A stretch of 64,000 bases of DNA. Source: Ignavibacteria bacterium (lineage in GTDB: Bacteria > Bacteroidota > Ignavibacteria > Kapaibacteriales > UBA2268). The position numbers were made by a program, and so were the translations under genes. Shown piece by piece: positions 1 to 64,000 of this stretch. The stretch covers positions 814 to 64,813 of the forward strand of contig JAOADV010000004.1 of assembly GCA_026417135.1 (NCBI GenBank). Reading direction: 5' to 3'. Numbering within the stretch: the first letter of the stretch is position 1; every line of letters starts with the position of its first letter. The notes under the pieces are model-generated. The model was not told the DNA's origin and did no database searches. It was given only the letters and a program-made list of their open reading frames with translations.

Positions 1-501
1 TTCTTTCGTGGCAACGATGTTCGGACAATCGGTTGCCAGACGAACGGTTGTTTCTGCCGATATATTGGTCCCAGTGCGGCTTGGAACATTATATAAAATA
101 ATAGGTATATCAACTTCTCCAGCAATTAACCGGAAATGTTCGTATAATCCATCTTGGTTGGGTTTGTTGTAGTATGGAGCAACAAGCAAGCAAGCCGAGG
201 CTCCGTGTTCTTTTGCAAATATGGTCATATTTAAACTTAATTCTGTTTCATTAGTTCCAGTTCCAGCAATAACGGGGATGCGCCCATTTGTATGTTCTAC
301 AGCATCGATGATGATAGCTTGCTTTTCTTTTAAAGATAGTGTGGCACTTTCCCCAGTAGTTGCTGTTACAACAATACCGTCAACATTGTTTTCAATCTGG
401 AAATCAATAAGTTTTCGCAATGCTTTGAAATCGACTTCGCCTTTGCGATTAAATGGAGTAATTAAAGCAGTAAATGTTCCATAAGGGGTAAATTCTTTCA
501 T
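1..501 (-). CDS. dapA: 4-hydroxy-tetrahydrodipicolinate synthase, N-terminal 167 codons; the gene runs off the window start
   Basis: Reverse-complement translation from the ATG at 499-501 gives MKEFTPYGTFTALITPF...VTATTGESATLS...YNKPNQDGLYEHF...IILYNVPSRTG, the typical DapA/DHDPS N-terminal half. An AAGGTGA ribosome-binding site lies 5 nt upstream of the ATG. Confidence 0.85.
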   Translation of the reverse strand, partial: MKEFTPYGTFTALITPFNRKGEVDFKALRKLIDFQIENNVDGIVVTATTGESATLSLKEKQAIIIDAVEHTNGRIPVIAGTGTNETELSLNMTIFAKEHGASACLLVAPYYNKPNQDGLYEHFRLIAGEVDIPIILYNVPSRTGTNISAETTVRLATDCPNIVATKE

Positions 502-897
502 AAATTCACCTTAACAAAAAAAATTTCAAATTCAATTTTAAACAATTTGTTAACACATTTACGAAATTAATTATTTGACAAACAAAAACAAACAAATTTT
601 CAATTTTATGAGATTATTTTGAATTCTTTTTGTGTAATTGTTGATTTTAACCAAATTTGACTCAACAGAATTATTATAACGACATATAATGTACCCATTT
701 GTAATAAAATTAGCACAAATATTTTTGTGCAAATTCAGTTTCCAGCTGATTTGATTAAATCTTTCAACATTTGTGAGAAAAAATTTACACAAATTTTAAA
801 TTGTCAGTCATTAATTAGCAAAATCGAGCTTTAAGATTATTTCGTTTTAATGGATTTTTTTGTTGTTTCGAATTATTTCTGAGTATTTCAAAAGTAA

Positions 898-1818
898 TTA
901 CTTAAAAACTATTGATAATAGAATAAAAGCCAGTAGAGTTGGAAAAACAAACAAGATACTATCCAAGCGGTCTAAAAGGCCACCGTGACCCGGAAGATAA
1001 TTTGAACTGTCTTTAACTTTGGCTTCCCTTTTGATTTTCGATTCGGCAAGGTCTCCTAATTGTCCAATTATGCCAATTATAATTGCGAATGCTATTTGAA
1101 AAGTGAACGGCAGAGATAGATTTAGAACCCAATTCAACAAAAAAAAGCCAAATAAAGCTCCGAAAAAGCCAAAGATGGCACCGACCCAAGTTTTTTTGGG
1201 ACTTATCTTTGGGGCGAGTTTTTTTACTCCAAATGCCCTCCCAGCAAAATATGCCGAGGTATCGCAAATCCAAATTGTTCCAAGTATTGCAATAAATAAT
1301 TTCGCATTCCATTCATCGGAAATCAATTGGCTAATCCCAAAGTAAGTATTTGGCAACCCAACAGTTCCAAAGTATCCGAGAAAGAGGAAAAACTCTGTCA
1401 AATGTCGAAATGCAAGTATCGAGATGAATGAGAATGTAATAAAGAAAGTCCCAAGTATAGATAATGCTGAATTGATAGTTGAATAGGAGCCTTTCGACCA
1501 AATTTGTTTTATCAAAAGTATAAAAGGAAGAATAGAAAGTACTGTTAGGAACAAAAGACTAAGTGTGAATTGGTTAATACGGATTGAATCTTGCAAGAAC
1601 ATATAGAAAATGATTAATAGCGTGCTTGTTATAAGCATTCCAAAGTATGAGTATGCTTTGTAACCGAAATTTTCAAATAGGTGGAAAAGCTCGCGGATAA
1701 CTAAGTTCGATAAGATTAATATTACAACAAAGAATGTTATTCCTCCTAAATAAATTATTCCTAGTGTTATTGGAATTCCAACTATTGCCACTAATACTCG
1801 TTTCGAAAGCTCCGTCAT
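898..1818 (-). CDS. cdsA: phosphatidate cytidylyltransferase (CDP-diglyceride synthase)
   Basis: 306 aa polytopic membrane protein. The C-terminal CdsA signature ESKIKREAKVKDSSNYLPGHGGLLDRLDS is present. Confidence 0.85.
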   Translation of the reverse strand: MTELSKRVLVAIVGIPITLGIIYLGGITFFVVILILSNLVIRELFHLFENFGYKAYSYFGMLITSTLLIIFYMFLQDSIRINQFTLSLLFLTVLSILPFILLIKQIWSKGSYSTINSALSILGTFFITFSFISILAFRHLTEFFLFLGYFGTVGLPNTYFGISQLISDEWNAKLFIAILGTIWICDTSAYFAGRAFGVKKLAPKISPKKTWVGAIFGFFGALFGFFLLNWVLNLSLPFTFQIAFAIIIGIIGQLGDLAESKIKREAKVKDSSNYLPGHGGLLDRLDSILFVFPTLLAFILLSIVFK

Positions 1819-1938
1819 AGTTAATAAAAAAAAGCAAAAATAAATAAATGAATTGATTTGAAGGGTTTTGCTATCGAAAAATAAATTTTGTATTAAAGGG
1901 TGAAAATAAATTTTTTGGAAAGATAAGTGAATAGATTA

Positions 1939-3996
1939 TTATAAGATTTTTTTCCGCGAATTTACTACCTTTTTCCCATCGCCTTTCAACCGTGCAATTT
2001 CATCGCGTATTTCCGCAGCTTTTTCAAAATCAAGATTCCTTGCTGCTTCCTTCATTTCTTTGAAAAGTTGCTCGATTAGGTCTTCTCTTTGTTTGTCAGT
2101 AAGAAAATGGAAATAAGGTTCGGAAAAAGTTTGAGTTCGTTGTTGCATTTTCTCGATTCGCTTTTGTTGTCTATGCATTTGTATATCTGCAATAGAAGTG
2201 GAGCTGAGAATTTCGTCCAAACTTTTGTAAATAGTCTGGGGGTTAATATTATTTGCACGGTTGTATTCAAGTTGAAGTCTTCTTCTTCTATTCGATTCCT
2301 CGATAAAATTTTTAATTGAGTTCGTAATTTTGTCTGCATACAGAATAACAAGACCGTCGACGTTGCGAGCGGTTCTGCCAGCAATTTGAAGCAAGGAGCG
2401 TTCGCTTCTAAGAAATCCTTCTTTATCCGCATCGAGGATAGCAACGAGTGATACCTCAGGTAGGTCGAGTCCTTCGCGAAGTAAATTGACGCCAACAAGG
2501 GCGTCGTAATTCCCAAGTCTAAGGTCTCTAATTATTTCAACTCGTTCGAGTGCATCTATATCCGAATGAATATAAGCTACCTTGATGTTGAGTTGGTTTA
2601 AATATTCTGCCAAATCTTCGGACATTCGCTTTGTTAAAGTAGTTACCAAGACTCTGTTCCCTTTCTGTATCCGCTTTCTTATTTCATCAATTAAGTCATC
2701 GACTTGATTTCGGACTGGTCTGACAGAAATTTCTGGGTCGACAAGGCCAGTTGGTCGGATTATTTGTTCAACGACGACTCCACCAGTTTTTTCAAGTTCA
2801 TAGGGACCGGGAGTTGCACTGACGTAAATGACTTGATTGACCAACGATTCGAATTCTTCGAACTTCAAGGGTCGGTTTTCCATAGCAGATGGCAATCGAA
2901 ATCCAAAATCGACCAACGTTTGTTTTCGTGAGCGGTCGCCGTTGTACATTCCTCTTAGTTGGGGAATGGTTACGTGACTCTCGTCGATTATAATCAAGAA
3001 GTCTTTTGGAAAATAATGAATAATTGTTTCCGGTGTGTCTCCGAAATTCCGTCCGGAAAGGTGCATAGAATAGTTTTCTATGCCCGAGCAGTATCCAATC
3101 TCTTTCATCATTTCAATGTCGAAAAGTGTTCTTTGTTCGAGCCTTTGTGCTTCGAGAATTTTTCCTTGTGAACGAAGCTCGCGCAATCGTTCAACTAATT
3201 CGTTTTGGATAGCAACTATTGCTCGTTTTAAGCGACTTTCTGTGGTCACAAAAAGTTTAGCTGGATATAGTGTATATTCGTCGTATTCTTTCAAAATTTT
3301 ACCAGTTGTGGAATTAATAAGTGAAATTTTGTCGATTTCGTCCCCAAATAGTTCGACTCTTATTGCCTCGACTATTTCGTACGCAGGCAAAATATCGACG
3401 ACATCCCCGCGTACCCTAAAGCATCCCCTTTTAAAGTCGATGTCGTTTCGGTTGTAGTATAAATAAATTAACTTATTTAAGAGGGCTTTTCTCGATATTT
3501 TCATTCCACGATGAATGGGAAAAAGAAATTGCTCGAAATCTTCTTTTTTGCCGATGCTATAAATGCAACTGACCGATGCAACGATTATTGTATCCCTTCG
3601 ACCTTCGACAAGTCTGCTTGTAGCTTTAATTCTTAACCTATCAATTTCCTCGTTGATTGAAAAGTCCTTTTCAATATATGTATCGGTCTGAGGTATGTAT
3701 GCTTCTGGCTGGTAATAATCGTAGTAGGAAATAAAGTATTCAACAGCATTTTCTGGGAAAAAGCTGCGGAATTCGCTATATAATTGAGCAGCCAATGTTT
3801 TATTTGGTGAAATCACTAATACTGGTTTTTGGACTTGTTCAATCACGTTAGAAATTGTAAATGTTTTTCCAGAACCAGTAACACCGAGCAAGGTTTGGTG
3901 TTTTTCCCCTCGGTTTATACCATCAACTAACTCCTTAATTGCCTTGGGTTGGTCCCCAGCGGGTTTATAGCTCGAGTGTAATTTAAATTTTGGCAT
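1939..3996 (-). CDS. uvrB: excinuclease ABC subunit B
   Basis: 685 aa with Walker [11 protein letters not shown], helicase motifs, the UvrB interaction domain and a C-terminal UVR motif ([16 protein letters not shown]). Confidence 0.95.
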
Positions 3997-4238
3997 AAAC
4001 TTGAAATATGTTTACTAAAAAATAGACGAGAAATTCGAAAAAATAATTATTAACTTTTAAGAGAATGTATTGCCTATAAATATATGCTTTATCACAAATG
4101 TTGTTTAGAAAATGAAACCAAGAGGTTTAACTAAAAAGTATTTTTTTGAAATTTTATTTGTTAAGTTTACAATAATACCTTGGAGTTGAATCATAGGCCT
4201 TCATTTTGACTTTGAATTTTAAGATGTTTTGTGCTTAA

Positions 4239-4898
4239 TTAGCCAGATACATTTTTAGTTAGAAATTTTGATTTAGTAAGAATGAAGTTTACAATTCCAT
4301 AGGCCGAATATGCTGCAAAAATTGCAATAAAAACATCAATCGTATAGTGAACGTGTTGAAGTAAAATTCCACCTCCAACAATAATTGTTCCCAGTAGCAA
4401 AAGTATTTTGAGAGCTCGATTGTTAACAAGAAGGAATAGAAGGAACATAAGCGAAGTATGTCCAGAAAAAAATAAATCTTTTGTTAAAGTTACCTCCGTT
4501 CCGAAATTTTCTATAATTGGGTCTTTCAGCAAAATGATTTTTTCGGGGGGTTCCAAAGGAAGGAGATACATAGCTGAAATTCTAAAAACTAAAAGAAGAG
4601 CATAAGCGAAGAATGCAAGTGAAAGTTGTCGCGGAAATTGCAATAAATAAAAGAAAGTAGCAAAAATGGAAGAATAAAGAGTTATGAATATTAACCAAGT
4701 TAGATTAATTGGCTCAAAGCGAGAAAGAATAGGGTCGTCGAAGCCAAATCCGGGCCGACTTTCGATGTTACAGATAAAGTTTGCTGTAAAATGCAACATA
4801 ATTGTGGTGGAAAGGAACGAGATAACAAAAATCGAAATGTTTTTTTTTGACCTTGCGAACTCTTTCCACTCGGATAAATCCAAAACTTTAATTTTCAT
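4239..4898 (-). CDS. PAP2-superfamily membrane protein (phosphatidic acid phosphatase / sphingomyelin-synthase-like C-terminal domain)
   Basis: 219 aa multi-TM protein. PAP2 motifs are present: FFSGHTS (PSGH-like) and LLQHVHYTIDV (HxxxD). Confidence 0.5.
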   Translation of the reverse strand: MKIKVLDLSEWKEFARSKKNISIFVISFLSTTIMLHFTANFICNIESRPGFGFDDPILSRFEPINLTWLIFITLYSSIFATFFYLLQFPRQLSLAFFAYALLLVFRISAMYLLPLEPPEKIILLKDPIIENFGTEVTLTKDLFFSGHTSLMFLLFLLVNNRALKILLLLGTIIVGGGILLQHVHYTIDVFIAIFAAYSAYGIVNFILTKSKFLTKNVSG

Positions 4899-4944
4899 AA
4901 CTACAAAAAATTAACTAATTTCGAATTTTTGCAAAAATAATTTA

Positions 4945-5493
4945 ATGAAACATATCCAAAGCAAAAGCATACACTCCACAACCGTAATTGGGATATTGAA
5001 GGATGGGAAAGCTGCTATCGGAAGCGATGGACAAGTTACTCTTGGGACAACAGTTTTGAAACAAGGTGCTAAGAAGATACGTAGATTATATAATGGTAGT
5101 GTTTTAGCTGGATTTGCTGGTGGGACAGCCGATGCATTTGCTTTGTTGCAAAGGTTCGAAGAAAAACTTGATTCGACGCGTGGCAATCTTTTTCGTGCAG
5201 TTATGGATTTCGCTAAAGATTGGAGAACTGACCGTTATTTAAGAAGGCTCGAAGCAATGATGATAGTTATGAACAACGAAAAAATTCTGCTTCTAACTGG
5301 TAATGGAGATGTTGTCGAGCCCGATGATAACATTGCCGCTATAGGTTCTGGTGCTCCTTATGCACTTGCAGCAGCAAGGGCTCTTGTCAATCACAGCACT
5401 CTCAGCGCAAGGCAAATTGTCGAGGAATCTCTTCGTATTGCCTCTCAGATTTGTATCTATACTAATTCAGAATTTACGGTCGAGGAATTATAA
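4945..5493 (+). CDS. hslV: ATP-dependent protease subunit HslV (proteasome-like threonine peptidase)
   Basis: 182 aa. STTVIGILKDGKAAIGSDGQVTLG matches the HslV N-terminal catalytic Thr region, and GSGAPYALAAARAL is conserved. Confidence 0.85.
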   Translation: MKHIQSKSIHSTTVIGILKDGKAAIGSDGQVTLGTTVLKQGAKKIRRLYNGSVLAGFAGGTADAFALLQRFEEKLDSTRGNLFRAVMDFAKDWRTDRYLRRLEAMMIVMNNEKILLLTGNGDVVEPDDNIAAIGSGAPYALAAARALVNHSTLSARQIVEESLRIASQICIYTNSEFTVEEL

Positions 5494-5502
5494 ATCAATT
5501 CT

Positions 5503-6129
5503 ATGGTAAGAATAGCCGATGTTATCAAACTCGATAAAAAGTTGGTTTTGGCATCAAGTTCTGCACGAAGGAAAAAATTACTTGAAATGTTAGGTTTTGA
5601 GTTCGAAGTCATTTCGCCCGACATTGATGAACAACAAATAAGTAACGAAATTTACGATTTTTCGTTGAAAGTTATCGAGGTTGCTAAGGCAAAAGCTTTA
5701 AAGGTTTCCCAATTAATCAATTACGAATCTATTATCCTATCTGCCGATACTATTGTAGTCCTTGATGGTATGGTTTTAACAAAGCCAGTCGATGAATACG
5801 AAGCTAAAATTATGTTAAAAAAATTGAGCAATCGTACTCATCTTGTTTTTACTGGTTTGGCTTTGCTTCACACTCCTTCTTTTACCTATAAAACTTGCTT
5901 TCGTCGGACCGAAGTTTCTTTTCGTCAGATTGAGGAACAAGAAATAGATGCATACATTCTTTCCGGTTCACCTTTGGACAAAGCTGGAGCGTATGGCATC
6001 CAAGATGATTTCGGTGCTGTCTTCGTAAAGAGTGTCAATGGTTGCTTTTACAATATTGTGGGTTTGCCAATCGAAGCTTTTTATAGTTCATTGAAGCAAT
6101 TTATTAATGAATTGGAAAACAAAAGATAA
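5503..6129 (+). CDS. maf: Maf-like nucleoside triphosphate pyrophosphatase (septum formation protein)
   Basis: 208 aa. LVLASSSARRKKLLEMLG and the AGAYGIQD motif are present. Confidence 0.85.
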   Translation: MVRIADVIKLDKKLVLASSSARRKKLLEMLGFEFEVISPDIDEQQISNEIYDFSLKVIEVAKAKALKVSQLINYESIILSADTIVVLDGMVLTKPVDEYEAKIMLKKLSNRTHLVFTGLALLHTPSFTYKTCFRRTEVSFRQIEEQEIDAYILSGSPLDKAGAYGIQDDFGAVFVKSVNGCFYNIVGLPIEAFYSSLKQFINELENKR

Positions 6130-6982
6130 TATTGTAACTGCTATCTTAGTTCTTCCGTGGATTGTGGTATTTACATTATTTTGGTTTTATCCGCTTGTTT
6201 ATGCTGGATATCTCAGTCTTTGTGATTATGAAACACTAACAAGTAAAACAAGATTTGTAGGGCTCGACAACTACTTTCGTATCTTTACCGACCCCATTTT
6301 CCTTAAAGCCTTTGTAAATACTTGTATTTTTGTTCTTGGAACTGTTCCAGTAACTATTTCATTATCTCTAATTTTAGCAAATTTCTTAAATCAAAAGTTT
6401 GTCCGGTTCGGAAATTTTTTTCGCACAGTTTTTTTCCTTCCCTCCGTAACATCCATTGTAGTGATTTCGCTGATATTTGTTAATCTTTATGCTTCCGAAG
6501 GATATATTAATTCAATATTTAAGCTCGTTGGACTATGGTACCCGAAACTTGGTTGGCTACAAAACGAAACGACAGCATTACCAGCAATTATGGCAATGGA
6601 TATTTGGATGTCGATTGGCTATTATACAATTCTATTTATTGCTTCGATGCAGTCTATCCCAAAAGATTATTACGAAGTTGCCGATTTGTTTGGCACCACC
6701 GAATGGCAGAAATTTTGGCGGATAACTTTTCCTTCGATTCGCCCGATGTTCCTTTTTGTTATTGTTTTAAATACTATAAAATCGTTTCAAATCTTTGTCG
6801 AAATTTATGTTATGACAAAAGGTGGGCCTTTAAATGCTACGACAACCCTTGTCTATTTAGTTTATGAAAATGCTTTCGTTAAAATCGACGAAATGGGTTA
6901 TGCGTCGGCGATGGCTTTCGTTATCTTTTTCTTCCTTTTAGGACTATCAATTCTTCAAATTCGCTTACTAAAGATAAAATAG
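6107..6982 (+). CDS. ABC transporter permease, MalF/UgpA-type (binding-protein-dependent transport inner-membrane component)
   Basis: 291 aa with six predicted TM helices. The EAA-like loop IASMQSIPKDYYEVADLFGTTEWQKFWRITFPSIRP is present. It overlaps the maf stop by 23 nt. Confidence 0.8.
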   Translation: MNWKTKDNIVTAILVLPWIVVFTLFWFYPLVYAGYLSLCDYETLTSKTRFVGLDNYFRIFTDPIFLKAFVNTCIFVLGTVPVTISLSLILANFLNQKFVRFGNFFRTVFFLPSVTSIVVISLIFVNLYASEGYINSIFKLVGLWYPKLGWLQNETTALPAIMAMDIWMSIGYYTILFIASMQSIPKDYYEVADLFGTTEWQKFWRITFPSIRPMFLFVIVLNTIKSFQIFVEIYVMTKGGPLNATTTLVYLVYENAFVKIDEMGYASAMAFVIFFFLLGLSILQIRLLKIK

Positions 6983-7093
6983 TAAGCAGTTCAATTGCTT
7001 TAAAATAGATTTTCTTAAGTTTTTTAAAAAGTATTTTAGTATTCAATTAACTGGACTACATAAGAATAAATTTTATCGAATTTTTCATAAGCA

Positions 7094-9166
7094 TTAATCG
7101 TAAGCTCTACCGCTGAAAATCGAGGACTGTTGTCCATCTACATAAATTAAAGCCTGTTCGGCTGCTTCGATAAGTGGCTGGACGGATATTTCACTACCGA
7201 CTGCACCTTTCATCCAGGCTTGCGGAGTTAAATTGCCTTGCGTAAAAATGCGAATTAATTCATTGGCGAAATCCTTACCTTCTAAATGCTTTTCGAGTTG
7301 AAATTCGATAACGTGCCCAAGAGGATAAGCTGGCAAATACAATGGATAATCTATCATATGTGAGTAGATTGCAAGTATAGGAACATCTTTGTGGTTGAAA
7401 ACTGGAGCAAAATAGTTGTTCCAAACTTCTTTCGCAATTCGAATTACTTCGTTCTTTAAGTCTTCGGGTGTGGCGTCGGGATTGTTGTAGAGCCATCTCC
7501 AAACGTACATATCGACAAGAGCAACGCCCATTATTTCGTAAGTAGCCCAGAAGTTGTCGAGAACAGTTAAATATTTGGCTTCTGGGACTGGGTCTTTTAT
7601 TCCTAACAAATCCAAGTCTCGTTTTTGGAAAATAAAAGCTAAGGCTTCGGTAAATGCTGTGTTTGGTACGCCAGTAAGCATATAGTAGTCAACCTTATTT
7701 AAAGTAAGGACTTGTTCGACGTTATGCCCGAATTCGTGTATTGCTATGTTGAATCCTTTATAATCTAAGCCTTCTTTCCCAATCCGCGTTCGGAGATGTG
7801 CTTTTTCGCTTCGCATTTGTGCGCCCCAAGCATGACCTGCCCCCCGAGAAGCTTCGACTTCAACCTTTGAAGAAATGTAGTTCGCAATATCTTGGGCAAA
7901 TCCCAATTTAATTAATAGATTTGGTAAATCTTTTGTAAACGCTTCGCTTGTTGGATAAAGATTTCGCGTGATTCCAGTTAAAAATTCTTCGCTTAATCTG
8001 CTTCGTGCTTTAAAACCATCGTACCATATATCGAATGGTTCGAGTTTTCGACCTAATCTCTTTTGGATTAATCCAGCAACTTTTTTGACAGTGGGAGAAG
8101 AAAGTAAATCTATAAATAACTTTTCGATTTCTTTTTCGGAAATTTCAAACTCTAAATCGAACTTACGACTAATATAAGTGGGGTAGTTAGGGTAGAACTT
8201 ATCTATTTCTTTCCGCACTCGAAAGTTATTTAAAAGATGAAAGTAGCGCGTATTTGGTTCAGTCTTGAAAGGAATTTCTTTCCCATCACTAAAAAGTTTG
8301 TTTTTAAAAGGGTTCCATTGGAAATTAGGGTTATTTATAACTTGCTCGGGAATTGTTTGATTAATGATGTGTTTCATTACTTCGTAAATCATATTTTGTT
8401 TGAAAAGGGCATCATCTTTTCCATACAATGATTTTATTTCGTCTCGCAAGTTCCAATGTGAAATTAATTTCTTGTCTTTGGGGAAGTATGTTTTTCCTTC
8501 ATCGTCAACTAAATTGCCAACGTAAATGTTGTATTGGGAAATATAAGAGTCGGCTTTTGTAGAAGTTTCGGAGATTTTTTGTAAATACTCGCTCGGGACA
8601 CGAGAATCGAACAAATCCCCCATTCTCGCATACGCCCACTCTTTTCTATTCCACTTTTCGCCGAGTTCATTTTTCTCTTTCAAAGTATAATTAGGAAAAT
8701 TTAAAATCACGTAGAAAGCAATTTTATTTTTAAAAAGGTCATTGGTTAGATTTGCCGATGGGTCGTATCCAGCAAACATTAGGTCTATTGGGAGTATTTC
8801 ACCTAAATCTAAGTGCAACTGCCGATTTAATTCTAATGAAATTTTGTTGAAATGTCCACTTAGAACTTCAAAGTACTTGGAAAGTCGGTCAAATACTGTA
8901 TCCAATCGTTCCCCTTTTGGGACAAAGTTGTTGGTGCAGAAATCGATGAAGTCCTTTTTTGAACCATCTTCTTCGAGCCAAAAATTTGCAACTTGGCGAA
9001 CACCACGCTCGATTCTTTCGCGTTCCCCTTCACCAAATTTTTCAATCATTGTTTTGACGGTCTTTTTGATTGTTGTCTGGTCGATAAACATATTTAACCC
9101 TTTTTCTTTGTTGGTCGAGCAAAATGTGAAAAAGAAAAGAACCAAGATAAAACTAAACACTTTCAT
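7094..9166 (-). CDS. putative zinc metallopeptidase lipoprotein (HEXXH gluzincin-like)
   Basis: 690 aa with a signal peptide and lipobox (FFTFCST). An HEFGH zinc-binding motif is followed downstream by Glu-containing segments. The exact MEROPS family is not assignable by eye. Confidence 0.55.
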   Translation of the reverse strand: MKVFSFILVLFFFTFCSTNKEKGLNMFIDQTTIKKTVKTMIEKFGEGERERIERGVRQVANFWLEEDGSKKDFIDFCTNNFVPKGERLDTVFDRLSKYFEVLSGHFNKISLELNRQLHLDLGEILPIDLMFAGYDPSANLTNDLFKNKIAFYVILNFPNYTLKEKNELGEKWNRKEWAYARMGDLFDSRVPSEYLQKISETSTKADSYISQYNIYVGNLVDDEGKTYFPKDKKLISHWNLRDEIKSLYGKDDALFKQNMIYEVMKHIINQTIPEQVINNPNFQWNPFKNKLFSDGKEIPFKTEPNTRYFHLLNNFRVRKEIDKFYPNYPTYISRKFDLEFEISEKEIEKLFIDLLSSPTVKKVAGLIQKRLGRKLEPFDIWYDGFKARSRLSEEFLTGITRNLYPTSEAFTKDLPNLLIKLGFAQDIANYISSKVEVEASRGAGHAWGAQMRSEKAHLRTRIGKEGLDYKGFNIAIHEFGHNVEQVLTLNKVDYYMLTGVPNTAFTEALAFIFQKRDLDLLGIKDPVPEAKYLTVLDNFWATYEIMGVALVDMYVWRWLYNNPDATPEDLKNEVIRIAKEVWNNYFAPVFNHKDVPILAIYSHMIDYPLYLPAYPLGHVIEFQLEKHLEGKDFANELIRIFTQGNLTPQAWMKGAVGSEISVQPLIEAAEQALIYVDGQQSSIFSGRAYD

Positions 9167-9521
9167 AATTTAAGCAATCAAAATTTAACAAAGTCAAAAT
9201 TACAAAAATAAAGCACAATAAACTTTCGCTTTAAAATTTGAATATAGTCTGGTTTATTTTTCTACTAACAATTTCTATTTAAAAGTTAGGTTGGGTTGCA
9301 ATACTTTGCAAATACCAAAAAATGTATTCGAAAACTTAATCGGTATGTAACGAATAATTTTTTAAAGAACAAGTAAAGGATTGATTTTGTCGCTGAACAA
9401 AAAGGAAATTTTGAAAACATTTCAAGTTAAAGTAACTTTGTAAATCAGATTACAAAACTGCAACCACTTGGAAAAAGAGTGGTTTAGAGGTGCAGAATTA
9501 ATCTTGTATAATGCAAGTTTA

Positions 9522-12500
9522 TTACTTTAACCAAATGAACTTTACGGAAGTGAAACTGGTTTGGCTTTCGGCTGTAACGAAATATATGCCTTCGGGAATT
9601 TGTTCAAATGGTAAATCAATTTTGTATTCTCTTGCTTCTTTTATATCTATCGAAAATTCAGCGAATTGAATTCCGTAAACATTATAAATTCTAAACTTGT
9701 GGTTGCCTAACTCGTACGGATAGAACTTAAGATAAACTTTTTGCTCGTTTGCGTTTATAATCACTGAATAGAATGGGTTTAAGCCCGGCTCGAACAATCT
9801 TAATCCTCCGCTGCTACAAACATTAAGCAAAGTAAATTTGCCCTTTGTTTCTTTAAAGTTTACCAAACCCTTAGCTGTTTTTGTGTTTTCGATGATAATA
9901 TCTGTTGTAGTATTGTTACCCAACTTGGCTCGAAACTTTAATTTTGCAATTGCCGAATCGCTTGCTATTGGTTTAATTGGCAAACCAGTAAGCAAGATTT
10001 TTGTTTCGCCATCTTTAACTATTCCTTTAGGAGTATCGCCAATTGGTTCCATCAAAGTGTAGTTAAATCGAATTTCTGTCGATATAGATTGATGAAAGTC
10101 TGTTACATTGTTCGGCATTTTTAAATATAAAGGAAGAATAAATTCTTCGCCAGTATTTGCAGAAACTTCGGCGACTACGATTTCAGCAGAGGAGGGTAAA
10201 ATAGTGAACTTTCCGTCAACTTCAGTAAAATATACGAAGCCATCAATCGAGCCAGAGGAATTGATATCCAATGTGGTCGAAAGAGTTGCGCTATTTAACA
10301 CTTCGAAACTAATTACAATGAGTGTTCTTGTAGTTGGAGAAAAGGGAATATTATCTAAAAGTAATGAATTCGTTCCTAATGTAACAATTACATTAGGGTT
10401 GGTTCCGACAAATTTTAAAATATTTTGGTCGTAATTAATCCTTGTTCGTACCCTTGTGGTTCCCGACTGTTCAAGGTTTACTGGATTTCGAACTAAGATG
10501 GGAATATTGATTATCTCGCCAACAAGCCCTTTGTGTTCGTCGATAAAAAGTTCTGCACGCGAGGCAATAGGATTGCTTGTAAATAAAATAGAGTCGAGGA
10601 AATTGCAAGGTTCACCAGTAAGTTTGAGAAAAGCATTCAACCCCCCAGATTTTTCGGGCAAATACCGTATGTCGATTTTCAGAGTACCGCCAGCCGATAG
10701 ATTCCAAGGTAATGCTGGTCCAAGTATTGTCAACTGCTTGTCCGAGAAGTTCGCAGAAGTAATTGTCAAAGCTCTATTGCTTGTGTTTCTGAGAATAATA
10801 CTCGTATCTTTTGTATTACCTACTATTCCAAAAATTGTTATGGGTGCTTTGTCTATTTTTGGACTGTGAACATTTCCAGTTAAAGAGACCCTCTTTTGTT
10901 CATTGCAATAATCGTCGCTTATGCTAAGATTAGATGTAAAGGTACCTTCGGTAGGCGATTGCAAGGCTATTTCTAATGTTTCAGATGCATTTGGTGCTAA
11001 TGTAATAGAAGAAGAAGGAACAGTAAAAGGAGACGGTAGGCTGAGATTTAGTGTGATTTGAACATTTCCAGTGTTTTGAATCGTTAAATTCATTTTCTTA
11101 ACTTCATTAGGACAGATAACCCCAAAATCAAGGTTCGATAAGTTCGATGAGAATGTTCTGTCGGCAACAAAGCAAGTTAAAGGAATTGATAAAGTAGGAT
11201 GATTTTTTGCATTACTTGTGATTACTAAATTTGCGGAAATATTGCCCTTTGTCGAAGCATTCACTCGGAGATTTAGTACGTATTGGGATTCTGGTGCTAT
11301 CTTCACCGTCCCTGGATTAGAAGGTATAAACGAAAAGTCCGTTGCATTTGGTCCGGTGATTTGGAAATTTGTTATTTCGAGTTCCAAGGCTCCAGTATTT
11401 TTAATTACAATTGCTGTGTCGTAAAATCTTTTTTTGCAATCCAAATTTGGGAAAGAAATGGAGTTGTAGGTGCTAATTTCTGGAAATCCGCTGCCACTTC
11501 CGAATATTTTAGATTCGAAACGCCCCTTTTGAGTATCGAAATACAAAGTGCTTTGCCGAAAAGATGGGTCGCTTGGTGTAAAAGCAACATTCATTTCCAA
11601 ACAAGAGAAGGGAGCAAGATATAAGTTAGTAGTTCCACCGAGCAAGCGGAAATCGCCTTGGTCCCCTCCGCTTATTCGGACGGAATAAATGGTTAATGGT
11701 TCATACCAATTGTTACAGAATAGTATTTTTTGCTGTAAAGTTTTTGTCTGCCCGACAACTCCAGAGCCACAATCTACATCTAATGGATAGACCCAACCAG
11801 AATTTATTACAAACTCGTTACCATCGCAAGCAGAGGTTGTCAAGTTGAACTTGTCAGTATGATAAAGCGAATCATTATGTGGAGTGAATTTTATCTTAAT
11901 CGTCCTCGAAGAATCCTTTTCCAATTTAAAAGGTGGAGGGGTGCCACCCCAGTCGGTAACTTCAACATTGTTGAATTGTGAAGTAACTCCGGGAGAATTT
12001 ACATTTACAAAATTGTTTTTTGCAACAATATTAATTGTTTTTTCGAATGGTTGGTTGTAGGGGCGATTTAGCACGTAAATTGTTTTATCGTTGGAATGGA
12101 TTGCAGGTAGAAATCGCGATGGGACCTTGTACGAGAAGCTATCGGCAAGATTAGAAGGTTTGTACACAATATTTCCAAGCCCACCAGAGCAGTCCGAAAT
12201 AAAACGAAGTCGGCAAGGTGCTGGGGGACCCAAAGTTCCTATTGTGGTTAAAATGGATGAATAGAGATTATTAAGTTCTTCTTCGCTTGGTACAGACTTA
12301 AAAGCTTCGCCGTGTGGAGTTCCCCCGCAAATGGCGCTTAATTCGGGAGGAACTGGGAAGCCCAGAGTAATTGCGTATATTGTAACATTATATTTCCTTG
12401 CCGAATCCAAAATCTGACTAACCCAGACACTGGTACGACTTGGTGGGGGATTTTGACGACCATTGTGTTCTCCATCTGTTAAGAAGATTACAACTGGCTT

Positions 12501-13082
12501 GTATTTGGCTCTTCGGGCGACAAGGACCGCTCCTTCGTTACCATAAACGTCGTAGAGGAGGCCAGCATTATAATCTGTTCCAGCACGAGGAGCAAGTAGG
12601 AAAGTATCTAAACCTTTATTCAACCACCATTTGCTATTTGTGAAATTTCGCACAAGAACATTTTCGTAGTCGAAAAGAGTTATAGCTGCTTCCCATCGAT
12701 TACTATCTGCTGGTAATGATTTGATTGCATTGCGGGCAGCTTGTCGAACAACGTCCATCTTTGTCTTTCCGGGAATGGTACTTGGCTCCGCCATTGAATA
12801 TGAAATATCGATAGTCAAAATCAACGAGAATTTTGTTTGACCGATAGGTGGGCAACCTACACCTTGTATTGCACGCGTGATTGTATTTTCGAGAACTTGG
12901 AAATCGCTCGATGTGAATGTTCTAACTTCTTTGCCTTCGTTATCGAAGACCTTGAACTCAACCATTATAGTTGGGTAATTCTCCGGAAAAATTTCGAATA
13001 CTTCTAATTTTTGAGATTTAGCACAGAAAACGAGAAGAATGAAAAATAAAGTGAAGACAACCGGGAAAATTCTTTTATTCAT
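9522..13082 (-). CDS. large secreted vWA-domain protein with a type IX secretion system C-terminal sorting domain
   Basis: 1186 aa with a signal peptide. The vWA domain has an intact MIDAS motif (DISYSM ... VIFLTDGEHNG). A long run of beta-rich, Ig-like repeats follows. The C-terminal ~80 aa (…PEGIYFVTAESQTSFTSVKFIWLK) matches the Por_Secre_tail / T9SS CTD pattern. Confidence 0.7.
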   Translation of the reverse strand: MNKRIFPVVFTLFFILLVFCAKSQKLEVFEIFPENYPTIMVEFKVFDNEGKEVRTFTSSDFQVLENTITRAIQGVGCPPIGQTKFSLILTIDISYSMAEPSTIPGKTKMDVVRQAARNAIKSLPADSNRWEAAITLFDYENVLVRNFTNSKWWLNKGLDTFLLAPRAGTDYNAGLLYDVYGNEGAVLVARRAKYKPVVIFLTDGEHNGRQNPPPSRTSVWVSQILDSARKYNVTIYAITLGFPVPPELSAICGGTPHGEAFKSVPSEEELNNLYSSILTTIGTLGPPAPCRLRFISDCSGGLGNIVYKPSNLADSFSYKVPSRFLPAIHSNDKTIYVLNRPYNQPFEKTINIVAKNNFVNVNSPGVTSQFNNVEVTDWGGTPPPFKLEKDSSRTIKIKFTPHNDSLYHTDKFNLTTSACDGNEFVINSGWVYPLDVDCGSGVVGQTKTLQQKILFCNNWYEPLTIYSVRISGGDQGDFRLLGGTTNLYLAPFSCLEMNVAFTPSDPSFRQSTLYFDTQKGRFESKIFGSGSGFPEISTYNSISFPNLDCKKRFYDTAIVIKNTGALELEITNFQITGPNATDFSFIPSNPGTVKIAPESQYVLNLRVNASTKGNISANLVITSNAKNHPTLSIPLTCFVADRTFSSNLSNLDFGVICPNEVKKMNLTIQNTGNVQITLNLSLPSPFTVPSSSITLAPNASETLEIALQSPTEGTFTSNLSISDDYCNEQKRVSLTGNVHSPKIDKAPITIFGIVGNTKDTSIILRNTSNRALTITSANFSDKQLTILGPALPWNLSAGGTLKIDIRYLPEKSGGLNAFLKLTGEPCNFLDSILFTSNPIASRAELFIDEHKGLVGEIINIPILVRNPVNLEQSGTTRVRTRINYDQNILKFVGTNPNVIVTLGTNSLLLDNIPFSPTTRTLIVISFEVLNSATLSTTLDINSSGSIDGFVYFTEVDGKFTILPSSAEIVVAEVSANTGEEFILPLYLKMPNNVTDFHQSISTEIRFNYTLMEPIGDTPKGIVKDGETKILLTGLPIKPIASDSAIAKLKFRAKLGNNTTTDIIIENTKTAKGLVNFKETKGKFTLLNVCSSGGLRLFEPGLNPFYSVIINANEQKVYLKFYPYELGNHKFRIYNVYGIQFAEFSIDIKEAREYKIDLPFEQIPEGIYFVTAESQTSFTSVKFIWLK

Positions 13083-13112
13083 TTTGCCTCCTTTTTTTCA
13101 TAATAAAACACA

Positions 13113-15140
13113 TCATTCAATTGGTGTTACAATTTCGATATTAACCGTTCTACAATAAAAGCGACCTTCGGGTAAGTAATTGTCATACAAAAGTTTAGAT
13201 TCTCCAAGACCAACTGCAAACTTCGGGTCGACACCGAGAACTCTTGCAGTCGAAAGAGCACGTCGCTGCGAAAGTACTAAGTTCGTCGATTCATCGCCTA
13301 TTCTATCTGTATATCCTTCGATTTTAACAGTGGAGCTGGGCCTAATTCTTTTTTTAGCGATACTTGCTATTTTAAGATTTTCACCAGTTACTTCATATTG
13401 ACCGAAATCGAAAAGGATAAGGCTAAACCGGTCTATCATCTTGTCGGCAACTTGCTCGACAATTTTTTTCTCGATTGTTAATATTTCGACTGGCAGTTCT
13501 AAAGTTTGAGATTCCCATTTCTTTTGGTCTTTGTCGATGACAATTAGCTTGTATTTTAATGGTTCGTCCAGTTTAGGGACAGAATGTTGTTCCCAAGCGA
13601 TATCCCATTCAATAGCCTTTGGAATGTCCCCTTTCCCCTCGAAGACTTTTAATACGCCATTTGTTTGGGATGTTACCAGTTGCCATCTGTCAATACCTAT
13701 TGGGGTTTTTACTACTGGCTTAAAACGGAATTTAGGCGGATTGACTTCTCGCAGAGTATCTTCGACGACGAGTGGTTCGAATATTTGGGGAATGTTAGCA
13801 TAAATTTCGACGCGGCGATTTTCGACAATTCCGTCGGGGTCGTTAGGATTCGAAGGTTTGTCGGGTAAGTTTTTTGCCGATACTTTTATTCTTTCGGGCG
13901 GAATTTTCCAAACTTCGGTTAGGTAATTGCGAACCGATTCGGCTCGCATTTGAGATAATCGTATATTCCCTTTTTCAAGTCCTTCGTCCGAATTGTATCC
14001 GATAATTGTCAGCTCCGCTTGGGGATATTGCGAAACTCTTTTACCTATCACATTTAGAATTTCGTAGTAAATATCCAGTGTCGGCAGCCCATAGAGTTTT
14101 TTGATTGTAAAATCTTTGGTTTCTTCTGGTTTTAATCGCTTGTATCTTCTTGGAATTTCCGAAGAATTTTCATCGAAGAATATGTATCCTAAAAGTGGGT
14201 ACATTTTTGTCGAAAGGAACTCTTCGACCTTTAATAAAATTACCGAACGTTCATTCCCTCGTTCGTCGAGGCTAACTGCCGTTATAGATGCTTCCAGTGT
14301 TGGTTCCGTCGGGGGTGTTGGCAAATCGGGAAGTGGCGGAGTAATTGGGGGAGGAGGCGGTGGGGCTATTTTTTTCTCCTTCCTTGGTGCATAAACGAAA
14401 CTGATTCCAGCAGCGAAGGAATATGGTTTCCATTCGTCTTGGTCGATATTGTTGAATCCGATTTTACATTGTAGTCCGGGAACAAAAAATAAAGTAGAAT
14501 TGGCATTAATTGGCAAAAAATAGCGCAATCCAAATTTTAATCCATACAAGAGCTTGTTTACATTTGGAATTTCACCCGATGTTTGGTTACGTACCCTTGT
14601 TTTTTCAACAGCAAATACACCATACGAAGGACTTACTATTTCTTCTTTTTGTTCAAAAGTATGTTTAAGTAAGAAATTTACTGATGGACCGATAGATAAC
14701 ACGAATTGTGGAGTTAGTCGGTAAGAAAAAGACAAGTCGCCGAATATGGAATTTAAATTTGACTTTACCGAATGTTCGAATTCTCCCCAAACCCCTTCTT
14801 GGGCTTGAGTAGAAAAATATTCTTTTTCACGTTTTAAAAGAGTTGCACCAAGATTTTCGTAACCGATTTGAAATAATAGTCCAAAACTTTCGGAGAACGG
14901 AAAAATTATCTTAGACCCAAAATTATAGTTTAACCCAAAACCGGTTTCGAAGCGAGGGCAACAGCTTGGAATATTTGGGAAATTAACACCTTTGAAATTT
15001 GCAGAATGAAAATTGGCTCCGCCAGAGAAAGTAAAACCAATTCCAAACCTATTTGATAATGGGGAATCAATATAATTTTGACTAAAAACTTGGTAGTAAA
15101 AGACGAAGACCGAAAGGAACAACTGTAATCCTTTTTTCAT
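13113..15140 (-). CDS. OmpA-family outer membrane protein: N-terminal beta-barrel, polyproline linker, two OmpA-like C-terminal domains
   Basis: 675 aa with a signal peptide. The N-terminal ~250 aa are aromatic/Gly-rich with beta-barrel character. A PPPPPPITPPLPDLPTPPTEP linker follows. Two OmpA_C-like segments are present (…NRRVEIYAN and GYTDRIGDESTNLVLSQRRALS…). Confidence 0.7.
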   Translation of the reverse strand: MKKGLQLFLSVFVFYYQVFSQNYIDSPLSNRFGIGFTFSGGANFHSANFKGVNFPNIPSCCPRFETGFGLNYNFGSKIIFPFSESFGLLFQIGYENLGATLLKREKEYFSTQAQEGVWGEFEHSVKSNLNSIFGDLSFSYRLTPQFVLSIGPSVNFLLKHTFEQKEEIVSPSYGVFAVEKTRVRNQTSGEIPNVNKLLYGLKFGLRYFLPINANSTLFFVPGLQCKIGFNNIDQDEWKPYSFAAGISFVYAPRKEKKIAPPPPPPITPPLPDLPTPPTEPTLEASITAVSLDERGNERSVILLKVEEFLSTKMYPLLGYIFFDENSSEIPRRYKRLKPEETKDFTIKKLYGLPTLDIYYEILNVIGKRVSQYPQAELTIIGYNSDEGLEKGNIRLSQMRAESVRNYLTEVWKIPPERIKVSAKNLPDKPSNPNDPDGIVENRRVEIYANIPQIFEPLVVEDTLREVNPPKFRFKPVVKTPIGIDRWQLVTSQTNGVLKVFEGKGDIPKAIEWDIAWEQHSVPKLDEPLKYKLIVIDKDQKKWESQTLELPVEILTIEKKIVEQVADKMIDRFSLILFDFGQYEVTGENLKIASIAKKRIRPSSTVKIEGYTDRIGDESTNLVLSQRRALSTARVLGVDPKFAVGLGESKLLYDNYLPEGRFYCRTVNIEIVTPIE

Positions 15141-15604
15141 TTGCAGCTCCCAAATCTGGGTTATTCAAAAAACTTAATTTGCAATATAATAAAAGGGAAG
15201 CAAAAACCAAATGCATTTTGTTCAAGGAAAATAAAATTTTTATAAGTTCTTGAGTTGTTGAGATACTTTCGAATCGTTCATTAACAATTTTTGGGTATCG
15301 TAAGGTTAGGAAAATACAAGATTACAAATTTTGTTTCACTCAAAGTCCAAAGGCAGATGTATTAAAATCGATATTCTAATTTTTGAATACAATCAACTTT
15401 GTTCAATGTATTTTACACAAGTGTGTTCGAAAGGAGATATCTGAGCTTAAGTATCCCGTCCTTTCTGTTATTTTAAAAGTAGATTAGCTAAGACCTCTTT
15501 ACAATACATTTTATTATAAAGTTGCATTTTAACAAAACAAACACGCAAAAAAGATAAAAAACCTATTTGCTAATTTTAATCTAAAAATAAGTCTACGCGT
15601 TGAC

Positions 15605-15643
15605 TGAAAATAATAAATTGAAACAAGTTTGCTTCGCAAACTT
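15605..15643 (-). terminator. putative rho-independent terminator for the E2 gene
   Basis: A perfect 8-bp stem AAGTTTGC/GCAAACTT with a 3-nt loop sits at 15625-15643, about 40 nt downstream of the stop at 15682. It is followed on the minus strand by a T-rich tract (GTTTCAATTTATTATTTT). Confidence 0.4.
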
Positions 15644-15681
15644 ATGATTTAGTGCTTAAAAGTAACTTTCAGCGTTTTCGC

Positions 15682-17028
15682 CTAAATGAACAAAGTTTTT
15701 TCGTTTTGAGCCTCTAAAAGTCGCACAAGTTCAGTTAAGTATAAGCCAGCAAGTTGACCATCGATTACTCTATGGTCGAAAGTTAAGGATACGAATGCCA
15801 TATATCTGACGACGATGACATCTTCGCCGTCGATTGTCCGCACGACGGGCCTCTTTTGAATTGCCCCAACACCTAAAATTGCTGTTTGTGGTTGATTTAT
15901 AACGGGCGTACCGAATAGAGTACCAAATGACCCAACATTTGTTATTGTAAAGGTACCACCTTGGATTTCGTCTGGATTCAACTTTTTCGACCGAGCCCTC
16001 GACGATAGGTCGAAAATAGCGCGTGCGAGCCCACTAAGGTTCATAGCATCAGCATTTTTTACAACGGGGACGATTAAATTTCCGTCTTCGAGTGCAGTTG
16101 CGATTCCCAAATGTATTCGCTTATGCTGGATAATGTTGGTTCCATCAACACTTACGTTAACGCGTGGGTATGCTCGGATGGCTTCGACCGCTGCTTTTGC
16201 AAAAAATGGAGTATATGTGAGTTTAAAACCTTCTCGCTTTTCGAATTCTACTTTATACTTTTCTCTGAAACGGACAATACCAGTAACATCGGCTTCGTGT
16301 ACACTGGTTACGTGGGCGGAAGTTTGTTTCGAGTAAACCATATGTTGTGCAATAATCTGTCGGACTCGGTCCATAGGAATAATTTCAACGTCGGGACCCC
16401 AAGATGGTATCGTAGGTGTAGGCGGTTTACTAACTTCAATTTTGGGTGTTGGCGGAATAGCTTCGGGTTGGGGAATTTCTTTTGCTTTTTCTTCGACCGA
16501 AACAGTTGGAGCAGTTTTGTGTTCTCTTTCTTTTATGTACAATAGCAAATCATCCTTTGTAACTCTTCCACCTTGTCCGGTACCTTTAATAGAAAGTAAT
16601 TCCTCTTCGGTAATACCCTCTTTTTTTGCAATTGAACGAACAAGTGGGGAAAAATAGTTTCTTCCTTCACGAGTTTTTTCCTTAGAAACCTGAGGTTCTG
16701 TTACAGTTATTTCATCAATCTGTTTTACGATGTCCTGTTCTTCGGTGGAAACAGTTGGAACTTTAGTAGTAGGAGCTATTTCACTTTCTTCGCCCACAGC
16801 GATTCGAGCGATAACAGCTCCAACTGGAACCGTTTGGTTTTCTTGTGCGAGAATTTCCACCAATATACCAGAAACAGGCGAAGGCACTTCTGTATCAACT
16901 TTATCGGTCGATATTTCTAATATCATTTCGTCTCGTTCTATTCGGTCGCCGACTTTCTTCAACCAGCGAAGAATGGTGCCTTCTTGCAATGATTCACCCA
17001 TCTTTGGCATTATTACATCTACTTGCAT
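15682..17028 (-). CDS. 2-oxoacid dehydrogenase complex E2 component (dihydrolipoamide acyltransferase); substrate specificity not assignable
   Basis: It has a lipoyl domain (EISTDKVDTEVPSPVSGIL), an E3-binding domain (SPLVRSIAKKEGITEEEL..GTGQGGRVTKDDL) and a catalytic domain with DHRVIDG. I chose the internal start MQVDVIMPKMGESL at 17028, which has an AGGGG ribosome-binding site 6 nt upstream, over the longer ORF start at 17103. The longer start would overlap the upstream gene. Confidence 0.85.
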   Translation of the reverse strand: MQVDVIMPKMGESLQEGTILRWLKKVGDRIERDEMILEISTDKVDTEVPSPVSGILVEILAQENQTVPVGAVIARIAVGEESEIAPTTKVPTVSTEEQDIVKQIDEITVTEPQVSKEKTREGRNYFSPLVRSIAKKEGITEEELLSIKGTGQGGRVTKDDLLLYIKEREHKTAPTVSVEEKAKEIPQPEAIPPTPKIEVSKPPTPTIPSWGPDVEIIPMDRVRQIIAQHMVYSKQTSAHVTSVHEADVTGIVRFREKYKVEFEKREGFKLTYTPFFAKAAVEAIRAYPRVNVSVDGTNIIQHKRIHLGIATALEDGNLIVPVVKNADAMNLSGLARAIFDLSSRARSKKLNPDEIQGGTFTITNVGSFGTLFGTPVINQPQTAILGVGAIQKRPVVRTIDGEDVIVVRYMAFVSLTFDHRVIDGQLAGLYLTELVRLLEAQNEKTLFI

Positions 17029-17065
17029 TTGCGACCCCTTGTTAAAAAAAGACAAAGTTAAAAAA

Positions 17066-17761
17066 TCATTTGTTGTAAAAAAAGAGGTTTTTATCGATTT
17101 CACTGTTTATATTTATGCTTACAATTTGTACGATTGTTTTTTTTGAGTTGTTTGCAATAATTTCCAAAGTTCTTGGGACTGCGAACCCTTTGTATTGAAA
17201 AAAGTTGCGAGGAATAATTTTAAAGGTAAATGGAGATTGATAAAAACTAACAAGTTTATAAATATCCAACTCGTTTTTCTTACTTAAAAAGTAAGTTGTC
17301 GTATCGTTAGTTAGGTTAACTATGGAAAACGAGTGGTATTCAACGTCTTCTTTTTGATTATCGAGAATTTTAAGTTGTTCGAAAATATTATTGTCGAAGA
17401 AAGAGAAAAGTGAGAGGATATTCGACTTTGTTCTTACGACTTCCTCTGGATGCAAGTCGGTGGGTTGGTATATGTTCCGGGTTGGGTCCACAATCCATCC
17501 AATTGTTCCTTTTACAACTGTTATAGCATAAATATTGTCGAAACGAACTTGAAGTCTTAAGGTATCGGGTAGCAATCGGTGAAGTACAAATTCCAAGGAG
17601 TCGTTGTTTTCGTTTATAATTACCCCGATTATTTGATAATTCTTCAAGGAATTTAATGCCGAAGGTTTAGCGAGGAAATTCTTATAACTTTCGAAAAGCG
17701 TATTGTTTATTTGTGCATTAGTTATCAGAACAGATATAAGAAATGCAAATAAAATTTTCAT
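17066..17761 (-). CDS. hypothetical exported protein
   Basis: 231 aa with an N-terminal signal peptide (MKILFAFLISVLITNAQ). No recognisable catalytic motif. Confidence 0.4.
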   Translation of the reverse strand: MKILFAFLISVLITNAQINNTLFESYKNFLAKPSALNSLKNYQIIGVIINENNDSLEFVLHRLLPDTLRLQVRFDNIYAITVVKGTIGWIVDPTRNIYQPTDLHPEEVVRTKSNILSLFSFFDNNIFEQLKILDNQKEDVEYHSFSIVNLTNDTTTYFLSKKNELDIYKLVSFYQSPFTFKIIPRNFFQYKGFAVPRTLEIIANNSKKTIVQIVSININSEIDKNLFFYNK

Positions 17762-17887
17762 TTTTACTCAACACTAAATAAGTTATGTCGAATAAAGTCT
17801 GTGTTTAGTGAGATTATTATTTATTTTGCCATTTATAATTTTTCTCTTAATTTTGTTGCTCTTAAATTTAGTTATTTCGAGGAATTT

Positions 17888-18370
17888 ATGAGCGTAAGGA
17901 AAATTTACGAAACTACATTCATTATTAATGCTGCATTGGAAGATTTCGATGTAGAATCTATTATAACTAAGGTAACAAATTATATCGAAAGTTTAGGTGC
18001 AGATATTTTGCAAATCAATAAGTGGGGACGTCGACGCTTGGCATATCCGATAAATAAAAAATACAATGGCTATTACGTTCATATTCTTTACGAAGCCTCG
18101 CCAAGCATAATACCAATTTTCGAGCGTTTCTTAATACTCGACGATACAATTTTAAGACATTTAACTTTGGCTCTTCCCAAACGACTTCGAAACTATAGGC
18201 TTCGTTCTCTTGCCGAAGGTAAATCCCCCATTTTTGCAATGGAAGAGCCACCAAAGGCTGAACCTGTTACTTTAAAGGAAACGGTAGAAGCTCCACTGGA
18301 ATCGGAGACGGTCGATAATTCGACTGTCGAAATTGCCGAATCAAGTAATGATAAAGTTGAAACTGAATAA
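17888..18370 (+). CDS. rpsF: 30S ribosomal protein S6 with extended acidic C-terminal tail
   Basis: MSVRKIYETTFIINAALEDFDVESIITKV…WGRRRLAYPINKKYNGYYV is canonical S6. The start was chosen at the internal ATG (17888), not the ORF-track start at 17801. A ~55 aa acidic tail follows the core. Confidence 0.85.
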   Translation: MSVRKIYETTFIINAALEDFDVESIITKVTNYIESLGADILQINKWGRRRLAYPINKKYNGYYVHILYEASPSIIPIFERFLILDDTILRHLTLALPKRLRNYRLRSLAEGKSPIFAMEEPPKAEPVTLKETVEAPLESETVDNSTVEIAESSNDKVETE

Positions 18371-18396
18371 ATGTTAACAATTAGTATAGTTGGATT

Positions 18397-18849
18397 ATGA
18401 AAGTAATATTGAGAAAAGATTTAGAGAAATTAGGTAAGACGGGCGATGTAGTCACGGTCAAAGATGGATATGCCCGCAATTATTTAATCCCCCGAGGCTA
18501 TGCTTATTATGCTTCCGAAGGAGCAATCAAAGCAATAGAAATTGAAAAGAAAAGACAGATTAGAAGAATCGAGCAAGAACGGAGCCGTGCGGAAAAATTT
18601 GCCCAAGAACTTTCTCAGATACAACTTACAATTCCAATGCGTGTAGGCGAAGAAGGCAAGCTTTATGGTTCCGTAACCCCAGCTATCATTTCCGAACTTT
18701 TGAAGTCGGAACATAATATAGAAATAGATAGAAGGCAAATTTTAGTTGACGAACCAATCAAAACTCTTGGTGTGTTTGATGTTAAGATAAAATTATATCA
18801 AGATATTTATGCGAATATTAAACTTTGGGTTATTGCAGAGGAAGAATAA
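18397..18849 (+). CDS. rplI: 50S ribosomal protein L9
   Basis: MKVILRKDLEKLGKTGDVVTVKDGYARNYLIPRGYA is the canonical L9 N-terminus. Confidence 0.9.
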   Translation: MKVILRKDLEKLGKTGDVVTVKDGYARNYLIPRGYAYYASEGAIKAIEIEKKRQIRRIEQERSRAEKFAQELSQIQLTIPMRVGEEGKLYGSVTPAIISELLKSEHNIEIDRRQILVDEPIKTLGVFDVKIKLYQDIYANIKLWVIAEEE

Positions 18850-18867
18850 TTTTTTAATACAAAATCG

Positions 18868-18906
18868 AAGGCTGTAATCTTTTGATTTTACAGCCTTTTT
18901 TTATTT
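18868..18906 (+). terminator. rho-independent terminator after rplI
   Basis: AAGGCTGTAA-TCTTTTGAT-TTACAGCCTT hairpin followed by TTTTTTTATTTT. Confidence 0.55.
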
Positions 18907-18907
18907 T

Positions 18908-20317
18908 ATGAAGGTTGAAGAGCAACTTCGCGTACGAATAGAATCGTTAGCCTTTGAAGGGAAAGGGGTAGCTCGTTACAATGGTAAAATTATTTTTGTC
19001 AAATTTGCTTTACCCGGGGATTTGCTTGACGTTGTAATTATAAAAAGTAAAAAAGACTACGCTGAAGCAAAAATTTTAAGTATAATCGAATCTAATCCAA
19101 ACCGAATTGAACCTATTTGTAAACATTTCGGAACTTGTGGTGGTTGTAGTTTTCAAAATATTAAATATTCAGAACAATTGTTTTGGAAAAAGCACTTTGT
19201 CGCAGATGCTCTCGAACGTATAGCTAAAATTCATAAGGTCGAAATAAACGATGTTTTGCCTTCGGAACGTATCTTTAATTACCGAAATAAAGTAGAGTTT
19301 ACTTTTGGAACAAAGCCTTGGATTGAAGATGTGCTCCAATTTAAGTCTTCAGTTTCTACAAACACTGTTCCAGCCTTCTCGCTTGGATTTCATTTGCCAA
19401 ATCGCTTCGATAAAACTCTTGATATAGAGGAATGTTACCTTTCCTATTTTAGAGTTAATGATTTATTGAGCCAGATAAGGCAAAAAGCTCTCGAGCTTAA
19501 TCTCCGACCCTACGATTTAAGAACACATAAAGGTTTTTTAAGAAATTTGATTATACGAACTGCTCGACATAAAAATCAAGTTCTAATAAACATTGTTACT
19601 ACTTCCCAAATATCTAATAATGAACAGATTTTTTTAGACTGGATAGAAAGTGAGCTATCAAATTCAAATGAGTATTCTCACGTTATACATACAAATAATG
19701 ATTCATATTCCCCAATGCCACAAGGAGAAATCAAAGTAATTAAAGGTGAAGCTAACCTCGTCGAAATTCTAAATGGGCTGAACTTCAGTATCTCGCCTTT
19801 TGCTTTTTTCCAAGTGAATCCATACCAAGCTGAAAATCTTATGAAAAAGGTTATTGAATATGCTGAACCTGCTGGCAAAGTTGTTTGGGATTTATATTGT
19901 GGTAGTGGCACATTTTCTCTTGCACTTGCAAAAGAAGCGAAATTTGTTTATGGGATAGAGATAAATAGTTCCGCTGTTGAAGATGCAAGTATAAATGCCT
20001 CGAAGAACAACATTACTAATGTATCTTTTTTAGCTTTGGATTTACATAAAAAAAGTGTGCTTGCTGAATTGGCGAAATTACCCAAACCCGATGTGGTTGT
20101 GTTGGACCCACCACGAAGTGGTTTACACAAAAATATTCTTAATGCAATTGTTAATATACTTCCAAAGAAAATAATTTATGTCAGTTGCAATCCAACAACT
20201 CAATCGAGGGACTTGTTTGAGTTAGTAAAGTTTTATAATCTGTTAGAAATTCAACCGATTGATATGTTTCCACAAACATATCATATTGAAACAATTGCAA
20301 GTTTGGAAATTATTTAG
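18908..20317 (+). CDS. rlmD: 23S rRNA (uracil-5-)-methyltransferase RumA/RlmD family (TRAM domain, Fe-S cysteines, class I SAM methyltransferase)
   Basis: 469 aa. An N-terminal TRAM-like domain is followed by the CKHFGTCGGCSFQ cysteine cluster. A SAM-binding motif (DLYCGSGTFSLALA) and the catalytic region (PPRSG…SCNP) are present. Confidence 0.8.
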   Translation: MKVEEQLRVRIESLAFEGKGVARYNGKIIFVKFALPGDLLDVVIIKSKKDYAEAKILSIIESNPNRIEPICKHFGTCGGCSFQNIKYSEQLFWKKHFVADALERIAKIHKVEINDVLPSERIFNYRNKVEFTFGTKPWIEDVLQFKSSVSTNTVPAFSLGFHLPNRFDKTLDIEECYLSYFRVNDLLSQIRQKALELNLRPYDLRTHKGFLRNLIIRTARHKNQVLINIVTTSQISNNEQIFLDWIESELSNSNEYSHVIHTNNDSYSPMPQGEIKVIKGEANLVEILNGLNFSISPFAFFQVNPYQAENLMKKVIEYAEPAGKVVWDLYCGSGTFSLALAKEAKFVYGIEINSSAVEDASINASKNNITNVSFLALDLHKKSVLAELAKLPKPDVVVLDPPRSGLHKNILNAIVNILPKKIIYVSCNPTTQSRDLFELVKFYNLLEIQPIDMFPQTYHIETIASLEII

Positions 20318-20319
20318 AG

Positions 20320-21006
20320 GTGTTTATGGTTAACCTTGACGTTATATTAAAGTATAAGTACAATGTTTCGGAGCTATTTGTCTCGATACAAGGTGAAGGA
20401 ACGCGTGCTGGTTTGCCTTGCTTTTTTGTTCGGCTTCACGGGTGTGAGCTCAGGTGTCGGTGGTGCGATACCCCATATGCACTCGATTTAAAAGAGCGAG
20501 CGACAATCATTTCGGGCGAGGACATTTTAAACAAGATTCGTTCTTCGGGAATTAAGTTTGTTACGATTACTGGTGGCGAGCCATTGAACCAGCGTGCTGT
20601 TTTACCTTTGATGAAATACTTATGCGAAAATGATTTTACTGTCGTTTTGGAAACAAATGGACATTTAGATATATCCGAAGTGGACAAAAAAGTCATAAAA
20701 ATAATGGATTTGAAATGTCCCGGCTCGAAAATGGAAAAGTTTAACAACTATAAAAACATTGAGTATTTAGACAAAAAAGATGAGATTAAATTTGTCATCG
20801 CTGACCAAGCCGATTACAACTGGGCAAAAAACAAAATTTATGAATTGAACTTGCAAAAGTATGTCGGTACAATTTTATTTTCGCCTGTGTGGAAAGAATG
20901 CGACCCCGCACAGCTTTCTGAATGGATTTTGAAGGACAATCTTCCGGTTCGGTTAAATTTACAGCTCCATAAATATATTTGGGGACCAGATAAAAGAGGA
21001 GTTTAA
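20320..21006 (+). CDS. queE: 7-carboxy-7-deazaguanine synthase (radical SAM)
   Basis: 228 aa. FVSIQGEGTRAGLPCFFVRLHGCELRCRWCDTPYA carries the radical-SAM Cx3Cx2C cluster and the QueE N-terminal signature. Confidence 0.85.
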   Translation: MFMVNLDVILKYKYNVSELFVSIQGEGTRAGLPCFFVRLHGCELRCRWCDTPYALDLKERATIISGEDILNKIRSSGIKFVTITGGEPLNQRAVLPLMKYLCENDFTVVLETNGHLDISEVDKKVIKIMDLKCPGSKMEKFNNYKNIEYLDKKDEIKFVIADQADYNWAKNKIYELNLQKYVGTILFSPVWKECDPAQLSEWILKDNLPVRLNLQLHKYIWGPDKRGV

Positions 21007-22103
21007 TGGAAAATCCTAAAACATTAGCTATTGTTATGGCTGGTGGTCAAAGTCCCAATCTTTGGCCCAAGAGCACTTTTGCAATTCCGAAGCAATTTTT
21101 GCATTTTGTTGGAGAACACACCCTTTTGCAAAACACGGTCGAAAGGATATCCCACTTATTTCCGCTTGAAAAAATTTATGTCGTTACTGGTGCTGAATAT
21201 GAAAATATTGTCAAAGAGCAATTGCCTTCGTTGCCCGTAAAAAATATTGTGCTTGAACCTTTTGCTCGAAACACCTTGCCTTGTGTTTCTTTAGCGTTAA
21301 CACAATTAATCAAAGAAGTTTCCGACGAAACCGTTTGTGTGATTTTCCCGTCGGACCACCATATATCTAACTTTGGTGAATTTTTCACGGCTATCGAGAC
21401 CGCAGCTGATTTTGCAAAAATTAAGGATGCAATTGTAACTATTGGTGTTTCACCTTCGAGGCCCGAGACAAATTATGGGTACATTCAAGTTGACGTCCAT
21501 AAAAGGGATTTGGGTGATTATTATTACAAAGGAATTCGCTATACCAAGACCTTTGCGGAAAAACCCGATTTCGAGACAGCAAAGCGATTTATTTCGACTA
21601 ACGAGTTTCTTTGGAATACTGGTATTTTTATTCTTCGTGTTTCTACCTTTTGGAATTCTTTAAGGAATTGCTCCCCAGAAATTTATAATTATTTTAATAT
21701 TTTAAAAAAATTAGTCGATAGGCCCAATTTTGCTCAAGCTGTCGACGAGACTTATAGGCAAATCCAATCGATTTCAATTGATACAGGTATTATGGAATTG
21801 GCTCCAAATGTCTTTGTGTTGGAATCAAACTTTTCGTGGAGTGACGTTGGAACTTGGGAAGAAATCTATAGGCTTTCTTTGAAAGATGCTCAAAACAATC
21901 ACCTCGTCGGTGATGTTATCGCTATCGAAACTAATAATTGCTTAATTCAGACTCACGAGAAGCTGATTGCTACGATTGGTATCGACGACCTTGTAATTGT
22001 CGATACACCAAAAGCTTTGTTAGTTTGCAAAAGGCAAGATTCTCATAAAGTTATCGAAATTGTGAACTACCTTCGTAGGAAGAATGCAAGCACTTTTCTA
22101 TAA
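21006..22103 (+). CDS. mannose-1-phosphate guanylyltransferase (nucleotidyltransferase domain only)
   Basis: 365 aa. LAIVMAGGQSPNLWPKS…PKQF is the GMP N-terminal motif. There is no cupin/PMI C-terminal domain. It overlaps the queE stop by 1 nt (TAATG). Confidence 0.75.
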   Translation: MENPKTLAIVMAGGQSPNLWPKSTFAIPKQFLHFVGEHTLLQNTVERISHLFPLEKIYVVTGAEYENIVKEQLPSLPVKNIVLEPFARNTLPCVSLALTQLIKEVSDETVCVIFPSDHHISNFGEFFTAIETAADFAKIKDAIVTIGVSPSRPETNYGYIQVDVHKRDLGDYYYKGIRYTKTFAEKPDFETAKRFISTNEFLWNTGIFILRVSTFWNSLRNCSPEIYNYFNILKKLVDRPNFAQAVDETYRQIQSISIDTGIMELAPNVFVLESNFSWSDVGTWEEIYRLSLKDAQNNHLVGDVIAIETNNCLIQTHEKLIATIGIDDLVIVDTPKALLVCKRQDSHKVIEIVNYLRRKNASTFL

Positions 22104-22491
22104 AAGTTCCCCTTTACTTTTGTTAATACTTCTTGCATCTTGTTCAAGTGCAATAAAATTTGCAGAGCAAAACAAAATCCAATCCCGAGAACCAAACTTT
22201 TACTTTGAAGAAGGGTTGGCTTCGTTTTACGATGACAGGTTTGTAGGGCGAATTACAGCAAGCGGTGAAATCTACACTCATAGGGAATATACTGCTGCCC
22301 ATCGTCATTTACCTTTTGGAACTATTGTTAAAGTTTTAAACCTCGAGAATGGGAAAGTTGTTAATGTAAGAATTAACGATAGAGGTCCTTTTGTGAAAGG
22401 AAGGATTATCGACTTGTCTAAATCTGCAGCAAAGGATTTGGAAATGCTCGACGATGGTGTGGTTAGAGTAAGAATAGAAGTGATTAAGTAA
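22084..22491 (+). CDS. rlpA: septal ring lytic transglycosylase RlpA-family lipoprotein (DPBB domain)
   Basis: 135 aa. Lipobox LLASCSS. The DPBB signature is present: ASFYDDRFVGRITASGEIY…AAHRHLPFGTIVKVLNLENGKVVNVRINDRGPF. Confidence 0.75.
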   Translation: MQALFYKSSPLLLLILLASCSSAIKFAEQNKIQSREPNFYFEEGLASFYDDRFVGRITASGEIYTHREYTAAHRHLPFGTIVKVLNLENGKVVNVRINDRGPFVKGRIIDLSKSAAKDLEMLDDGVVRVRIEVIK

Positions 22492-22531
22492 ACTAATCTA
22501 TGAATTGCCAAGTTAAAGTCTTTTCCTTTGA

Positions 22532-23761
22532 TTACTCATAGCGTAAAGCTTCGACGGGGTCGAGCTTTGCAGCCCGATAGGCTGGATAAGCCCCAAAGGT
22601 AACGCCTAAAACCATACAAATTATAACACTTAAAATAACCCAATTGATTGGAAAATATAGTGGTAACTTGATTGCATCCCCTAAGAACATTCCCCCAACA
22701 AACCCAAAAAGTATTCCAATGATTCCCCCGATTTGACACAAGGTAACTGCCTCAATTATAAATTGGAACATAATCCATCTATTTTTTGCACCGACTGATT
22801 TTCTGATTCCAATTTCTTTTGTTCTTTCCTTTACTGCAATGAGCATAATGTTCATAATTCCGACCCCAGCAGCGACCAACGCAAAGCCCCCAGAAAGGAA
22901 GCCAAATATTGAAAGATATGAGACAAAACTACCAAATTGTTGTGAAATTGTTTCGTTTGTTTCTATTTCGAATGAATTTTCTTCCCAAGGTTTTTGGTTA
23001 CGAATTGTCCGCAAATTTCCTATGACTTCGTCTATTGTAGCATCTAACAAGTTTTTGTTTAAAGCTTTGATAGAAATAGTTAATGATTCTTCCCAAGGCG
23101 AGGCAAAGTATTTCAAGAAGTTTGTAATTGGTATAAGCACTAAGTTATCTTGGCTTCGTCCGAGTAACCCTCCGCGTACTTTTAGAATTCCTATAACAAC
23201 ATATTTTTGATTTTTTATTTGGATTTCTTTTCCTAAGGCATTTACGTTTGGGAAGATTTTGACTACGACGTCGTTACCAATAATTGCTACGTTTCGATTG
23301 AAATCGATATCGTCTTGTGTGAATGGCCTTCCATATTCGACATCGACAGAGTTGGTAACAAAGTAATTTTGGTCTGTTCCAATTAAATAGACGTCTGGGT
23401 CGGTCGAAAGATTTCCAGAAGTTATAGTCATCGACATTGTATAAGCCGATGCAGATATCCAAGGTGTAGATTGTACGGTCTTGGATAATTGATTAAACTG
23501 GCGATAGTTTAACGGTTTTCTAAATCTGTATTTACGCCAAGTATGGTCTGTTTGAATTGAAGGAGTTCGTTTAATCCAGAAAGTCGATTCGCCTATATCT
23601 TCTAATTGTTTTGTAACTGCGGACTCAAATGAATTTATCAATGTTCCAACTGTAATTAAGGCAAAAACTCCAATAGAGATACTGAGAAGAGTAAGGAAAG
23701 TTCGTAACTTGTGGGATTTAATCGAATCTATTGCAATAAGGATACTTTCCCAGACATTCAT
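22532..23761 (-). CDS. ABC transporter permease, MacB/FtsX family
   Basis: 409 aa. An N-terminal TM helix, a large periplasmic domain and a C-terminal FtsX 3-TM bundle (…GIRKSVGAKNRWIMFQFIIEA…). Confidence 0.8.
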   Translation of the reverse strand: MNVWESILIAIDSIKSHKLRTFLTLLSISIGVFALITVGTLINSFESAVTKQLEDIGESTFWIKRTPSIQTDHTWRKYRFRKPLNYRQFNQLSKTVQSTPWISASAYTMSMTITSGNLSTDPDVYLIGTDQNYFVTNSVDVEYGRPFTQDDIDFNRNVAIIGNDVVVKIFPNVNALGKEIQIKNQKYVVIGILKVRGGLLGRSQDNLVLIPITNFLKYFASPWEESLTISIKALNKNLLDATIDEVIGNLRTIRNQKPWEENSFEIETNETISQQFGSFVSYLSIFGFLSGGFALVAAGVGIMNIMLIAVKERTKEIGIRKSVGAKNRWIMFQFIIEAVTLCQIGGIIGILFGFVGGMFLGDAIKLPLYFPINWVILSVIICMVLGVTFGAYPAYRAAKLDPVEALRYE

Positions 23762-23768
23762 ATTTCAC

Positions 23769-25028
23769 CTATTCATATCTTAATGATTCGATTGGGTCTA
23801 TACGAGATGCTCGCATTGCTGGTAACAATCCAGCAAGTATTCCTACGAAAATAGCAACAATTGTTGCGTAAAGAACAAATTCGAAAGGCAGAAATTTCTG
23901 CAGGAAAGCTGTTGCGGGGACAAACTTAGGAAGAATATTTGCAGTTGCAAATACTAAAATTGAGCAAACAAAAATCGAAGTTAATGCTCCAACTAAGCAA
24001 AGTGTGGAAGATTCAACCAAGAATTGTAGCAGAATTGAGCGATTTTTTGCACCGACAGATTTTCTAATTCCTATTTCTTTTGTTCTTTCTGTAACAGAAA
24101 CAAACATTACGTTCATAATTCCAATTATTCCAACGATGAACGAAAGGACTGTCATTCCCAGCCCTATCCCCCAAACGTAAAGACGGAAAGTTGAAACTAT
24201 TTCTTCGAAAGCTTTTGTTTCGTTAATCGAAAAATCATCTTCTTGCCAAGGTTTTAGATTTCGTATCCTACGCATAATTCCGCGAGCCTCTTCTCGAACA
24301 TCGTCCATTCGGTCCAGATTTCCAGCCTTTATTCCAATAGAAATGTTTCGAGTATGAGTTCCCCCGAATAATTGCATAAAAGAACCTAATGGAATATAGA
24401 TTCTATCGTCGACGAAATCTAAAAGCATTGTCCCTTGTTTTTTCATTACTCCGATGACTTCGAATTCATATCCTTCCAATTTTATGATTTTTCCGATGGG
24501 GTCCGTCTCGGGGAACAACGAACTTACCACTTTGTGCCCCAGAACTACTACTTTCTTATTAAGTTGTTCTTCGAATTTAGTAAAGAATCGTCCCTTTTCG
24601 ACTTCTCCCGAAGGAAGTAGAGAATAATCTGCTGTAGTACCATAAACGATAATGCCGGTAAAATCTATTCCTTCTGACTTTGCATTTGCACCCCAAAATG
24701 TTGCACCCGGTACAGCGATTTCAGCAAGTGTTAGTTCGGAAATTAGCTGATTTGCTTGCCTTAAAGTTATTGATTTACGGTTCCGCACCTCTTTCCAACT
24801 TTTACCTCCAGACCAATCCCATTTGTCGATGTAAAGCATATCTTCGCCAATTAAGTTGATTGAATCCATTAAAGCTTTATCCAGGCCTGAAATTGCCCAT
24901 CCCATCAGAACAACGAAAGAAATTCCTATTACGACACCCAAAGTTGCAAGGAAGGAGCGAAGTTTATTTGCTCGAATTGAGTCCAAAGAAATCTTGATGC
25001 TTTCAACTATTTCCGTGAGAATTCTCAT
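23769..25028 (-). CDS. ABC transporter permease, MacB/FtsX family (second copy)
   Basis: Same architecture as the first copy (…GIRKSVGAKNRSILLQFLVES…). The start was moved to the internal MRILTEIV (ATG at 25028) so it does not overlap the upstream ATPase gene. Confidence 0.8.
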   Translation of the reverse strand: MRILTEIVESIKISLDSIRANKLRSFLATLGVVIGISFVVLMGWAISGLDKALMDSINLIGEDMLYIDKWDWSGGKSWKEVRNRKSITLRQANQLISELTLAEIAVPGATFWGANAKSEGIDFTGIIVYGTTADYSLLPSGEVEKGRFFTKFEEQLNKKVVVLGHKVVSSLFPETDPIGKIIKLEGYEFEVIGVMKKQGTMLLDFVDDRIYIPLGSFMQLFGGTHTRNISIGIKAGNLDRMDDVREEARGIMRRIRNLKPWQEDDFSINETKAFEEIVSTFRLYVWGIGLGMTVLSFIVGIIGIMNVMFVSVTERTKEIGIRKSVGAKNRSILLQFLVESSTLCLVGALTSIFVCSILVFATANILPKFVPATAFLQKFLPFEFVLYATIVAIFVGILAGLLPAMRASRIDPIESLRYE

Positions 25029-25051
25029 ACTGAAAAATAAAAAACTAAAGT

Positions 25052-25735
25052 TTAAGTATATTCTTCTCCTTCGATTAATCCATCGCGAAGGCGAATTATC
25101 CGCTGAGCTTTTTGCGCAATTTCTTTTTCGTGGGTAACCAGAACAATGGTATTCCCTTTTTCCCATAAATGGTGGAAAAGGTTCAAAATTTCGGCACCAC
25201 TTTTTGAATCTAAATTTCCCGTCGGTTCGTCTGCAAGAATTATGGAGGGTTGATTAACTAATGCACGGGCAATTGCAACTCTTTGTCGTTGACCACCAGA
25301 AAGCTCGTTCGGTTTGTGAGTCATACGGTCCTCCAAACCAACATCTATCAAAGCTTGTCGTGCTTTTGCAATTCGTTGGGCTTTCGAAACCCCAGCGTAA
25401 ACGAGGGGGAGCTCTACATTTTTAAGTGCATTCGCTCGCGGTAGCAAATTATACATTTGAAATACAAAACCAATTTCCTTGTTTCGTATTTCTGCAAGTT
25501 CATTGTCATCCATATCGCTGACATTTTCGCCTTTTAAATAATATTCTCCACTCGTTGGCGTATCGAGGCATCCGATTATGTTCATTAATGTCGATTTCCC
25601 TGAGCCCGAAGGTCCCATAATTGCTACAAACTCGTTTGGATAAATATTCAACGAGATATTTTTAAGGGCAAAAACTTGCTCTTCGCCAACTTGGTAAACC
25701 CGCGAGATATTAATCAATCGTATAAGAGGTTCCAT
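25052..25735 (-). CDS. ABC transporter ATP-binding protein (MacB/LolD-type)
   Basis: 227 aa. Walker [10 protein letters not shown], signature [15 protein letters not shown], Walker [12 protein letters not shown]. Confidence 0.9.
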
Positions 25736-25761
25736 TATTTATACTTTAAAATTCAAACTTC

Positions 25762-27039
25762 TTAGTCTGTGAAACTTATTTTCGAAGTGTCTACTTTTAT
25801 CGGGGAGCCGTCTTTCAATAATTTAGTAATTGCCATAAAACTACCTGAAATAACTTCTTGCCCTTCTTCCAAACCTTCGGTAATTTCAATATATCCCTTA
25901 TCGCTGATACCTGTTTTGACTTGAACCATCTTTGCTTTACCTTTATCGTTTAAAAAAACAACCGAAGGAATACTTGATTTCTTTTGCTTTTCTTGGTTCG
26001 AAGATTTTTCGACTTCGTTGGAGACGACGTCTGTGGATTTTTGCTTCCCGGCATCTAATCTAACTGTTACGCATTGTAACGGAACAGCTAAGACATTCTC
26101 CCTTCTTTGGGTTTTAATTTCGACGTTGCAGCTCATTCCAGGACGAAGTCGAAAATCGGGCTGTAGAAACCTAATTTTGACTTTAAAATTTACAACTTCG
26201 TCTTGGGTCCCAAATTTTGAAACCACTGCACTATGCCCAGTTTCAACAACAACTCCTTTGAAAATCTCGTCGGGGATAGCATCTACTTCGATGTCTGCGG
26301 TATCGCCAACTTTGACATTTACAATATCATTTTCATCAACTTCCACAATGGCATTCATTATAGACAAATCGGCAATTTGCATAATTTCGGTTCCAGACAT
26401 TTGAGCTGTCCCAACAACTTTTTCGCCTTTTTCAACGGTTAGTGAAGTTACAATTCCATTAATAGGGGCTTTTATTGTAGTCCGTTCGAAACTTCTTTGC
26501 ATTTGTCGGTATGCAGCAACTGCCTGTTCGTAACGCGATAGCCCCGCATTGTAGCTCGAGACAGCTCGTTCGAAGGCTGCTTTAGCGTTTTCAAAATCTT
26601 GCTTCGAAACAAACTCCTTTTTATACAATTCTGTAGCACGTTTTAATTCATTTTCTGCTCGAACTTTTTCTGTGTGAAGCACTTCGGTTTCGAGTTTAGC
26701 TGCTTCGGCAGCGGACTTAAATTGCTCGAGTTGGGTTTCGAAAATATCGGGTTTGATTCGCACAAGAATTTCTCCTTGTCGGACCGTATCACCTTCGCGA
26801 ACTCCTAAGTAAATTATCTCGCCACTTGTTTCAGATGAAATTTTTACTTGAATTTCTGGTTGAATCCTCCCAACCGCTGAAACACTTTGAACAATTGTCC
26901 TTCTTTCGACCTTCGTGGTCGTTACTTTTATTGACTCGTCTTTCGCACGCAAGGCAAAAATTAAAGTTATTACAAGAAGAAGAATAACCAGAAAGGATAT
27001 CGTAAGAAATACTCGCTTTTTTGATTTTCGCTTAGCCAT
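25762..27039 (-). CDS. HlyD/MacA-family periplasmic adaptor (membrane fusion protein)
   Basis: 425 aa. An N-terminal TM anchor, coiled-coil region, and lipoyl/beta-barrel domains typical of efflux membrane fusion proteins. Confidence 0.85.
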   Translation of the reverse strand: MAKRKSKKRVFLTISFLVILLLVITLIFALRAKDESIKVTTTKVERRTIVQSVSAVGRIQPEIQVKISSETSGEIIYLGVREGDTVRQGEILVRIKPDIFETQLEQFKSAAEAAKLETEVLHTEKVRAENELKRATELYKKEFVSKQDFENAKAAFERAVSSYNAGLSRYEQAVAAYRQMQRSFERTTIKAPINGIVTSLTVEKGEKVVGTAQMSGTEIMQIADLSIMNAIVEVDENDIVNVKVGDTADIEVDAIPDEIFKGVVVETGHSAVVSKFGTQDEVVNFKVKIRFLQPDFRLRPGMSCNVEIKTQRRENVLAVPLQCVTVRLDAGKQKSTDVVSNEVEKSSNQEKQKKSSIPSVVFLNDKGKAKMVQVKTGISDKGYIEITEGLEEGQEVISGSFMAITKLLKDGSPIKVDTSKISFTD

Positions 27040-27069
27040 TTTTAAACCGTTATTATTTTACTTTTCAAT

Positions 27070-27768
27070 TCATTTTGAATTAGCTATGTCTTCTTTGTGG
27101 AACACTGCTGTCTTTGCAATCATATCTTGCAAATTTTGTCGATTCTGTCCCAAAATTAACAAAAAGCTTATTAGAATTGCAAAAGACAAAATTGTTTGAA
27201 AAAAGCTTAGCACCAACGAAAGACTTATCGCCCAAAGGATACCAAGCAAATTAGCCGAATTCTTTATTAAGTATCTTATCCACAGCTCGGCTGGGGAAGC
27301 TGATGTAGCATCCGCCCTTGCTATTTTGATTCCAAGTAGAGCTTTGCCCAAAGAAACGCCAAAAAAGGCTTCTGAAAGAAAATAAATTATGCTTATTAAC
27401 GATGGAAATAGAAAATTTAAACGATTCGTTTCGAAAAATTCCTGTTGTATGTGCATTTGTTCAACTTGGTCGCTACTTGCCTCCAGTAATTCTTGGAAAA
27501 ATTGAGTATATGCGTCGAGGAAGCCGGTTGAATTATAAAACAAGAAAATAAAAACGAACAATAAAAGTGAATCTACCAATCCAGCAAGTAAACGTTTTCC
27601 AAAACCAACTCGTAGAATAATTGCATTACCACTTACGAATGAATTGCGGGAACTTGCAAGCCGTTCTTTTTCTTCTTCGGTTAACGAATCGAAACATACT
27701 TTGCAAATAGTGGGGGTTGCAAAGTAGTACGACGAAGGATAATCGTTTTGGCATTTTTCGCAAATCAT
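27070..27768 (-). CDS. RDD-family membrane protein with N-terminal zinc-ribbon
   Basis: 232 aa. CEKCQ…CKVC is a zinc-ribbon. It is followed by an RDD-like segment (GKRLLAGLVDSLL) and three TM helices. Confidence 0.5.
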   Translation of the reverse strand: MICEKCQNDYPSSYYFATPTICKVCFDSLTEEEKERLASSRNSFVSGNAIILRVGFGKRLLAGLVDSLLLFVFIFLFYNSTGFLDAYTQFFQELLEASSDQVEQMHIQQEFFETNRLNFLFPSLISIIYFLSEAFFGVSLGKALLGIKIARADATSASPAELWIRYLIKNSANLLGILWAISLSLVLSFFQTILSFAILISFLLILGQNRQNLQDMIAKTAVFHKEDIANSK

Positions 27769-27779
27769 TTTGGTTTCCT

Positions 27780-29123
27780 TTACTTATTGTCTAATTGTCC
27801 AGTTGCGTAAAGAATCTCCTTTTGGGCAATGTAATAACCAATAACAGCATTGATGTGGTTAATTTTTGAATTTATAAACAGATTATTTGCATAGTAATAG
27901 TCAATCGAGCTAACCGAACCTAAACGATATTTTTCAGAAATATTCTGGAAATTTTTTTCAGCATATTCCAGCGAACGACGGGTAGCAATTAGTTGCTTTT
28001 CGGCGGATTCTAAATTGTTCAAGGAAGTTATGATTTCTCTACGAATTGTTTGTTCAACTTGAAGTTTTTGCATATCCAGTTGAATTAATTGGGCTCTTGC
28101 TAATTCTATTTGATAATTTGTTCGAAAGTTCTCGAAAATAGGAATTCGAAGAGAAAGGCCAATATAGGAACGACCTAACTCTGAAAATTTGTTAAACTCG
28201 CTATTTGCCCAAGACCAACCGCCATAGGTTGAAAGCGTTGGGAAGTAGGTGGCTCGGGCAATTGTTAAAGCTGCTTTCCCAGCTTCAATTTGCTGATTTA
28301 AAGAAATTATCTCCAACCTATTGGCAAAGGCTTTATCGACAATTTTGTCGAAGTTTGAAAACAATTCTCGAAATTTTTTTATCTCCTCGTCTGTGAAGTC
28401 TTCCGGCAAGTCCGAATCTATAACATCAATTGATAACTCTGGGGCAACCCCCATAAGGCTCAAAAGGTAAGCTTTCGAATTTTTGACTTCGTTTTCGGCA
28501 GTTATTATTTGAATTTCTTTGTTGGTTAATTCAGCCTCTTGCGAAAGAACATTTGTAAAAGGGATTGAACCAACCTCGTAAAGAGAACGGATTCGTTCTA
28601 AATCTTTTTTTCCAATTTCAAAGTCTTGCTTTCTTGATTCTAAGATTTTTTTGTTTCGAACGAGATTAGCGTATGCTTTAATCACATTTAAAGTTACATC
28701 TTTGGTAACTTTGGTAAAATCCGAAAATGCCGAATTCATCTTGTCCTTTGCTTGGGAATAATATGCTTCCCTTCGAAATCCGTCGAACAAGTCGTAAGAA
28801 ACCGAAAGTCCCATATTATAAGAGTTAGGTTCGATTTTACCGACTTGAAGTGTTTGACCACCGATGTTAATTTTAGGTACTTCTTGCTGATTTAATTGTC
28901 TCGTATAACCAAGCGAGAAATTGACCGATGGAAGAAAATTGCCAAAGGCTGATGTGATTTCCGCTCCAGCTACGGAAATGCTTGTTTCTGCAATTTTAAT
29001 TTGCGGGTTGTTTTGTAATGCAATATCGAGACATTCTTTTAAGGAATAAGTTTTAATATTTCCTTTTTCTTGACTAAAAACAGAGAAAGATAAAAAGATT
29101 AGGAAGAATAAGACTTTTCTCAT
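27780..29123 (-). CDS. TolC-family outer membrane efflux protein
   Basis: 447 aa with a signal peptide. Two tandem OEP-like repeats with coiled-coil character (LKECLDIALQNNPQIK…). Confidence 0.8.
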   Translation of the reverse strand: MRKVLFFLIFLSFSVFSQEKGNIKTYSLKECLDIALQNNPQIKIAETSISVAGAEITSAFGNFLPSVNFSLGYTRQLNQQEVPKINIGGQTLQVGKIEPNSYNMGLSVSYDLFDGFRREAYYSQAKDKMNSAFSDFTKVTKDVTLNVIKAYANLVRNKKILESRKQDFEIGKKDLERIRSLYEVGSIPFTNVLSQEAELTNKEIQIITAENEVKNSKAYLLSLMGVAPELSIDVIDSDLPEDFTDEEIKKFRELFSNFDKIVDKAFANRLEIISLNQQIEAGKAALTIARATYFPTLSTYGGWSWANSEFNKFSELGRSYIGLSLRIPIFENFRTNYQIELARAQLIQLDMQKLQVEQTIRREIITSLNNLESAEKQLIATRRSLEYAEKNFQNISEKYRLGSVSSIDYYYANNLFINSKINHINAVIGYYIAQKEILYATGQLDNK

Positions 29124-29398
29124 CTTTTACAAAAAAATAAACAAATTAAGTAAACGAAAAGGTATTAAAAAAGTTGCAAAAGAAATAGAACGATAAAGTT
29201 CAAGAACTTGTTTCGAGAAAATTTTGAACCCATTTCAAAATTTCTTGTTATTCAAAGTAAATTAAAAGCAAGTTATTTGTAATTGTTCAATAACTTTTTT
29301 GGTCGAAAACTTTCTTTGTTAGAATACCTTTGATTTATAAAGCAAACTTGTGTTTTACAAAAATTCTTAATTTTGCTTTTTTTTATTCGGACTTTAGA

Positions 29399-30658
29399 AT
29401 GAGTAAAACCCCATTAGAAAGGTTCATTTCTTATGCTAAAATTAATACTCAATCGAGTGAAAATAATTCCAACGAGACTCCAAGCACTCGCTCTCAATTT
29501 GATTTAGCGAATCTTTTGGTTGAAGAATTAAAAGAGATCGGAATCGACGACGCCGAAGTTGACGAGCATTGCTACGTTATGGCGACTATTCCTTCGAACT
29601 TGTCCACAACTGAATTTGATGGTGTGGACGTTCCCTACATTGGGTTTTTAGCCCATCTGGACACATCGCCCGAAGTTTCTGGTGAAGGTGTAAACCCGCA
29701 AATAATAGAAAATTACGATGGTGGGGACATTGTTTTGCCCAAGGACCCTAATGTTGTCATCCGTTTGTCGGAAAACCCTCTTCTTAGCAAATGTATTGGT
29801 CATACGATAGTAACCAGTGATGGCACGACTTTGCTTGGGGCTGACAACAAAGCGGGGATAGCAGCAATTATGTCTATGGCTGAATACTTGCAAACCCACC
29901 CAGACATTCCGCATGGAACGATACGTATATGCTTTACTCCCGACGAGGAAATCGGGAATGGAACTAAATACCTCGATTTAGACAAATTCAATGTGAAATA
30001 TGCCTATACCGTTGACGGCGATTTGCCGGGCGAGTTAAACAAGGAAACTTTTAGTGCCGACCAAGCAACAATAACGATAATTGGTAGGGACATTCATCCC
30101 GGGACTGCTAAAGGTATTATGGTTAACTCTATTAGAATTCTTGCTGATATTATAGCTCGATTACCGAAAGACATAGCTCCAGAAACGACTGAGGGCTACC
30201 AACCTTATATACATCCGTATATTGTAGAAGGTGGTGTTGGTAAATCAACGTTAAAGCTCCTGTTGCGTGATTTTCGAACTCCCGGTTTGGATGAGTTGAA
30301 AAAAATACTCGAAAAAATTGTTGAAGATGTAAAAAAGATTTATCCAAAGTCTGAAATTACGATTGAAACAAAGTTTCAATACCGAAATATGCACGATGAA
30401 CTTGAAAAGCACCCAGAAGTTTTAGAAAATATGTGGGAGGCAGTGATTCGAAGCGGAATTGAGCCATATTGGAAGCCAATTCGAGGTGGTACCGATGGTG
30501 CTCGGCTGACTGAAAAAGGAATTCCTACTCCGAATATTTTCACTGGTGGAACAAACTTCCATAGTAAAACCGAATGGTTATCTGTAAATTATTTAAATAA
30601 AACCGTTGAAACTTTGGTGAATCTTGTACAAGTTTGGGTCGAAAAATCTCGGAAATAA
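29399..30658 (+). CDS. pepT: peptidase T (tripeptide aminopeptidase, M20B)
   Basis: MSKTPLERFISYAKINTQS…AHLDTSPE…DNKAGIAAI…TPDEEIGNG are M20/PepT motifs. The start was chosen at the internal ATG (29399), not the ORF-track start at 29330. Confidence 0.85.
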   Translation: MSKTPLERFISYAKINTQSSENNSNETPSTRSQFDLANLLVEELKEIGIDDAEVDEHCYVMATIPSNLSTTEFDGVDVPYIGFLAHLDTSPEVSGEGVNPQIIENYDGGDIVLPKDPNVVIRLSENPLLSKCIGHTIVTSDGTTLLGADNKAGIAAIMSMAEYLQTHPDIPHGTIRICFTPDEEIGNGTKYLDLDKFNVKYAYTVDGDLPGELNKETFSADQATITIIGRDIHPGTAKGIMVNSIRILADIIARLPKDIAPETTEGYQPYIHPYIVEGGVGKSTLKLLLRDFRTPGLDELKKILEKIVEDVKKIYPKSEITIETKFQYRNMHDELEKHPEVLENMWEAVIRSGIEPYWKPIRGGTDGARLTEKGIPTPNIFTGGTNFHSKTEWLSVNYLNKTVETLVNLVQVWVEKSRK

Positions 30659-30669
30659 AAGGAGACAAC

Positions 30670-32769
30670 ATGGCAAACGACCATTATCAATCGAGTTCCA
30701 GTATTCATCTTCCAGAGAATGCCCGAAGGGAACTTAAGCCGGGCGAGGTTTACAGGCCAATCCTTCAACCGGAATATCGATTCCCCGAGGTAACGCCTTA
30801 TTCGTTTTTTTTAGGATTGTTGATGGCTGTAATTTTTTCTGCCGCTGCTGCATACTCTGGTTTAAAAATTGGACAAGTTATGGAAGCTGCCATTCCAATT
30901 TCTATAATCGCTGTTGGAATAGCCGCAGCTGCAAATAAGAGCAAGGCTCTTGGACAAAATGTAATTGTTCAATCGATTGGTGCTTCTTCGGGTGTGATTG
31001 TGGCTGGTGCAGTTTTTACTATTCCAGCACTTTACATATTGAAACTGGATGCCTCGTTTTTTCAGATTTTCTTTGCTGCTGCTCTTGGAGGTTTCCTTGG
31101 AATTCTTTTTTTAATCCCATTTCGTAAATACTTTGTCAAAGAAATGCATGGCAAATTCCCTTTTCCCGAAGCAACAGCTATTACAGAAATCCTTGTGACA
31201 GGTGAAAAGGGTGGCAAAAGTGCTGGGGTTCTGGTTACAAGCGGTTTAATAGCCGGAATATACGATTTCCTTTTTTCTGCATTCCATTTTTGGAAAGAAA
31301 CTTTCACTTCGAGAGTTTTGCCTTTCGGAGAAGTTTTGGCTGATAAAGCTAAGATTCTTTTCCAATTGAATGTAAGTGCGATGATTTTTGGGTTTGGTTA
31401 TTTGATTGGGTTAAAGTATGCTTTAGTAATAACAATTGGGTCTTTCCTATCTTGGTTTGTTCTAGTTCCATTAATTAATCAAATTGGCTCTATTGTTGCG
31501 GGTGGAGGGGACAATTTGTTTGCCTCAATGCAGCCCGAACAGATTTTTTCTTTATATGTTCGACCCATTGGTATTGGAGCCATAGCGATGGCTGGAATTA
31601 TAGGAGTTATCAAATCCTCGAAAGTTATTTTGTCGGCGTTTTCACTTGCTTTTGGTGGATTTCTAAAAGGTAAGCCTAAACAAGTTTCATCAGATGACAA
31701 TCTTCGTACTCAGAAGGACATTCCGATGAATACTCTATTGATTTTGCTTGCTTTTACCATAATTGCTATCTTTATTTTCTTCCTTTTTGGTGTAAATATT
31801 ACTCCATTGCAAGCTATAGTAGCTTTATTAACAGTTATTATTATTTCTTTCTTATTTACCTCTGTTGCTGCAAATGCTATTGCTATTGTTGGTACCAACC
31901 CAGTTTCTGGTATGACTTTGATGACCTTGATATTGTCCTCTTTCATACTAACCCAAGTTGGGCTAAGCGGAAGCGAAGGTATGGTTAGTGCTCTAATAAT
32001 TGGTGGTGTTGTTTGTACTGCTTTGGCGATGGCTGGGGGATTCATTACAGATTTAAAAGTTGGATATTGGATTGGTTCGACCCCATTGAAACAAGAAAGT
32101 TTCAAATTCATTGGTGCTATTGTTTCCGCAGCAACTGTTGGTCTGGTTATTTTTATTCTCCAAGCATCTTATGGATTTACAAAGGAAGATTATGTAAGAA
32201 ATCAAAATAAGTTTACCTACGAAGAACTTTTACAAATCGAAAATAAAACTGCATCGAAAGAATTAATGGAACGTTACCAAAATGAACTTAATAAGGCAGA
32301 ACCTTTGGTCGCTCCACAAGCAAATGCAATGGCAGCAGTTATTCAACCTTTAATGTCCCCCGAAGCAAAGGTCGATTGGATGCTCTATCTCGTCGGTGCT
32401 TTTATCGCTCTATTTGTGAATTGGTTAGGGATTTCGCCACTTGCGTTTGCATTGGGGATGTATATACCTTTGCCCCTAAATACTCCATTGTTGGTTGGTG
32501 GACTAATAGCTCATTATGTTGAGAAAACAAAAGATGAGAAATTACGAAGTGCTCGTGCTCAAAGAGGAACTTTAATTGCTTCTGGGTTCATTGCTGGAGC
32601 CTCACTTTTTGGAGTAATCGCCGCTTTATTATTATTCTTCAAAGTTAGATTGTACGATATTGTTGGAAATTGGAAAATAAGTACCGAAGCTGAATATTTA
32701 AGTTTAATTATGTTTGCTTTATTAGTTGTTTATTTTATTTGGGATACATTGAAAGCACGACCCGAATAA
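30670..32769 (+). CDS. OPT-family oligopeptide transporter
   Basis: ~700 aa with 14-16 predicted TM helices. The Gly-rich OPT-like helices are present. The start was chosen at MANDHYQ (30670), not the ORF-track start at 30634. Confidence 0.75.
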   Translation: MANDHYQSSSSIHLPENARRELKPGEVYRPILQPEYRFPEVTPYSFFLGLLMAVIFSAAAAYSGLKIGQVMEAAIPISIIAVGIAAAANKSKALGQNVIVQSIGASSGVIVAGAVFTIPALYILKLDASFFQIFFAAALGGFLGILFLIPFRKYFVKEMHGKFPFPEATAITEILVTGEKGGKSAGVLVTSGLIAGIYDFLFSAFHFWKETFTSRVLPFGEVLADKAKILFQLNVSAMIFGFGYLIGLKYALVITIGSFLSWFVLVPLINQIGSIVAGGGDNLFASMQPEQIFSLYVRPIGIGAIAMAGIIGVIKSSKVILSAFSLAFGGFLKGKPKQVSSDDNLRTQKDIPMNTLLILLAFTIIAIFIFFLFGVNITPLQAIVALLTVIIISFLFTSVAANAIAIVGTNPVSGMTLMTLILSSFILTQVGLSGSEGMVSALIIGGVVCTALAMAGGFITDLKVGYWIGSTPLKQESFKFIGAIVSAATVGLVIFILQASYGFTKEDYVRNQNKFTYEELLQIENKTASKELMERYQNELNKAEPLVAPQANAMAAVIQPLMSPEAKVDWMLYLVGAFIALFVNWLGISPLAFALGMYIPLPLNTPLLVGGLIAHYVEKTKDEKLRSARAQRGTLIASGFIAGASLFGVIAALLLFFKVRLYDIVGNWKISTEAEYLSLIMFALLVVYFIWDTLKARPE

Positions 32770-32782
32770 TACTGAGGTTGAA

Positions 32783-33865
32783 TTGAAAATCAATTTGTCT
32801 TCCAAACAAAAAAGAATTGGGAAGATTCTTAATTATTTTATTTCCTTTGTTATTCTTATTGTTTTGATTTATTTGTCGTTGAAGGAAATAGATATAAATA
32901 CACTTACAACTTATATTATTTCAGCAAATTACGTTTGGGTTATACTGTCGGTCCCGATTATGTTAAGCTCCCATTGGGCGAGAGCGTTGCGGTGGAGAAC
33001 GATGCTTGCTCCAATTACGACTGCCAAATCAACTTGGAACTTGTTTTCTGCTGTGATGGCCGGATATGCAGTGAATAACATAATTCCCCGAGGTGGCGAA
33101 ATTCTTCGTCCGTTTTATTACAGCCGCAAAGAAAAAATTTCTTTCACTATGACTTTCGCCACTATCATTGTCGAACGTTTTATCGACCTATTTTCTTTAT
33201 TACTCCTTTTTCTTTTGAGTTTTTACTTTTTTCGGGAACAACTTAAAGTTGCCTTACCAAATTTGCATATAGAAAATCTTTTAATACCAACATTTTTAAT
33301 TATCGTTGTTGCTTCTTTGAGCTTCTATCGGAATTGGGTAAATTTTTTACTTTTAAGAATTATTAAGCCATTTTCTTTGAAATTTTTCAATAGATTGAAC
33401 GACTTGTTCGATAAATTCTTTCTTGGTTTAAGAATTATCAAGCAACCATCTCAGTATTTTCAACTTTTTGTCGAGTCCCTACTTATTTGGTTTCTTTATA
33501 CTTTACCTCTATATTTTATGTTTTTTTCTTTTGGATTCGTCGATAAATACAATCTTGGTTTCGACGATTCGATTTTACTTATTGTCGTTTCTGGAATTGG
33601 ATATACAATTGCACCGACACCCGGTGCGATTGGTTTCTACCATTTTCTTGTGCAAAATACTTTAAATAAACTTTATGGCATTAGCCTCGAAGAAGCTTTG
33701 GCTTTTGCAACGGTAACCCACGCTTTAAATTATTTTTCACAAGTAATTATTGGTGGTATCTTTCTTTTCCACGAACAAATTTCACTTCTTCCCAAAATTG
33801 AACCAAACTCCGAATTTGAAAATGACAAAAATTCGCCTACGGAAAACAAGGAATCCAAGAATTGA
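32783..33865 (+). CDS. lysylphosphatidylglycerol-synthase-TM-like (UPF0104 / flippase-like) membrane protein
   Basis: 360 aa with 8 TM helices. ARALRWRTMLAPI and G/P-rich loops resemble the LPG_synthase_TM family. The ORF track starts it at a TTG. Confidence 0.45.
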   Translation: MKINLSSKQKRIGKILNYFISFVILIVLIYLSLKEIDINTLTTYIISANYVWVILSVPIMLSSHWARALRWRTMLAPITTAKSTWNLFSAVMAGYAVNNIIPRGGEILRPFYYSRKEKISFTMTFATIIVERFIDLFSLLLLFLLSFYFFREQLKVALPNLHIENLLIPTFLIIVVASLSFYRNWVNFLLLRIIKPFSLKFFNRLNDLFDKFFLGLRIIKQPSQYFQLFVESLLIWFLYTLPLYFMFFSFGFVDKYNLGFDDSILLIVVSGIGYTIAPTPGAIGFYHFLVQNTLNKLYGISLEEALAFATVTHALNYFSQVIIGGIFLFHEQISLLPKIEPNSEFENDKNSPTENKESKN

Positions 33866-34991
33866 ATCGGGTTACCTTTGGATTTACAATAATGAAATCT
33901 CATCAGTTTCGAACGTCGAGCCCGGAGAAATTGTTGAAGTTGTAACAAAAGATGGCGTTTCTTTTGGACTTGCTTTTGTCAATCCACATAGTCTCATTAC
34001 TCTTCGTCTTTTGAAAATTGAAAAGCTGGAATCGCTTCGAGACACAATTAGGCAAAGACTTGTAAAAGCACATCTTTTAAGAAAAAAAATTTTCCCCGAC
34101 GAACGTTGTTACAGACTGGTCTATTCCGAATCGGATTTGCTCCCCGGTCTTATTATCGATAGGTATGGCGATTATTTTGTTCTTCAAGCCAACTCCGCTG
34201 GAATGGAGAAACTAACGAATTTTCTTGTAGAATGCTTACTCGAAATTTTTCCTTCCACCAAAGGAATCCTGGCAAAAAATAACACCAAATTTAGGAAATA
34301 CGAAGGCTTGGATTTATATGAGAAAGTGCTTTATGGTGATATTCCTTCGGAGATAATTGTCGAGGAAAATGGAATACACTACGTTGTTAATCTATTGTCG
34401 AGTCCAAAGACTGGGCTTTTTCTCGACCAAAAACTTAACAAACTCTTTATTCGACAAATATCCTCTGGTTCGAAAGTTCTCGATTGTTTTTCGAGTTTTG
34501 GGGGTTTTGCACTGAATTCGGCAAAAGGCGGAGCCGAGCACATCACTTTAGTCGATATTTCAGAATCGGCAATTGAAATTGCTCGAAGGAATTTTGCGAT
34601 AAATCATTATGTTAATGCTGAATTTATAGTTTCCGATGCACTTGATTTTTTGCGTGAATCATATAAGCAGAAAAAGAGATGGGATTTGGTGGTCTTGGAC
34701 CCACCTTCTTTTACCAAAAGCAAAGAGAATGTTCAATCTGCATTAGTTGGGTATAGACAAATCAATAAATATGGAATGAGGGTTACGAAGTCTGGTGGCT
34801 TTTTTGCAACTGCAAGTTGTTCGATGTATGTTGATGAAACAACATTCTTAAAGTTGTTGAAAGATGTTGCTTATTCGCAAAAATTAGCTTTAAATGTGAT
34901 TTATAAAGGGACACAATCCCCCGACCATCCGATTTATCTACCAATGCCAGAGACTAAATATTTGAAATTTTTTGTTTTCCAAATTGTTTAA
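33822..34991 (+). CDS. rlmI: class I SAM-dependent 23S rRNA methyltransferase, RlmI/RlmK-like (PUA plus methyltransferase domains)
   Basis: MTKIRLRKTRNPRIESGYLWIYNNEI (PUA-like N-terminus) …VLDCFSSFGGFALNSA (motif I) …DPPSF (motif IV). Internal start chosen; the longer ORF (33750) would overlap the upstream gene by 116 nt. The chosen start still overlaps it by 44 nt. Confidence 0.75.
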   Translation: MTKIRLRKTRNPRIESGYLWIYNNEISSVSNVEPGEIVEVVTKDGVSFGLAFVNPHSLITLRLLKIEKLESLRDTIRQRLVKAHLLRKKIFPDERCYRLVYSESDLLPGLIIDRYGDYFVLQANSAGMEKLTNFLVECLLEIFPSTKGILAKNNTKFRKYEGLDLYEKVLYGDIPSEIIVEENGIHYVVNLLSSPKTGLFLDQKLNKLFIRQISSGSKVLDCFSSFGGFALNSAKGGAEHITLVDISESAIEIARRNFAINHYVNAEFIVSDALDFLRESYKQKKRWDLVVLDPPSFTKSKENVQSALVGYRQINKYGMRVTKSGGFFATASCSMYVDETTFLKLLKDVAYSQKLALNVIYKGTQSPDHPIYLPMPETKYLKFFVFQIV

Positions 34992-34995
34992 AGAT

Positions 34996-35832
34996 ATGGA
35001 ATTGATTTATGCACTCATTATCGGAATTATTCAAGGACTGACCGAATTTCTTCCAATTAGCAGTACAGCCCATATGACATTACTTGCGAAACTACTACAA
35101 AGCAAGTTGATAGAAGACCCACATCTGTGGACTGCTTCGATGGCTACAATCCAGCTTGGGACTTTGCTTTCACTCCTTATTTATTTTAGGAAGGAAGTAA
35201 TCGAAATTCCCTCAGATTTTTTAAAACATATTTTTGCACCTTCTTTTACCAATAGTTCAAGAGTTAATTCGAACTTTCGACTTGGTTTACTGATACTATT
35301 TGGCTCGGTACCTATTTTTTCGCTTGGGTACTTATTCAAAGATTTTATCGAAGGTGATTTTACGAAAAATAATTTCGTGATAGCAACAACTCTTATTCTT
35401 GTTGCTATTTTGTTGTTTATCGCAGAAAAAACGGGGAAGTTCAAAAAAAGCCTCGATGAAATAAATGTTTTCGATGCAATAATAATTGGTTTTGCTCAAT
35501 CGTTAGCTTTGATTCCGGGCGTTTCGCGCTCGGGGGCAACTATAACAGCTGGCTTGTTTTTAAATATCAAACGCGACGAAGCAGCCCGTTTTTCTTTTCT
35601 ATTATGTATTCCAGCAATTTTTGTAAGCGGGGTTTACGAATTCTATACAAATTTTAAATATTTTTCAAGCGAGGACATAGGTTTCATTCTTGTAGCTTCG
35701 ATAGTTTCCTTTTTTTCTGGTTACTTGGCGATAGCTTTTCTTTTGAACTTCCTTAAAACAAAATCGACATTACCTTTTATCGTTTATAGAATTGTCTTAG
35801 GTTCTATTATATTTGCGTTAGCTTTATGTTGA
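34996..35832 (+). CDS. uppP: undecaprenyl-diphosphatase (BacA/UppP)
   Basis: MELIYALIIGIIQGLTEFLPISSTAHM is the canonical UppP N-terminus, and PGVSRSGATITAGL is the second conserved motif. The start was chosen at the internal ATG (34996), not the ORF-track start at 34972. Confidence 0.9.
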   Translation: MELIYALIIGIIQGLTEFLPISSTAHMTLLAKLLQSKLIEDPHLWTASMATIQLGTLLSLLIYFRKEVIEIPSDFLKHIFAPSFTNSSRVNSNFRLGLLILFGSVPIFSLGYLFKDFIEGDFTKNNFVIATTLILVAILLFIAEKTGKFKKSLDEINVFDAIIIGFAQSLALIPGVSRSGATITAGLFLNIKRDEAARFSFLLCIPAIFVSGVYEFYTNFKYFSSEDIGFILVASIVSFFSGYLAIAFLLNFLKTKSTLPFIVYRIVLGSIIFALALC

Positions 35833-36545
35833 AATTTGCTTTCCTTATACTCTTAGTTTCTGCTTTTTTTTCCTGCGAAAAACAAACGCATAAGGAGGTT
35901 AACCAAACTGTTCGTCCCAGTATTGAAGGAAAAGTTGAAGAAAAATTCCCAATTAGCAGATTAAAATTCGACATACAATTAAATCCAGATTCTATTAAGA
36001 TAACTCATTATGCGACAATTTGGACAAGTTTTGGACCTTTCAAGTTAGCCCTTTATGGTAAGGACGCACCGCTGACTGTTAAAAATTTTGTCTCGCTTGC
36101 TCGTAGTGGATACTTCAATAATACTTTAATTCATAGAATTGCAAAAAATTTCTTGATACAAATGGGTGACGGGACAACAAAATTTAAATCCAAAAAGGAC
36201 GAGTGGGGTAAAGGAGGGAAAAGTATTTACGGTGGGTTTTTCCCCGATGAAATAAAAGCCAACTCCTACATTTACAATGTTGGCTATACTTATGGAACTG
36301 TTGCAATGGCAAATAGTGGACCAAATAAGAATCTGAGCCAATTTTTTATTTGTTTGGAAGAGGCTGAATTTCTTGAAAAGAAATACACAATATTCGGTAA
36401 AGTCGTCGAAGGAATAGAAGTTATCGAAACTATTGCAGGGCAAGAGATTATACCCTACAAATTCGATAGTCTGGATGGAACTCCCAAAAAACCAATAAAA
36501 ATATTTAAAGTAACGATAGCAAAGAACACTAATTCAAAACGTTAG
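35826..36545 (+). CDS. cyclophilin-type peptidyl-prolyl cis-trans isomerase, lipoprotein
   Basis: Lipobox SAFFSCEKQ. Cyclophilin core FGPFKLALYGKDAPLTVKNFVSLARSGYFNNTLIHRIAKNFLIQMGD…ANSGPNKNLSQFFI. Confidence 0.9.
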   Translation: MLKFAFLILLVSAFFSCEKQTHKEVNQTVRPSIEGKVEEKFPISRLKFDIQLNPDSIKITHYATIWTSFGPFKLALYGKDAPLTVKNFVSLARSGYFNNTLIHRIAKNFLIQMGDGTTKFKSKKDEWGKGGKSIYGGFFPDEIKANSYIYNVGYTYGTVAMANSGPNKNLSQFFICLEEAEFLEKKYTIFGKVVEGIEVIETIAGQEIIPYKFDSLDGTPKKPIKIFKVTIAKNTNSKR

Positions 36546-37398
36546 CCAAATTCAACTCGATAATCATTCCATCGAATAAATTACTTTTTCCAATTCTTTT
36601 TGTGTACTCTAAGTGTTCGGATGGCGTTTCAGAGGTATCGGACAATTTGAAATCGATTTCACCGACAGCCAAAACTTTATCCACTTCGATTGCTTTCCCT
36701 TGGAATTCACCACCAATAACGATACACGTTTTTTTAACTTTTGTTTGAAGTAATAGCTCGGCTTTATCGAAAAGGTCCACCATAAGTTTCAAGTCGTTAT
36801 TTTTAGTTTCCTCGATGACTTTCATTGCAAGGTCAAATTCTTGTCGCGATTTTAATTCTTCTACTTTTATTCCAATTTTGTGTATCTTCGAGTGTGGTTC
36901 TTCGAACTCTTTCAAAAGTGTTTGAAAAAAGTAGTTATCAGTTTGGTAAGAATAATACCATTGCCCAAATTTACATTTTGTGGGGTCTGTTGTTAGAGTA
37001 AATGGTCTTCTTTCAATTGTAGATTTAATTAATTCATCTATCCAGTTAATATGGTCTTGTTTACGTTCTTTTAAGGTAGATATCAATTGGAGATTTTCCT
37101 CTTCAAGCGACGGCAAGTTGAACTTTTTTCTTAAACTAATAACCGTGATTATTACACCTCTTAAAGTAAACATACCCAGAATTTGGGGGGGCTGACCTGG
37201 TAAAACGGTAAGTTCCGGCATTTTTATTATTCCGTTAACCAAGTGCACTGGGATACAATATTTGTTCTTTCCTAATTGAAATAGAACAAACTTTTCGTTG
37301 GTATTTTTAGATTTTTGCTTCTCTTTGGTGTGGGAAAAATCGTAGTTCATTTTTCGTTCCTTTACTAAAAAAGCAAAAATAATAGAAAAGTTTCGCAT
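36529..37398 (-). CDS. CheW-like coupling protein with an inserted CZB (chemoreceptor zinc-binding) domain
   Basis: The N-terminal CheW half KFVLFQLGKNKYCIPVHLV…TLRGVIITVISLRKKF aligns with E. coli CheW residues ~18-75. The C-terminal CheW half KTCIVIGGEFQGKAIEVDKVLAVGEIDFKL…DGMIIELNLANVLN is also present. Between them lies a ~125 aa insert carrying the full CZB signature: DHINW, 25 aa, CKFGQW, 21 aa, HSKIH. Confidence 0.65.
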   Translation of the reverse strand: MRNFSIIFAFLVKERKMNYDFSHTKEKQKSKNTNEKFVLFQLGKNKYCIPVHLVNGIIKMPELTVLPGQPPQILGMFTLRGVIITVISLRKKFNLPSLEEENLQLISTLKERKQDHINWIDELIKSTIERRPFTLTTDPTKCKFGQWYYSYQTDNYFFQTLLKEFEEPHSKIHKIGIKVEELKSRQEFDLAMKVIEETKNNDLKLMVDLFDKAELLLQTKVKKTCIVIGGEFQGKAIEVDKVLAVGEIDFKLSDTSETPSEHLEYTKRIGKSNLFDGMIIELNLANVLN

Positions 37399-37574
37399 TT
37401 TATTGCGATGCAGTATTTTAAAGGTAAACTATTTTCAAGTTTGGGTAAATTTTTTCCCCAATATGTTTGTTTTATACGAAGAGAGTATAAGGAAGGACCA
37501 AAATTCTATATTGTTTTCCTAATTCTTATTGTTTTACTTACATCTGTTGAAAATTTTGAGCGAAATTTTGTAAA

Positions 37575-38951
37575 TTGTTTTGTTTTATGAAAGTTAAATT
37601 TTCGATAATGCTTCTTTTTGCATTGATGAAAGTATTTCTTATTCTTCATTGCTGCGATGTTTTTTGTGGTAATTCTTTGATTCAAAACGACGATTTAATT
37701 ACCCCGAAGGATAAACCAATTGTTAGATTTATAAGGATTTATGGGGAACAAGGCGAACAATTTCCCCCAATAATAATTATCAGAGATGATAAGGGGACAA
37801 TTTCTCAAGATTTTTCCGGAGGTCAGCTGGTAGTCGAATTCGATGTTGCATCGCAAGTCCCTCCAAATCTCTTTGCTCGTTTCTTCCATTGTAGTTACGA
37901 TTGGAAAGAGAATGAAAATGTTTTTATAAATGAAGTATCGAATTACAGGACAAGCGATATTTTTTGGCAAGCTGGACCTTCGCATTCGAGATATTACAAT
38001 TTTCGTGGTACTTTAAAAATTCCAAATCAGCAAATAAAATTTAAATACGCCGGCAACTGGAAAGTAAAACTGTTCGATTATAACGACCCAGAAAAATCGC
38101 TTGCAGAAGCAAAATTTTTTGTTGTCTTACCTTTAGTCAATTGTGAATTACGGTTTTATTCTGACTTTTACACCCCCGAAAGAAATGTTACTGCTTCGGC
38201 ATTTCATATCGAGGCGTTAGTTTATTCTAAGTCTTCGTCGGGCATTGTCGATAACTACATTCACAGCGTGGGACTCTATAGAAATCATCGCTGGAATGAA
38301 CCATTTTTTATTTCTCAGTATCTTTCGACAAATTATGTTTACAAGTATAAATATGAGTTCGATACACAAATTTTTGGTTTCATCCGTAGTGGTAAAGTTT
38401 TCCGTATAGGGGGAATACCAGCTGAAAATGGATATAGGGTCATAGATTTAACCAATTTAGTTCTTTTCCCATCGTTAAATGCTCCGATTCGCCTTCCTCT
38501 TTCGGATATACGGCGTCGAGGAAGTTTTTTCGAGCCTCACGATGACGGAGCAATGACAACTACATTCATTTCTCCAAATTACGATGAATATGTATATCTT
38601 GAATTTGTTCTCGATACCGAAGGGTGGGAGGTTAAGGATGAAGTTTTTATTTCTGGTTCTTTCAATAATTGGACACCATCTGTCGAATGGAAGATGTTTT
38701 ACGATGACCGCGAAAGGGTTTATAAGCTTAGGCAATGGGTTCGCCGTGCTCGACATAATTATTTATATGCAACTGGGGTAATAACCGATGATGGTAAAAT
38801 TGAGAGTTTATCTTACGATGAATTGGAAGGTAATACCGTAACGAGTGGGCATACTTTTTTTGCTTTTGTTTACTACCGAAATCCAGCCTTTGGCGGTTAC
38901 GATGAGATTATTGGTGTAGCTAAAGATACATATTTTTCCGCAAGAAGGTAG
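37575..38951 (+). CDS. hypothetical exported protein, possibly T9SS-associated (beta-rich)
   Basis: 458 aa with a hydrophobic N-terminal signal peptide. No enzymatic motifs; aromatic-rich and beta-rich. The T9SS association is a low-confidence impression from general composition. Confidence 0.4.
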   Translation: MFCFMKVKFSIMLLFALMKVFLILHCCDVFCGNSLIQNDDLITPKDKPIVRFIRIYGEQGEQFPPIIIIRDDKGTISQDFSGGQLVVEFDVASQVPPNLFARFFHCSYDWKENENVFINEVSNYRTSDIFWQAGPSHSRYYNFRGTLKIPNQQIKFKYAGNWKVKLFDYNDPEKSLAEAKFFVVLPLVNCELRFYSDFYTPERNVTASAFHIEALVYSKSSSGIVDNYIHSVGLYRNHRWNEPFFISQYLSTNYVYKYKYEFDTQIFGFIRSGKVFRIGGIPAENGYRVIDLTNLVLFPSLNAPIRLPLSDIRRRGSFFEPHDDGAMTTTFISPNYDEYVYLEFVLDTEGWEVKDEVFISGSFNNWTPSVEWKMFYDDRERVYKLRQWVRRARHNYLYATGVITDDGKIESLSYDELEGNTVTSGHTFFAFVYYRNPAFGGYDEIIGVAKDTYFSARR

Positions 38952-38956
38952 AAAAT

Positions 38957-40246
38957 TTATCTCGATTTGGCTTTTTGTCTTGTAAATTCCATTTCCAAAA
39001 TTTTCTTTTCCGTTTCGTTCAGCTTTTTACCTCGGCGGCCCATCATTGTTTCGATTGATTCTATTGTTCTTTCGAAATTTCCAATGATAGATTCACCTTT
39101 TTTCCCGCCCCATGTAAAAGATGGAATATACTTGGAAAGTAAACCGTGATGATAGATATTGCAACATATACCAGTAATTGTTCCAGTGTTGAAAGAGGTG
39201 TTGATTGCAGTTCGCGTATGGTCGCCACATATCAAACCTAAAAAAGTCCTGCCAGTGTCGAAAGTTTCGTTTTCAATTCGGACACTAATTGTTTCGTATG
39301 TATTTTTTAAGTCCGATGTTGTCGTTCCAGCGCCAATGTTAACCCATTCACCGATATAAGAGTGCCCAAGAAAACCATAATGTTGTTTATTAGAATAAGC
39401 TTGTATAATCGAGTTCTCTATTTCCCCACCAACTTTGCAAACTTCTCCGATTGATGTTCCTTCGTAAATCATAGAACCTGCTTTTACGGTTGTATCTTCT
39501 CCTAAAAAAACGGGACCGTTTATATAAACAAAGGGCTGAATTGTTGCGTTGTTTCCGATAACAATTGGACCTTTCCGAGCATCCAAAACAACGTTAGGAG
39601 CAATGCTACAGTTTTTCCCAATTTTAATATAATCTTGGTTGTAAATAAAAACATTTTGTTTTCGAAGTTCATCGAAATCGGCAAAGTTCTTGTAGTATCT
39701 AAAGTCGTCCAAAATTGCAAAAGAGTTAAATTCAATTGCATCCCACAAAAAGTTTAAAATTTTTGGTCTTGGTATTTCAAGTTGTGGTATTTTTTCGGAA
39801 TATTTGCTCGGTAAAATTGTGTAGAATTTTATGTCGAATTCGTTCGGATTTAAGATTTCATCCTTAGTTATATAAAGTGCGAGTGGAAGGCCATCGGAGC
39901 TGAAAATTACCGATTTGAACGGTGGGCTTTCTTTAAGGTAAATTTCGTAACTTTTTTGTAAAGAAGACCAAAATTCCTTTGAAGGGAGAATCCCAGAGTT
40001 TAGAACTAAAAGGTTACCATCAATTAGTTTTGGTTGGTGAAAACAGTACTTTTCTTGAAATAGAGCGAGATAGTTAGCTCTTTCGGAATAGAAAATTAAA
40101 TTTGCCTCTGGAAATTCTTTCTGGACTTTTTCGAAAATTCGAAGACAACCACAACGAACTTCCCATTGCAAGTGGAGTAGGTAAAAAGGGAATAGGCTTC
40201 GAAAAAAGTTGTTTTCGAATAGGATAATATATTTCGGTTGTATCAT
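38957..40246 (-). CDS. GlmU-like putative sugar nucleotidyltransferase with C-terminal left-handed beta-helix (hexapeptide repeats)
   Basis: 429 aa. The C-terminal half has clear hexapeptide repeats (IGKNCSIAPNVVLDARKGPIVIGNNATIQPFVYINGPVFLGEDTTVKAGSMIYEGTSIGE…). The N-terminal half is nucleotidyltransferase-like without the Gly-rich loop. Confidence 0.5.
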   Translation of the reverse strand: MIQPKYIILFENNFFRSLFPFYLLHLQWEVRCGCLRIFEKVQKEFPEANLIFYSERANYLALFQEKYCFHQPKLIDGNLLVLNSGILPSKEFWSSLQKSYEIYLKESPPFKSVIFSSDGLPLALYITKDEILNPNEFDIKFYTILPSKYSEKIPQLEIPRPKILNFLWDAIEFNSFAILDDFRYYKNFADFDELRKQNVFIYNQDYIKIGKNCSIAPNVVLDARKGPIVIGNNATIQPFVYINGPVFLGEDTTVKAGSMIYEGTSIGEVCKVGGEIENSIIQAYSNKQHYGFLGHSYIGEWVNIGAGTTTSDLKNTYETISVRIENETFDTGRTFLGLICGDHTRTAINTSFNTGTITGICCNIYHHGLLSKYIPSFTWGGKKGESIIGNFERTIESIETMMGRRGKKLNETEKKILEMEFTRQKAKSR

Positions 40247-40671
40247 TCTATTTTCATTAATTCTACTTCAATTAAGAGTTTGGAATCTGGTGGTACACCT
40301 CGAAAAGAATGTTTACCAAACCCAAGTTGTGGAGGAATCGAAAGCTTACGCTTACCTCCAACTTTCATTGTCGAAACCCCTTCTTCTAAGCCTTCGATTG
40401 CATCTTTGTTACCAAGAATAAAAGACATCGGAATACCACTTGAATATGTATTTTCGATGACCGTTCCGTCTTCTGTTTTCATAATGAAATTGATTGTAAC
40501 TTTCTGTCTGGGTTTTGGAGTATCTCCTTTACCTACAACGATATCATAGTACTGCAAGCCAGATGGGGTACTAATCCACGGTTCTTTCTCTTTCTCTACC
40601 TTGGAGGTTTTGCAAGCTGGAATTAAGAAAATTACAAGTAAAGTCAAAACAATAAAATGCAGAAATTTCAT
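40243..40671 (-). CDS. FKBP-type peptidyl-prolyl cis-trans isomerase, lipoprotein
   Basis: 142 aa. Lipobox FLIPACKTS. FKBP core VTINFIMKTEDGTVIENTYSSGIPMSFILGNKDAIEGLEEGVSTMKVGGKRKLSIPPQLGFG. Confidence 0.85.
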   Translation of the reverse strand: MKFLHFIVLTLLVIFLIPACKTSKVEKEKEPWISTPSGLQYYDIVVGKGDTPKPRQKVTINFIMKTEDGTVIENTYSSGIPMSFILGNKDAIEGLEEGVSTMKVGGKRKLSIPPQLGFGKHSFRGVPPDSKLLIEVELMKIE

Positions 40672-40673
40672 AC

Positions 40674-42320
40674 TTACTCCATATTTTGTGATTTATTTTT
40701 TCGATAATTTAAAGCAGCTTTAATAAATCCAATGAAGAGCGGAGCACCTGTAACAGCTCGGGACTTCAATTCGGGGTGGAACTGAACTCCAATGAACCAA
40801 GGGTGGTCTTTTAGTTCTATCATTTCAATTAATTTACCATCGGGGGAAAGTCCGCTCATTATCATTCCATTTTTTTCGAATATATCTTGGAACTTAGTAT
40901 TTACTTCGTATCTGTGGCGGTGTCGTTCAAATATCAACTCTTGCCCGTAAGCTTCGTAGCTCAGAGTTCCTTTTTTAACCACACAAGGATATTGTCCCAA
41001 CCGCATTGTTCCGCCTTTGTTTGAAATCTTTTTTTGTTCTTCCATCAAATCTATAACATTGTACTTGGTTTTTTTGTTAAACTCAGTTGAATCAGCATTT
41101 TCGAGCCCACAGACGTTCCGTGAAAATTCAATAATTGCACATTGCATACCCAAGCATATTCCAAAAAAAGGTATTTTGTTTTCGCGAACATATTTAATTG
41201 CGGAGATTTTTCCTTCAATACCTCGTTTGCCAAAGCCCGGTCCGACCAAAATACCATCTAAATTACTTAGAAATTTTTCACAATTGCTATCGTTCAGTTC
41301 TTCGGAATCAATTAATTCGAGCTCTATGGCTGTATTGTTGATAGAGCCAGCGTGAATGAATGCTTCGAGTATACTTTTGTAAGAGTCACGATATTTTACA
41401 TATTTTCCGACCAATCCAATTTTAACTTTATAAAGGGGTTGTTTAATTCTTTTGACAAAGGCTTTCCATTCGTCTAAATTTAAAGTGTTGATTGGAATAT
41501 TTAACTTTTTTAGTACAATTTGGTCGAGATTACTTTTTGAAAGAATTAGAGGAACTTCGTAAATTGTTTCAACATCATATAAATCAATTACAGACTCTTC
41601 ATCGACGTTGCAAAACAATGCAATTTTGGACTTTACTTCTTTAGAAAGTTTGGTTTCGCTTCTACAAATTATTATATCTGGTACAATACCGTGTTCCATT
41701 AGCGATTTGACAGAGTGTTGCGTAGGCTTGGTTTTCAACTCGCCTGCACTTTTAATATATGGAACATAAGTCAAAATAATATTAATTGCATTTTTGGGTC
41801 CTCTTTCGATGGCAAATTGTCTTGTTGCTTCCAAAAAAGGTAATGATTCGATGTCACCAACAGTTCCGCCAATTTCAACAATGACAAATTCATAGGATCC
41901 ATCGAAAACAGAAATTCTTCTTTTTATTTCATCTGTGATATGGGGAATTACTTGAACTGTTTTGCCAAGGAATTGTCCTTCTCGTTCCTTTGTGATAACA
42001 GTATAATAAACTTGACCAGCTGTTGTATTGTTTTCTTTGCCTAAAGAGTAAGCCAAGAAGCGTTCATAATGTCCAAGGTCGAGGTCAGTTTCTGCACCGT
42101 CGTCGGTAACGTAAACTTCGCCGTGTTGGTAAGGATTCATTGTGCCCGGGTCGACGTTGATGTAAGGGTCGAGCTTCATTATCGTAACCTTGTGGTTTCT
42201 TTGCTTTAAAAGTAAACCGAGAGATGCCGCAGCTATTCCTTTCCCAAGCGAAGATACAACACCACCAAAAATAAATATATACTTCGTCTTAAATCGAGTT
42301 TTTCTTATTTTGGAATTCAT
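40674..42320 (-). CDS. pyrG: CTP synthase
   Basis: 548 aa. [24 protein letters not shown] is the synthetase domain, and the C-terminal glutamine amidotransferase has GICLGMQ and HPE. Confidence 0.95.
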
Positions 42321-42697
42321 AATTTTTCAAATTAAAAAAAGTAAAAGAAATTGAAACTTGTGTTGAATAAAAGTTTTAAAAATTTAATGAATTTTTTTCC
42401 GAGTTTAGTCAAGTAAAATTAAATTCGAAAAGGACAAGTTTTCTATTAAATTGATATGTTTTCTAAGTATGTATAACAATTTTCGGCAGTCTGGTAATTC
42501 TAGGATTATTCCTTTGAAAGTATTACGAATTTTTTGCTTTGACTAATTTAACTTAAAAAAATCCAATCTAAAAAAATTGGAAAAGAAGTATCTTTGCTCA
42601 TTTTCCGTAAAAAAATCGATGCTGATTTAGAATAAATTTAGTACTTGGTATAATTTTTTTGATTTAGTAAATCAAAGTTATTCGATTCTTTTGATTT

Positions 42698-43471
42698 TCA
42701 AATACGAACTTGATATTTATCTTTAAGTGTTTGAATAATTTTTTTAGGGTAATTGGTTACAATTGCCTTAATATCAAAATTTAACACATATTCCAATTTT
42801 GCGTCGTCGTCGACCGAGTAAACGCCAACAAAAAGTCCGTGTTCTTTTGCGTCTTGAGCAACAGTTTCGTTGAGTTCCTCTACCGAGCAAACAAAACCTT
42901 CGGCTTTAAACTTCGTTGCCAAAGAAGATGGTAAAGTTTTATCCCGAGGGATACGAATTAAAGCAGTAGGAATTTTAGGTGCAAGCTTTTTGAAAAGTAA
43001 TAAAAAATCGTAGTAAAAAGACGATATAACAACTTTATCAATGTAATCGTATTCTTTAATCAAATTTACAATGTTGTTTATCTTTTTTTCGAGTTCGTCG
43101 CCCAGATTTTTAATTTCCAGATTAAGGAGTATTTTATTGTGAATTAGTTCAAAGACTTCTTTCAAAGTGGGAATCTTTTCGCCTTCGAACTTTGATGAGA
43201 ACCATTTGCCAGTGTCGAGCTGACGAAGTTGTGAAAATGTCATTTTGCTTGCAAATCCCATACCATTAGTAGTTCGGCTCAAGCCTTTGTCGTGGAAAAC
43301 TATTGGAACTGCGTCGGAAGTGAATTGAACATCCAGCTCGATAAAATGAGCACCCGATTCTATTGCTTCGGAAAACGAAGCGAGTGTATTTTCTGGTGCT
43401 GTTCCGCTTGCTCCTCTGTGGGCAACTATAAAATAGTCGACTAAGTTATAAAGTTCGAAAAGATTTTTCAT
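42698..43471 (-). CDS. glycerophosphodiester phosphodiesterase (GDPD family)
   Basis: FIVAHRGASGTAPENTLASF…HFIELDVQFTSDAVPIVFHD is the GDPD catalytic motif set. Start moved to the internal MKNLFELY (43471); the ORF-track start is 43528. Confidence 0.8.
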   Translation of the reverse strand: MKNLFELYNLVDYFIVAHRGASGTAPENTLASFSEAIESGAHFIELDVQFTSDAVPIVFHDKGLSRTTNGMGFASKMTFSQLRQLDTGKWFSSKFEGEKIPTLKEVFELIHNKILLNLEIKNLGDELEKKINNIVNLIKEYDYIDKVVISSFYYDFLLLFKKLAPKIPTALIRIPRDKTLPSSLATKFKAEGFVCSVEELNETVAQDAKEHGLFVGVYSVDDDAKLEYVLNFDIKAIVTNYPKKIIQTLKDKYQVRI

Positions 43472-43714
43472 AAAGACAAATATAAAAAATTCTAATATAC
43501 TTTTAATATTACGGTTATAATTTGCCAAATGGAATATTTCGCTTTTGTTTTGGATTTTTTAAATTAGATAAGGCAAACTTGAAAAATACCATTTCCAAGA
43601 GGAAGAAATATATCTTCGTTCGATATTTTTTAGTTTAAAAGATTTTAACTCAGAAAATTTGGTATGATTTTTTCTTAGAAAATCTTTTGATTTGAGGAAG
43701 GTAGGAGTTGGTGG

Positions 43715-46258
43715 ATGTTTGTAATGCACAAAAGTGAGTGGTTTCGCTTTATTCATAATCTTTTAAGCCAAGACTTTTTAATTAAAAATTATCCATTTTT
43801 TTGCGAAAGGATAAGTGAATTAAAAGAGGAAGAAAAGGAACCATTCAGAGCTTTCCAAGAATTTCCTCTCCCTTTATTTATTTTCGATACCAACGGGGAC
43901 ATTGAATTATCGAACACTGAATTTTTAATCCTAAGCCAAAAAATTGATTTTGGGCATTTTGAATTAGTTAAAATCCAGCATTTAGGTTTTAAATTCGATG
44001 ATATTAAGTCAGATTTGGAGACCGCTGAATTTTGTTATTCTTTAAAGCAAATTTATTTGTCCGAATTGGGTTCGGGTTTGGAAATTCACTTTCTTTTTTA
44101 CAAGATAGGCAAGGCGATAAACAAATTTTTAGGGGTGATTTTATTCGAAACTTCCGAGATTGAAAAAATTAAGCAACTCGTCAAAACTTTTTCAGATTTG
44201 GAAATAGTTTTTAATAATATTCCCTATTTTGTTTATTGTTTAGATACATCGTTTCGAGTTATTCGAGCGAACCAGTTTCTTTATTCTCAATTTTCACTGA
44301 GCAAGGAAAAAGTCGAAGGAAAACTTGTAGAAAGCGTTTTCCCATCGAAAATTGCAGAAAATTGTAGAAGCAAAGGATATGATGTTGCGAAAACATTGCG
44401 TCCATTGAATAGTTTGGAAGAGAAAATTAGGCTGGACACAGAAAAAGAATTTCATCTTGTAGTCGAACGAGTTCCACTTTTTTATCGAGAAGAATTTTCT
44501 GGGATTTTGGTTGTTGGTTATAATATTACAGAGAAGAAAAGAAATGAAATTGAATTAAGGAAATGGAAACAGCGGTTCGACCTTGTTACAACAGCGACGT
44601 TACAAGCTGTTTTCGAAAGGGATTGGAAAACAGGGCAAGTAATTTGGACCGAGAATGTTGAGGAGCTTTTCGGTTACTCGCCGGACGAATTAACAAGTAG
44701 AGAAAAATGGTTAGAAAAAATTTCTCCTTTTGACAAAGAAAAATATGTTGAGATCTTTCAAAAGCATTGCGATAGTTGTGCACCTTATTCTTTTGTTTAC
44801 CGTGTAAAGGACGCAAAAGGATTGGAAAGGTATGTTAGGGAAACGGGTTTCTTTTTGACAGAGGAAGGAGAAATTTCATCTGTTGTTGGAATAATTAGCG
44901 ACGTTACAAAGGAAAAATCGCTCGAACAAAAGGTTTACGATATCGATGCATTTTTGAATGTATTGTTGGATAATCTTCCTATTCCAGTTTTTTTCGAAAA
45001 TATCGAAGGGGAATTTTTGCGGTGCAATAAATACTTTAATACACAAATTTTAGAGATTGAAAAGAGAGCAGTTGTTTACAAGAAGATTACTGAATATCCC
45101 GAAATTTTTTCGGAAGAATATTTGAAAAAACATTTCGAAAAGAATCGGGCTATTTTAAATTCAGAAAAAGTTGACTGTTACGACGAAAGGGTTTATCTCT
45201 TGGACGGAACATATCGGGATTTCCTTATTTTCAAAGCTGGATATAGAGATTTCGATGGTAATCTCGTTGGGATATTGAATTTTTTCATTGATGTAACCGA
45301 AAGAAAGGAAATCGAGGAGCGACTACGAAATTTAAACTTAGAGTTGGAGCGTAAAGTTGACGAAAGAACAAAGGACCTTCAGTTTGCATTGGAAGAATAT
45401 AAATTCGAGGTAGAAGAGCACCGCCGTGTACAAGAAATACTTGAGCAAGCAAATTACGAGTTAAAAATTTTAAACGACACACTTGCGGAAGAAAGTAGAA
45501 AACTAATAGTTTTGAATGAAAAGCTCCAAAGGTCCGAAGCTGAACTTCGCGAAGCTAATTCGGCAAAAGATAAGTTTTTTACGATATTAGCGCACGACTT
45601 AAAGAATCCACTTCAGTCGATTCTAACAGATTCCGAGATACTCGAACGGTTTTTCGACACATTTTCTACAGAAAAAATCCGGGAGTATGTATCGCACATT
45701 TACAAAACATCGAATTTGCTAAAAAATTTGCTCGAAAATCTTTTAACTTGGGCAAAGACGCAAACTGGTAGAGTAAGTTTCCGCCCAGAATGGGTAAATA
45801 TTAATCTTCTTATAGTCGATGTGATTCGTTTTATTGAACCAGCAGCAAAAAGCAAATCCATCGAAATTATCTACGATAATAATGTCGATTTTATGGTGTT
45901 TTTAGATAGGAATCTGATTTCGACTGTTATCCGTAACCTTTTGTCTAATGCGATAAAATACTCTTATCGTGGTGGTAAAATCATTGTGAAAGTTGAGCAT
46001 TTCTACGAAGCAAATATGCCCGCATTAAAAGTTTCTATTATCGATTATGGGGTTGGAATAGAAAAAGAAACACAAGGTAAGCTTTTTAAAATCGAACATA
46101 ACATTGCAACGGTTGGAACGGAAAAGGAATATGGGACAGGTTTGGGGCTTATTCTGTGCTATGAATTGATTCGTTTGCACAATGGAAGAATTTGGGTCGA
46201 AAGCGAACCCGGAAAAGGAAGTACTTTTTCTTTCACGGTTCCAATTAATTTCGATTAA
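43715..46258 (+). CDS. multi-PAS sensor histidine kinase (no receiver domain)
   Basis: 847 aa with several PAS-like repeats and a coiled coil. The HisKA H-box is FFTILAHDLKNPLQS. The HATPase_c has N-box LLSNAIKYS and G-boxes DYGVGI and GTGLGLILC. Confidence 0.8.
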   Translation: MFVMHKSEWFRFIHNLLSQDFLIKNYPFFCERISELKEEEKEPFRAFQEFPLPLFIFDTNGDIELSNTEFLILSQKIDFGHFELVKIQHLGFKFDDIKSDLETAEFCYSLKQIYLSELGSGLEIHFLFYKIGKAINKFLGVILFETSEIEKIKQLVKTFSDLEIVFNNIPYFVYCLDTSFRVIRANQFLYSQFSLSKEKVEGKLVESVFPSKIAENCRSKGYDVAKTLRPLNSLEEKIRLDTEKEFHLVVERVPLFYREEFSGILVVGYNITEKKRNEIELRKWKQRFDLVTTATLQAVFERDWKTGQVIWTENVEELFGYSPDELTSREKWLEKISPFDKEKYVEIFQKHCDSCAPYSFVYRVKDAKGLERYVRETGFFLTEEGEISSVVGIISDVTKEKSLEQKVYDIDAFLNVLLDNLPIPVFFENIEGEFLRCNKYFNTQILEIEKRAVVYKKITEYPEIFSEEYLKKHFEKNRAILNSEKVDCYDERVYLLDGTYRDFLIFKAGYRDFDGNLVGILNFFIDVTERKEIEERLRNLNLELERKVDERTKDLQFALEEYKFEVEEHRRVQEILEQANYELKILNDTLAEESRKLIVLNEKLQRSEAELREANSAKDKFFTILAHDLKNPLQSILTDSEILERFFDTFSTEKIREYVSHIYKTSNLLKNLLENLLTWAKTQTGRVSFRPEWVNINLLIVDVIRFIEPAAKSKSIEIIYDNNVDFMVFLDRNLISTVIRNLLSNAIKYSYRGGKIIVKVEHFYEANMPALKVSIIDYGVGIEKETQGKLFKIEHNIATVGTEKEYGTGLGLILCYELIRLHNGRIWVESEPGKGSTFSFTVPINFD

Positions 46259-46409
46259 ATAAGGTTTCATCTCCCTTTAAAATCTTTACTGCAAAAGTCT
46301 TGTATTAATCCTCTAAGTACCAATCGATTTATTTCTTATCTTTGGATTTACAAGAACATTTTCCTAAATTTGTAATCTTATGTATTTATAATTTTGGATA
46401 TATATTCTG

Positions 46410-48584
46410 ATGGGAACTTTTGAAAGAATTAGAAAGATATCGCCTATTGCAATAGGAATATTTGTTGTGATATTTGTTGGTTTTATGGTTGCTACCGATG
46501 CAGATATAGGTGGTATTCTACAACAGGGGATGGATTATAAAACTGCCGAGTTGGCAAAGATAAATGGTGATAAACTTTTGTATCGTGAGTACGAAGAGAA
46601 GATTCGAGAGCAACTCGAACTTCAAAGGAAGCAAAATCCCGAAGGAAATCCAATCGATGAGCTTCAAATTCGAAAGTCAACTTGGACCGAAATGTTTGAA
46701 GAAATTTTACTTAAGCAACAAGCAAAAGAAATTGGTATTAAAGTAACGGATGAAGAAATTCTTGATGTATTGTTGGACGACCCACCTTCGTATCTTCGCC
46801 AACCTTTTACCGATTCTGCTGGAAATTTTCAAAGGCAAACTTATCTTGAAATTATTACCAATCCTGATGTTATTCTAAATCGTTTACCTGCCGAAGTTCC
46901 GCAAGAAGAAAAACAGCGAATAGTCCAGCAATTCAAAAAGGACCTTCTCAATATCGAAAATTACTTGAGGAAAGAGAAATTACAGAATGGGGTTAAGACT
47001 CTCGTTTCGATTGCTTCCTCGTTTGTGTCTCCTTCCTATGCAAAAGAAAAGTATATTGTTGATAATGCTACTGCCGATGTACGGGTTATTTTCTTTGATA
47101 TTAAAAATGTCCCAGACGAGAAGGTTAAGGTAAGCGACGAAGAAATAAAAAAATATTATGATGAAAACAAGCGTTTCTTTCCGGAAAAACATAAAAGAAA
47201 AATTAAATATGTAATCTTTAAAATTCAACCATCTTTTCAAGATACTCAAAATGTTCTTAAAAGCATTAACCGATTTGCCAAAGAACTCGAAGAATTAACC
47301 GATATCGAAGGAAGGTCGAAGCTTTTCGAGAGAAAATTTAGTGAACATAACGGTGAAATTTCTGAATATAAACTTGCAAAAGATTTACCATTACAACTTG
47401 CCCCATACATCACTACTATTCCTATTGGGCAAGTTGTTGGTCCAATCCAAACTAACGAAGGAACATATTTTATTCGGCTGGAAGATGTAAGAAAGGGTGA
47501 AAACACCGTCGTTCGGGCAAGCCATATTTTGATTGAATTTGGAAATAATAAAGATAGTGCTTTAACCTCTGCAAAGAGCATTCTTAAGAAAGCGAAAGCA
47601 GGAGAAGATTTTGCTAATTTAGCAAAGATATATTCCCAAGATAGGGGGTCTGCTATGAATGGAGGCGACCTCGGGTATTTTGGGAAAGGAATGATGGTCA
47701 AACCTTTTGAAGATGCCTGTTTCGCTGCGAAACCCGGAGAAATTGTTGGACCAGTCGAGTCTCAATTTGGTTACCATATCATTAAGGTTTGGGATAAAAA
47801 GAGCGAGGAATATAAATATAGTTTTATAAAGTTTTTACCTCAAGTTTCTCGACAAACTGAAAAAGCCATCCATCGCGATGCTAAACTTTTCCGCGAAAAG
47901 GTTTTGGATGAAGTACCTTTCGACACCGTTGCCAAGCAATATAATTTGACCGTTAGAACAACTGATTTTTTCGATATTTCAAGGCCAACTCTTGGTTCTA
48001 ATTATTTAACTGCAATGGTTTTCGAAAGTAAAGTAGGCGATGTTTTAGAACCGATTGAGCTAACGGACCAAGGAATTGTCGTTGCCCAAGTTGTCGACGA
48101 ACGAAAAGCTGGTTATCAACCGTTGGAAGACCTCAGGGAGCGGATAACGTTTACACTTCAAAAAAGGAAAAAGTTGGATATTTTGTCCAGCAAAGCCGAA
48201 GAAACTTACAACAAATTGAAGAACTTGGGAACTTTGGCTAATTTTAGGGAAATCGATTCAACACTACCTTACTACGAATGGTTGGACTTGAAAAATAATG
48301 GTTTTATTGCGGGAATAGGGCAGGATTGGGTTTTTACTACAAAGATATTTATGCTTCCTTTAAATACTATTTCTACTCCTTTTAGGGGTGAAAGAGGCTA
48401 TTACATTGTCGAAGTGTTCCGAAAAAGTGTTCCATCCGATAATTTAATAAAAGAAGAACTCAAAAAGAACATTCAGCAAATTACCTCGAATTGGAGGCAA
48501 AGTGCCTATTTTATATGGTTTAACAAAATCAAAGAGAATGCGGAAGTAAAGGATTATCGCTTCAAATTTTACCGTGAGTATTAA
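46410..48584 (+). CDS. PpiD/SurA-like periplasmic chaperone with parvulin-type PPIase domain, N-terminal membrane anchor
   Basis: 724 aa. N-terminal TM helix ISPIAIGIFVVIFVGFMVA, SurA_N-like region, and the parvulin domain ASHILIEF…GGDLGYFGKGMMVKPFEDACFAAKPGEIVGPVESQFGYHIIKV. Confidence 0.7.
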   Translation: MGTFERIRKISPIAIGIFVVIFVGFMVATDADIGGILQQGMDYKTAELAKINGDKLLYREYEEKIREQLELQRKQNPEGNPIDELQIRKSTWTEMFEEILLKQQAKEIGIKVTDEEILDVLLDDPPSYLRQPFTDSAGNFQRQTYLEIITNPDVILNRLPAEVPQEEKQRIVQQFKKDLLNIENYLRKEKLQNGVKTLVSIASSFVSPSYAKEKYIVDNATADVRVIFFDIKNVPDEKVKVSDEEIKKYYDENKRFFPEKHKRKIKYVIFKIQPSFQDTQNVLKSINRFAKELEELTDIEGRSKLFERKFSEHNGEISEYKLAKDLPLQLAPYITTIPIGQVVGPIQTNEGTYFIRLEDVRKGENTVVRASHILIEFGNNKDSALTSAKSILKKAKAGEDFANLAKIYSQDRGSAMNGGDLGYFGKGMMVKPFEDACFAAKPGEIVGPVESQFGYHIIKVWDKKSEEYKYSFIKFLPQVSRQTEKAIHRDAKLFREKVLDEVPFDTVAKQYNLTVRTTDFFDISRPTLGSNYLTAMVFESKVGDVLEPIELTDQGIVVAQVVDERKAGYQPLEDLRERITFTLQKRKKLDILSSKAEETYNKLKNLGTLANFREIDSTLPYYEWLDLKNNGFIAGIGQDWVFTTKIFMLPLNTISTPFRGERGYYIVEVFRKSVPSDNLIKEELKKNIQQITSNWRQSAYFIWFNKIKENAEVKDYRFKFYREY

Positions 48585-48670
48585 TCTTTAATCTTGTAGA
48601 GCCAGTGGTGTTTGTTTCCGAAAAACATACAAAAAATTCTGTTATTATAGCTTACCATTCAAATCATTAA

Positions 48671-49507
48671 GTGGGTACATTTATGGTTAAAGCTTATACA
48701 ACTAATCAATATGCCTTAATTCTTGGTGTATCGAGCGGATTTGGCAAAGCCACTGCAATCGAACTTGCAAAACTTGGGTATAACATTTACGGGGTCCACT
48801 TAGATTTCGGGTCGAACAAAGAGAAGGCAGAAGAATTCTGCCGATATTTGCAAAATATTGGAGTTAAGTCGCGATTTTTCAACGCCAATGCAGCTGATGA
48901 TGTGAAAAGAAAAGAGATAATTCAAGAGATAAAATCTGAATTTCAAGCCGAGGACAATCCTCAACTTCGTGTTTTTTTACATTCTTTAGCTTTTGGTGCG
49001 ATAAAGAAATTTTTCGCCGAGAATTTTGAGGAAATGGCAACAAAAAAGCAAATTGAAATGACAATGGATGTTATGGCTAATAGTCTTGTTTACTGGGTTC
49101 AAGACTTATTTCGTGAAAGACTTTTGGTTCGTAATGCAAGAATTTTCGCAATGACAAGTATTGGTTCGCAAAGGGCAATGATGAACTATGGGGCTATATC
49201 TGCTGCCAAAGCAGCTCTCGAAGCATACATAAGACAAATAGCAGTTGAACTTGCTCCATATAGAATTACTGCAAATGCTATTATGGCTGGTTTGACCGAT
49301 ACACCCGCAGCACAGAAAATCCCGGGATTTAAAAAAATGCTTGAATACGCTCGAGAACACAATCCTTTTAATAGGAATACTGTTCCAGAAGATGTTGCCA
49401 AAGTTGTGGCTAAACTTGCCGATGAGAACTTTTATTGGATTAATGGACAAACAATTGCTGTGGATGGAGGCGAAAGTATCTTGAATTTCATAGAGCATCA
49501 AAAATAG
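48671..49507 (+). CDS. SDR-family oxidoreductase, enoyl-(ACP/CoA)-reductase-like (Y-x6-K active-site spacing)
   Basis: 278 aa. The Rossmann N-terminus is LILGVSSGFGKATAIELAKLGY. The catalytic region MNYGAISAAKAALEAY has Tyr and Lys spaced as in FabI/FabL, not the classical YxxxK. An acyl-CoA dehydrogenase gene lies immediately downstream. Confidence 0.45.
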   Translation: MGTFMVKAYTTNQYALILGVSSGFGKATAIELAKLGYNIYGVHLDFGSNKEKAEEFCRYLQNIGVKSRFFNANAADDVKRKEIIQEIKSEFQAEDNPQLRVFLHSLAFGAIKKFFAENFEEMATKKQIEMTMDVMANSLVYWVQDLFRERLLVRNARIFAMTSIGSQRAMMNYGAISAAKAALEAYIRQIAVELAPYRITANAIMAGLTDTPAAQKIPGFKKMLEYAREHNPFNRNTVPEDVAKVVAKLADENFYWINGQTIAVDGGESILNFIEHQK

Positions 49508-49523
49508 AAAAATTGGGAGTGTT

Positions 49524-50669
49524 ATGATTGAATTTACCTTTACCGAAGAACAAAATATGTTGCGAGAAATGGTTCGCGATTTCGCCACCAACGAATTGAA
49601 ACCCATCGCATCTAAAATTGACGAAGAAGAAGAAATTCCCGAACATATTATTCGTGCTGTTGCAGACCTTGGGTTGCTTGGTGCTCCTTTTCCACCAGAA
49701 TATGGTGGGTCTGGTGTTGGTGAAATCGGATATTGTATTATTCAAGAGGAGATTTCACGGGCTTGTCTTTCGACAGCAACTTTCATAGGCGCCCACGTTT
49801 CAATCGGAACGAATGCGATTTATATCGGCGGATCCGAAGAACAGAAGCAAAAATGGCTCCCAGATTTAACTTCGGGGAAAAAGATAGCAGCTTTCGCTTT
49901 GACAGAGCCTAATGCTGGTTCAGATGCTTTTAATTTGCAAACCAGAGCTTTCCTCGACGGAAATGAGTGGGTAATAGAAGGACAAAAACTTTGGATTACG
50001 AACGGACCCTTTGCCGATGTATTCTCGGTCTTTGCCAGAACGAATTTGGGCATTTCTTTGTTCGTAGTCGAAAAAGGTACCCCGGGATTTTCATCTGGAC
50101 CGCCAGAAAAGAAGATGGGTTTGCGCGGGAGTAAAACTTCCGCTTTGAATTTCGATAGGGTTCGAATACCAAAGGAAAACCTTATTGGTCGGGACGGTAA
50201 AGGTTTTCTTACTGCTATGAAGACGCTCGATGCTGGCAGACTTGGGCTCGGCGCTGCTTGTTTAGGTGCATGCAAAGAGTTGCTCGAAATGAGCACAAAT
50301 TATGCGAAAGAAAGAAAACAATTCGGTCAGCCCATAGCAAGTTTCGAGGCAGTTCAATTTATGTTGGCGGAAATGGCAGCTCTTATATATGAAACCGAAA
50401 GTATTGTTTATAGAACAGCTTGGTTATACGACCGTGGTGAATGTACACCTCGGCTTTCGGCGATTGTAAAACTTGTAAGTTCTAATGCTTTAGATGTTTG
50501 TGTCGACCACGCTATGCAAATTTTCGGTGGGATGGGTTATTCACGTGAACTACCTATCGAACGGTTTTACAGAGATTCAAGGATAAATAGGATATTCGAA
50601 GGGACATCAGAAATTCAAAAATTAGTGATTGCCCGAGACGTCATTAAACGTAATGGAGTTGTAGATTAG
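49524..50669 (+). CDS. acyl-CoA dehydrogenase
   Basis: 381 aa with canonical ACAD N-terminal, middle and C-terminal domains (…AFALTEPNAGSDA…, …RINRIFEGTSEIQ…). Confidence 0.9.
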   Translation: MIEFTFTEEQNMLREMVRDFATNELKPIASKIDEEEEIPEHIIRAVADLGLLGAPFPPEYGGSGVGEIGYCIIQEEISRACLSTATFIGAHVSIGTNAIYIGGSEEQKQKWLPDLTSGKKIAAFALTEPNAGSDAFNLQTRAFLDGNEWVIEGQKLWITNGPFADVFSVFARTNLGISLFVVEKGTPGFSSGPPEKKMGLRGSKTSALNFDRVRIPKENLIGRDGKGFLTAMKTLDAGRLGLGAACLGACKELLEMSTNYAKERKQFGQPIASFEAVQFMLAEMAALIYETESIVYRTAWLYDRGECTPRLSAIVKLVSSNALDVCVDHAMQIFGGMGYSRELPIERFYRDSRINRIFEGTSEIQKLVIARDVIKRNGVVD

Positions 50670-50681
50670 CTTTTATGAAAG

Positions 50682-51248
50682 ATGAGGGTTTTGATATTTT
50701 GCCTAAGTGCAGTATGCTTTTTTGGAATCTCTTGCATTAAGGCTCAAATCGACCCCGTTTTTTTCCAAAAGTATTATTCAATAACCCCAGAACATCAGTA
50801 TATTGGTCAGTTTGCTGGTAAATTTCGCCTTTTGATTTCCTTTCAGCACGATAAGACAGAAGAGTATGCAAAAGGAACAACCAACGCAAGCTTTATTTTA
50901 AACTACCGTATTCTTCAAATTGAAAATAAGGTCGAAACCCAGTCGGGAATTCAGTTTGATTACAATTTCTATCTTGGGTATCACGGAGTTGAAGAAAAGT
51001 TTTTCTTGGTAGGATTCGATAGTTTCACAAACGATTTTATCGCACTTAAAGGAGACTATGACCAAAAGAAACGAGAATTTAATTTTTACGGGAATCGTGA
51101 TGACCCCAAAACAAAGGCAAAAGTAAAAATTAGGATTCGTTTTTGGGTCGAGCGAGAAAATAAATTTTGGATTGAATATTACCGTGAAGTTAAAGGTAAA
51201 GAAAGTTTGGTTTACAAGGCTATGCATATTAAGTTGGTAGAGGAATAA
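50682..51248 (+). CDS. hypothetical lipoprotein
   Basis: 188 aa. Signal peptide with lipobox FGISCIK. No recognisable motifs. Confidence 0.4.
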   Translation: MRVLIFCLSAVCFFGISCIKAQIDPVFFQKYYSITPEHQYIGQFAGKFRLLISFQHDKTEEYAKGTTNASFILNYRILQIENKVETQSGIQFDYNFYLGYHGVEEKFFLVGFDSFTNDFIALKGDYDQKKREFNFYGNRDDPKTKAKVKIRIRFWVERENKFWIEYYREVKGKESLVYKAMHIKLVEE

Positions 51249-51424
51249 GATTTTAGTAATTTTCGTTTTTGTAGCAACTTTTTGTGGCTGTGGAATTAAT
51301 TTAGGCTTTTTGGGGATTGCTCGTATTTTTTTGATAAATAAAGCAAAAGGACCTTTGTGAAATCTTCAATCGACGCAAAAAATGAATTTTTAAACTTGTT
51401 CTTATTTGTTGGTTAAGGGGAACG

Positions 51425-51832
51425 ATGATTCAAAGAGTTATTAAGATGAAAACAGATAAACACAATGGGCTTTATGATATTTCCGATATTGTCCGAAATT
51501 TTGTAAAGGAAAGTAAGTATAGTTGTGGTTTGGTAAATGTTTACGCAAGAGGTGCAACTTGTGCAATTATGATACAAGAAAATTGGGACCAATCGGTTCA
51601 AAACGATGTGATAAGTTTGTTGAAAAAACTTATTCCCAAAGGGGTTTGGCAACACGATTTACAAGACAATAATGGAGACGCACACTTAAAATCTGGGCTA
51701 ATTGGACCAAGTCAAACCATACCTATAATTAATGGGAACTTGGGGCTTTCGACTTGGCAAAGCATTTTCTTTTGTGAATTCGATGGACCAAGAAATAATC
51801 GGGAAATTGTTGTAACTATCTATGGGGAGTAG
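51425..51832 (+). CDS. yjbQ: YjbQ/UPF0047 family protein (secondary thiamine-phosphate synthase-like)
   Basis: ATCAIMIQENWD…DNNGDAHLKSGLIGPSQTIPIINGNLGLSTWQSIFFCEFDGPR is the YjbQ family signature. Confidence 0.8.
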   Translation: MIQRVIKMKTDKHNGLYDISDIVRNFVKESKYSCGLVNVYARGATCAIMIQENWDQSVQNDVISLLKKLIPKGVWQHDLQDNNGDAHLKSGLIGPSQTIPIINGNLGLSTWQSIFFCEFDGPRNNREIVVTIYGE

Positions 51833-51864
51833 TTATATATTCTTTTTTTTAGGTTACGAAATAG

Positions 51865-52335
51865 ATGATAAGCGAACAGCGTAAAATCAAATATGTTTTG
51901 AAGAATAAGAAAGCACTCCACGATTATGAAGTTTTGCAAAAATTCGAGGCTGGAATTGAATTAAAAGGAACAGAAGTAAAATCGATAAGACAAGGAAGGT
52001 GTAACATACAAGACTCATATTGTACTTTTCTTAATCCCAAATCCGACGAGCTCTTTTTAGTAAATTTTAATATTAGTCCTTATGAACAAGCAAGTCATTT
52101 TAACCACGAACCGAGGAGGCCCAGAAAACTACTTCTTCATAAGAATGAATTGCAAAGGCTTAAAGTTGCTCTTGAACAAAAAGGGTTGACCTTGGTCCCG
52201 TTGTCAGTTTATTTTTCCGGTCCTTTCGTGAAGTTCGAAATTGCATTGGTTCGTGGAAAAAAGAAGTACGATAAAAGAGAAAATTTAAGGAAACGAGAAG
52301 TTGAAAAAGAAATAAGTAAAAGGATGAAAGTATGA
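51865..52335 (+). CDS. smpB: SsrA-binding protein
   Basis: NKKALHDYEVLQKFEAGIELKGTEVKSIRQG is the canonical SmpB N-terminal region. It overlaps tyrS by ATGA. Confidence 0.9.
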   Translation: MISEQRKIKYVLKNKKALHDYEVLQKFEAGIELKGTEVKSIRQGRCNIQDSYCTFLNPKSDELFLVNFNISPYEQASHFNHEPRRPRKLLLHKNELQRLKVALEQKGLTLVPLSVYFSGPFVKFEIALVRGKKKYDKRENLRKREVEKEISKRMKV

Positions 52336-53576
52336 GTAATGAAATAAAATTTCCACCAGTTTACGAGCAATTAGAAGTAATTAAATCTTTTGCTGTTGAA
52401 GTTTTCCCCGAAGAGGAGCTTGTTCAGAAATTAGAGAAGTCGTATAAAACGAAGCGACCTTTAAATGTGAAATTAGGTTGCGACCCAAGTAAGCCAGATT
52501 TACATTTGGGGCATTCGGTGGTGCTTCGCAAACTTCGTCAATTTCAAGATTTAGGGCACAAAGCCATTCTTATAGTCGGCGATTTCACTGCTATGATTGG
52601 GGACCCTTCGGGACGAAGTAAAACTCGCCCGCCTTTGACAATGGAAGAAACGAGAATTAATGGCAAAACCTATCTCGAACAAGCGACAAAGATTCTTTCG
52701 AAGGAAAATTTGGAAATTCGTTTCAATTCGGAGTGGCTTGGAAATATGCATTTCTCGGATGTAATTAGTCTGGCATCCAAATATACTGTGGCTCAAATAT
52801 TAGAACGAGATGATTTTTCGCAAAGGTTCCAAAAAGGATTTCCAATAAGCATTCACGAATTGTTGTATCCACTCGCCCAAGCAATGGATTCTGTTGCTAT
52901 TCATTCAGATGTTGAACTTGGAGGAACCGACCAAAAGTTTAATCTTATCGTCGGGCGTGAGATTCAAAAAGCATATGAACAAGAACCTCAATGCATAGTT
53001 CTTATGCCTATCCTCGAAGGTATCGATGGGAACGAAAAGATGAGCAAGTCTCTTGGAAATTACATTGCCCTAACGGATTCGCCAAGAGATATGTTTGGAA
53101 AAATTATGTCAATCCCAGATGAATTGATTGTGAAATATTTCAAATTGGGGGTTTTTCCCGAAGAAAATGAATTAGAAAACTTCGAAGAAAGTTTAAAAAG
53201 TGGCAAGCTTCATCCAAGAGTTGCCAAAGCTGAAGTAGCTAAAAGAGTTGTCGAGTTTTATTATGGTCGTGAAATTGCTGAAAAGTCTTCCGAAGAGTTC
53301 GATAAAATTTTCGCGAAAAAAGAAATTCCCGATGACATTGAATTAGTAGTTTTAGATAAAAATAAAATAACTTTGCCAATAGTGGATGTTCTTTACGAAA
53401 CTGGTTTGTCAGCTTCGAAGAAAGAAGCGCGAAGAATGATAGAGCAAGGCGGAGTTTACTTGGATGGGGTACGAGTTTCTGATATTAATGCAGAAGCCGA
53501 CTTTTCGGTTAGAAAATTAATTAAATATGGAAAACGAAAATTCCTTTTTATCGAAGTTAATACATTAAATAAGTAG
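52332..53576 (+). CDS. tyrS: tyrosine--tRNA ligase
   Basis: HLGH (HIGH motif) and KMSKS are present. The C-terminal S4-like domain has GGVYLDGVRV. Confidence 0.9.
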   Translation: MSNEIKFPPVYEQLEVIKSFAVEVFPEEELVQKLEKSYKTKRPLNVKLGCDPSKPDLHLGHSVVLRKLRQFQDLGHKAILIVGDFTAMIGDPSGRSKTRPPLTMEETRINGKTYLEQATKILSKENLEIRFNSEWLGNMHFSDVISLASKYTVAQILERDDFSQRFQKGFPISIHELLYPLAQAMDSVAIHSDVELGGTDQKFNLIVGREIQKAYEQEPQCIVLMPILEGIDGNEKMSKSLGNYIALTDSPRDMFGKIMSIPDELIVKYFKLGVFPEENELENFEESLKSGKLHPRVAKAEVAKRVVEFYYGREIAEKSSEEFDKIFAKKEIPDDIELVVLDKNKITLPIVDVLYETGLSASKKEARRMIEQGGVYLDGVRVSDINAEADFSVRKLIKYGKRKFLFIEVNTLNK

Positions 53577-53583
53577 TTGAAAA

Positions 53584-55467
53584 GTGGAAACAATAGTTGA
53601 ATTTATTAAAAAAGTTGAAATATTCAAAGACTTGGATGTCGAAGAACTTGCTGCTTTGCTTAAGCGTTTGGAAATAATTACTTACGATGAAAATGAATAT
53701 TTGTTTATGGAAAATTCCCCACGAAGGGGAATGTATATTGTTTGGGAAGGTAAAGTTGAATTATATAAAAATTCACCTTTTGGCGAACCGAAGAAGTTAA
53801 CATCTTTCAGCAAATACGATTTCCTTTCCGAAGGTGCTTTGCTCGACGATTATCCTCATTCAACTAATGCCATTGCGAAGGAACCAACCAAAATGGTGTT
53901 TTTGAGTAAAACTAATTTCGATAGTTTCATTAGAGAATCCCCCGAAGTTGCATCTAAAATCATTTCTCAGATTAGCAGAGTTATTTCCCGAAGAATGCGA
54001 CAAGCTGCGAATCAAGTTGTGAATGCGGCTGCGCAATATATTTCCGGAAGAGTAAGAATCGAAAAGGATTTACTTGGCGAAAGAGAAGTTCCATACGAAT
54101 TTTACTATGGAATTCAAACATTGCGTGCCTTGGAAAATTTTCCAATTACTGGAATACCAATTAGTCATTTTCCCGATTTAATTGTTGCCTTGGCGCAAGT
54201 TAAATATGCTTGTGCGTTAGCTAATTACCATTTAGGTTTTCTTCCAGAAAACATTAAGAACGCTATTGTTCAAGCTTGTCAAGAAATTATTGATGGACGT
54301 TTTCATATTTACTTCGTTGTGGATATGATTCAGGGCGGAGCTGGCACTTCGACAAATATGAATGCTAACGAAGTCATTGCAAATCGGGCGCTCGAAATTT
54401 TGGGTTACGAGCGAGGGCAATACCAGTACTGTCATCCAAACAATCACGTTAATTTATCGCAATCCACAAACGACGTTTATCCGACTGCATTAAAGATTGC
54501 ATTCATCAATTTAGGGCGTAAATTGGAGTCGGTTTTACAAGATTTAATCGATTCTTTTCACGCAAAAGCTTTGCAGTTTTCCAATATTATCAAGATTGGG
54601 CGGACTCAATTGCAAGACGCAGTGCCAATGACTCTTGGTCAGGAGTTCGAAGCATTTGCTGTTACTCTGGAGCAAGAGAAGGAGCGCATAAATCATAATA
54701 TGGAGCTTTTATTCGAGATAAATCTTGGGGGGACTGCTATTGGAACTGGTATCAACACACATCCTCGTTACAGAAATTTGGCACTCGAGTATTTGCGAGA
54801 AATTACTGGGCTTCCGTTGAAGCTTGCCGAAAATCTTGTCGAAGCAACACAAGATACTGGAGCATTTGTTTTATTCTCTTCGTCGATAAAGGCTCTTGCT
54901 ATTAAACTTTCCAAAATAGCAAACGATTTGCGGCTTTTGAGTTCTGGACCGAGAGCTGGATTGAACGAGATTAATTTACCAAAGATGCAACCCGGTTCGT
55001 CGATTATGCCCGGGAAAGTAAACCCCGTGATACCGGAAGTTGTAAATCAAGTTGCTTTTAAAGTTATTGGAAATGATTTAACTGTTACCCTTGCTGCAGA
55101 AGCTGGGCAATTACAATTAAATGTTTTCGAACCAGTAATAGCACAAAGTATTTTTGAATCTATCGAAATGTTGATAAGTGGAATTGTAACCTTTAACGAA
55201 AAATGTGTCAAAGGGATTACTGCAAATGAAAAACAATGTCGCGCTTATGTTGAAAAATCGCTTGGGATTGTTACTGCATTAAATGAATATCTTGGTTACG
55301 AGGTAACATCTCAGCTTGCAAAGGAATCTTTGGAAACTGGTAAAGGCATTTACGAATTGGTTTTAGAAAAAAAACTTCTCGAAAAGGATAAGTTGGACGA
55401 AATACTCAATCTTGAAAATATGATTCGCCCAAGTCTTAAATCGGATGTTTCGAAGCATAGGGAATAA
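53584..55467 (+). CDS. aspA: aspartate ammonia-lyase fused to an N-terminal cyclic-nucleotide-binding-like (CAP effector) domain
   Basis: GTG start. Residues 1-~150 have a CAP_ED-like beta-roll (VEIFKDLDVEELAALL…YLFMENSPRRGMYIVWEGKVELYK…FLSEGALLD). Residues ~160-627 are a class II fumarase/aspartase with GGAGTSTNMNANEVIANRALE (AspA-like) and the lyase signature GSSIMPGKVNPVIPE. Confidence 0.8.
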   Translation: METIVEFIKKVEIFKDLDVEELAALLKRLEIITYDENEYLFMENSPRRGMYIVWEGKVELYKNSPFGEPKKLTSFSKYDFLSEGALLDDYPHSTNAIAKEPTKMVFLSKTNFDSFIRESPEVASKIISQISRVISRRMRQAANQVVNAAAQYISGRVRIEKDLLGEREVPYEFYYGIQTLRALENFPITGIPISHFPDLIVALAQVKYACALANYHLGFLPENIKNAIVQACQEIIDGRFHIYFVVDMIQGGAGTSTNMNANEVIANRALEILGYERGQYQYCHPNNHVNLSQSTNDVYPTALKIAFINLGRKLESVLQDLIDSFHAKALQFSNIIKIGRTQLQDAVPMTLGQEFEAFAVTLEQEKERINHNMELLFEINLGGTAIGTGINTHPRYRNLALEYLREITGLPLKLAENLVEATQDTGAFVLFSSSIKALAIKLSKIANDLRLLSSGPRAGLNEINLPKMQPGSSIMPGKVNPVIPEVVNQVAFKVIGNDLTVTLAAEAGQLQLNVFEPVIAQSIFESIEMLISGIVTFNEKCVKGITANEKQCRAYVEKSLGIVTALNEYLGYEVTSQLAKESLETGKGIYELVLEKKLLEKDKLDEILNLENMIRPSLKSDVSKHRE

Positions 55468-55468
55468 G

Positions 55469-56368
55469 TTATTTTCTTCTAAAAATAATTCCTTTTGATA
55501 GAAAGTAATCGCCTATTTCGGAGAAAACCACCCCGAAAAGAATAAATAAAGCACCAAGGTATTCGATTAATTTTAAATATTCTTGGAAAATTATGATTGC
55601 AAAAATACTTGCAAAAACTGGTTCGAGAGAAAAAATAAGCGCTGCTTTTACTGGGGTGGAGTATTTTTGCACCCCAGTATGGATTGCTGTTAGTAAAACA
55701 GATGCGATAATACCATTGTAAAGCAACACAATCAAAAGATTGGTATTCGGGGAGAATTTAAATGATTTTAGTTCGAAAGCGAGAAATCCAATCAAGCCTA
55801 TAATCCATACAACTAAGAATTGGGCAATTACCAGTTGGATTGTCTCAGAAAACTTTTCAACGTCCTTTGTAAACTTGTTGATGTAAACTATATAGAAAGC
55901 CCAAAAGAAAGTGGATAGTAGAGTTAAAACATCCCCGATGTTCACGTTGTTAATACCCGGATTAGTGAATAACCATAGACCAACCAAGACAATTAAAACC
56001 CCAACCCATTGATAAATTGAAATTTTATTTTTATCAATCAGCTTATATGCAAAAGGAGTTAGTATAACGAAAAGACCAGAGATGAAGGCAGATTTGGTAA
56101 CTGTTGTGTAGTTCAATCCTAAAGTTTGGAGTGCAAATCCACCAGCGTAAAAAATTCCAAGGATTAATCCATTGCTCAAAATTTTTGGTGTTATGTTGAA
56201 AAAAATTTTATTCCAAAGGATTAAACAAGTAAGTAAAGCTACAAAAAAACGGAGGGAAATCAGTAAAAATGGTGTGGCATACTCTAAACCAATTTTGGTA
56301 AAAGCAAAAGTTCCACCCCAAATTATTGTTATAACCAACAGAAGTAGTTCGGCTTTCCAACTTTTCAT
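55469..56368 (-). CDS. EamA/DMT-family transporter
   Basis: 299 aa with 10 TM helices and two EamA repeats (…LLLLVITIIWGGTFAFTKIGL…). Confidence 0.8.
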   Translation of the reverse strand: MKSWKAELLLLVITIIWGGTFAFTKIGLEYATPFLLISLRFFVALLTCLILWNKIFFNITPKILSNGLILGIFYAGGFALQTLGLNYTTVTKSAFISGLFVILTPFAYKLIDKNKISIYQWVGVLIVLVGLWLFTNPGINNVNIGDVLTLLSTFFWAFYIVYINKFTKDVEKFSETIQLVIAQFLVVWIIGLIGFLAFELKSFKFSPNTNLLIVLLYNGIIASVLLTAIHTGVQKYSTPVKAALIFSLEPVFASIFAIIIFQEYLKLIEYLGALFILFGVVFSEIGDYFLSKGIIFRRK

Positions 56369-56472
56369 TTTTGTGATTTTTAAAAAAATGATAAGAAGTT
56401 TAAAAAAAAGTTTTATTTATTTTGATTTTTGTAGGAAAATTATTTAATTTTGGCTGGGGTAAAAGGGGGGAG

Positions 56473-57231
56473 ATGATAAAAATTTTAACTTTTTTTTCTC
56501 CGAGTAGTTTTTTTCAATTGAATTTACCGCACGATGCAATTTTTGTTGGTGTCGATATTTTGCGGGCGGGGACAACACTTTGTACTGCTTTAGCAAACAA
56601 AGCAAAGGAAGTTGTTCCAGTTGTAAGCTCAGAAGTTGCACTGAGGTTGTATAATCGATTCGACAGAGATAATGTTTTGCTTTGCGGCGAAAGAAATGGA
56701 CAAAAGATAGAAGGATATGCTCTTGGAAATTCTCCATTAGAGTTCACTTCGGAAAAGGTAAATAATAAAACCTTGATTTTAGATACAACAAATGGAAGCA
56801 AAATTTTCGCAAACGGATTGGATTTTCGCTATGCGTTGGTTGGGGCTTTTATTAACTTCACTTCTATATTCAATGTTATAAGCAAAATTATATCTTCGAA
56901 AAATGCGAATATGATTCTTCTTGTTTGTGCGGGGGACAAAGGTGGCTTTTCTTTCGAAGATGCTCTTTTTTGTGGTAGTTTAGCAAAAAAAATTGCAGAA
57001 TCCAGCAATAAATTTGTTTTAGATGATGCAACGAGGGCCTCGATTGACTTATTTGAACTACATAAACCGAATTTATGTGAATTTGTTAAATCCACCTCTC
57101 ACGCGAAAAATTTAATTGCCCTTGGATACGAGGAAGATATTAATTATGCTTTAACAACGGACCTTTTCGCTGTTGTTCCAATTTCTAACGGTGTTTCCTA
57201 CATCAGCTATAGGCCGAAGGATGGCGAGTGA
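56473..57231 (+). CDS. 2-phosphosulfolactate phosphatase (ComB) family protein
   Basis: VGVDILRAGTTLCTAL…LLCGERNGQKIEGYALGNSPLEF…LDTTNGSKIF are ComB-family motifs. The start was chosen at MIKILTFF (56473), which follows AAAAGGGGGG, not the ORF-track start at 56422. Confidence 0.7.
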   Translation: MIKILTFFSPSSFFQLNLPHDAIFVGVDILRAGTTLCTALANKAKEVVPVVSSEVALRLYNRFDRDNVLLCGERNGQKIEGYALGNSPLEFTSEKVNNKTLILDTTNGSKIFANGLDFRYALVGAFINFTSIFNVISKIISSKNANMILLVCAGDKGGFSFEDALFCGSLAKKIAESSNKFVLDDATRASIDLFELHKPNLCEFVKSTSHAKNLIALGYEEDINYALTTDLFAVVPISNGVSYISYRPKDGE

Positions 57232-59815
57232 AAAGGATAAGGTAGAAATTCAATATAGAAGAAAGAGAAAGAGCTCTTTCCAAGAACCACAAACTCAAAA
57301 TGATTCTGCGGAAGAGCTTCGCAAACAAATAGAAGAAAAATATTTTAATCGATTGAAGATTATTTCAATTTTAGTTTTGATTTTTTCATTCTTTGCTGTT
57401 TTATCAATTTTATCTTACTCTCCAAAAGATGAGTTCATTTATTCCTTTTCTTTTAAGGATGTTCTGGGTTTAATAACTGGCGATGAATCGGCTATTCAAA
57501 AAGCGAAATCCGTGTCTAATTTACTAGGTCCTTTTGGTGCGGTTGTGGCAAATTTTTTTATCAAAGCTACTATTGGTTACTTTTCTGTAATTTTCCCTAT
57601 TCTTGCAATTCTTTGGTCGTTAAAGATTATTCTTACTAAGTCGTTCAGTGGACCTTTGGCAAAAAGGACACTCTTTGCGGTCATTGGTTTGGTAGCAGTT
57701 GCCTCATTTTTAGAAAGCTTAAACTTGCTTTTTGCTTTGAAAATTCCTTATTTCTGGATTGGTTCTTTGGGTTATTCTATTTCTAATGTTTTATCGAACA
57801 TCTTTGGTAATCTTGGAGCTCTTTTAATACCAATTTTTACCATATTTTTTGCTATCATATTTACCATTGAAGTAAAGATAGAAAATTTTTTTCTTGCTTG
57901 CAACGATGGATTAAAAAAAATTCTTGGAAAGTTAAGGGAACTGAGGGTCAAGAGACAAAACGAAAATATCGAGAAAGAGACTCAAGCGAAAGGAAATTTA
58001 AGTGAATCAATTCCAGCATTGGATGAAGATATCGAAACTGGCCGCATATTAATCCAAAATATTAGCAAGAATGAAAATGGAAGTGAGTTCATAGACAAGC
58101 CTGATTCGACTAATTCTATTATTCGAAAAGACTTTTCAAGCGAAAATTTAGAAAAAGAAAACTACATTGCACCATTGGTGGAAAGAGAAAATCGTTCCGA
58201 CGATATTGAACAAGACTTGGAAAGTAATGAGAATGATAGGAAGCTTGTAGTAATAGTCGAACAAGAAGAAGAAGATGTCGTCGATGGGAAAAAATCAGCT
58301 TTTAGCCCTTTGTCGACTATTACCCTTGATGAAAAAATAAATTACACACCACCACCAATTGATTTACTTATCGACGATGAAAGCAAGTTTCAAATAAACG
58401 AGGAGGAGTTAAAACAAAATGCTCGAACCTTACAAGAAAAGCTCGAAACTTTTAAAATTTACATCGAAAATTTAACGGTAACTCCCGGACCCGTGGTTAC
58501 GTTATTTGAATTTGTTCCAGCACCAGGAATTAAAATTAGTCGAATTCAAAGTCTTGCCGATGATATTGCTTTAGGATTGAAAGCAAAGGGAATAAGAATT
58601 ATCGCACCTGTGCCCGGTAAAGGGACGGTCGGAATAGAAATGCCAAACAGAAAGCCATTGGTTGTTAGATTTGGAAATTGTTTGAAAAATGCGCGAATAC
58701 CTCCTAACTTTAAGTTACCGATAATTCTCGGGAAAACAATTTCGGGCGAAGTGTATGTGGACGACCTTACAAAGATGCCCCACCTTTTGATTGCAGGGGC
58801 CACAGGCTCTGGCAAAAGTGTTGGCATAAATACAATTATCGTATCCTTGATATATAAAATGTCGCCGCAAAATTTGAAGTTTGTTATCATCGACCCCAAA
58901 AAGGTTGAACTTTCGCAGTATCAACAACTTTTGTATCATTACCTTGCAGTTTCTACTGAAATCGAGGATGCGATTATTACTGAACCACACGATGCTGTGC
59001 ATATTCTTAAATCTCTTGTGGCGGAAATGCAAATAAGATATGATATTCTTGCATCAGTTAATCAAAAGAACATCGCGGAATATAATAAAAAGGTCAAGGA
59101 TGGTGTTTTCAAAAATGAGACCGAATTCGAGCATCGACCTTTACCGTACATAATTGTAGTAATTGATGAATTAGCCGATTTGATGCTAACGGCTGGAAAA
59201 GAAATTGAAACTTTGATAATACGACTTGCGCAGCTTGCTCGAGCAGTTGGAATACATTTGGTTGTAGCAACTCAAAGACCTTCGGTTGATATCATTACTG
59301 GGTTGATAAAAGCAAATTTCCCGGCAAGGATTGCTTACCTTGTTGCTTCGCGGGTGGATTCGCGAACTATAATAGATACAATTGGTGCGGAACAACTTCT
59401 TGGTAGTGGCGATATGCTTTTTCTTCCTAATGGAAGTCCCACTCCGATTAGATTACAAAATGCATTTCTGACTACCGAAGAAATCGAAAGAATTTGCGAT
59501 TACATCGGCAACCAGAAAGGTTTTTCTAAGCCTTACTATTTGCCAGCAATTGACGATGGAAAAGGTGCAAAGGAGCTGGTTCGTGAAGGTTTCGACCCAC
59601 TTTTTGCCGAAGCTGCTAGGCTAATCGTTCGATATCAGCAAGCTTCCGTTTCGATGTTACAAAGACGGCTTAAAGTTGGCTACAATCGTGCTGGTCGGAT
59701 TATGGATGAGTTGGAAATCGCTGGTATTGTTGGTCCATTCGATGGAAGCAAAGGTCGAACAATTAAAATTAAAACAGAAGAAGAGTTAAACGATATGCTA
59801 AGTAAGTTCGAGTAA
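57221..59815 (+). CDS. ftsK: DNA translocase FtsK/SpoIIIE
   Basis: N-terminal 4-5 TM helices, a long acidic/low-complexity linker, and the motor domain with Walker A LLIAGATGSGKSVGIN. The C-terminal gamma winged-helix domain follows. Start chosen at MASEKDK (57221), overlapping the ComB-like stop by 11 nt; the ORF-track start is 57173. Confidence 0.9.
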   Translation: MASEKDKVEIQYRRKRKSSFQEPQTQNDSAEELRKQIEEKYFNRLKIISILVLIFSFFAVLSILSYSPKDEFIYSFSFKDVLGLITGDESAIQKAKSVSNLLGPFGAVVANFFIKATIGYFSVIFPILAILWSLKIILTKSFSGPLAKRTLFAVIGLVAVASFLESLNLLFALKIPYFWIGSLGYSISNVLSNIFGNLGALLIPIFTIFFAIIFTIEVKIENFFLACNDGLKKILGKLRELRVKRQNENIEKETQAKGNLSESIPALDEDIETGRILIQNISKNENGSEFIDKPDSTNSIIRKDFSSENLEKENYIAPLVERENRSDDIEQDLESNENDRKLVVIVEQEEEDVVDGKKSAFSPLSTITLDEKINYTPPPIDLLIDDESKFQINEEELKQNARTLQEKLETFKIYIENLTVTPGPVVTLFEFVPAPGIKISRIQSLADDIALGLKAKGIRIIAPVPGKGTVGIEMPNRKPLVVRFGNCLKNARIPPNFKLPIILGKTISGEVYVDDLTKMPHLLIAGATGSGKSVGINTIIVSLIYKMSPQNLKFVIIDPKKVELSQYQQLLYHYLAVSTEIEDAIITEPHDAVHILKSLVAEMQIRYDILASVNQKNIAEYNKKVKDGVFKNETEFEHRPLPYIIVVIDELADLMLTAGKEIETLIIRLAQLARAVGIHLVVATQRPSVDIITGLIKANFPARIAYLVASRVDSRTIIDTIGAEQLLGSGDMLFLPNGSPTPIRLQNAFLTTEEIERICDYIGNQKGFSKPYYLPAIDDGKGAKELVREGFDPLFAEAARLIVRYQQASVSMLQRRLKVGYNRAGRIMDELEIAGIVGPFDGSKGRTIKIKTEEELNDMLSKFE

Positions 59816-59879
59816 GAAATAATTGAATTTTATTAATTCGATAAATTCGTAAGCTACTTTAATAAAATTTTTTCGAATA

Positions 59880-60848
59880 TTACCTAAATTTAACAAATTG
59901 GAGCAGATTTCTCCAAATAATAGGATATTTACCACCAAGAGGACCAATTTTCTTCCAATCGCCAAGAACTTCTAACTCTCTTAAAATTCTTAAAATGTCT
60001 GTTATATCTCTTTCAACATTGGTAGTTTGACTTGCGAGTTTCTCTTTCAAAATTTTATCACATAGAACCTTCTTAAGGCTTTTAATATTTTCGAAATAGT
60101 TGTAGTCATCGTTAATTTCTTGAATAATTCCAACAATGTCGATATAGTTCCCTTGGATGAGAAATATTTTTCGGATAAATTCTTTAATCTTATCATCATC
60201 TTTTTCTGCAATTTCTAAGAACTCTTTGCCCAGTTCAGAAATTTCGTAGGAATTTAAATCGAAGAGCTTTAAATCTCGTAATAATAATTTGATATTGATT
60301 AAGTTAGATTTTTTTGCTGATTTCCATTTTCTAATTTTGGTAATTGTATGCCAAATTGTTTCATCAATATATTCTTTTTTGGGTGAATTTTGAAGAGCTT
60401 GGTAAATGTTTTTTAAAATAATATAGATTTCCTTATATTTTAAATCTCTGTAGTAAGCATAACCTCTTTGAATTTTTTCTGTAGTTATTAATAGCTCGGC
60501 TTGTGGTTTTGGTTCTCGATGTATTGAAACTCTGTTAGGTTCAACACAAATTATTCAAATGAAATTTGTCCATAACCATTTTTCCATTAATTCTAGTTCT
60601 TTTCTGGGTAAGGCTAAGTAAGATTTATCTGAATGCCTACAAAAAGCAATAGCTTGTCCCAATCCAGTCAAGTACTCTCTTCGATTAAGGTTGCTTGCCT
60701 TACATTCGATTTGAGCCAAAGTGCCATTTAAGTATTTAACTTGAATGTCGGGCATAGGGAAGTGATAAGCGAATCTTGTTACAATTTCGACATCGGACTT
60801 TTGTTTGAACCAATTAGAAACTAATTGCACAACCTCGTTATGTGTCAT
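59880..60848 (-). pseudogene. putative Type II restriction endonuclease (PD-(D/E)xK fold) interrupted by an in-frame TGA at 60555-60557
   Basis: A 97-aa ORF (60555-60848) contains the PD…ExK motif FPMPDIQVKYLNGTLAQIECKAS. The same frame continues past a single TGA for another 224 sense codons down to a TAA at 59880-59882. That downstream segment has no ATG, GTG or TTG near its 5' end, which is why it is absent from the ORF track. Sampled lines are ~25% GC against ~40% for the neighbours. Confidence 0.5.
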
Positions 60849-61758
60849 TTTGGTTTTTTAAAAATTAGAACATAGTCGTGGTTACAGATAAAATAATTAA
60901 ACCTTAGGGAGCGATATTTATTCAAGTTGATTTTGCCTTGCCGTGAACTTGCAAAACGAGTAATCTTGATGACTTTTGAATAATATTCAAAACCGACCTT
61001 TAAACCAACTTGCGTTGCGTAAAAATCTAATGGTATTGTTTTACCTCCTTTTTTAAAGTCCTCGCCAATTAAAACACAGAAAAATTTTCCTTTTTTAAGA
61101 ACTGTGAAAACTCCGATGAAAACTTTCTCTAACCCTTCGAGAAAACCATCAAGTGTTTTTTCGTTGGAAAGGTCTCCATCGACGAAGCCATATTCTTCAC
61201 CATATTTGACAAGTTCCCAATATGGTGGATGTGCAAAACAAAAATCAAAACTTTCTTTTTCTAAACCAAGTTCGAGCAGTTTTGTTGAGTTCCCAAGAAT
61301 AACTCGTTGTTGTTTAAGCCAAAAAAGTAATGAATCATCGTCAAATCCCAATGTTTCTTGTTGCAAATTTAATTTAGCAACTTCGAGTATTTTAGGGTTA
61401 ATTTCGACACCGACACCTCTTCGTTTCACTGTGCAGCAACTATCAAAGTGGTTCCCGAACCACAAAATGGGTCCAAAATCAAATCGCCTTCTTTCGAAAA
61501 GCGAAGCAGACATTGGCGTGGTATTTCAATTGGGGAATTGCCGTGGACGGTATATTTAGTCCAATTGTATGGGTCGCGTTCTGGGGTATCCCATATTGTA
61601 AAAAATTGAATGTCTAAGTTTTGTTCGTATTCTTTCCATTTTGTAGGGTCTAAGTCGTTTACTTCGCCATTTTCCGTTTTTTTCGATATTGCGTTTGGTT
61701 TTAAAAGTTTATATTTACTTAGGTTAAATAATTCGTCCATAACTTTTGCAAAATACAA
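60845..61758 (-). pseudogene. N6A/N4C-type DNA amino-methyltransferase disrupted by a -1 frameshift near 61426-61432
   Basis: The 110-aa ORF ends …HGNSPIEIPRQCLLRFSKEGDLILDPFCGSGTTLIVAAQ* (motifs X and I). The overlapping 222-aa ORF in the -1 frame continues …KRRGVGVEINPKILEVAKLNL (motifs II-III), then ILGNSTKLLELGLEKESFDFCFAHPPYW (motif IV), then …NHDYVLIFKK. Restoring one nucleotide after the CAG (Gln) codon joins them into AAQ-x-KRRGVGVEIN. Its stop overlaps the nuclease gene start as ATGA. Confidence 0.6.
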
Positions 61759-61800
61759 AATTAGATGATTTTAATTGTGTTTAAAATGAAAAGAAAAGGG

Positions 61801-62421
61801 TTATTTCCCCGATATATCTAACAAAATTTTATTTAAAAAGGTTTTTCTATGCAATGGACTGGGCTGGTATTTCAATATTTTTTCGATGTGCATTTTTGTC
61901 GCATAACCTTTATGCCTGTCGAAACCATAAATTGGATACAGTTTATGGGCAACTTCGCTCATCCAATTATCCCGCTCAACTTTTGCAACTATCGATGCAG
62001 CAGCGATAGAAAATGATTTTGTATCACCATCGACAATAGTGGAAAATTCATAAGGACCTTCGAAACGGTTTCCATCGATTAAAACATAAGGAGCGTAATC
62101 AGCAAGTTGTTCAAGGGCTTTGTTCATAGCTAAGATAGTAGCTTTCAAAATGTTGATTTCGTCTATTTGATATGCTGGAACAAAGTAAGTTGAAAAAGCC
62201 AGACAAGTTGAGATGATTTTTTCGTAAATTTTTGCACGAACCTTTGGAGATATGGTTTTGGAATCGAAAACTTCGTAGTCTGGGACGAAATTTAGAGGGA
62301 AAATCACAGCGGAAGCGAATACTGGACCAGCAAGAGAACCCCGCCCAGCTTCGTCGACCCCAGCAACGAGCTTTCCAATTTCCCAAAATTTTTTTTCAAT
62401 ATCGAAATTAGGTCGTTTCAA
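61801..62421 (-). CDS. rnhB: ribonuclease HII
   Basis: VAGVDEAGRGSLAGPVFASAVIF is the RNase HII active-site motif. 206 aa. Confidence 0.9.
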   Translation of the reverse strand: MKRPNFDIEKKFWEIGKLVAGVDEAGRGSLAGPVFASAVIFPLNFVPDYEVFDSKTISPKVRAKIYEKIISTCLAFSTYFVPAYQIDEINILKATILAMNKALEQLADYAPYVLIDGNRFEGPYEFSTIVDGDTKSFSIAAASIVAKVERDNWMSEVAHKLYPIYGFDRHKGYATKMHIEKILKYQPSPLHRKTFLNKILLDISGK

Positions 62422-63144
62422 TTATTTTAGGTAACCCATTCCAATTAAGTTTAAAAATTCATTTCTGAGGTTTAAATCGGCAAGCAAGTAGCCTCGCATA
62501 ACTGAAGTAATCATAAGTGAACTTTCTTCGTCTCCTTTAACGCCACGAGCAATCATACAGTAGTGCCGAGCACGAATTACAACGCCCAAAGCTTTTGGTC
62601 TTATTAATTCTTCTATATAATCGGCAATTTGTTCGCCCAATTCTTCTTGAATTTGCCCACGTCTACAAAACCAATCGACAATGCGCGAGAGTTTACTAAG
62701 ACCGATAATATACTTGTTTGGAATATAGCCGATAGAGCATTCCCCCGAAATAGGTTGCCAATGGTGAGAGCAAACACTCATTACAGTTATTCCTTTGCTT
62801 ATGATTAGTTCATTTATTTTCTTTCGATTTGGGAAAATTGTACTTTTAGGTGGCTCTTGAAATCTTCCAACAAAAAGTTCATTAACTAACATTCGTGCAA
62901 TCCGCAAAGGTGTTTTTGTCGAGTTTGGGTCTTGTCGGGAAATTCTAAGTATTTCCATCACTTCGATAAATTTTTGCTCGAGCCGTTGAATCATTGTCTC
63001 GCGTTCCTCTTTGCTTAGAGGGATGTTAGCATTAGCATCGAACAATAATTCGTTCCACTGATTATGAGTTGGAAAAGTACTTAAAATTTCCTCAGTTTCG
63101 CTTTCAAAATCGTCGATGTAATTGTTTTCGGGTTCAAAGTTCAT
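62422..63144 (-). CDS. folE: GTP cyclohydrolase I
   Basis: …MSVCSHHWQPISGECSIGYIPNKYIIGLSKLSRIVDWFCRRGQIQEELGEQIAD… contains the conserved CxHH and Cys residues of FolE. Confidence 0.9.
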   Translation of the reverse strand: MNFEPENNYIDDFESETEEILSTFPTHNQWNELLFDANANIPLSKEERETMIQRLEQKFIEVMEILRISRQDPNSTKTPLRIARMLVNELFVGRFQEPPKSTIFPNRKKINELIISKGITVMSVCSHHWQPISGECSIGYIPNKYIIGLSKLSRIVDWFCRRGQIQEELGEQIADYIEELIRPKALGVVIRARHYCMIARGVKGDEESSLMITSVMRGYLLADLNLRNEFLNLIGMGYLK

Positions 63145-63158
63145 ATTTTCATACTACA

Positions 63159-63602
63159 CTATTGATAATCAAAAATCTTTATTTCGACTGGTTCACCAAA
63201 ATATTCTACAAAGTTATTTTCGGTTTCGTAAATTTTGATTTTAAAAAGTTTTCCGTTTGGAATTTTATCTTCGAGTTGGCGCCAGAACATAATTGCAAGA
63301 TTCTCCACTGTTGGTATTATTCCGCGAAGAAAATCGACCTCTGTGTTGAGATTTTTGTGGTCAACCTTTTCGATGATGTTCTCGTTTATTATTTTTTTTA
63401 AATCTTTTAAATCGGTTAAATACCCCGTCGCTGGATTAGGATGGCCACAAATGGTAACTTCGAGAATGTAGTTGTGTCCGTGCCAATTTGGATTGTTACA
63501 TTTATCGAAAATTCTTTCATTTTGTTCATCTGTGAATTCGGGATTGAAAAGCCTATGTGCAGCCGAAAATGATGCCCTACGTGTAATAAAAACCATAAGC
63601 AA
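63159..63602 (-). CDS. queD: 6-carboxy-5,6,7,8-tetrahydropterin synthase (PTPS/QueD family)
   Basis: RASFSAAHRL…CNNPNWHGHNYILEVTI contains the QueD CxxxHGH zinc/catalytic motif. 147 aa. Confidence 0.85.
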   Translation of the reverse strand: MLMVFITRRASFSAAHRLFNPEFTDEQNERIFDKCNNPNWHGHNYILEVTICGHPNPATGYLTDLKDLKKIINENIIEKVDHKNLNTEVDFLRGIIPTVENLAIMFWRQLEDKIPNGKLFKIKIYETENNFVEYFGEPVEIKIFDYQ

Positions 63603-63675
63603 TAATAATGTTAATTTGCAAATTTTAAAAAAAACAAATTACGAAATTTCGTGTCTATTATTTGAAAACGAAGTC

Positions 63676-64000
63676 AGTAATGGTTGTACTATTTTTGGGT
63701 TTAATATTTGCTTTTAATTTGTATTGCCAAGAAGCCGGTGATTTTCAAGATAGCACCAGAGTGGTTAATTGGAATAATTTTTTTGAAGCGAAAGGGAAAA
63801 TAAACATTGTGATGACTGGTGTAAACTTGTCTGCTCAATTTGTTGCTCGTGTCGTAGGCGAAGATTCTGCTACGATTTCGTTCTATGGTCCTATGGGAGT
63901 TATTTTGGGTAAAGTCTTTTCGAATAATGATTTTTTTATTTATTACGATGTTTTCAACAATTGGGCTGTTGTTGGAAGACCGACCCGAGAAAAAATTTTT
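63676..64000 (+). CDS. hypothetical lipoprotein, 5' part; the gene runs off the window end
   Basis: The ATG at 63676 opens a frame to the window end: MVVLFLGLIFAFNLYCQEAGDF… has a signal peptide with a lipobox Cys. I saw no stops on manual translation, which is error-prone. Confidence 0.35.

Follow-up and report, generated by a model that had tools for sequence, protein, structure and literature searches.

The 289-aa product of an open reading frame on the minus strand of the window, by which we mean the whole stretch of 64,000 nucleotides of Ignavibacteria DNA that was analysed, is an ordinary member of the CheW-CZB family, in which the chemotaxis coupling domain CheW and the zinc-binding domain CZB occur in one polypeptide. 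The two halves of CheW in this protein are predicted to make up one complete CheW fold around an inserted and equally complete CZB bundle, a reading that we adopt because an in silico splice test, the two-piece profile matches of ordinary CheW proteins, a structural model and fold comparison all agree on it. Both the point of insertion and the lengths of the connectors are conserved across hundreds of species. As to function, we consider it probable, on balance, that this member of the family acts as an adaptor-level zinc/redox input to the chemoreceptor array.

Both domains are recognized by Pfam in the translated ORF: CheW (PF01584; E 1.5e-17, 63.9 bits against a cut-off of 23.5) at aa 37-102, corresponding to positions 2-67 of a profile of 138, and CZB (PF13682; E 1.6e-12, 48.0 bits against a cut-off of 29.4) at aa 116-179, corresponding to positions 1-63 of 64. 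The insert searched alone reached 50.2 bits to PF13682, and NCBIfam returned a weak echo of both CheW and DgcZ from the 289-aa ORF. The C-terminal 85 residues, which hold the second half of CheW, gave no significant Pfam match when searched alone, so that separate proof of this half was needed, and it was drawn from the splice test, the two-piece HMM matches and the predicted structure. When aa 101-219 were removed in silico, the CheW score became 74.6 bits and the match extended to profile positions 2-117, and the spliced protein aligned collinearly with E. coli CheW (2ho9), residues 12-154 to 10-152. Ordinary CheW proteins of 170-200 aa, encoded close to relatives in other genomes, were matched by the family HMM at 5-80 and 206-268; these two pieces fall on contiguous residues, and the part of the HMM that is skipped is exactly the insert.

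An AlphaFold2 model computed from a 45-sequence alignment (mean pLDDT 91.8, pTM 0.81) contains the complete two-lobed, ten-strand beta-barrel fold of CheW. DSSP assigns five strands and a short helix on either side of a run of five helices, with the strands of the N-terminal half at 21-72 and the five helices of the insert at 82-112, 127-134, 140-147, 150-168 and 172-202 (numbering of the 273-aa NCBI protein P0001, discussed below). Foldseek matches to CheW, whose targets have about 145 residues, stretch across about 260 columns of the query (TM 0.70-0.76, normalized by target), the model matched the CZB domain of DgcZ (3t9o) with a TM of 0.77, and the insert is predicted to fold as a five-helix bundle like this DgcZ domain. 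Because the pattern of five strands plus a helix occurs twice, the insertion probably lies at the sequence seam between two tandem CheW halves, that is, between strands 5 and 6. A C-terminal fusion was also considered as the architecture and was rejected, as CZB sits between these two strands.

An earlier note on this DNA had proposed a CheW protein with a complete CZB module (3His/1Cys) between its halves, and this part of it is borne out by Pfam, the splice test, the model and a profile alignment to DgcZ. Of the checks that it suggested, the Pfam search detected PF13682 in the insert at the score given above, and the structure prediction returned a confident helical bundle without disorder. 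The peptides that it quoted are all present in the translation (LRKKF at aa 89, DHINW at aa 115, CKFGQW at aa 142, HSKIH at aa 169 and KTCIVIGG at aa 223), and its spacings are right, with 25 residues between His116 and Cys142 and 21 between CKFGQW and HSKIH.

Within the gene, all of whose features lie on the minus strand, the N-terminal half of CheW (ORF aa 35-97, 37108..37296) comprises five beta-strands and a short helix, as delimited by Pfam, DSSP, alignment to E. coli CheW and family conservation, and holds the equivalents of E. coli G57, R62, G63 and R72. It is followed by the inserted block of about 124 aa (ORF aa 98-221, 36736..37107), the predicted five-helix CZB bundle, which includes two long connector helices. 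The Pfam CZB core inside this block (ORF aa 116-179, 36862..37053), placed by PF13682, the DgcZ alignment and conservation, contains CKFGQW and the codons of four predicted zinc ligands, H116 (37051-37053), C142 (36973-36975), H169 (36892-36894) and H173 (36880-36882). The C-terminal half of CheW (ORF aa 222-289, 36532..36735), with five beta-strands and a terminal helix, opens with T224/C225, which are aligned to the receptor-contact residues V87/V88 of E. coli CheW, and contains D240, the equivalent of E. coli D103.

The metal site can be compared directly with that of DgcZ. A profile of the insert made from 25 relatives matched the DgcZ CZB domain (3t9o) at E 2.3e-6 with H, C, H and H in register, placing the H, CxFGxW and HxxxH of the family on the aHyqW, CQFGRW and aHqhmH of DgcZ; phmmer, given the insert as a single query sequence, did not find DgcZ in the PDB, and it took the 25-sequence profile to reach it. 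The zinc ligands of DgcZ that are aligned to the family motif are H22/C52/H79/H83. C52 is a confirmed zinc ligand of DgcZ (Perkins et al., 2021; PMC8262984). All four ligands (3His/1Cys) are kept in 178 of 181 family sequences, 99% of CheW-CZB members retain the reactive Cys together with the whole CxFGxW motif, and W119, G145 and W147 are invariant among the 181 sequences. From this sequence comparison we infer that the protein binds zinc through H116, C142, H169 and H173.

The CheW part of the protein, judged by its interface residues, looks functional. In E. coli CheW the receptor interface includes E38, R62, T86, V87, V88, G99, V105 and V108 (2026 review, PMC13098124). E. coli G57, R62, G63, D103, V105 and V108 correspond to G75, R80, G81, D240, V242 and V245 here, and conservation across the family reaches 100% for the equivalent of G57, 86% for R62, 98% for R72 and 98% for D103, while the equivalents of V105 and V108 are hydrophobic throughout. 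At the position of E38, the salt-bridge partner of R62 in E. coli CheW, this protein has Gly, and just 44% of relatives have Glu. In the alignment the insert falls between E. coli Y82 and N83; the hairpin equivalent to that of R62 shortly precedes its N-terminal junction, and 3-5 residues separate its end from the equivalents of the T86/V87/V88 receptor-contact strand. The spacing from the CheW anchor Arg to the first His is 26 in 157 of the 181 sequences, the next commonest value, 22, being one helical turn shorter; that from the first His to the Cys is 26 in 179 of 181, and that from the Cys to the third His is 27 in 168 of 181.

The layout is not peculiar to this one gene, and the implication of the earlier note that a CZB domain within the adaptor itself was undescribed does not survive. 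Profile searches found about 45 close family members, every one of them CheW plus CZB and 257-305 aa long, and 1,201 representatives of 50%-identity clusters at E <= 1e-30. The best 150 of these 1,201 representatives are nearly all 255-295 aa long with a single collinear match over the whole profile. Roughly 1,200 representative clusters share the same layout, and at least 555 species-representative genomes carry a relative. Among the matches listed, relatives occur in Kapaibacteria, Ignavibacteria, Melioribacteraceae, Acidobacteriota, Desulfobacterota, Myxococcota and Planctomycetota, and further in Arcobacter, Halochromatium, Paenibacillaceae and Clostridia (Lacrimispora, Acetobacterium, Eubacteriaceae). 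A few proteins of 625-684 aa were also seen that contain multiple CheW units with CZB inside one of them.

In their census of CZB proteins, Perkins et al. (2021, mBio; PMC8262984) already set out CheW-CZB as a class of its own, one that contributes 1.4% of these proteins, reaches its highest abundance in Clostridia and falls into CZB cluster III, and it appears among the previously identified CheW architectures or fusions in Muok et al. (2023; PMC10653840). These two papers were the only ones to use the term CheW-CZB in the literature searched, in which we found no experimental work on any CheW-CZB member. The accessible texts of both papers (PMC8262984, PMC10653840) say ‘fused’ and do not mention insertion of CZB into the CheW fold; the insertion topology, family-wide and with conserved connectors, may be the one point that has gone unreported.

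The maximal ORF (289 aa plus stop, 36529..37398, minus strand; ORF listing and translation) has an intact reading frame, and its true start is likely to be the second Met, M17, giving a CDS at 36529..37350 (minus strand) for a CheW-CZB protein of 273 aa. We prefer M17 because the identical NCBI protein P0001 was called at 273 aa, because all homologues begin about 15-20 residues ahead of the first strand, and because AGGA (37358..37361, minus strand), a putative Shine-Dalgarno-like element read directly from the sequence, sits 8-11 nt upstream of the M17 ATG. P0001, which is 100% identical, is named ‘MAG: chemotaxis protein CheW [Ignavibacteria bacterium]’ and has both Pfam domains precomputed. 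Further upstream, TATTTTTG (37374..37381, minus strand; 24-31 nt upstream of the M17 ATG) matches the Bacteroidota-type -7 promoter consensus TAnnTTTG; it is a weak promoter candidate for the gene because this consensus is enriched only modestly in the window (112 observed versus 85 +/- 9 expected in a motif search). A promoter scan upstream of the gene gave no sigma-70-type promoter above chance, and a terminator scan gave no terminator above chance near it.

The surroundings of the gene are not those of a chemotaxis operon. Downstream, a convergent cyclophilin gene (35826-36545) overlaps its 3′ end by 17 nt, and upstream lies a divergent gene for a T9SS-plug-like protein (37575-38951). A Pfam survey of the 50 gene-sized ORFs of the 64-kb window found no CheA, MCP, CheY, CheB, CheR or flagellar gene, in agreement with the earlier statement that no other che gene is present. 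The suggestion made from this, that the gene is an orphan auxiliary CheW, is right about its orphan state in the window, but that state is the rule in the family and is no sign of an unusual auxiliary gene. Across 76 loci of family genes (+/-10 kb), an MCP is found near the gene in six and another CheW in two, the commonest neighbour cluster consists of generic PAS/HisKA kinases (16 of 76), and no conserved partner gene emerged when the neighbourhoods of these loci were clustered. The closest relatives, in Kapaibacteriales at 45-47% identity, are likewise orphans, and their neighbourhoods are unrelated. Because che genes rarely adjoin family genes, genomic context lends no support to array membership. 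Ignavibacterium album, the type organism of the lineage, combines a complete set of flagellar and che genes with just one MCP (PMC3362086), which we count as lineage plausibility for a coupling role.

What the CZB bundle might do inside an adaptor is suggested by its behaviour in TlpD and DgcZ. The 3His/1Cys core binds zinc very tightly, with sub-femtomolar affinity, and zinc rigidifies the homodimeric bundle; HOCl converts the Cys to Cys-SOH, with local unfolding of alpha2-alpha3, lower zinc affinity or zinc release, and an allosteric change in output (PMC8262984). In crystal structures of TlpD, small changes at the ligand site propagate along the helices (bioRxiv 10.64898/2026.01.16.699579). 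For CheWS, sensing by a domain fused to CheW is established, and for CheW-CZB it has been proposed (PMC10653840). Entry of a zinc or redox signal into the array through CheW itself, as the earlier note suggested, is plausible.

In the mechanism that we propose, the CheW part would occupy the CheW position in the chemoreceptor/CheA array and the CZB part would bind Zn2+ through H116, C142, H169 and H173, with zinc occupancy or oxidation of the zinc-bound Cys switching the bundle between a rigid and a locally unfolded form, as in TlpD and DgcZ. Just past the R62-equivalent hairpin, the first CZB helix would join strand 5 of CheW, and the last would join strand 6, the V87/V88-equivalent receptor-contact strand; because both ends of the bundle continue into these strands beside the receptor contacts, a switch in CZB would be expected to alter coupling through CheW. 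Through these strands a change in the bundle would reach the surfaces that bind receptor and kinase and so alter the coupling of CheA, and the array would gain a cytoplasmic zinc/redox input without a dedicated chemoreceptor. Counting against such a mechanism are the Gly at the position of E38, the lack of any cheA, mcp or flagellar gene in the window and a concern over array geometry, as CZB domains act as homodimers (PMC8262984). More tentatively, we suggest that throughout the family a CZB domain wired into the CheW seam might serve as a zinc/redox actuator that reshapes the receptor and kinase surfaces, a receptor-independent input; this broader proposal we hold to be possible rather than probable. 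If it is true, hundreds of species would have such an input, and lineages very poor in MCPs, for example Ignavibacteria, would profit from it in particular.

The same bundle could instead be a zinc-stabilized dimerization module that links pairs of CheW units, for instance within CheW-only rings or from one ring to its neighbour, and so stabilizes or shapes the array; zinc would then be a permanent structural cofactor without a part in signalling. CZB homodimers hold zinc with an affinity (sub-femtomolar) at which it normally stays bound (PMC8262984), the 625-684 aa multi-CheW proteins with an internal CZB suggest a scaffolding theme, and the gene lacks linkage to specific receptors. A purely structural site, however, could tolerate His or Asp, whereas here the reactive Cys and CxFGxW are kept in 99% of members, and in the CZB proteins tested so far, TlpD and DgcZ, the site is regulatory (PMC8262984). 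The tight connector length, moreover, fits mechanical signalling at least as well as it fits scaffolding, and we consider a solely cross-linking role unlikely.

It is also conceivable that the protein works outside flagellar arrays, either in another chemosensory-like pathway that controls surface motility, biofilm or development, or as a zinc/redox-dependent decoy that titrates receptors or CheA. The orphan state of the gene here and in most genomes would fit such a role, as would the occurrence of the family in phyla with alternative Che-like pathways (Myxococcota, Planctomycetota, Acidobacteriota); PAS-HisKA kinases, the most frequent neighbour cluster at 16 of 76 loci, would fit it too, but they are generic and the signal is weak and unspecific. 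The conserved CheW interface residues and the canonical CheW fold of the model speak against it, and to our knowledge all characterized CheW domains work with CheA and MCP partners, so that we regard a non-flagellar role as improbable. An artefact, whether a motif matched by chance, a chimeric assembly or a pseudogene in decay, would find its sole opening in the C-terminal half of CheW, which alone has no significant Pfam match; it is excluded by full-length collinear matches in about 1,200 clusters, by relatives in at least 555 genomes, by invariant key residues, by a pLDDT of 91.8 and by the intact frame, and we give it a negligible probability. Among these explanations, we retain the adaptor-level zinc/redox input as our preferred reading.

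In the usual view, chemoreceptors are the point at which chemotaxis signals enter an array, and adaptor-borne sensors such as CheWS are a recent exception. The CheW-CZB family is large and phylogenetically broad, and its sensor is, according to the model, integrated into the adaptor rather than tethered to it; the hypothesis that this opens up is that zinc/oxidant status allosterically tunes kinase coupling through CheW. A caution for annotation also follows, as Pfam-style strings give only the first half of CheW and reduce the architecture to ‘CheW, CZB’, in which the insertion is hidden.

Set against the CheW-CZB class as already described (PMC8262984; PMC10653840), the present protein likewise unites a CheW-like domain and a CZB domain in a single cytoplasmic chain of about 270 aa, has the same 3His/1Cys core and does not differ in kind; it is a member from an Ignavibacteria MAG. 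In TlpD (H. pylori) and DgcZ (E. coli; PDB 3T9O, 4H54) the CZB domain is terminal and only one of its ends is joined to the output, whereas here both ends of the bundle run into the output domain, which is a scaffold rather than a receptor or enzyme. CheV (CheW-REC), which serves as an auxiliary or alternative coupling protein, likewise combines a CheW domain with a regulatory domain. In CheV this is a REC domain, placed C-terminally and controlled through phosphorylation by CheA; the CheW-CZB protein, in contrast, has no REC domain in Pfam and its added domain is internal. In CheV and CheWS the extra domain follows an uninterrupted CheW, an arrangement absent here, so that the CheW-CZB protein may work alike without being a member of their group. 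A parallel in function is Treponema denticola CheWS (Muok et al., 2023), likewise a CheW adaptor that carries its own sensor for an adaptor-level cytoplasmic signal: its sensor is CheR-like, binds SAM and is attached C-terminally via a linker, whereas that of CheW-CZB is predicted to be an internal zinc-binding bundle connected through two helices.

In the product of the CheW-CZB gene (36529-37398, minus strand), as in the family generally, Pfam (hmmscan) recognises the CheW domain over its first half alone (profile positions 2-67), and database domain strings therefore read simply 'CheW, CZB', hiding the interruption of the CheW domain by the zinc-binding bundle. The same type of insertion occurs in larger proteins: among the family-profile matches listed, the cluster representatives P0049, P0051, P0064, P0072, P0121, P0137 and P0144 are multi-CheW proteins with lengths of 625-684 aa, and each has a CZB insertion like that of the CheW-CZB gene in one of its CheW units. 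For example, P0049 has its CZB domain at residues 270-331, together with four CheW stretches.

At its 3′-end, the CheW-CZB gene is convergent with a cyclophilin gene (35826-36545, plus strand); the 3′-ends of the two genes overlap by 17 nt (36529-36545), with no intervening space for a terminator. Approximately 6 kb from the CheW-CZB gene lies a gene for an 847-aa histidine kinase with multiple PAS domains and HisKA and HATPase domains (43715-46258, plus strand). Around CheW-CZB relatives in other genomes, PAS-HisKA kinases also form the commonest neighbour cluster (16 of 76 loci, within 10 kb on either side), but they are a generic family; the link between such kinases and the CheW-CZB gene is probably coincidental.

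Elsewhere in the window, a 627-aa class-II fumarase/aspartase (53584-55467, plus strand; Pfam Lyase_1 and FumaraseC_C) carries an N-terminal cyclic-nucleotide-binding domain (residues 33-118, E = 4.5e-16). This fusion is unusual, and its domain content suggests that a TCA-cycle or aspartate enzyme is under cyclic-nucleotide control. A 1,186-aa protein with VWA, Ig-like (ASH/HYDIN/DUF1573) and cohesin-like Pfam domains (9522-13082, minus strand) is adjoined by a 675-aa OmpA-family protein (13113-15140) and by a 690-aa ORF without a match in the Pfam search (7094-9166), and these three may represent a cell-surface gene cluster. The Pfam survey also revealed two same-direction ORFs of 222 and then 97 aa at 60555-61513 (minus strand), where the N6_N4 DNA methylase profile matched over the first half only (2-108 of 221) in the former and the latter had no match; the pair may represent a methylase that is split or frameshifted.

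The window as a whole has a GC content of 36%. It is enriched in the Bacteroidota-type promoter element TAnnTTTG (112 matches observed versus 85 ± 9 in shuffles, none of which reached the observed count), an enrichment consistent with an origin in the FCB group, to which Ignavibacteria belong.

Follow-up and report, generated by a model that had tools for sequence, protein, structure and literature searches.

What is a CRP-type sensor domain doing at the front of an aspartase? The question is raised by an open reading frame on the forward strand (53584..55467; 627 aa and a stop codon, complete) of a 64,000-nucleotide stretch of an Ignavibacteria contig, here called the window. Its product is identical to NCBI MCX7879712.1, deposited as 'MAG: aspartate ammonia-lyase [Ignavibacteria bacterium]', and plain 'aspartate ammonia-lyase' is also the database name of the members of its wider family. 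The preliminary description of this DNA had read the frame as a fusion of a cyclic-nucleotide-binding (CNB) type domain with a class II aspartase, and had suggested that the ligand may be something other than cAMP or cGMP. The likeliest reading, which we hold with moderate confidence, is that the protein is a ligand-gated aspartase, in which a CRP-type sensor with a non-canonical mode of recognition is joined directly to a complete AspA enzyme.

The frame opens at a GTG codon (53584..53586, forward strand) that lies 7 nt 3' of the stop codon of tyrS (TAG, 53574-76) and immediately behind an in-frame TGA (53578-80). The homologous codon is ATG in seven syntenic relatives of the gene (ATGGAAACA vs GTGGAAACA), which establishes GTG 53584 as the right start, and 169 of 195 homologues keep the N-terminus from its first residue onwards. 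The preliminary description, which had placed the GTG 7 nt past tyrS and had denied that the fusion is a start-site artefact, was correct on both counts; the first internal Met, which it had put at about residue 41, is residue 42. The upstream gene tyrS (52332..53576, forward strand; TIGR00234, 363 bits) is backed, like smpB, by an NCBIfam equivalog. It is probably co-transcribed with the fusion gene, for which it is synteny context only and no functional partner.

Residues 1-119 (53584..53940, forward strand) comprise N-terminal helices and the eight-stranded beta-roll of a CRP/CAP-type CNB domain. The domain scores far above chance, with Pfam cNMP_binding (PF00027) matching residues 33-118 (E 4.5e-16; 59 bits, cut-off 27.5). 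In isolation it retrieves PKG, CRP and PKA chains from the PDB (E 1e-18 to 1e-10), and hhalign aligns it to E. coli CAP with a probability of 97.4. Its AF2 model (pLDDT 91.5) shows the expected CNB elements by DSSP, and Foldseek relates it to CRP-family structures with a probability of 1.0, the best structural neighbours being cAMP-bound CRPs. On cAMP-bound MtbCRP and GlxR the model superimposes with TM 0.78-0.81 at ~2 Å over ~147 columns, long C-helix included; in the AF2 model of the full-length protein, confidence is low for residues 142-153. Profiles, PDB matches, AF2, Foldseek and hhalign consequently agree on a CAP/CRP-type cyclic-nucleotide-binding fold for residues 1-156, as had been claimed from the letters.

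The remainder of the protein, residues 157-627 (54052..55464, forward strand), is a class II aspartate ammonia-lyase body identified by TIGR00839 and by PDB homologues. It passes the NCBIfam equivalog TIGR00839 for aspA (720.3 bits vs a cut-off of 681.2) and falls below threshold for TIGR00979, fumC (481.8 bits vs 664.75), so the proposal of an AspA-type and not a FumC-type lyase stands. Pfam places Lyase_1 at residues 165-496 (E 7.5e-94) and FumaraseC_C at 562-614; these two profiles and PF00027, the ones singled out earlier as a check on the fusion, are all matched. The best PDB matches of the body include 6wng (E 2e-184) and 1jsw (E 6e-167), and across the class II aspartases E. coli AspA (1JSW), 6WNG and Bacillus AspB (1J3U) it aligns full-length and collinearly (E 2e-184 to 1e-157) and shares with them the SS-loop and each of the three conserved active-site regions. 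Among 120 homologues the active-site regions (TSTN 255-258, SQSTND 292-297, GRTQLQDAVP 339-348 and GSSIMPGKVNP 471-481) are invariant or nearly so, and nearly all positions of the catalytic SS-loop signature, G471-E485 (54994..55038, forward strand), are invariant or at least 90% conserved. Each motif quoted in the preliminary description can be found in the protein: GGAGTSTNMNANEVIANRALE spans residues 251-271, GSSIMPGKVNPVIPE, the SS-loop, 471-485 and SEGALLDDYPHSTNA 82-96. To judge from the intact lyase signatures, the enzyme half is predicted to be catalytically complete.

Between the two halves run a C-helix and a hinge (residues 120-156; 53941..54051, forward strand), which hhalign shows to be homologous to the dimerisation helix and hinge of CRP, with S154-G155-R156 aligned to the CAP hinge T-G-R. 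Homology to CAP extends to this hinge, and homology to AspA in the PDB matches begins at residues 154-157; the junction therefore has zero length, and the hinge abuts the first AspA beta-strand with no spacer. Solved or characterised aspartases among the PDB matches begin at the equivalent of residues 154-157 and, unlike the fusion, carry no N-terminal sensor. Mean pairwise identity is higher in the C-helix and hinge (66%) than in the beta-roll (48%), as expected for a transducer and not for a tether. The effector domains of E. coli CAP, M. tuberculosis CRP (Rv3676) and C. glutamicum GlxR share the same beta-roll, C-helix and hinge architecture, and the cAMP-signature Glu and Ser of their family are retained. 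However, whereas CRP/FNR regulators continue past the hinge into a wHTH DNA-binding domain, this protein continues into the AspA enzyme, and no HTH family was matched in it by Pfam or NCBIfam profiles. The architecture is in effect that of a CRP with an aspartase in place of the DNA-binding domain.

The fusion is not rare but belongs to a large multi-phylum family, common in uncultured bacteria. A search for orthologues, suggested in the preliminary description, recovered the same fusion with its conserved extension: the three-domain architecture is present in all 120 of the best full-length homologues (611-637 aa), which come from Ignavibacteria, Kapaibacteria, Zixibacteria, Calditrichaeota, Bacteroidota, Chloroflexota and others. 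Full-length fusions were absent as representatives when the N-domain was searched against representative sequences, probably because they are clustered with plain AspA at 50% identity. An apparent class of truncated paralogues ('partial' fusions of 150-420 aa on long contigs) was rejected, these being frameshifted genes in long-read assemblies. The gene order smpB-tyrS-fusion-EamA-ComB is common to eight close relatives only; outside them the fusion gene is monocistronic and lies in unrelated contexts, and no conserved operon partner hinting at a ligand or pathway was found among the neighbourhoods examined. Synteny being limited to these eight, we set gene neighbourhood aside as a general guide to ligand or pathway. 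One distant fusion adjoins an asparaginase gene, and the window carries genes for PepT and an OPT oligopeptide transporter, both of which count in favour of the ligand-gated reading; neither an adenylate cyclase nor a second CNB protein was found within its 64 kb, a sample that is uninformative on the genome.

The phosphate-binding cassette (S82-E83-G84-A85-L86 through P91-H92-S93-T94-N95-A96, SEGALLDDYPHSTNA; 53827..53871, forward strand) was delimited by alignments to PKG and CAP. By hhalign to CAP, E83 corresponds to the Glu of the ribose 2'-OH (CAP E72, PKA E200), and S93 to CAP S83, the residue next to the Arg that touches the phosphate through its backbone or hydroxyl; the former is present in 192 of 195 N-termini and the latter is Ser in 155 of them. 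H92 falls at the position of the phosphate-binding Arg (CAP R82, PKA R209) both by HMMER to PKG and by hhalign to CAP. The His that had been noticed where the cassette Arg is expected is thus borne out by two alignments and is family-wide, not peculiar to the window gene: it is present in 193 of the 195 sequences, the two exceptions being a gap and a non-homologous fragment, and is invariant, at any divergence, wherever the column is homologously covered. It is flanked by the conserved acidic D88/D89 and E83. Across a diverse set of 77 members the only invariant columns of the N-domain are G56, E83 and H92. The position of PKA A202 is occupied by a small residue (Ala or Ser) throughout the family, so phosphate is not shut out as it is in trypanosome PKAR; a nucleoside pocket of the trypanosome PKAR kind, which needs a Glu at this position, was rejected.

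The beta2-beta3 loop E43-N44-S45-P46-R47 (53710..53724, forward strand) ends in an Arg found in 183 of 195 family N-termini. We place R47 at the position of PKA Gly169 by comparing the fusion with PKA RIalpha in the register set by the PKG alignment. Distant fusions whose N-domains are ~20-30% identical to that of the window protein retain E83, H92, R47 and R137, and among the best 150 library matches the R47 and H92 pair occurs in aspartase-fusion fragments only. Gly169 of the beta2-beta3 loop co-evolves with the cassette Arg209, and the pair is absent from non-canonical CNB families (PMC2246266). On these alignments the canonical Arg209/Gly169 pair is doubly replaced, by His92/Arg47, which points to recognition other than the classical mode of binding cAMP through Arg. 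This double change, His for the cassette Arg and Arg for the beta2-beta3 Gly, sets the domain apart from the CRP/CAP family. Other CNB domains in which the Arg is substituted comprise CooA (His, haem), CprK (Asn, chlorophenolacetate), PDZ-GEF (Met/His) and the trypanosomatid PKA R-subunit (Thr/Asn with A202E, nucleosides). CooA and PDZ-GEF share with the fusion a His at the Arg209 position. Compared with all of these, however, the fusion cassette is otherwise canonical (G-E-x-A-L ... P-H-S-T-x-A), its A202 position is small, and it gains the conserved beta2-beta3 Arg, a combination seen only in aspartase fusions among the best 150 library matches.

Could the domain nevertheless be an ordinary receptor for cAMP (or cGMP), with His92 and Arg47 standing in for the cassette Arg and with CRP-like switching? 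We consider this unlikely, although several features speak for it. The remaining cassette is near canonical, its family consensus being GEGALMDDYPHSTSA against the GEMALLDGEPRSATVVA of bacterial CNB domains (Table 1 of PMC2246266); E83, S93 and the small residue at the A202 position are as such a receptor would have them, the last making phosphate admissible, and the closest structures are cAMP-bound CRPs. Furthermore, the R209K substitution in PKA lowers affinity only ~ten-fold (PMC2246266). However, no family sequence with homologous coverage of this column departs from His92, and both members of the Arg209/Gly169 pair, which marks CNB domains that bind cyclic nucleotides (PMC2246266), are altered; CooA, CprK, PDZ-GEF and trypanosome PKAR, in which the Arg is likewise substituted, bind other ligands or are without an established cAMP response. 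The C-helix speaks on both sides. CAP T127-S128 constitute the 'TS signature' that makes the nucleobase contacts of this helix (PMC10187061), and in the window protein hhalign places A141-A142 at these positions, so that the signature is absent from this copy. In the family (n=120) the two positions read TT in 34 sequences, AS in 29, TS in 20, AT in 17, AN in 8, ST in 7 and AA in 2. The second position, that of CAP S128, is T, S or N in 118 of 120 relatives, which may speak for a cAMP receptor among them, and this copy, with its Ala-Ala, could differ from its relatives.

It is more doubtful still that the domain is a CNB-like module with no ligand to sense, having a structural, oligomerisation or docking role or behaving as a pseudo-receptor whose ligand is intrinsic (cf. 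KCNH channels). Nowhere is the N-terminal region better conserved than in the C-helix, a dimerisation element in CRP; no particular ligand suggests itself, and CNB homology domains that bind nothing do exist, in PDZ-GEF and K_HCN (PMC2246266). Conservation within the beta-roll tells against such a module, however, since two of the only three columns invariant in the 77 members, E83 and H92, line the pocket, a pattern hard to explain without a bound ligand.

A sensor of haem or metal, in which His92 would act as an axial or metal ligand in the manner of CooA His77 and make the aspartase responsive to gas, redox or metal, is improbable. Divalent metal is an activator of E. coli AspA, and the family-wide His92, beside the conserved D88/D89 and E83, could form a metal site. 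Furthermore, a conserved His of CooA that is structurally analogous to PKA Arg209 does coordinate haem (PMC2246266). However, CooA is absent from the best 60 of the 68 significant PDB sequence matches, the fusion cassette is canonical in shape, unlike that of CooA, and haem needs a hydrophobic cradle, whereas this pocket is lined by polar and acidic residues; the sole haem-linked structural neighbour retrieved by Foldseek is DNR, at the low ranks of 25 and 45.

An artefact, whether a mis-set start or two separate genes, one for a small CNB protein and one aspA, merged in assembly or gene calling, might be suspected from the GTG start and a first ATG at residue 42, but is extremely improbable and is refuted by four results: the frame is single and uninterrupted, its architecture recurs at 611-637 aa in 120 independent 90% clusters drawn from many assemblies (closed multi-Mb contigs included), seven relatives have ATG at the homologous start, and the hinge that resembles CAP overlaps in sequence with the N-terminus of AspA.

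For the ligand-gated aspartase that we favour, the altered pocket suggests an enzyme that is probably switched by a small molecule. This molecule would be held in the cassette pocket by E83, the backbone of A85, H92, S93/T94 and the neighbouring R47; its binding would reposition the C-helix and hinge as in CRP, and their movement would alter the activity or the assembly state of the tetrameric enzyme. Because the hinge runs directly into domain 1 of AspA, its repositioning would be felt by the enzyme. The candidate ligand is most likely anionic and possibly contains ribose, which would suit a nucleotide or cyclic nucleotide in an altered binding mode; some other phosphate- or carboxylate-bearing status signal is the alternative candidate. 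In peptide-degrading bacteria, the metabolic state would in this way control the deamination of aspartate (Asp -> fumarate + NH4+) directly and post-translationally. E. coli aspA is under transcriptional cAMP-CRP control, a parallel to the sensor-gated aspartase proposed here. Both the allosteric regulation and a ligand other than a cyclic nucleotide are what we infer from the sequence. More tentatively, the His92/Arg47 pocket could possibly embody a new CNB specificity, for a signal of carbon, nitrogen or energy status (a metabolite or a nucleotide that is not cyclic) instead of for cAMP or cGMP, and could gate the tetrameric lyase through the CRP-like C-helix and hinge.

Enzymes with a fused CNB domain are not without precedent. 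Rv0998 of M. tuberculosis is a cAMP-dependent lysine acetyltransferase (PMC8556138), and Bd1971 of Bdellovibrio is a cAMP-sensing EAL phosphodiesterase (PMC6717892). In both an N-terminal CNB domain is fused to a catalytic domain, a layout that the fusion shares, and serves it as an allosteric switch, as the sensor may do here. The CNB domains of Rv0998 and Bd1971 keep the canonical cassette Arg. Both proteins respond to cAMP, whereas the fusion cassette is non-canonical; their outputs are signalling or modifying enzymes, whereas the output here would be a tetrameric lyase of central metabolism.

Aspartase, a textbook enzyme, also serves industry as a biocatalyst, and the regulation of AspA is known as transcriptional, through cAMP-CRP and FNR; regulation through GlnB (PII proteins) was reportedly described by Schubert et al. 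in 2021. No paper on an aspartase with a cNMP-binding domain was found in the full-text literature, a coverage that excludes subscription journals, the census of 30 CNB families by Kannan et al. (2007) holds no lyase family (PMC2246266), and no solved structure of a CNB-aspartase fusion was found among the PDB matches of either half. Within this coverage no characterised aspartase has a built-in sensor domain, and the family links a CRP-type sensor to this enzyme in many environmental bacteria. The replacement of Arg by His and of Gly by Arg at the very pair that defines cNMP-responsive CNB domains offers a clean test of how this fold changes its ligand. If the regulation is real, it may reveal a new class of CNB ligand or provide a ligand-switchable aspartase for biocatalysis and biosensing. 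If the more tentative reading, of a new specificity, is true, the protein would show CNB regulation for the first time in an enzyme of primary nitrogen and carbon metabolism and would amount to a natural 'CRP with an enzyme output', widely distributed among Ignavibacteria, Kapaibacteria, Zixibacteria, Calditrichaeota and other phyla.

A single, unbroken open reading frame at 53584-55467 on the forward strand encodes a protein of 627 amino acids, identical to NCBI MCX7879712.1 ('MAG: aspartate ammonia-lyase [Ignavibacteria bacterium]'). It begins at a GTG codon, 7 nt past the TAG of the upstream gene and immediately after an in-frame TGA. NCBIfam identified the upstream gene as tyrS, itself preceded by smpB. 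The Pfam comparison suggested in the preliminary description placed cNMP_binding at residues 33-118 (59 bits, cut-off 27.5, E = 4.5e-16), Lyase_1 at residues 165-496 (E = 7.5e-94) and FumaraseC_C at residues 562-614. The protein scored above the cut-off of the aspA equivalog TIGR00839 (720 versus 681 bits) and below that of the fumC equivalog (482 versus 665 bits). The proposed GTG start 7 nt after tyrS and the assignment of the enzyme as AspA-type, not FumC-type, are thus upheld. Every motif quoted in that description was recovered, at residues 82-96, 251-271 and 471-485, and the first in-frame ATG, said to fall at about residue 41 inside the N-terminal domain, corresponds to an earliest internal methionine at residue 42.

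Searched against the PDB on its own, this N-terminal domain (156 residues) matched chains of PKG, CRP and PKA, with E values of 1e-18 to 1e-10. Its AF2 model, built from 77 diverse family members (pLDDT 91.5, pTM 0.82), contains a beta-roll, a helix in the phosphate-binding cassette, a B-helix and a long C-helix, and Foldseek superposed it on the cAMP-bound structures of CRP from M. tuberculosis and GlxR from C. glutamicum, with TM scores of 0.78-0.81 and an rmsd near 2 A across roughly 147 columns, C-helix included. Profile alignment with E. coli CAP (probability 97.4) spanned the first helix through the CAP hinge, whose T-G-R corresponds to S154-G155-R156. Together with the Pfam match, these comparisons bear out the CAP-type cyclic-nucleotide-binding (CNB) fold that had been proposed. 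Since CAP homology runs through the hinge at 154-156 and homology to solved aspartases starts at residues 154-157, the linker has zero length, and the alignments indicate that the CRP hinge passes directly into the first beta-strand of AspA; note that the full-length AF2 model has low confidence across residues 142-153. In effect, an aspartase has taken the place of the DNA-binding domain of a CRP.

In CAP, cAMP is contacted by E72, R82-S83 and T127-S128 (PMC10187061). The corresponding residues of the window protein in the profile alignment are E83, H92, S93 and A141-A142. Alignment with Plasmodium PKG by HMMER gave the identical His-for-Arg register (DFLSEGALLDDYPHSTNA versus DYFGERALLYDEPRTASI). 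Of 195 family N-termini, 193 carry the histidine that had been claimed in place of the cassette Arg, the remaining two being a gap and a non-homologous fragment. Only G56, E83 and H92 are invariant among the N-domain columns of the 77 diverse members, a set in which alignment-wide identity to the window domain reaches as low as about 19%. Arg47, which from the register of the PKG alignment and the PKA sequence we take to occupy the position of PKA Gly169, is found in 183 of the 195. Kannan et al. reported that Gly169, in the beta2-beta3 loop, co-evolves with and contacts the cassette Arg, PKA R209 (PMC2246266). Consequently, with H92 for Arg209 and R47 for Gly169, both halves of the cNMP-responsive pair are replaced; because the two positions touch, R47 and H92 may jointly form an anion-binding site. 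Plain sensing of cAMP or cGMP, which we consider unlikely, would have to proceed with this altered pair in a cassette that is otherwise canonical (family consensus G-E-G-A-L-M-D-D-Y-P-H-S-T-S-A). In trypanosomatid PKA, A202E and loss of the Arg create a pocket that accepts nucleosides and shuts out phosphate (PMC10959531), whereas the fusion family keeps a small Ala or Ser at the A202 position. At the positions of CAP T127-S128, Ala-Ala occurs in only two of 120 full-length members, the window protein included; the second position is T, S or N in the other 118.

When the N-domain was used to search the library exhaustively, the R47 and H92 pair was confined, among the top 150 matches, to fragments of aspartase fusions. 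Histidine at the Arg position also occurred in some large multi-CNB proteins (P0261, P0263, P0270, P0276, P0299, P0301, P0307 and P0381; 850-1080 aa, four CNB stretches each), where one or two domains carry it and the position-47 equivalent is Gly, Pro, Ala or Ser instead of Arg. Sequence comparison thus marks His-for-Arg as a recurrent CNB variant that extends beyond aspartase fusions.

Mean pairwise identity among the 120 full-length members was 48% in the beta-roll, 66% in the C-helix and hinge, and 77% in AspA. R132, I134, R136, R137, M138, R139, Q140, Q151, Y152, S154, G155, R156 and R158 of the C-helix and hinge are invariant or nearly so, a pattern that looks like that of a signal transducer, not a passive tether. 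A structural or pseudo-receptor role without ligand appears rather improbable to us. A CooA-like haem or metal site is very improbable, even though CooA His77 sits at the same position as His92 (PMC2246266). The fold, the zero-length junction, the intact catalytic signatures and the conservation of pocket and helix are observed, and the reading they best support, which we favour with modest confidence, is a ligand-gated aspartase with non-canonical recognition. A small anionic ligand would bind at E83, A85, H92, S93, T94 and R47 and, in the manner of CRP, its binding would shift the C-helix together with the hinge; this shift would change domain 1 of AspA and hence activity or assembly.

The GTG start and the fusion are real, and an artefact is scarcely credible. 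The 120 best full-length homologues (611-637 aa, 64-80% identical to the window protein) all carry the same three Pfam domains, so the N-terminal extension is conserved among them. Furthermore, Met occupies column 1 in 169 of 195 aligned N-termini, and in seven syntenic relatives the homologous start codon is ATG (ATGGAAACA there versus GTGGAAACA in the window), in agreement with the earlier view that the fusion is no start-site artefact. The homologues were labelled Ignavibacteria, Zixibacteria, Calditrichaeota, Bacteroidota and GN15; a query with the first 220 residues added Kapaibacteria, Melioribacteraceae, Chloroflexota, Syntrophomonadaceae, Pirellulales, Deltaproteobacteria, Gemmatimonadetes, Geminicoccaceae and Clostridiales, some of these MAG labels being unreliable. 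For example, fusion genes in MAGs titled 'uncultured Hyphomicrobiales bacterium' (loci L005, L010, L013, L016, L019, L020 and L024) are 53-72% identical to that of the window, those of L005 and L010 (71-72%) being on par with Kapaibacteria and Ignavibacteria relatives, and judging from these identities the seven labels look wrong. Short 'partial' fusions on long contigs were rejected as a class of their own, many being frameshifted genes in long-read assemblies. At locus L050, from a long-read metagenome assembly, the fusion gene is broken into ORFs 5001-6080 and 6202-6867 (359 aa plus 221 aa); locus L049 is a similar case, and genes beside the split fusions are fragmented too. Such frameshift errors produce an excess of 'partial' CNB-only proteins in databases.

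The order smpB-tyrS-fusion, with a downstream convergent EamA transporter, ComB-like phosphatase and ftsK, was found in only eight close Kapaibacteria and Ignavibacteria relatives; in the other loci examined the fusion gene is solitary among unrelated genes. The ComB-like gene (2-phosphosulfolactate phosphatase family, 56422-57231) and the FtsK-like gene (57173-59815, forward strand, TTG start) overlap by 59 nt, and the real ftsK start is probably downstream of this TTG. Neither a cyclase nor a second CNB protein occurs within the 64-kb window, a sample too small to inform. The remainder of the window encodes housekeeping functions, together with tripeptidase PepT and an OPT-family oligopeptide transporter (29330-32769, forward strand; overlap of about 25 nt). 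On the reverse strand, a 289-aa protein (36529-37398) has a CheW-like domain at residues 37-102 and a CZB (chemoreceptor zinc-binding) domain at residues 116-179, an uncommon pairing of chemotaxis adaptor and Zn/redox-sensing module; a 1186-aa protein with VWA, ASH/HYDIN-like Ig and cohesin-like domains (9522-13082), probably a large surface or adhesion protein, adjoins a 675-aa OmpA-family protein; and ORFs of 690 aa (7094-9166) and 231 aa (17066-17761) matched no Pfam family at E <= 1e-5. At 60845-61559, a 222-aa ORF, overlapped on the opposite strand by a 151-aa ORF, may represent a methylase gene that is truncated or frameshifted, its C-terminal end matching only the first half (positions 2-108 of 221) of the N6_N4 DNA methylase profile.

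The two parts are most closely related to effector domains of the CRP family and to class II aspartases, and the nearest functional analogues are bacterial enzymes with a fused CNB switch, Rv0998 (PMC8556138) and Bd1971 (PMC6717892). No lyase family figured among the 30 CNB families of a 2007 census (PMC2246266), PDB searches returned no solved structure of this architecture, and targeted full-text literature searches found no paper on it. The architecture is not categorically new, being already visible in databases, where it is named only 'aspartate ammonia-lyase' and its fragments 'cyclic nucleotide-binding domain-containing protein'. In E. coli, cAMP-CRP activates aspA transcription, and GlnB reportedly controls AspA, a finding attributed to Schubert et al. 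in 2021; the logic of a ligand-gated aspartase would parallel both.

PepT and the OPT transporter fit a peptide-degrading lifestyle, in which peptide uptake and breakdown would feed aspartate to the fusion enzyme. At L049 (3723-4916, reverse strand, beside 5001-6056, forward strand), the fusion, a distant member of the family from the H-G-T-S cassette subgroup, is transcribed divergently from genes for an Asparaginase_2 protein and a class V aminotransferase, an arrangement that would give a route from Asn to Asp to fumarate. The family is large, unstudied and easy to test, and in it the residues defining cNMP recognition have been rewired in a precise and conserved way.

What the first reader, a model, noticed from the sequence alone, without database searches (positions are those of the whole stretch)
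59816..61800. Compositional island: AT-rich two-gene insertion at the 3' end of the queD-folE-rnhB operon, converging on ftsK
Sampled lines in the nuclease remnant are ~23-25% GC, against ~38-48% in ftsK and ~40% in the methyltransferase and rnhB. The two genes sit at the tail of a conserved minus-strand housekeeping run (queD, folE, rnhB), with only 42 nt between rnhB and the methyltransferase and no mobility gene. This is the only clearly horizontally acquired segment in the window and is the accessory spot that might vary between strains. Something recognisable as a defence module has been deposited here and then degraded. Related strains may carry an intact restriction-modification system or a different defence system at the same rnhB/ftsK junction.
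Basis: partly seen in the sequence, partly recalled or inferred. Interest (0 to 1): 0.55.

Follow-up and report, generated by a model that had tools for sequence, protein, structure and literature searches.

The report
Recently inactivated restriction-modification gene pair
Between rnhB and ftsK sits a horizontally acquired two-gene restriction-modification cassette whose methylase and nuclease genes are each broken by one single-base lesion; this is ordinary biology, except that the nuclease belongs to a rare, unnamed family shaped like the Type IIS enzyme PaqCI.

Summary
The AT-rich trough is real but narrower than claimed. Positions 59816-60554 are 27.6% GC against a window mean of 36.2%, and they contain the lowest 750-nt window of the 64 kb. 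The trough covers only the 3' two-thirds of one gene. The methyltransferase gene and the 5' third of the nuclease gene are at the window average.

The segment is a Type II restriction-modification cassette on the minus strand, M then R, with an ATGA stop/start overlap. The "nuclease remnant" is one complete 322-codon frame with a single in-frame TGA, at a glycine that is invariant in full-length homologues. The methyltransferase (PF01555) carries a single 1-nt deletion just after motif I. Both genes are therefore very recently inactivated, or carry assembly errors in this single-contig MAG.

The same M-R pair occurs in more than 40 other loci in unrelated contexts, bacterial and apparently archaeal. 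It is absent downstream of rnhB in five related lineages. One of those lineages carries an MmeI-like RM gene at that spot instead, with strain-level swapping of its recognition domain.

Verdict: new member of a known kind, modest interest.

The parts
60845..61740 (-). DNA methyltransferase gene (M), 298 codons once repaired. Motif I is DPFCGSGTT and motif IV is HPPY. It is split into two ORFs by a 1-nt deletion.
   Evidence: Pfam PF01555 N6_N4_Mtase E 8.9e-28. PADLOC MTase_II PDLC03351 E 1.2e-47, nearly full length. Homologues are 53-72% identical and uninterrupted.
61426..61434 (-). Frameshift site in M. The sequence GCA CAG TGA should read GCA CAG TTG A.., meaning one T was lost from a Leu codon between 61429 and 61428. 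This creates the premature TGA at 61426-61428.
   Evidence: Adding one T restores ...TLIVAAQLKRRGVGVEINP... in a single frame. Homologues read SAHLKRR and SAHLERI, with TTA or TTG at that codon.
59880..60848 (-). Restriction endonuclease gene (R). It is one 322-codon frame with ATG at 60848-60846 and TAA at 59880-59882. The start overlaps the M stop (ATGA).
   Evidence: Frame-0 translation is open apart from one TGA. Full-length homologues of 320-329 aa cover 100% of it.
60555..60557 (-). In-frame TGA at R codon 98, read as a nonsense mutation (GGA to TGA).
   Evidence: Gly98 is invariant in the 19 full-length homologues. The closest bacterial homologue, L001, has GGA there, GGA is the commonest Gly codon in the window, and TGA ends 8 of 48 ordinary genes.
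60516..60848 (-). R N-terminal PD-(D/E)xK endonuclease domain (about aa 1-111) with the catalytic motif P33-D34 ... E48-C49-K50.
59883..60515 (-). R linker (carrying the invariant RGYAYYRD motif) plus the C-terminal helical, winged-helix-like target-recognition domain. This is the AT-rich part.
61741..61800 (-). 60-nt spacer between the rnhB stop and the M start. It marks the upstream boundary of the insertion.
   Evidence: No terminator-like site lies in it. It has no DNA similarity to the upstream spacers of homologous cassettes.
59816..59879 (.). 64-nt spacer between the convergent stops of ftsK and R. It marks the downstream boundary of the insertion.
   Evidence: Sequence read directly. 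Flanking inverted and direct repeats are not above chance (32/500 and 151/500 shuffles reach the observed score).

Best explanation
The segment is a self-contained Type II restriction-modification cassette acquired horizontally. It lies downstream of rnhB at a point where gene order breaks in this clade (Kapaibacteria/Ignavibacteria). In working copies, M and R form one transcription unit with an ATGA stop/start overlap. M is an amino-methyltransferase of the PF01555 lineage with permuted motif order (I then IV) and an HPPY motif IV. It marks host DNA. R has an N-terminal PD-(D/E)xK cleavage domain (D34, E48, K50), a linker, and a C-terminal recognition domain that appears to be built of two winged-helix-like units. 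This is the PaqCI architecture. R therefore most likely binds its site through the C-terminal domain and cuts through dimerised N-terminal domains, possibly outside the site as Type IIS enzymes do. In this genome the system is dead. R has a GGA-to-TGA nonsense mutation at the invariant Gly98, between the two domains. M has lost one T just after the SAM-binding motif I.

Shown: gene identities, the two lesions as they stand in the assembly, M-R linkage, the fold match, and absence of the cassette from relatives at this locus.

Inferred: that R was lost before M, because losing M first would be lethal; that the lesions are biological; that the enzyme acts in Type IIS fashion; and that the cassette is expressed by read-through from rnhB.
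Against: The window comes from a single MAG contig (NCBI proteins MCX7879717, MCX7879719 and MCX7879720; one contig of 145,738 bp). Neither lesion could be checked against reads or a second assembly. No empty rnhB-ftsK site exists in any relative, so the insertion boundaries and its age are not defined. No flanking repeats or mobility genes explain how it arrived. R shows no sequence similarity to PaqCI or to any solved structure. R is 322 aa against 491 aa for PaqCI. A single small methyltransferase is unusual for an asymmetric Type IIS site, so the subtype is uncertain. Neither the recognition sequence nor the methylated base (m6A or m4C) is known.
Confidence: 0.75

Rival explanations
1. The cassette is intact and functional in the organism. 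The TGA and the missing T are errors of metagenome assembly or consensus calling.
For: The source is a MAG with a single contig and no second assembly. Both lesions are single-base events. Apart from the near-invariant Pro51 (Ala here), every conserved residue is preserved, as expected if the genes are still under selection.
Against: Two independent lesions fall within about 900 nt, while the 48 other gene proxies in 64 kb read as long uninterrupted ORFs. I did not check each of them against homologues. One lesion is a G-to-T substitution rather than a homopolymer indel, and the deletion is in a TT dinucleotide rather than a long run. The same kind of single-base R knockout is present in three assemblies of another lineage. 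R inactivation followed by M inactivation is the expected order of decay.
Confidence: 0.17
2. The two genes are ancestral core genes of this lineage that were lost from relatives. They are not a horizontal insertion.
For: L001 and L002, two Ignavibacteria that are 77.8% identical over 16.7 kb, keep the cassette at the same position. It can therefore be inherited vertically for long periods. Synonymous codon choice is host-like.
Against: Five lineages with 56-68% identical RNase HII keep the DUF4292-queD-folE-rnhB gene block but have other genes after rnhB. The cassette sits in unrelated contexts, including archaeal-type neighbours. The family has only 169 representative clusters among 1.84 billion. 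In homologous loci the cassette's GC is on average 3-5 points below its flanks.
Confidence: 0.05
3. The interruptions are programmed: TGA read as Gly (genetic code 25) or read through, plus a -1 ribosomal frameshift in M. This would act as an expression throttle for a toxic system.
For: The TGA lies exactly at an invariant Gly codon. The M frames overlap in -1 register.
Against: TGA terminates 8 of 48 ordinary genes in the window. Homologues have plain GGA or GGT and uninterrupted M genes. There is no slippery heptamer at GCACAGTGAAAC. GGA to TGA is a one-step mutation from the commonest Gly codon.
Confidence: 0.02

Closest known systems
PaqCI, a Type IIS restriction endonuclease (PDB 8EM1; PMC10201449)
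   Different: Structural identity is only 10-14%, and there is no detectable sequence homology. R is 322 aa against 491 aa and has a much smaller recognition domain. Its oligomeric state, recognition site and cut position are unknown. It is paired with one small methyltransferase.
Recognition domains of FokI, N.BspD6I and BpuJI, and BrxA
   Different: In FokI the domain order is reversed, with recognition N-terminal and cleavage C-terminal. The matches are partial (158-171 residues).
PF01555 N4/N6 DNA methyltransferases, e.g. T. thermophilus TTHA0409 (PDB 2ZIE), M.PvuII, M.MboIIA
   Same: M scores 98 bits against Pfam PF01555, above the gathering threshold. The SAM-binding motif I region aligns with 2ZIE at E 3e-17, and the PPY motif region aligns as a second stretch.
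   Different: The motif order is circularly permuted. Motif I is at residues 89-97 and motif IV at about residue 164, whereas the solved relative has IV first and then I. Motif IV reads HPPY in all 42 family members examined, rather than the usual D/N/S-PPY.
Mobile and allelic RM loci described by Furuta, Abe and Kobayashi 2010 (PMC2853133)
   Same: The RM genes vary at a fixed chromosomal spot between related genomes. A related species carries a different RM type at the rnhB 3' end, and its strains differ in the recognition-domain allele of that Type IIG gene.
   Different: The flanking long target duplications, inverted repeats, integrase and transposase reported in that study are not detectable here.

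Membership tests
Type II restriction-modification system | A SAM-dependent DNA methyltransferase with motifs I and IV | tested here: met
   PF01555 E 8.9e-28. PADLOC MTase_II E 1.2e-47. DPFCGSGTT and HPPY are present.
Type II restriction-modification system | An adjacent gene encoding a nuclease with a catalytic motif | tested here: met
   An invariant PD...ECK motif. The AF2 model matches the nuclease domains of PaqCI and other REases. No sequence-family hit.
Type II restriction-modification system | M and R genes linked across genomes | tested here: met
   M lies directly upstream of R on the same strand in every one of more than 40 loci that include upstream DNA.
Type II restriction-modification system | Both reading frames intact, so the system can work | tested here: not met
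   R has an in-frame TGA at codon 98. M has a 1-nt deletion after motif I.
Type II restriction-modification system | Site-specific cleavage that is blocked by the cognate methylation | not testable with these tools
   This needs biochemistry on an intact homologue.
Type IIS (PaqCI-like) endonuclease | Separate cleavage and recognition domains, with the cleavage domain N-terminal | tested here: met
Type IIS (PaqCI-like) endonuclease | Detectable sequence homology to PaqCI | tested here: not met
   The family profile and a distant 459-aa relative gave no significant PDB sequence hit.
Type IIS (PaqCI-like) endonuclease | An asymmetric recognition site with cleavage at a fixed distance outside it | not testable with these tools
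   No recognition-site data exist. 64 kb is too little sequence for motif-avoidance statistics.
Type IIS (PaqCI-like) endonuclease | Methylation capacity for both strands of an asymmetric site (two methyltransferases or a fusion) | tested here: inconclusive
   The cassettes carry only one methyltransferase gene of about 298 aa. This is compatible with a symmetric site or with single-strand protection.
Beta-class PF01555 amino-methyltransferase | Motif order IV then I, and motif IV reading (D/N/S)PP(Y/F/W) | tested here: not met
   The order here is I (residues 89-97) then IV (about residue 164). Motif IV is HPPY in 42 of 42 relatives. M still belongs to the Pfam family by score.
Genomic island / horizontally acquired insertion | Absent at the same locus in relatives and present in unrelated contexts elsewhere | tested here: met
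   The relatives are distant, at most 70% RNase HII identity.
Genomic island / horizontally acquired insertion | Atypical composition across the whole insert | tested here: inconclusive
   Only the 3' two-thirds of R deviates strongly (GC3 z -3.1). The two M halves have GC3 z +1.3 and -2.5, and codon choice is host-like. The same domain is AT-rich in homologues.
Genomic island / horizontally acquired insertion | Mobility genes or flanking repeats | tested here: not met
   No integrase or transposase is adjacent. Boundary repeats are not above chance. No copies were found in viral contigs.

The most novel reading that the evidence does not exclude
The R gene may represent an uncharacterised, very small family of 'minimal' PaqCI-like Type IIS endonucleases. 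These would be about 320 aa, with an N-terminal cleavage domain and a recognition module that appears to be built of two winged-helix-like units. They would be served by a single, permuted PF01555 methyltransferase with an HPPY catalytic motif. The family has 169 representative clusters among 1.84 billion. Intact homologues from Ignavibacteria and archaea would then be a source of compact enzymes with new specificities, and of an unusual methyltransferase active-site variant.
Probability: 0.4. Interest if true: 0.45.

Novelty: new member of a known kind. Interest (0 to 1): 0.3.

Why it matters
For this genome, the finding marks the rnhB 3' end as an accessory spot and catches a restriction-modification system just after inactivation, with one lesion per gene and no further decay. 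More broadly, the nuclease has no entry in Pfam, NCBIfam or PADLOC and no sequence relative of known structure. Its predicted fold nevertheless ties it to PaqCI, a Type IIS enzyme used in Golden Gate cloning. Intact relatives such as P0001-P0003 could be tested for new recognition or cleavage properties. The HPPY motif of the partner methyltransferase is a variant worth a biochemical look. None of this changes how restriction-modification systems are understood.

Tried and rejected
- The genome-contig scan with RNase HII returned only distant relatives (at most 49% identity) without synteny.
- Exact look-ups of the window's own RNase HII and R fragment found no contig. The source contig and its reads could therefore not be inspected. 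Only the NCBI protein accessions were recovered.
- I searched for flanking direct and inverted repeats. A 30-nt, 73%-complementary pair sits at the cassette ends, but 32 of 500 shuffles do as well. I rejected it as evidence of a transposon-like form.
- The viral contig scan found no relative.
- PDB sequence searches with the R profile and with a distant relative gave nothing significant.
- A literature search for an HPPY methyltransferase motif returned only unrelated papers.
- The apparent fragmentation of the MmeI-like gene in L010 looked like decay at first. It is a run of 100 N, so I rejected that reading.
- Other low-GC spots in the window were sampled. They hold ordinary genes (CDP-diglyceride synthase-like, PAP2, GDPD, a histidine kinase) or intergenic DNA.
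- I considered genetic code 25 or read-through for the TGA and rejected both.

Full report
**1. Observation**

The window averages 36.2% GC. Positions 59816-60554 are 27.6% GC. The 750-nt window at 59761-60510 (27.1%) is the lowest of the whole 64 kb, against a mean of 36.2% and sd of 3.1.

The dip does not cover the claimed 59816-61800 interval evenly. The 5' third of the nuclease gene is 36.1% GC. The two methyltransferase ORF pieces are 35.1% and 37.2% GC. ftsK averages 36.9% and rnhB 37.8%. At 300-500 nt scale several other spots, mostly intergenic, are as low or lower.

Treated as codons, the 3' two-thirds of the nuclease gene has GC3 of 24.1% (z -3.1, lower than all 49 gene proxies). Its GC at codon positions 1 and 2 is 31.0% (z -2.6). 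Both amino-acid content (rich in Lys, Ile, Asn, Leu) and silent sites therefore contribute. Synonymous codon choice is not atypical.

In 25 homologous loci the same part of the gene is almost always the AT-richest piece. The cassette averages 3-5 GC points below its flanks. The trough is thus largely a property of this protein domain, carried along with the cassette.

**2. What is there**

All features are on the minus strand except ftsK.

- queD (63159-63602), folE (62422-63144) and rnhB (61801-62421) were confirmed by Pfam.
- After a 60-nt spacer comes a methyltransferase gene (ATG at 61740, stop at 60845-60847). It matches PF01555 (E 8.9e-28) and a PADLOC Type II methyltransferase model (E 1.2e-47, nearly full length).
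- The methyltransferase gene is split into two overlapping ORFs (61426-61758 and 60845-61513). Restoring a single T between 61429 and 61428 gives one 298-codon frame reading ...DPFCGSGTTLIVAAQLKRRGVGVEINP.... Homologues read SAHLKRR or SAHLERI there, with TTA or TTG for the Leu.
- The next gene starts at 60848, overlapping the M stop (ATGA). The frame in fact continues open for 322 codons to TAA at 59880-59882, with one in-frame TGA at 60555-60557.
- ftsK (57173-59815, plus strand) converges on this gene, with 64 nt between the two stops.

**3. The nuclease gene is one gene with one lesion**

A search of 5.8 billion proteins found 23 relatives. Most are 320-329 aa and cover 100% of the fused frame at 37-62% identity. 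None has a Pfam domain.

In the alignment the TGA falls on Gly98, which is invariant in the 19 full-length sequences. L001 has GGA at that codon. GGA is the commonest Gly codon in the window. TGA terminates 8 of 48 ordinary genes here, so the genetic code is standard. GGA to TGA is a one-step change.

All other family-invariant residues are present in the window copy: H3, F30-P31, P33-D34, E48-C49-K50, R57-E58-Y59, R128, Y130, Y132, R134-D135, W166, R173, N185, R191-D192 and others. The only other departure is Ala in place of the near-invariant Pro51.

Both genes therefore carry exactly one inactivating single-base lesion and show no further decay.

**4. Is it a restriction-modification pair?**

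A scan of metagenome contigs gave 48 further loci. In every locus that includes upstream DNA (more than 40), tblastn finds the cognate methyltransferase directly upstream on the same strand. It is either abutting or overlapping the nuclease start. The methyltransferase is more conserved (53-72%) than the nuclease (37-59%), as is usual for such pairs.

The nuclease has the classical PD...(D/E)xK signature (P33-D34 ... E48-C49-K50).

An AlphaFold2 model of homologue P0001, built with 19 sequences, has mean pLDDT 90.8 and pTM 0.86.

- Next come the FokI, N.BspD6I and BpuJI recognition domains and BrxA for the C-terminal part, and NucS, Can2, SdaI and NgoMIV for the N-terminal part.
- Foldseek agrees: PaqCI at E 1.3e-8, probability 1.00, TM 0.69 normalised to the query.

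According to its structure paper, PaqCI has an N-terminal endonuclease domain with catalytic D54/E73/K75. This is joined by a 16-residue linker to a C-terminal target-recognition domain, the reverse of the FokI order (PMC10201449). The architecture here is the same but smaller, 322 aa against 491 aa.

There is no sequence-level similarity to PaqCI or to any solved structure. NCBIfam and PADLOC also give no hit.

A full HMMER pass over 1.84 billion representatives finds 169 clusters at E <= 1e-3 and 12 at E <= 1e-30. This is a small family with a somewhat wider halo of 370-470-aa relatives.

**5. Is it an insertion?**

The window's RNase HII is identical to NCBI MCX7879720.1 from a MAG labelled 'Ignavibacteria bacterium' (contig 145,738 bp). 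The split R and M fragments are MCX7879717.1 and MCX7879719.1.

The nearest other RNase HII sequences are only 56-70% identical and include Candidatus Kapaibacteriota. Five such lineages were inspected. All keep the DUF4292-queD-folE-rnhB gene block. The gene after rnhB differs in each:

- a CDP-alcohol phosphatidyltransferase-like gene (L014, L063);
- a rhomboid gene, with a Type ISP RM gene 3.6 kb further on (L064-L066);
- yidC (L067, L068);
- in the P0027 lineage, an intact 961-aa MmeI-like fused RM gene converging on rnhB, followed by frr-pyrH-tsf-rpsB (L011, L012).

The apparent fragmentation of that gene in L010 is a run of 100 N.

Two strains of the P0027 lineage (L013 and L011) are 99.94% identical over 8,175 nt, running through rnhB and into the 3' end of the RM gene. 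Identity then drops to 57-83% inside the recognition-domain region. This is the kind of allelic TRD diversity described for Type IIG genes by Furuta et al. 2010 (PMC2853133).

The 3' end of rnhB is therefore a synteny break point in this clade. In two of six lineages it holds RM cargo. No relative has rnhB next to ftsK and none is close enough for a strain comparison, so the exact insertion boundaries are undefined.

Elsewhere the same M-R cassette sits at other loci:

- between an EF-G paralogue and rpsL in two Ignavibacteria that are collinear at 77.8% identity over 16.7 kb (L001, L002);
- between an RseP-like gene and dnaX (L016);
- next to archaeal-type genes (FttA and a GatD-like gene, the latter judged by eye; L047, L021);
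- beside a NotI-like nuclease and a NucS-like gene (L046).

No copy was found in viral contigs. No mobility gene or significant flanking repeat is present in the window.

**6. Are the lesions real?**

They could not be verified. There is one contig and no reads.

Four points favour real mutations.

- Two lesions fall within about 900 nt, while the other 48 gene proxies in the window read as long open frames. I did not check each of these against homologues.
- One lesion is a substitution.
- The pattern of R knocked out and then M knocked out is the expected order of decay, because loss of M alone would be lethal. This rests on established knowledge of post-segregational killing by RM systems.
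- In another lineage (Naka2016-like, L002-L004) the R gene carries a 1-nt deletion in three assemblies. A 98.9%-identical contig (L015) is uninterrupted up to its end at codon 292.

I put about 0.17 on assembly error.

**7. Mechanism**

Shown:

- the gene identities and the domain architecture;
- the catalytic motifs;
- the M-R overlap;
- the absence of a predicted terminator between rnhB and M.

Inferred:

- the pair is transcribed with or just after the rnhB operon;
- M translation precedes and is coupled to R;
- M methylates an exocyclic amino group (A-N6 or C-N4, undetermined);
- R binds through its C-terminal module, which looks like two winged-helix-like units in the predicted secondary structure, and cleaves through dimerised N-terminal domains.

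Whether R cuts outside an asymmetric site (Type IIS) or within a symmetric one is open. The single small methyltransferase argues for caution.

**8. Comparison with known systems, and novelty**

This is a Type II restriction-modification cassette of ordinary organisation and ordinary fate. Three things are new:

- the nuclease family is unnamed and rare;
- its predicted fold links it to PaqCI;
- the partner methyltransferase is a permuted PF01555 member whose motif IV is HPPY in 42 of 42 relatives.

I rate it a new member of a known kind, with interest 0.3.

Noticed in passing
window 61243-61254 (motif IV of M); loci L001-L060: The catalytic motif IV of this methyltransferase family reads HPPY in 42 of 42 relatives, not the usual D/N/S-PPY. 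Motif I also precedes motif IV, which is a permuted order for PF01555. A literature search for HPPY found nothing relevant.
   Followed up: partly
L002, L003 and L004 at about 8607, against L015 at about 6608: In a Naka2016-like Ignavibacteria lineage the R gene carries a 1-nt deletion (TTTCAAGTT to TTTC-AGTT) in three assemblies. A 98.9%-identical contig is uninterrupted up to its end at codon 292. This is an independent, strain-level knockout of R with M still intact.
   Followed up: yes
L001 7111-9008; L002 7108-8971: In two Ignavibacteria the same M-R cassette sits co-directionally between an EF-G paralogue downstream of rpoBC and rpsL-rpsG-fusA-tuf. The two loci are collinear at 77.8% identity over 16.7 kb, so the cassette has been held inside a ribosomal-protein gene neighbourhood for a long time.
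   Followed up: partly
L011 and L012 7710-10595; L013 7710-8664: A Kapaibacteriota relative has a 961-aa MmeI-like RM fusion directly downstream of rnhB. Two strains are 99.94% identical for 8.2 kb and then fall to 57-83% inside the recognition-domain region, which indicates a specificity-domain swap.
   Followed up: yes
L064 and L066 11306-14374; L065 11344-14412: Another relative carries a 1022-aa Type ISP RM gene (ISP_coupler, N6_Mtase, Type_ISP_C) about 3.6 kb downstream of rnhB; in L064 and L066 rpsD is called immediately after it. RM genes in this clade repeatedly sit beside housekeeping genes.
   Followed up: no
L023 944-1501, L026 1561-2109, L029 1829-2377, L024 1611-1925: In one subgroup of cassette loci a conserved 182-185-aa gene lies divergently upstream of M. 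The one copy scanned (L023) has no Pfam hit. The shared sequence contains a GDVDV...EVKSKYP pattern that resembles a PD-(D/E)xK motif, so it may be a third component or a neighbouring nuclease.
   Followed up: partly
L046 3985-4863 and 7114-8040; L026 4243-5310: Some cassette copies lie among other defence-type genes: a NotI-like endonuclease, a NucS_C/DUF5655 protein, and an AAA_15/AAA_21 ATPase.
   Followed up: partly
L057 5116-6729 (FMJZ01040314.1): In this copy both M and R need several frame changes to align. It is either a heavily decayed cassette or a poor assembly.
   Followed up: no
window 42321-42697, 43529-43714, 211-960: The other lowest-GC stretches of the window (22-28%) include intergenic gaps beside a GDPD gene and a PAS histidine kinase at 42-44 kb, and a stretch around the 3' end of a CTP_transf_1 gene at 0.2-1.0 kb. 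No accessory genes were seen among the ten genes sampled.
   Followed up: partly
window 17066-17761 (-): A 231-aa ORF with low GC at codon position 2 has no Pfam match.
   Followed up: no
window 59898-59916 (-): A terminator-like hairpin followed by a T-run lies inside the last 12 codons of R, just before its stop. It could serve as a terminator for the rnhB-M-R transcript, but the stem is weak (6 bp).
   Followed up: no

Follow-up and report, generated by a model that had tools for sequence, protein, structure and literature searches.

On the minus strand of the window (the whole stretch of DNA that was analysed, 64 kb of an Ignavibacteria metagenome-assembled genome), positions 59880–61740 very probably hold a decayed Type II restriction-modification cassette of two genes, a methylase gene (M) followed by a gene for a PaqCI-like restriction endonuclease (R). 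The two genes are separate and tightly linked, as in Type II systems, and neither is intact: codon 98 of R is a nonsense codon, and M lacks one base between 61430 and 61429 (Table 1). The cassette is flanked by rnhB (61801–62421) and the convergent ftsK (57173–59815). The TGA of M (60847–60845) overlaps the ATG of R as ATGA (60845–60848), and homologues overlap by 1–11 nt, an arrangement suggesting that translation of R may be coupled to that of M in the intact system.

Table 1. Features of the restriction-modification cassette and its edges, in window coordinates.
Feature	Position	Strand	Description	Evidence
R pseudogene	59880..60848	(-)	322-codon PaqCI-like PD-(D/E)xK restriction endonuclease, broken at codon 98	Translation, full-length homologues, fold and sequence match to PaqCI
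N-terminal fragment ORF of R, 97 codons + TGA	60555..60848	(-)	Helix 1, strands 1-3, helix 2, strand 4 and helix 3 of the nuclease core	
Premature stop TGA, codon 98	60555..60557	(-)	Gly in homologues (GGA/GGT), start of strand 5	Alignments and codon reading
P33-D34 of the PD motif	60747..60752	(-)	D34 (60749-60747) aligns with PaqCI catalytic D54	
E48-C49-K50, ExK motif	60699..60707	(-)	Aligns with PaqCI catalytic E73 and K75	
C-terminal 224 codons of R, untranslatable	59883..60554	(-)	Last two nuclease-domain strands, linker, helical/winged-helix target-recognition domain	
Invariant RGYAYYRDL in the R linker	60467-60441	(-)		
M pseudogene	60845..61740	(-)	N6_N4-type Type II DNA methyltransferase, ~298 codons if repaired	Pfam PF01555 on both pieces
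M lesion	61426..61432	(-)	One base missing between 61430 and 61429	Alignment to intact homologues
M motif I DPFCGSGTT	61447..61473	(-)	AdoMet binding, upstream of the frameshift	
M motif IV HPPY	61220..61231	(-)	Catalytic, downstream of the frameshift	
Spacer of 60 nt, rnhB stop to M start	61741..61800	(-)	Presumed promoter region of the cassette	
Spacer of 64 nt, ftsK stop (59815) to R stop	59816..59879		Downstream edge of the cassette	

Promoter and terminator scans gave matches at the level of shuffled sequence, with no sigma-70-like site above chance, and no convincing direct or inverted repeats flank the cassette as signatures of a mobile element. The best candidate for such a repeat, a 30-nt, AT-rich pair with 73% complementarity, was taken as a chance occurrence. 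ARAGORN found no tRNA gene in any part of the 64 kb, and no Rfam family reached its gathering threshold there. The slot after rnhB has variable content in Kapaibacteriota relatives that share the queD-folE-rnhB synteny (61801–63602 in the window). At one locus (L019, 5710–8595) it holds an intact 961-aa MmeI-like Type IIG/IIL enzyme, at a second (L018, 5713–8750) a 98–100% identical copy broken by an insertion of ~155 nt and a change of frame, and at a third (L020, 5663–6346) no restriction-modification gene. The site downstream of rnhB seems to be a hotspot for the gain and decay of restriction-modification or defence genes.

In the deposited annotation of this genome (NCBI), the N-terminal fragment of R appears as a hypothetical protein (N2517_03560, MCX7879717.1). 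Just MCX7879718 and MCX7879719 lie between this fragment and RNase HII (MCX7879720.1), and these two proteins are presumably the two methylase pieces; going by the accession numbering alone, the remaining 224 codons of R therefore appear to be unannotated.

The interrupted endonuclease gene

The locus was first noticed in a sequence-only reading as a 97-aa ORF with a PD…ExK motif, ending at a TGA past which the same frame stays open for 224 codons without a start codon at its beginning. This description holds in full. R begins with ATG (60848–60846), continues for 97 sense codons to the TGA (60557–60555), and then runs on through 224 open codons (60554–59883) to a TAA (59882–59880); the motif, MPDIQVKYLNGTLAQIECK, lies in the first part and supplies D34, E48 and K50. 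The first ATG, GTG or TTG past the TGA is a TTG at 60050, which leaves 168 codons free of starts, so that an ORF lister shows a lone 56-aa ORF in a region that otherwise seems empty. The gap of 740 nt described for the ORF track corresponds to 59816–60554, or 739 nt. When the window was shuffled 100 times, no open run reached 224 codons (maximum 197, mean 131). The geometry of two same-frame neighbours split by one stop proves nothing on its own, since folE/rnhB and hslV-like/maf, which are pairs of unrelated genes, show it as well.

That the two pieces belong to one gene for a protein of about 322 aa, as had been proposed, follows instead from the homologues. A search with the joined protein found 23 of them among 5.8 billion clusters, and most are 320–335 aa long, have 38–62% identity and align across the stop with 100% query coverage. 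Intact versions of R were found in related genomes, the comparison that had been recommended as a check. The codon affected is that of Gly98, a residue (in the motif F-I/V-G-I/L) shared by all full-length close homologues and encoded by GGA or GGT in the relatives; a single G-to-T change (GGA to TGA) would explain the stop. The earlier view of a nonsense-inactivated restriction gene fits this one-base change well. A protein that stops at codon 98 lacks the entire recognition domain, the linker and the final two strands of its nuclease core. The window copy retains the other 38 of the 39 residues that are invariant in the close family; the lesion is therefore probably young.

The same TGA might be read as a sense codon, decoded as Gly (as in genetic code 25), as selenocysteine or by leaky near-cognate readthrough, with full-length R as the product. 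It does sit exactly on a Gly codon, as code 25 would read it, and two relatives (L005 and L014) carry TGA at a Trp codon, the former in an otherwise intact gene. Within the window, however, TGA is a genuine stop, as previously stated: of the 61 open frames of at least 150 codons, 14 end in TGA, among them Pfam-complete genes and the ComB-like 2-phosphosulfolactate phosphatase gene at 56422–57231, and ftsK (880 aa) and other long genes are free of the internal TGA codons that a reassignment (codes 4 and 25) would bring. Ignavibacteria are not known as a lineage with recoded TGA. Readthrough would not restore M, which requires a frameshift, and R, if active while M is not, would kill the cell; another relative (L008) has TAG instead, and no recoding signal was found, Rfam having no match anywhere in the window. 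Because TGA terminates many genes here and M needs a frameshift, recoding was rejected as exceedingly improbable.

Nor is the split likely to be functional, with the 97-aa fragment acting as a stand-alone nuclease or regulator or with the lesions serving as reversible switches. The short ORF retains its ATG, PD and ExK and is called as a protein in the deposit, and phase-variable restriction-modification systems exist. But the fragment is without two core strands and all of the DNA-recognition parts, no member of the family naturally takes this form except as a fragment, and the downstream 224 codons offer no start for their first 168. Phase-variable systems have a simple-sequence repeat at the switching site. 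Neither the substitution in R nor the 1-nt deletion in M (within CACA/GTG) lies in such a repeat, for which reason phase variation was rejected, and we consider a functional split highly improbable. A gene inactivated by a nonsense mutation is the preferred reading of R.

Fold of R and kinship with PaqCI

Searches of Pfam, NCBIfam and PADLOC with the pieces of R and with the joined protein gave nothing significant, and single-sequence and narrow-profile (A5) searches of the PDB likewise returned no significant match and did not detect PaqCI. The relationship emerged from a broadened profile (A6, 43 sequences), the only search to reach PaqCI (8em1_A, E 1.6e-17). Positions 29–129 of this profile align with PaqCI 44–160, and positions 201–347, the last ~150 residues, with PaqCI 342–507. 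PaqCI, a Type IIS enzyme of Paucibacter aquatile (PDB 8EM1/8EPX), joins an N-terminal PD-(D/E)xK endonuclease domain, with catalytic residues D54, E73 and K75, through a linker of 16 residues to a recognition domain at the C-terminus (PMC10201449). The alignment pairs D34, E48 and K50 of R with these three residues. D34 and K50 never vary among the 43 sequences, which reach down to ~20% identity, and E48 is kept in at least 90% of them.

The structural evidence comes from a confident AlphaFold2 model of P0001, the closest intact homologue, rather than of the window protein itself (pLDDT 90.8, pTM 0.86). Residues 1–111 form the nuclease domain, 112–135 a linker of lower confidence and 136–320 a helical domain. 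The core follows the order alpha-beta-beta-beta-alpha-beta (H3-15, E20-24, E35-39, E44-49, H56-69, E75-81) of the PD-(D/E)xK superfamily, with the D…(D/E)-x-K residues on strands 2 and 3. The fold matches include PaqCI, NucS/EndoMS, Can2, SdaI, NgoMIV, BamHI and SfsA, and 294 residues of the model superimpose in order on PaqCI. The lower matches fall into two groups, PD-(D/E)xK nucleases (NucS, Can2, SdaI, NgoMIV, BamHI) and the winged-helix recognition domains of FokI, N.BspD6I and BpuJI. On this sequence and model evidence, with the fold of the homologue, the profile match and the aligned catalytic residues in agreement, R is taken to be a remote, shortened relative of PaqCI of the PD-(D/E)xK restriction-endonuclease type, and the original assignment to a restriction-endonuclease-like protein is borne out.

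R and PaqCI share the order of domains, N-terminal endonuclease, linker and C-terminal recognition domain, at ~14% sequence identity. At 322 aa, the R family falls ~170 residues short of PaqCI (491 aa), lacks a complete PaqCI-type recognition domain, in that PaqCI residues ~161–341, part of that domain, have no aligned counterpart, and places 13 residues between the catalytic D and E where PaqCI has 18. It is accompanied by a single methylase of ~300 aa and, unlike PaqCI, is represented in the window by a pseudogene. The Type IIS enzymes FokI, N.BspD6I and BpuJI, with winged-helix recognition domains, are much larger than R, show no detectable sequence similarity to it, and have the opposite order, with the recognition domain N-terminal and the nuclease C-terminal (PMC10201449). 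With that stretch of PaqCI lacking a counterpart and one small methylase beside R, Type IIS behaviour of the R family (cutting at a fixed offset from an asymmetric site, with multimeric, multi-site activation) would be no more than an analogy with PaqCI.

By an exhaustive profile search, the wider R superfamily comprises 169 cluster representatives, and 12 of these are close. No Pfam, NCBIfam or PADLOC model describes this family, and ten of the distant superfamily members, when tested, gave no significant Pfam match.

The partner methylase and the relatives of the cassette

The start of M was set at the ATG at 61740 by alignment to intact homologues. M is read in two frames, the first (61740–61426) containing motif I and ending VAAQ-TGA, the second resuming with KRRGVGVEINP, carrying HPPY and ending at 60845. 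At the lesion the window has GCA CA-GTG AAA where intact homologues have GCA CAT TTA AAA; the 1-nt deletion brings the TGA at 61428–61426 into frame and leaves HPPY out of frame with the M start. Both pieces match PF01555 above the Pfam gathering cut-off (E 1e-12 and 4e-8), and an intact homologue matches the PADLOC model MTase_II over nearly its whole length (E 6e-50) and PDB 2ZIE (E 1e-20). By these three matches M resembles the beta-class N6_N4 methyltransferases (CcrM, M.PvuII, TTHA0409/2ZIE), and it has their motif I (FxGxG) and motif IV ((D/N/S/H)PP(Y/F)). It differs from the Pfam model in that motif I precedes motif IV: the N-terminal piece matches model positions 118–200 and the C-terminal piece positions 2–108, and the intact homologue at L001 (5111–5998) has the same permuted order. 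It also differs in the His that begins motif IV, an unusual first residue.

M lies directly upstream of R or overlaps it at all 15 distinct places across the related loci L001–L017, and in the window, and wherever the surroundings of R were inspected they held a single methylase gene. L001 and L007 denote one place, and one protein is common to L002–L004. The loci occur in metagenome-assembled genomes of Ignavibacteria/Kapaibacteria, Chloroherpeton, WOR-3 and Bathyarchaeia, and in differing housekeeping neighbourhoods. Both genes are intact in nine cases (L001/L007, L002–L004, L006, L009–L013 and L015). R is broken beside an intact M in three, namely L005 (TGG to TGA at W13), L008 (TAG at E58) and L017 (a frameshift), and both are broken in another three (L014, L016 and the window); no case of a broken M beside an intact R was seen.

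The possibility that the lesions are artefacts has to be weighed here, that is, that R and M are intact in the organism and that errors of sequencing, assembly or consensus, or minority variants fixed in the consensus, account for the TGA and for the missing base. The sequence does come from a metagenome, both lesions are single-nucleotide events, and both genes are otherwise free of decay, R to the extent of the conserved residues noted above. Yet an error process would have had to strike twice within ~0.9 kb and exactly in both genes of one restriction-modification cassette, at sites of which neither is a homopolymer. The ORF map of the window showed no further split gene, the suspicious ORF pairs that were checked proving to be separate, complete genes. 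Like lesions recur in at least five independent assemblies of the R family, and restriction-modification pseudogenes are common. An artefact thus seems unlikely, and less likely than real pseudogenisation.

With the lesions read as real, the census bears on their order. In Type II systems R is lethal without M, so that loss of M alone is not expected. The three breaks of R alone, set against none of M alone, point to R having died first in the window and M having decayed afterwards, although few cases were counted and a single ancestral event may lie behind both L005 and L014. Small as the numbers are, the asymmetry in these sequences would be natural genetic evidence that R is the toxic restriction partner. 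Dating of the lesions by dN/dS yielded no timing, synonymous sites being saturated in every comparison.

L005 and L014 carry the same TGG-to-TGA change at W13 of R (5037–5039 in both). The two loci are orthologous and collinear, with 72–75% nucleotide identity; L005 is otherwise intact (309 open codons and an intact M), and L014 is heavily decayed. The pN/pS between them is 0.30, equal to that of intact pairs. With this intact-like ratio, the shared stop would be the result of parallel hits, or else a stop that is leaky and tolerated.

The cassettes of Bathyarchaeia (L011, L012, L015, L016, L017) and those of bacterial genomes (L006–L010, L013) share 37–64% protein identity. The neighbourhoods are unrelated: at L001 the cassette lies between an EF-G paralogue and rpsL, and at L002 between rseP and dnaX. 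The presence of related sequences in archaea and in several bacterial phyla, in unrelated surroundings, therefore implies that the cassette has probably been transferred horizontally between domains.

Proposed history and significance

In relatives with an intact cassette, host DNA would be marked by the ~300-aa methylase. R (~322 aa) would recognise unmodified sites by means of its winged-helix domain at the C-terminus, and its N-terminal PD-(D/E)xK domain would do the cutting, at a predicted D34/E48/K50 active site. In the window, a G-to-T change would have cut R off at codon 98, and M, no longer needed, would have decayed afterwards, being cut off behind its AdoMet motif by the 1-nt deletion with the catalytic HPPY left out of frame. 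This resembles the known decay of Type II systems, in which R is lost first and an orphan or decaying M is left behind, with a nonsense codon in R, a frameshift in M and breaks of R alone among the relatives. The sequence-only reading had described the locus as a first step of such decay. Its view of R as inactivated stands, but the neighbouring methylase is dead as well, and the cassette is one step further on, already past the orphan-methylase stage. There is nothing unusual in this; the wholly inactivated cassette is an ordinary outcome of evolution by gene decay. For the source genome it carries little weight, as a dead defence cassette, and the deposit should flag both genes as pseudogenes.

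The intact relatives may be of wider interest. Somewhat tentatively, they can be regarded as an undescribed ‘mini-PaqCI’ family of restriction enzymes of ~320 aa, with an N-terminal PD-(D/E)xK domain, a recognition domain about half the size of PaqCI's and protection by one permuted N6_N4 methylase; the family would have moved between Bacteria and Archaea (Bathyarchaeia). A family missed by the current domain libraries would thereby gain a name and a mechanism, as remote homologues of PaqCI with a putative catalytic triad identified by alignment. The intact homologues P0001, P0002 and P0009 are short, tractable candidates for new restriction specificities. If they cut at a fixed offset as PaqCI does, few Type IIS-style enzymes would be smaller, and they may offer new specificities for DNA assembly.

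Follow-up and report, generated by a model that had tools for sequence, protein, structure and literature searches.

The 64-kb window analysed here (the whole 64,000-nt stretch of an Ignavibacteria metagenome-assembled genome [MAG] contig) carries on its minus strand a cassette of two genes, a DNA methyltransferase gene (M) followed by that of a putative nuclease (R), and each of the two reading frames is interrupted once (Table 1). Both ORFs from which the first-pass annotation had built a methyltransferase are present in the ORF listing, at 61426..61758 (110 aa from a TTG) and 60845..61513 (222 aa). The first is more likely to start at ATG 61740, giving 104 aa, than at TTG 61758, and the initial 28 aa of the second are an out-of-frame overlap, with homology starting at GTG 61429 and leaving 194 aa. 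Exact-sequence matches at NCBI have the same boundaries: MCX7879719.1 is the 104-aa ORF from ATG 61740 and MCX7879718.1 (P0011) is the 194-aa second half from GTG 61429, and together with MCX7879717.1 they are recorded as three separate CDSs of the same 145,738-bp MAG contig. P0011 is 99% identical to the repaired methyltransferase described below and is annotated “MAG: DNA methyltransferase [Ignavibacteria bacterium]”. The first ORF ends ...LDPFCGSGTTLIVAAQ-TGA, and the second frame reads (V)KRRGVGVEINPKILEVAKLNL ... FDFCFAHPPYW ... NHDYVLIFKKPK-TGA.

Table 1. Features of the methyltransferase-nuclease cassette, in window coordinates.
Feature	Coordinates	Strand	Description or basis
M N-terminal fragment	61426..61740	minus	104 aa + TGA 61428-61426; N-terminal region, motif X, motif I
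Motif I (AdoMet-binding), F92-C-G-S-G-T-T98	61447..61467	minus	sequence
M frameshift site	61424..61431	minus	coding strand CAG TGA AA
M C-terminal fragment	60845..61429	minus	194 aa from GTG; motifs II-III, IV-VIII
Motif IV HPPY (H171-Y174 of repaired M)	61220..61231	minus	sequence
ATGA, M stop overlapping nuclease start	60845..60848	minus	sequence
Nuclease N-terminal 97 codons + premature stop	60555..60848	minus	PD34...E48-C-K50; identical to MCX7879717.1
Premature TGA at invariant Gly98 codon	60555..60557	minus	codon comparison
Nuclease remainder, codons 99-322 + stop	59880..60554	minus	last core strands + helical DNA-recognition domain

The first-pass annotation had read the two ORFs as pieces of one methyltransferase resembling PF01555 halves, and had proposed a conceptual repair of the frame followed by a Pfam search. 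Joined through a single inserted residue, the two halves give a 298-aa protein (repaired M) that matched PF01555 with 98.2 bits (cut-off 26.7), well above what chance would produce, and each fragment alone also scored above the cut-off, the first ORF over profile positions 118-200 (E = 1.4e-12, 48.5 bits) and the second over positions 2-108 (E = 4.1e-8, 33.9 bits). A search with repaired M returned 230 proteins at E ≤ 1e-5, the best of them at E = 5.7e-154 and 76% identity; among the 120 matches listed of these 230, most were 270-300 aa long and covered 91-100% of repaired M. The alternative of two unrelated ORFs was checked by alignment, and intact homologues run through both ORFs and across the break. 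Homology thus identifies 61740-61426 and 61429-60845 as the halves of a single predicted amino-methyltransferase of ~298 aa, as had been proposed.

Comparison with homologues at the protein and codon levels located the lesion and agreed with the -1 frameshift claimed earlier, which is a one-base deletion. Where the window reads ...TTLIVAAQ* / (V)KRRGVGVEI, homologues read ...TTLVVAAHLKRK.IGIEI; over a slightly longer span, GSGTTLVVAAH-L-KRK.IGIEINP in homologues is set against GSGTTLIVAAQ-stop, followed by KRRGVGVEINP, in the window. The corresponding codons are GCA CAT TTA AAA AGA in relatives (H-L-K) and GCA CAG TGA AAC GA in the window, with one base missing between the codons of Gln104 and Lys106 (...LIVAAQ/(L)KRRGVGVEI). 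This alignment confines the deletion to about 5 bases, 61427-61431. In the AlphaFold2 model of the homologue P0001, the break falls between helix 97-104 and strand 108-113.

The ATGA overlap between M and the nuclease gene was confirmed, as was the earlier claim that the nuclease gene is itself broken. Its frame, from 60848 to 59880, spans 322 codons and is interrupted once, by TGA at codon 98; no ATG, GTG or TTG follows the premature TGA in that frame before 60050 (~165 codons). Intact homologues are 315-335 aa long, and Gly98, P33-D34 and E48-C49-K50 (a PD-(D/E)xK signature) are invariant in 20 aligned nuclease sequences. The Gly98 codon of relatives is GGT or GGA, so that the lesion is most simply explained by a change of GGA to TGA. 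Reading TGA as glycine (genetic code 25), tempting at Gly98, was rejected, since TGA is the stop codon of 9 of the 50 other long ORFs in the window and also ends M at its family-conserved C-terminus.

Sequence annotation of the nuclease was uninformative: nothing significant was found for the family in Pfam, NCBIfam or PADLOC (the sole Pfam match was sub-threshold, at E > 0.01), its profile had no match below E = 0.9 in the PDB, and only fold comparison gave information. The AlphaFold2 model of the nuclease homologue P0121 (pLDDT 90.8) matched restriction enzymes including PaqCI, a Type IIS enzyme in which the endonuclease domain is N-terminal and the recognition domain C-terminal (PMC10201449; PDB 8em1). 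The modelled homologue has a PaqCI-like layout, an N-terminal PD-(D/E)xK domain followed by a C-terminal recognition domain, as well as similarity in fold; a product truncated at codon 98 would lack both the last core strands (98-111 in the model) and the entire recognition domain. The family is rare: a search of 1.84 billion proteins gave 169 representatives at E ≤ 1e-3. More probable than the split-enzyme reading of M considered below is that the partner gene defines a rare family, as yet unannotated, of compact (~320 aa) PaqCI-like restriction enzymes whose partners are HPPY methyltransferases. This PaqCI-fold family, unnamed in protein-family libraries, is the most useful by-product of the analysis, and intact members such as P0121-P0123 may be worth considering as sources of new Type IIS-like specificities.

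In the window the cassette lies between rnhB and ftsK. Related M-R pairs were found at six further loci, overlapping in five (L001-L005) as in the window and adjacent in the sixth (L006), in differing chromosomal contexts; in Kapaibacteriota and in another Ignavibacteria MAG the pair sits between a fusA paralogue and rpsL. The ATGA overlap recurs in L001 and L003, and L005 has TAATG. A co-oriented neighbouring M and R conserved across genomes, the arrangement by which a Type II restriction-modification (R-M) system is recognized, is therefore present. GC content is 27-30% over the nuclease half of the cassette (59750-60750), compared with 36% for the window and 34-37% for the M gene. The differing neighbours and the low GC of the nuclease are consistent with a mobile M-R cassette. 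An imperfect 30-nt inverted repeat (59851-59880 and 61814-61843, 73% complementary) brackets the cassette. Flanking repeats were considered as insertion scars and set aside, this weak, AT-rich and imperfect repeat being all that was found and probably due to chance. Of the remaining ~60 kb, 57.5 kb is taken up by the 50 other long ORFs (~96% coding density), none of them visibly broken; the overlapping ORF pairs checked elsewhere in the window are separate full-length genes. Neither tRNA genes nor Rfam families above the gathering score were found in the whole 64-kb window.

Different partners occur beside more distant HPPY methyltransferases (29-37% identity to M; L007-L085). These include a D12/Dam-class methyltransferase upstream (15 loci), an unannotated 213-aa ORF (18 loci) or ~385-aa ORF (10 loci) downstream, and a RiboL-PSP HEPN protein (4 loci). 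The 213-aa and 385-aa ORFs were examined as possible kin of the nuclease, and neither they nor the other partners are related to the window nuclease family.

The state of the two genes varies among the closer relatives. In L001, L003 and L005 both M and R are intact. The M DNA of L002 and L004 is identical to that of L001, where M adjoins an intact R, while their R genes differ from that of L001 at 19 positions in 972 nt, including a one-base deletion, and the flanks are only ~0.3% divergent. The comparison covers positions 6001-7865 of L001 and L002 (also L003 and L004), and the deletion splits R into 230 and 110 aa. These changes in R between Kapaibacteriota strains look like R-specific decay or recombination. 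In L006, from a Bathyarchaeia MAG (CAZLCE010000005.1, 3260-5124), both genes are disrupted: M has a frame change near residues 229-235, and in R a short QSQVLV segment is duplicated and the frame shifts near residues 116-141. The three states fit the expected order of decay, nuclease first and methyltransferase later. Separately, the L002 assembly (GCA_017880035.1) has EF-Tu split into 267 and 135 aa at 11057-12269, where L001 has one 403-aa ORF; this reflects either indel errors in that assembly or a real tuf lesion, and calls for caution over frameshifts in these MAGs.

The motifs of repaired M are arranged as the first-pass annotation had stated, with motif I before motif IV, and three comparisons agree on this. 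The PF01555 halves are swapped, profile positions 118-220 matching residues 32-123 of repaired M and positions 2-108 its C-terminal part. The best solved relative by sequence, the beta-class enzyme TTHA0409 (PDB 2zie, E = 3.2e-21), likewise aligns as two swapped stretches. The AlphaFold2 model of P0001 (76% identical, pLDDT 90.7) has the canonical strand order without an extra domain. Strands 108-113 and 146-149 of that model are separated by just two helices (116-133 and 136-143), and the last core strand, 288-295, is also the end of the protein, leaving no C-terminal recognition domain. Motif I (F92) and HPPY (H171) are 79 residues apart with no recognition domain inserted, and repaired M does not have the beta order, in which the motif IV region and a recognition domain precede motifs X and I. 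From sequence and model together, the M family has the beta-class PF01555 layout circularly permuted, so that the motifs again stand in the standard order. Repaired M matches two of the Type II methyltransferase models in PADLOC colinearly, PDLC03351 at E = 1.2e-47 and PDLC03376 at E = 6.3e-33.

The histidine noted earlier in motif IV was also confirmed: the (D/S)PP(Y/F) expected of PF01555 is absent and HPPY stands in its place. Damage was considered as its cause and rejected, because none of the residues H171, P172, P173 and Y174 varies among 83 close relatives or among 75 of wider diversity, which marks HPPY as a family signature rather than a lesion; F92 and G96 are invariant among the 83 as well. 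Searched as a peptide pattern (HPPY[WG]...) in species-representative genomes, the motif was found in at least 532 confirmed relatives from Bacteria and Archaea. A literature search for “HPPY” with methyltransferase returned only irrelevant Hippo-pathway papers. This canonical-order HPPY branch of PF01555 is widespread in both domains and barely discussed in the literature searched.

Taken together, the locus is probably a recently inactivated Type II R-M cassette of PaqCI-like type, in which M is a topology-E (see below) HPPY member of the PF01555 superfamily. The earlier suggestion of a dying R-M system holds in that both genes carry lesions, a deletion in M and a premature stop in the nuclease. 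The cassette would be the remnant of a two-gene Type II system, M then R, translationally overlapped, in an Ignavibacteria MAG. Judged from its sequence, intact M would be an AdoMet-dependent DNA amino-methyltransferase of ~298 aa acting on N6-adenine or N4-cytosine, and intact R a ~322-aa protein with an N-terminal PD-(D/E)xK nuclease and a C-terminal helical recognition domain in the PaqCI layout. R would have been inactivated by the GGA-to-TGA nonsense change at Gly98, and M by loss of a base between the helix after motif I and the motif II strand, which would sever the AdoMet-binding start from the rest of the fold. R was presumably lost before M, because losing M while R was active would be lethal. 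We infer that no methylation or cleavage activity remains, and the organism is probably without the activity of this R-M system. Deviations at conserved columns are few (3 of 98 in M and 2 of 54 in R, within the family range), which suggests that the lesions, if real, are recent. The locus, with relatives in which the pair is intact, R is broken or both are broken, would serve as a clear case from nature of the sequence in which R-M systems are expected to decay. For annotation, MCX7879719.1, MCX7879718.1 and MCX7879717.1 should probably be corrected to fragments of two pseudogenes.

It is possible, if rather unlikely, that the missing base is an artefact of MAG assembly and that the organism has an intact methyltransferase and perhaps an intact nuclease. 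The first-pass annotation had argued for a real mutation from the position of the break outside a homopolymer. The position is correct, no homopolymer of more than 2-3 bases being present at 61427-61431, and a real lesion is likely but unproven, the source being a MAG contig. One lesion per gene with no surplus substitutions at conserved columns is also how an error would look, and the split EF-Tu gene of L002 indicates that errors do occur in such data. Against this, the neighbouring nuclease has an independent lesion of a different kind, a substitution at an invariant Gly, and no other broken gene was seen among 50 long ORFs; the chance that two random lesions share one 1.9-kb span of 64 kb is ~0.03. 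Further copies of the strain were sought by exact matching of two proteins, P0011 and the GTP cyclohydrolase I encoded nearby, neither of which had a contig on record, and by a gapped DNA pattern across the break, which had no match in JGI metagenome contigs; the HPPY-pattern search returned 80 representative-genome loci, none of them from the window genome.

Split cytosine-5 methyltransferases exist, both natural and engineered, and M might similarly work in two pieces, with termination at TGA coupled to reinitiation at GTG, the 104-aa and 194-aa products assembling into an orphan enzyme that stays active after loss of the nuclease. The stop and start do overlap (GTG 61429-61427 and TGA 61428-61426, as GTGA), the NCBI pipeline chose this very GTG as the start of the second half, the conserved residues of M are kept, and in the P0001 model the cut falls on a predicted surface loop joining a helix to a strand. 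However, none of more than 200 homologues is split at the same point, GTGA arises automatically from a one-base deletion after the CAG codon, and selection to keep M is not evident once R is dead. We therefore regard a two-piece enzyme as improbable. Regulation of methyltransferase expression by a programmed ribosomal frameshift or a phase-variable switch was rejected as highly improbable: all that speaks for it is that a product as long as the homologues would result from a -1 shift at the stop, whereas no slippery heptamer (X XXY YYZ) precedes the M stop, no simple-sequence or tandem repeat lies at the site, and the shift is not conserved, every homologue read here being continuous at the break.

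The inactivated R-M cassette can be set beside known systems through each of its genes. Compared with PaqCI (8em1), the nuclease shares the predicted domain layout at only 14% identity, with no sequence-level match to any solved structure; the intact form would have 322 aa against 491 aa, and the window copy is cut at codon 98. M resembles beta-class PF01555 enzymes (TTHA0409, 2zie; M.MboIIA, 1g60; CcrM, 6pbd) in both halves and has FxGxG and xPPY(W), but the halves are reversed, His replaces Asp/Ser in motif IV, and no recognition domain lies between the halves. With the gamma class (M.TaqI; M.NruI/M.Sbo13I) it shares the linear order X-I-II-III-IV-...-VIII, and the description of M as “gamma-like” in the first-pass annotation stands to that extent; it does not extend to NPPY or to a C-terminal recognition domain, both of which M lacks, or to the sequence, whose affinity is to a permuted PF01555 and not to gamma profiles. 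Non-NPPY motifs with gamma order do occur, in the M.NruI subgroup (PMC2890505).

The closest description is that of topology E, defined by detection with a beta/alpha-type profile, an AdoMet motif preceding the catalytic motif by <100 aa and no recognition-domain insert, with M1.BcnI and M4.BstF5I as members (10.1101/2023.12.13.571470, 2025 preprint). For the beta/alpha profile group the same source lists (D/S/H)-P-P-(Y/F), a pattern that allows HPPY. M has the B/D-type profile match (PF01555), the AdoMet motif first, the 79-residue spacing and no insert, and so fits the topology E class by profile, motif order and spacing, being set beside M1.BcnI and M4.BstF5I by description; it differs in that the window copy is frameshifted. 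It is ordinary for a broken methyltransferase gene to lie next to a broken nuclease gene, and the motif order of M, though uncommon, is, like HPPY, already represented among catalogued Type II methyltransferases.
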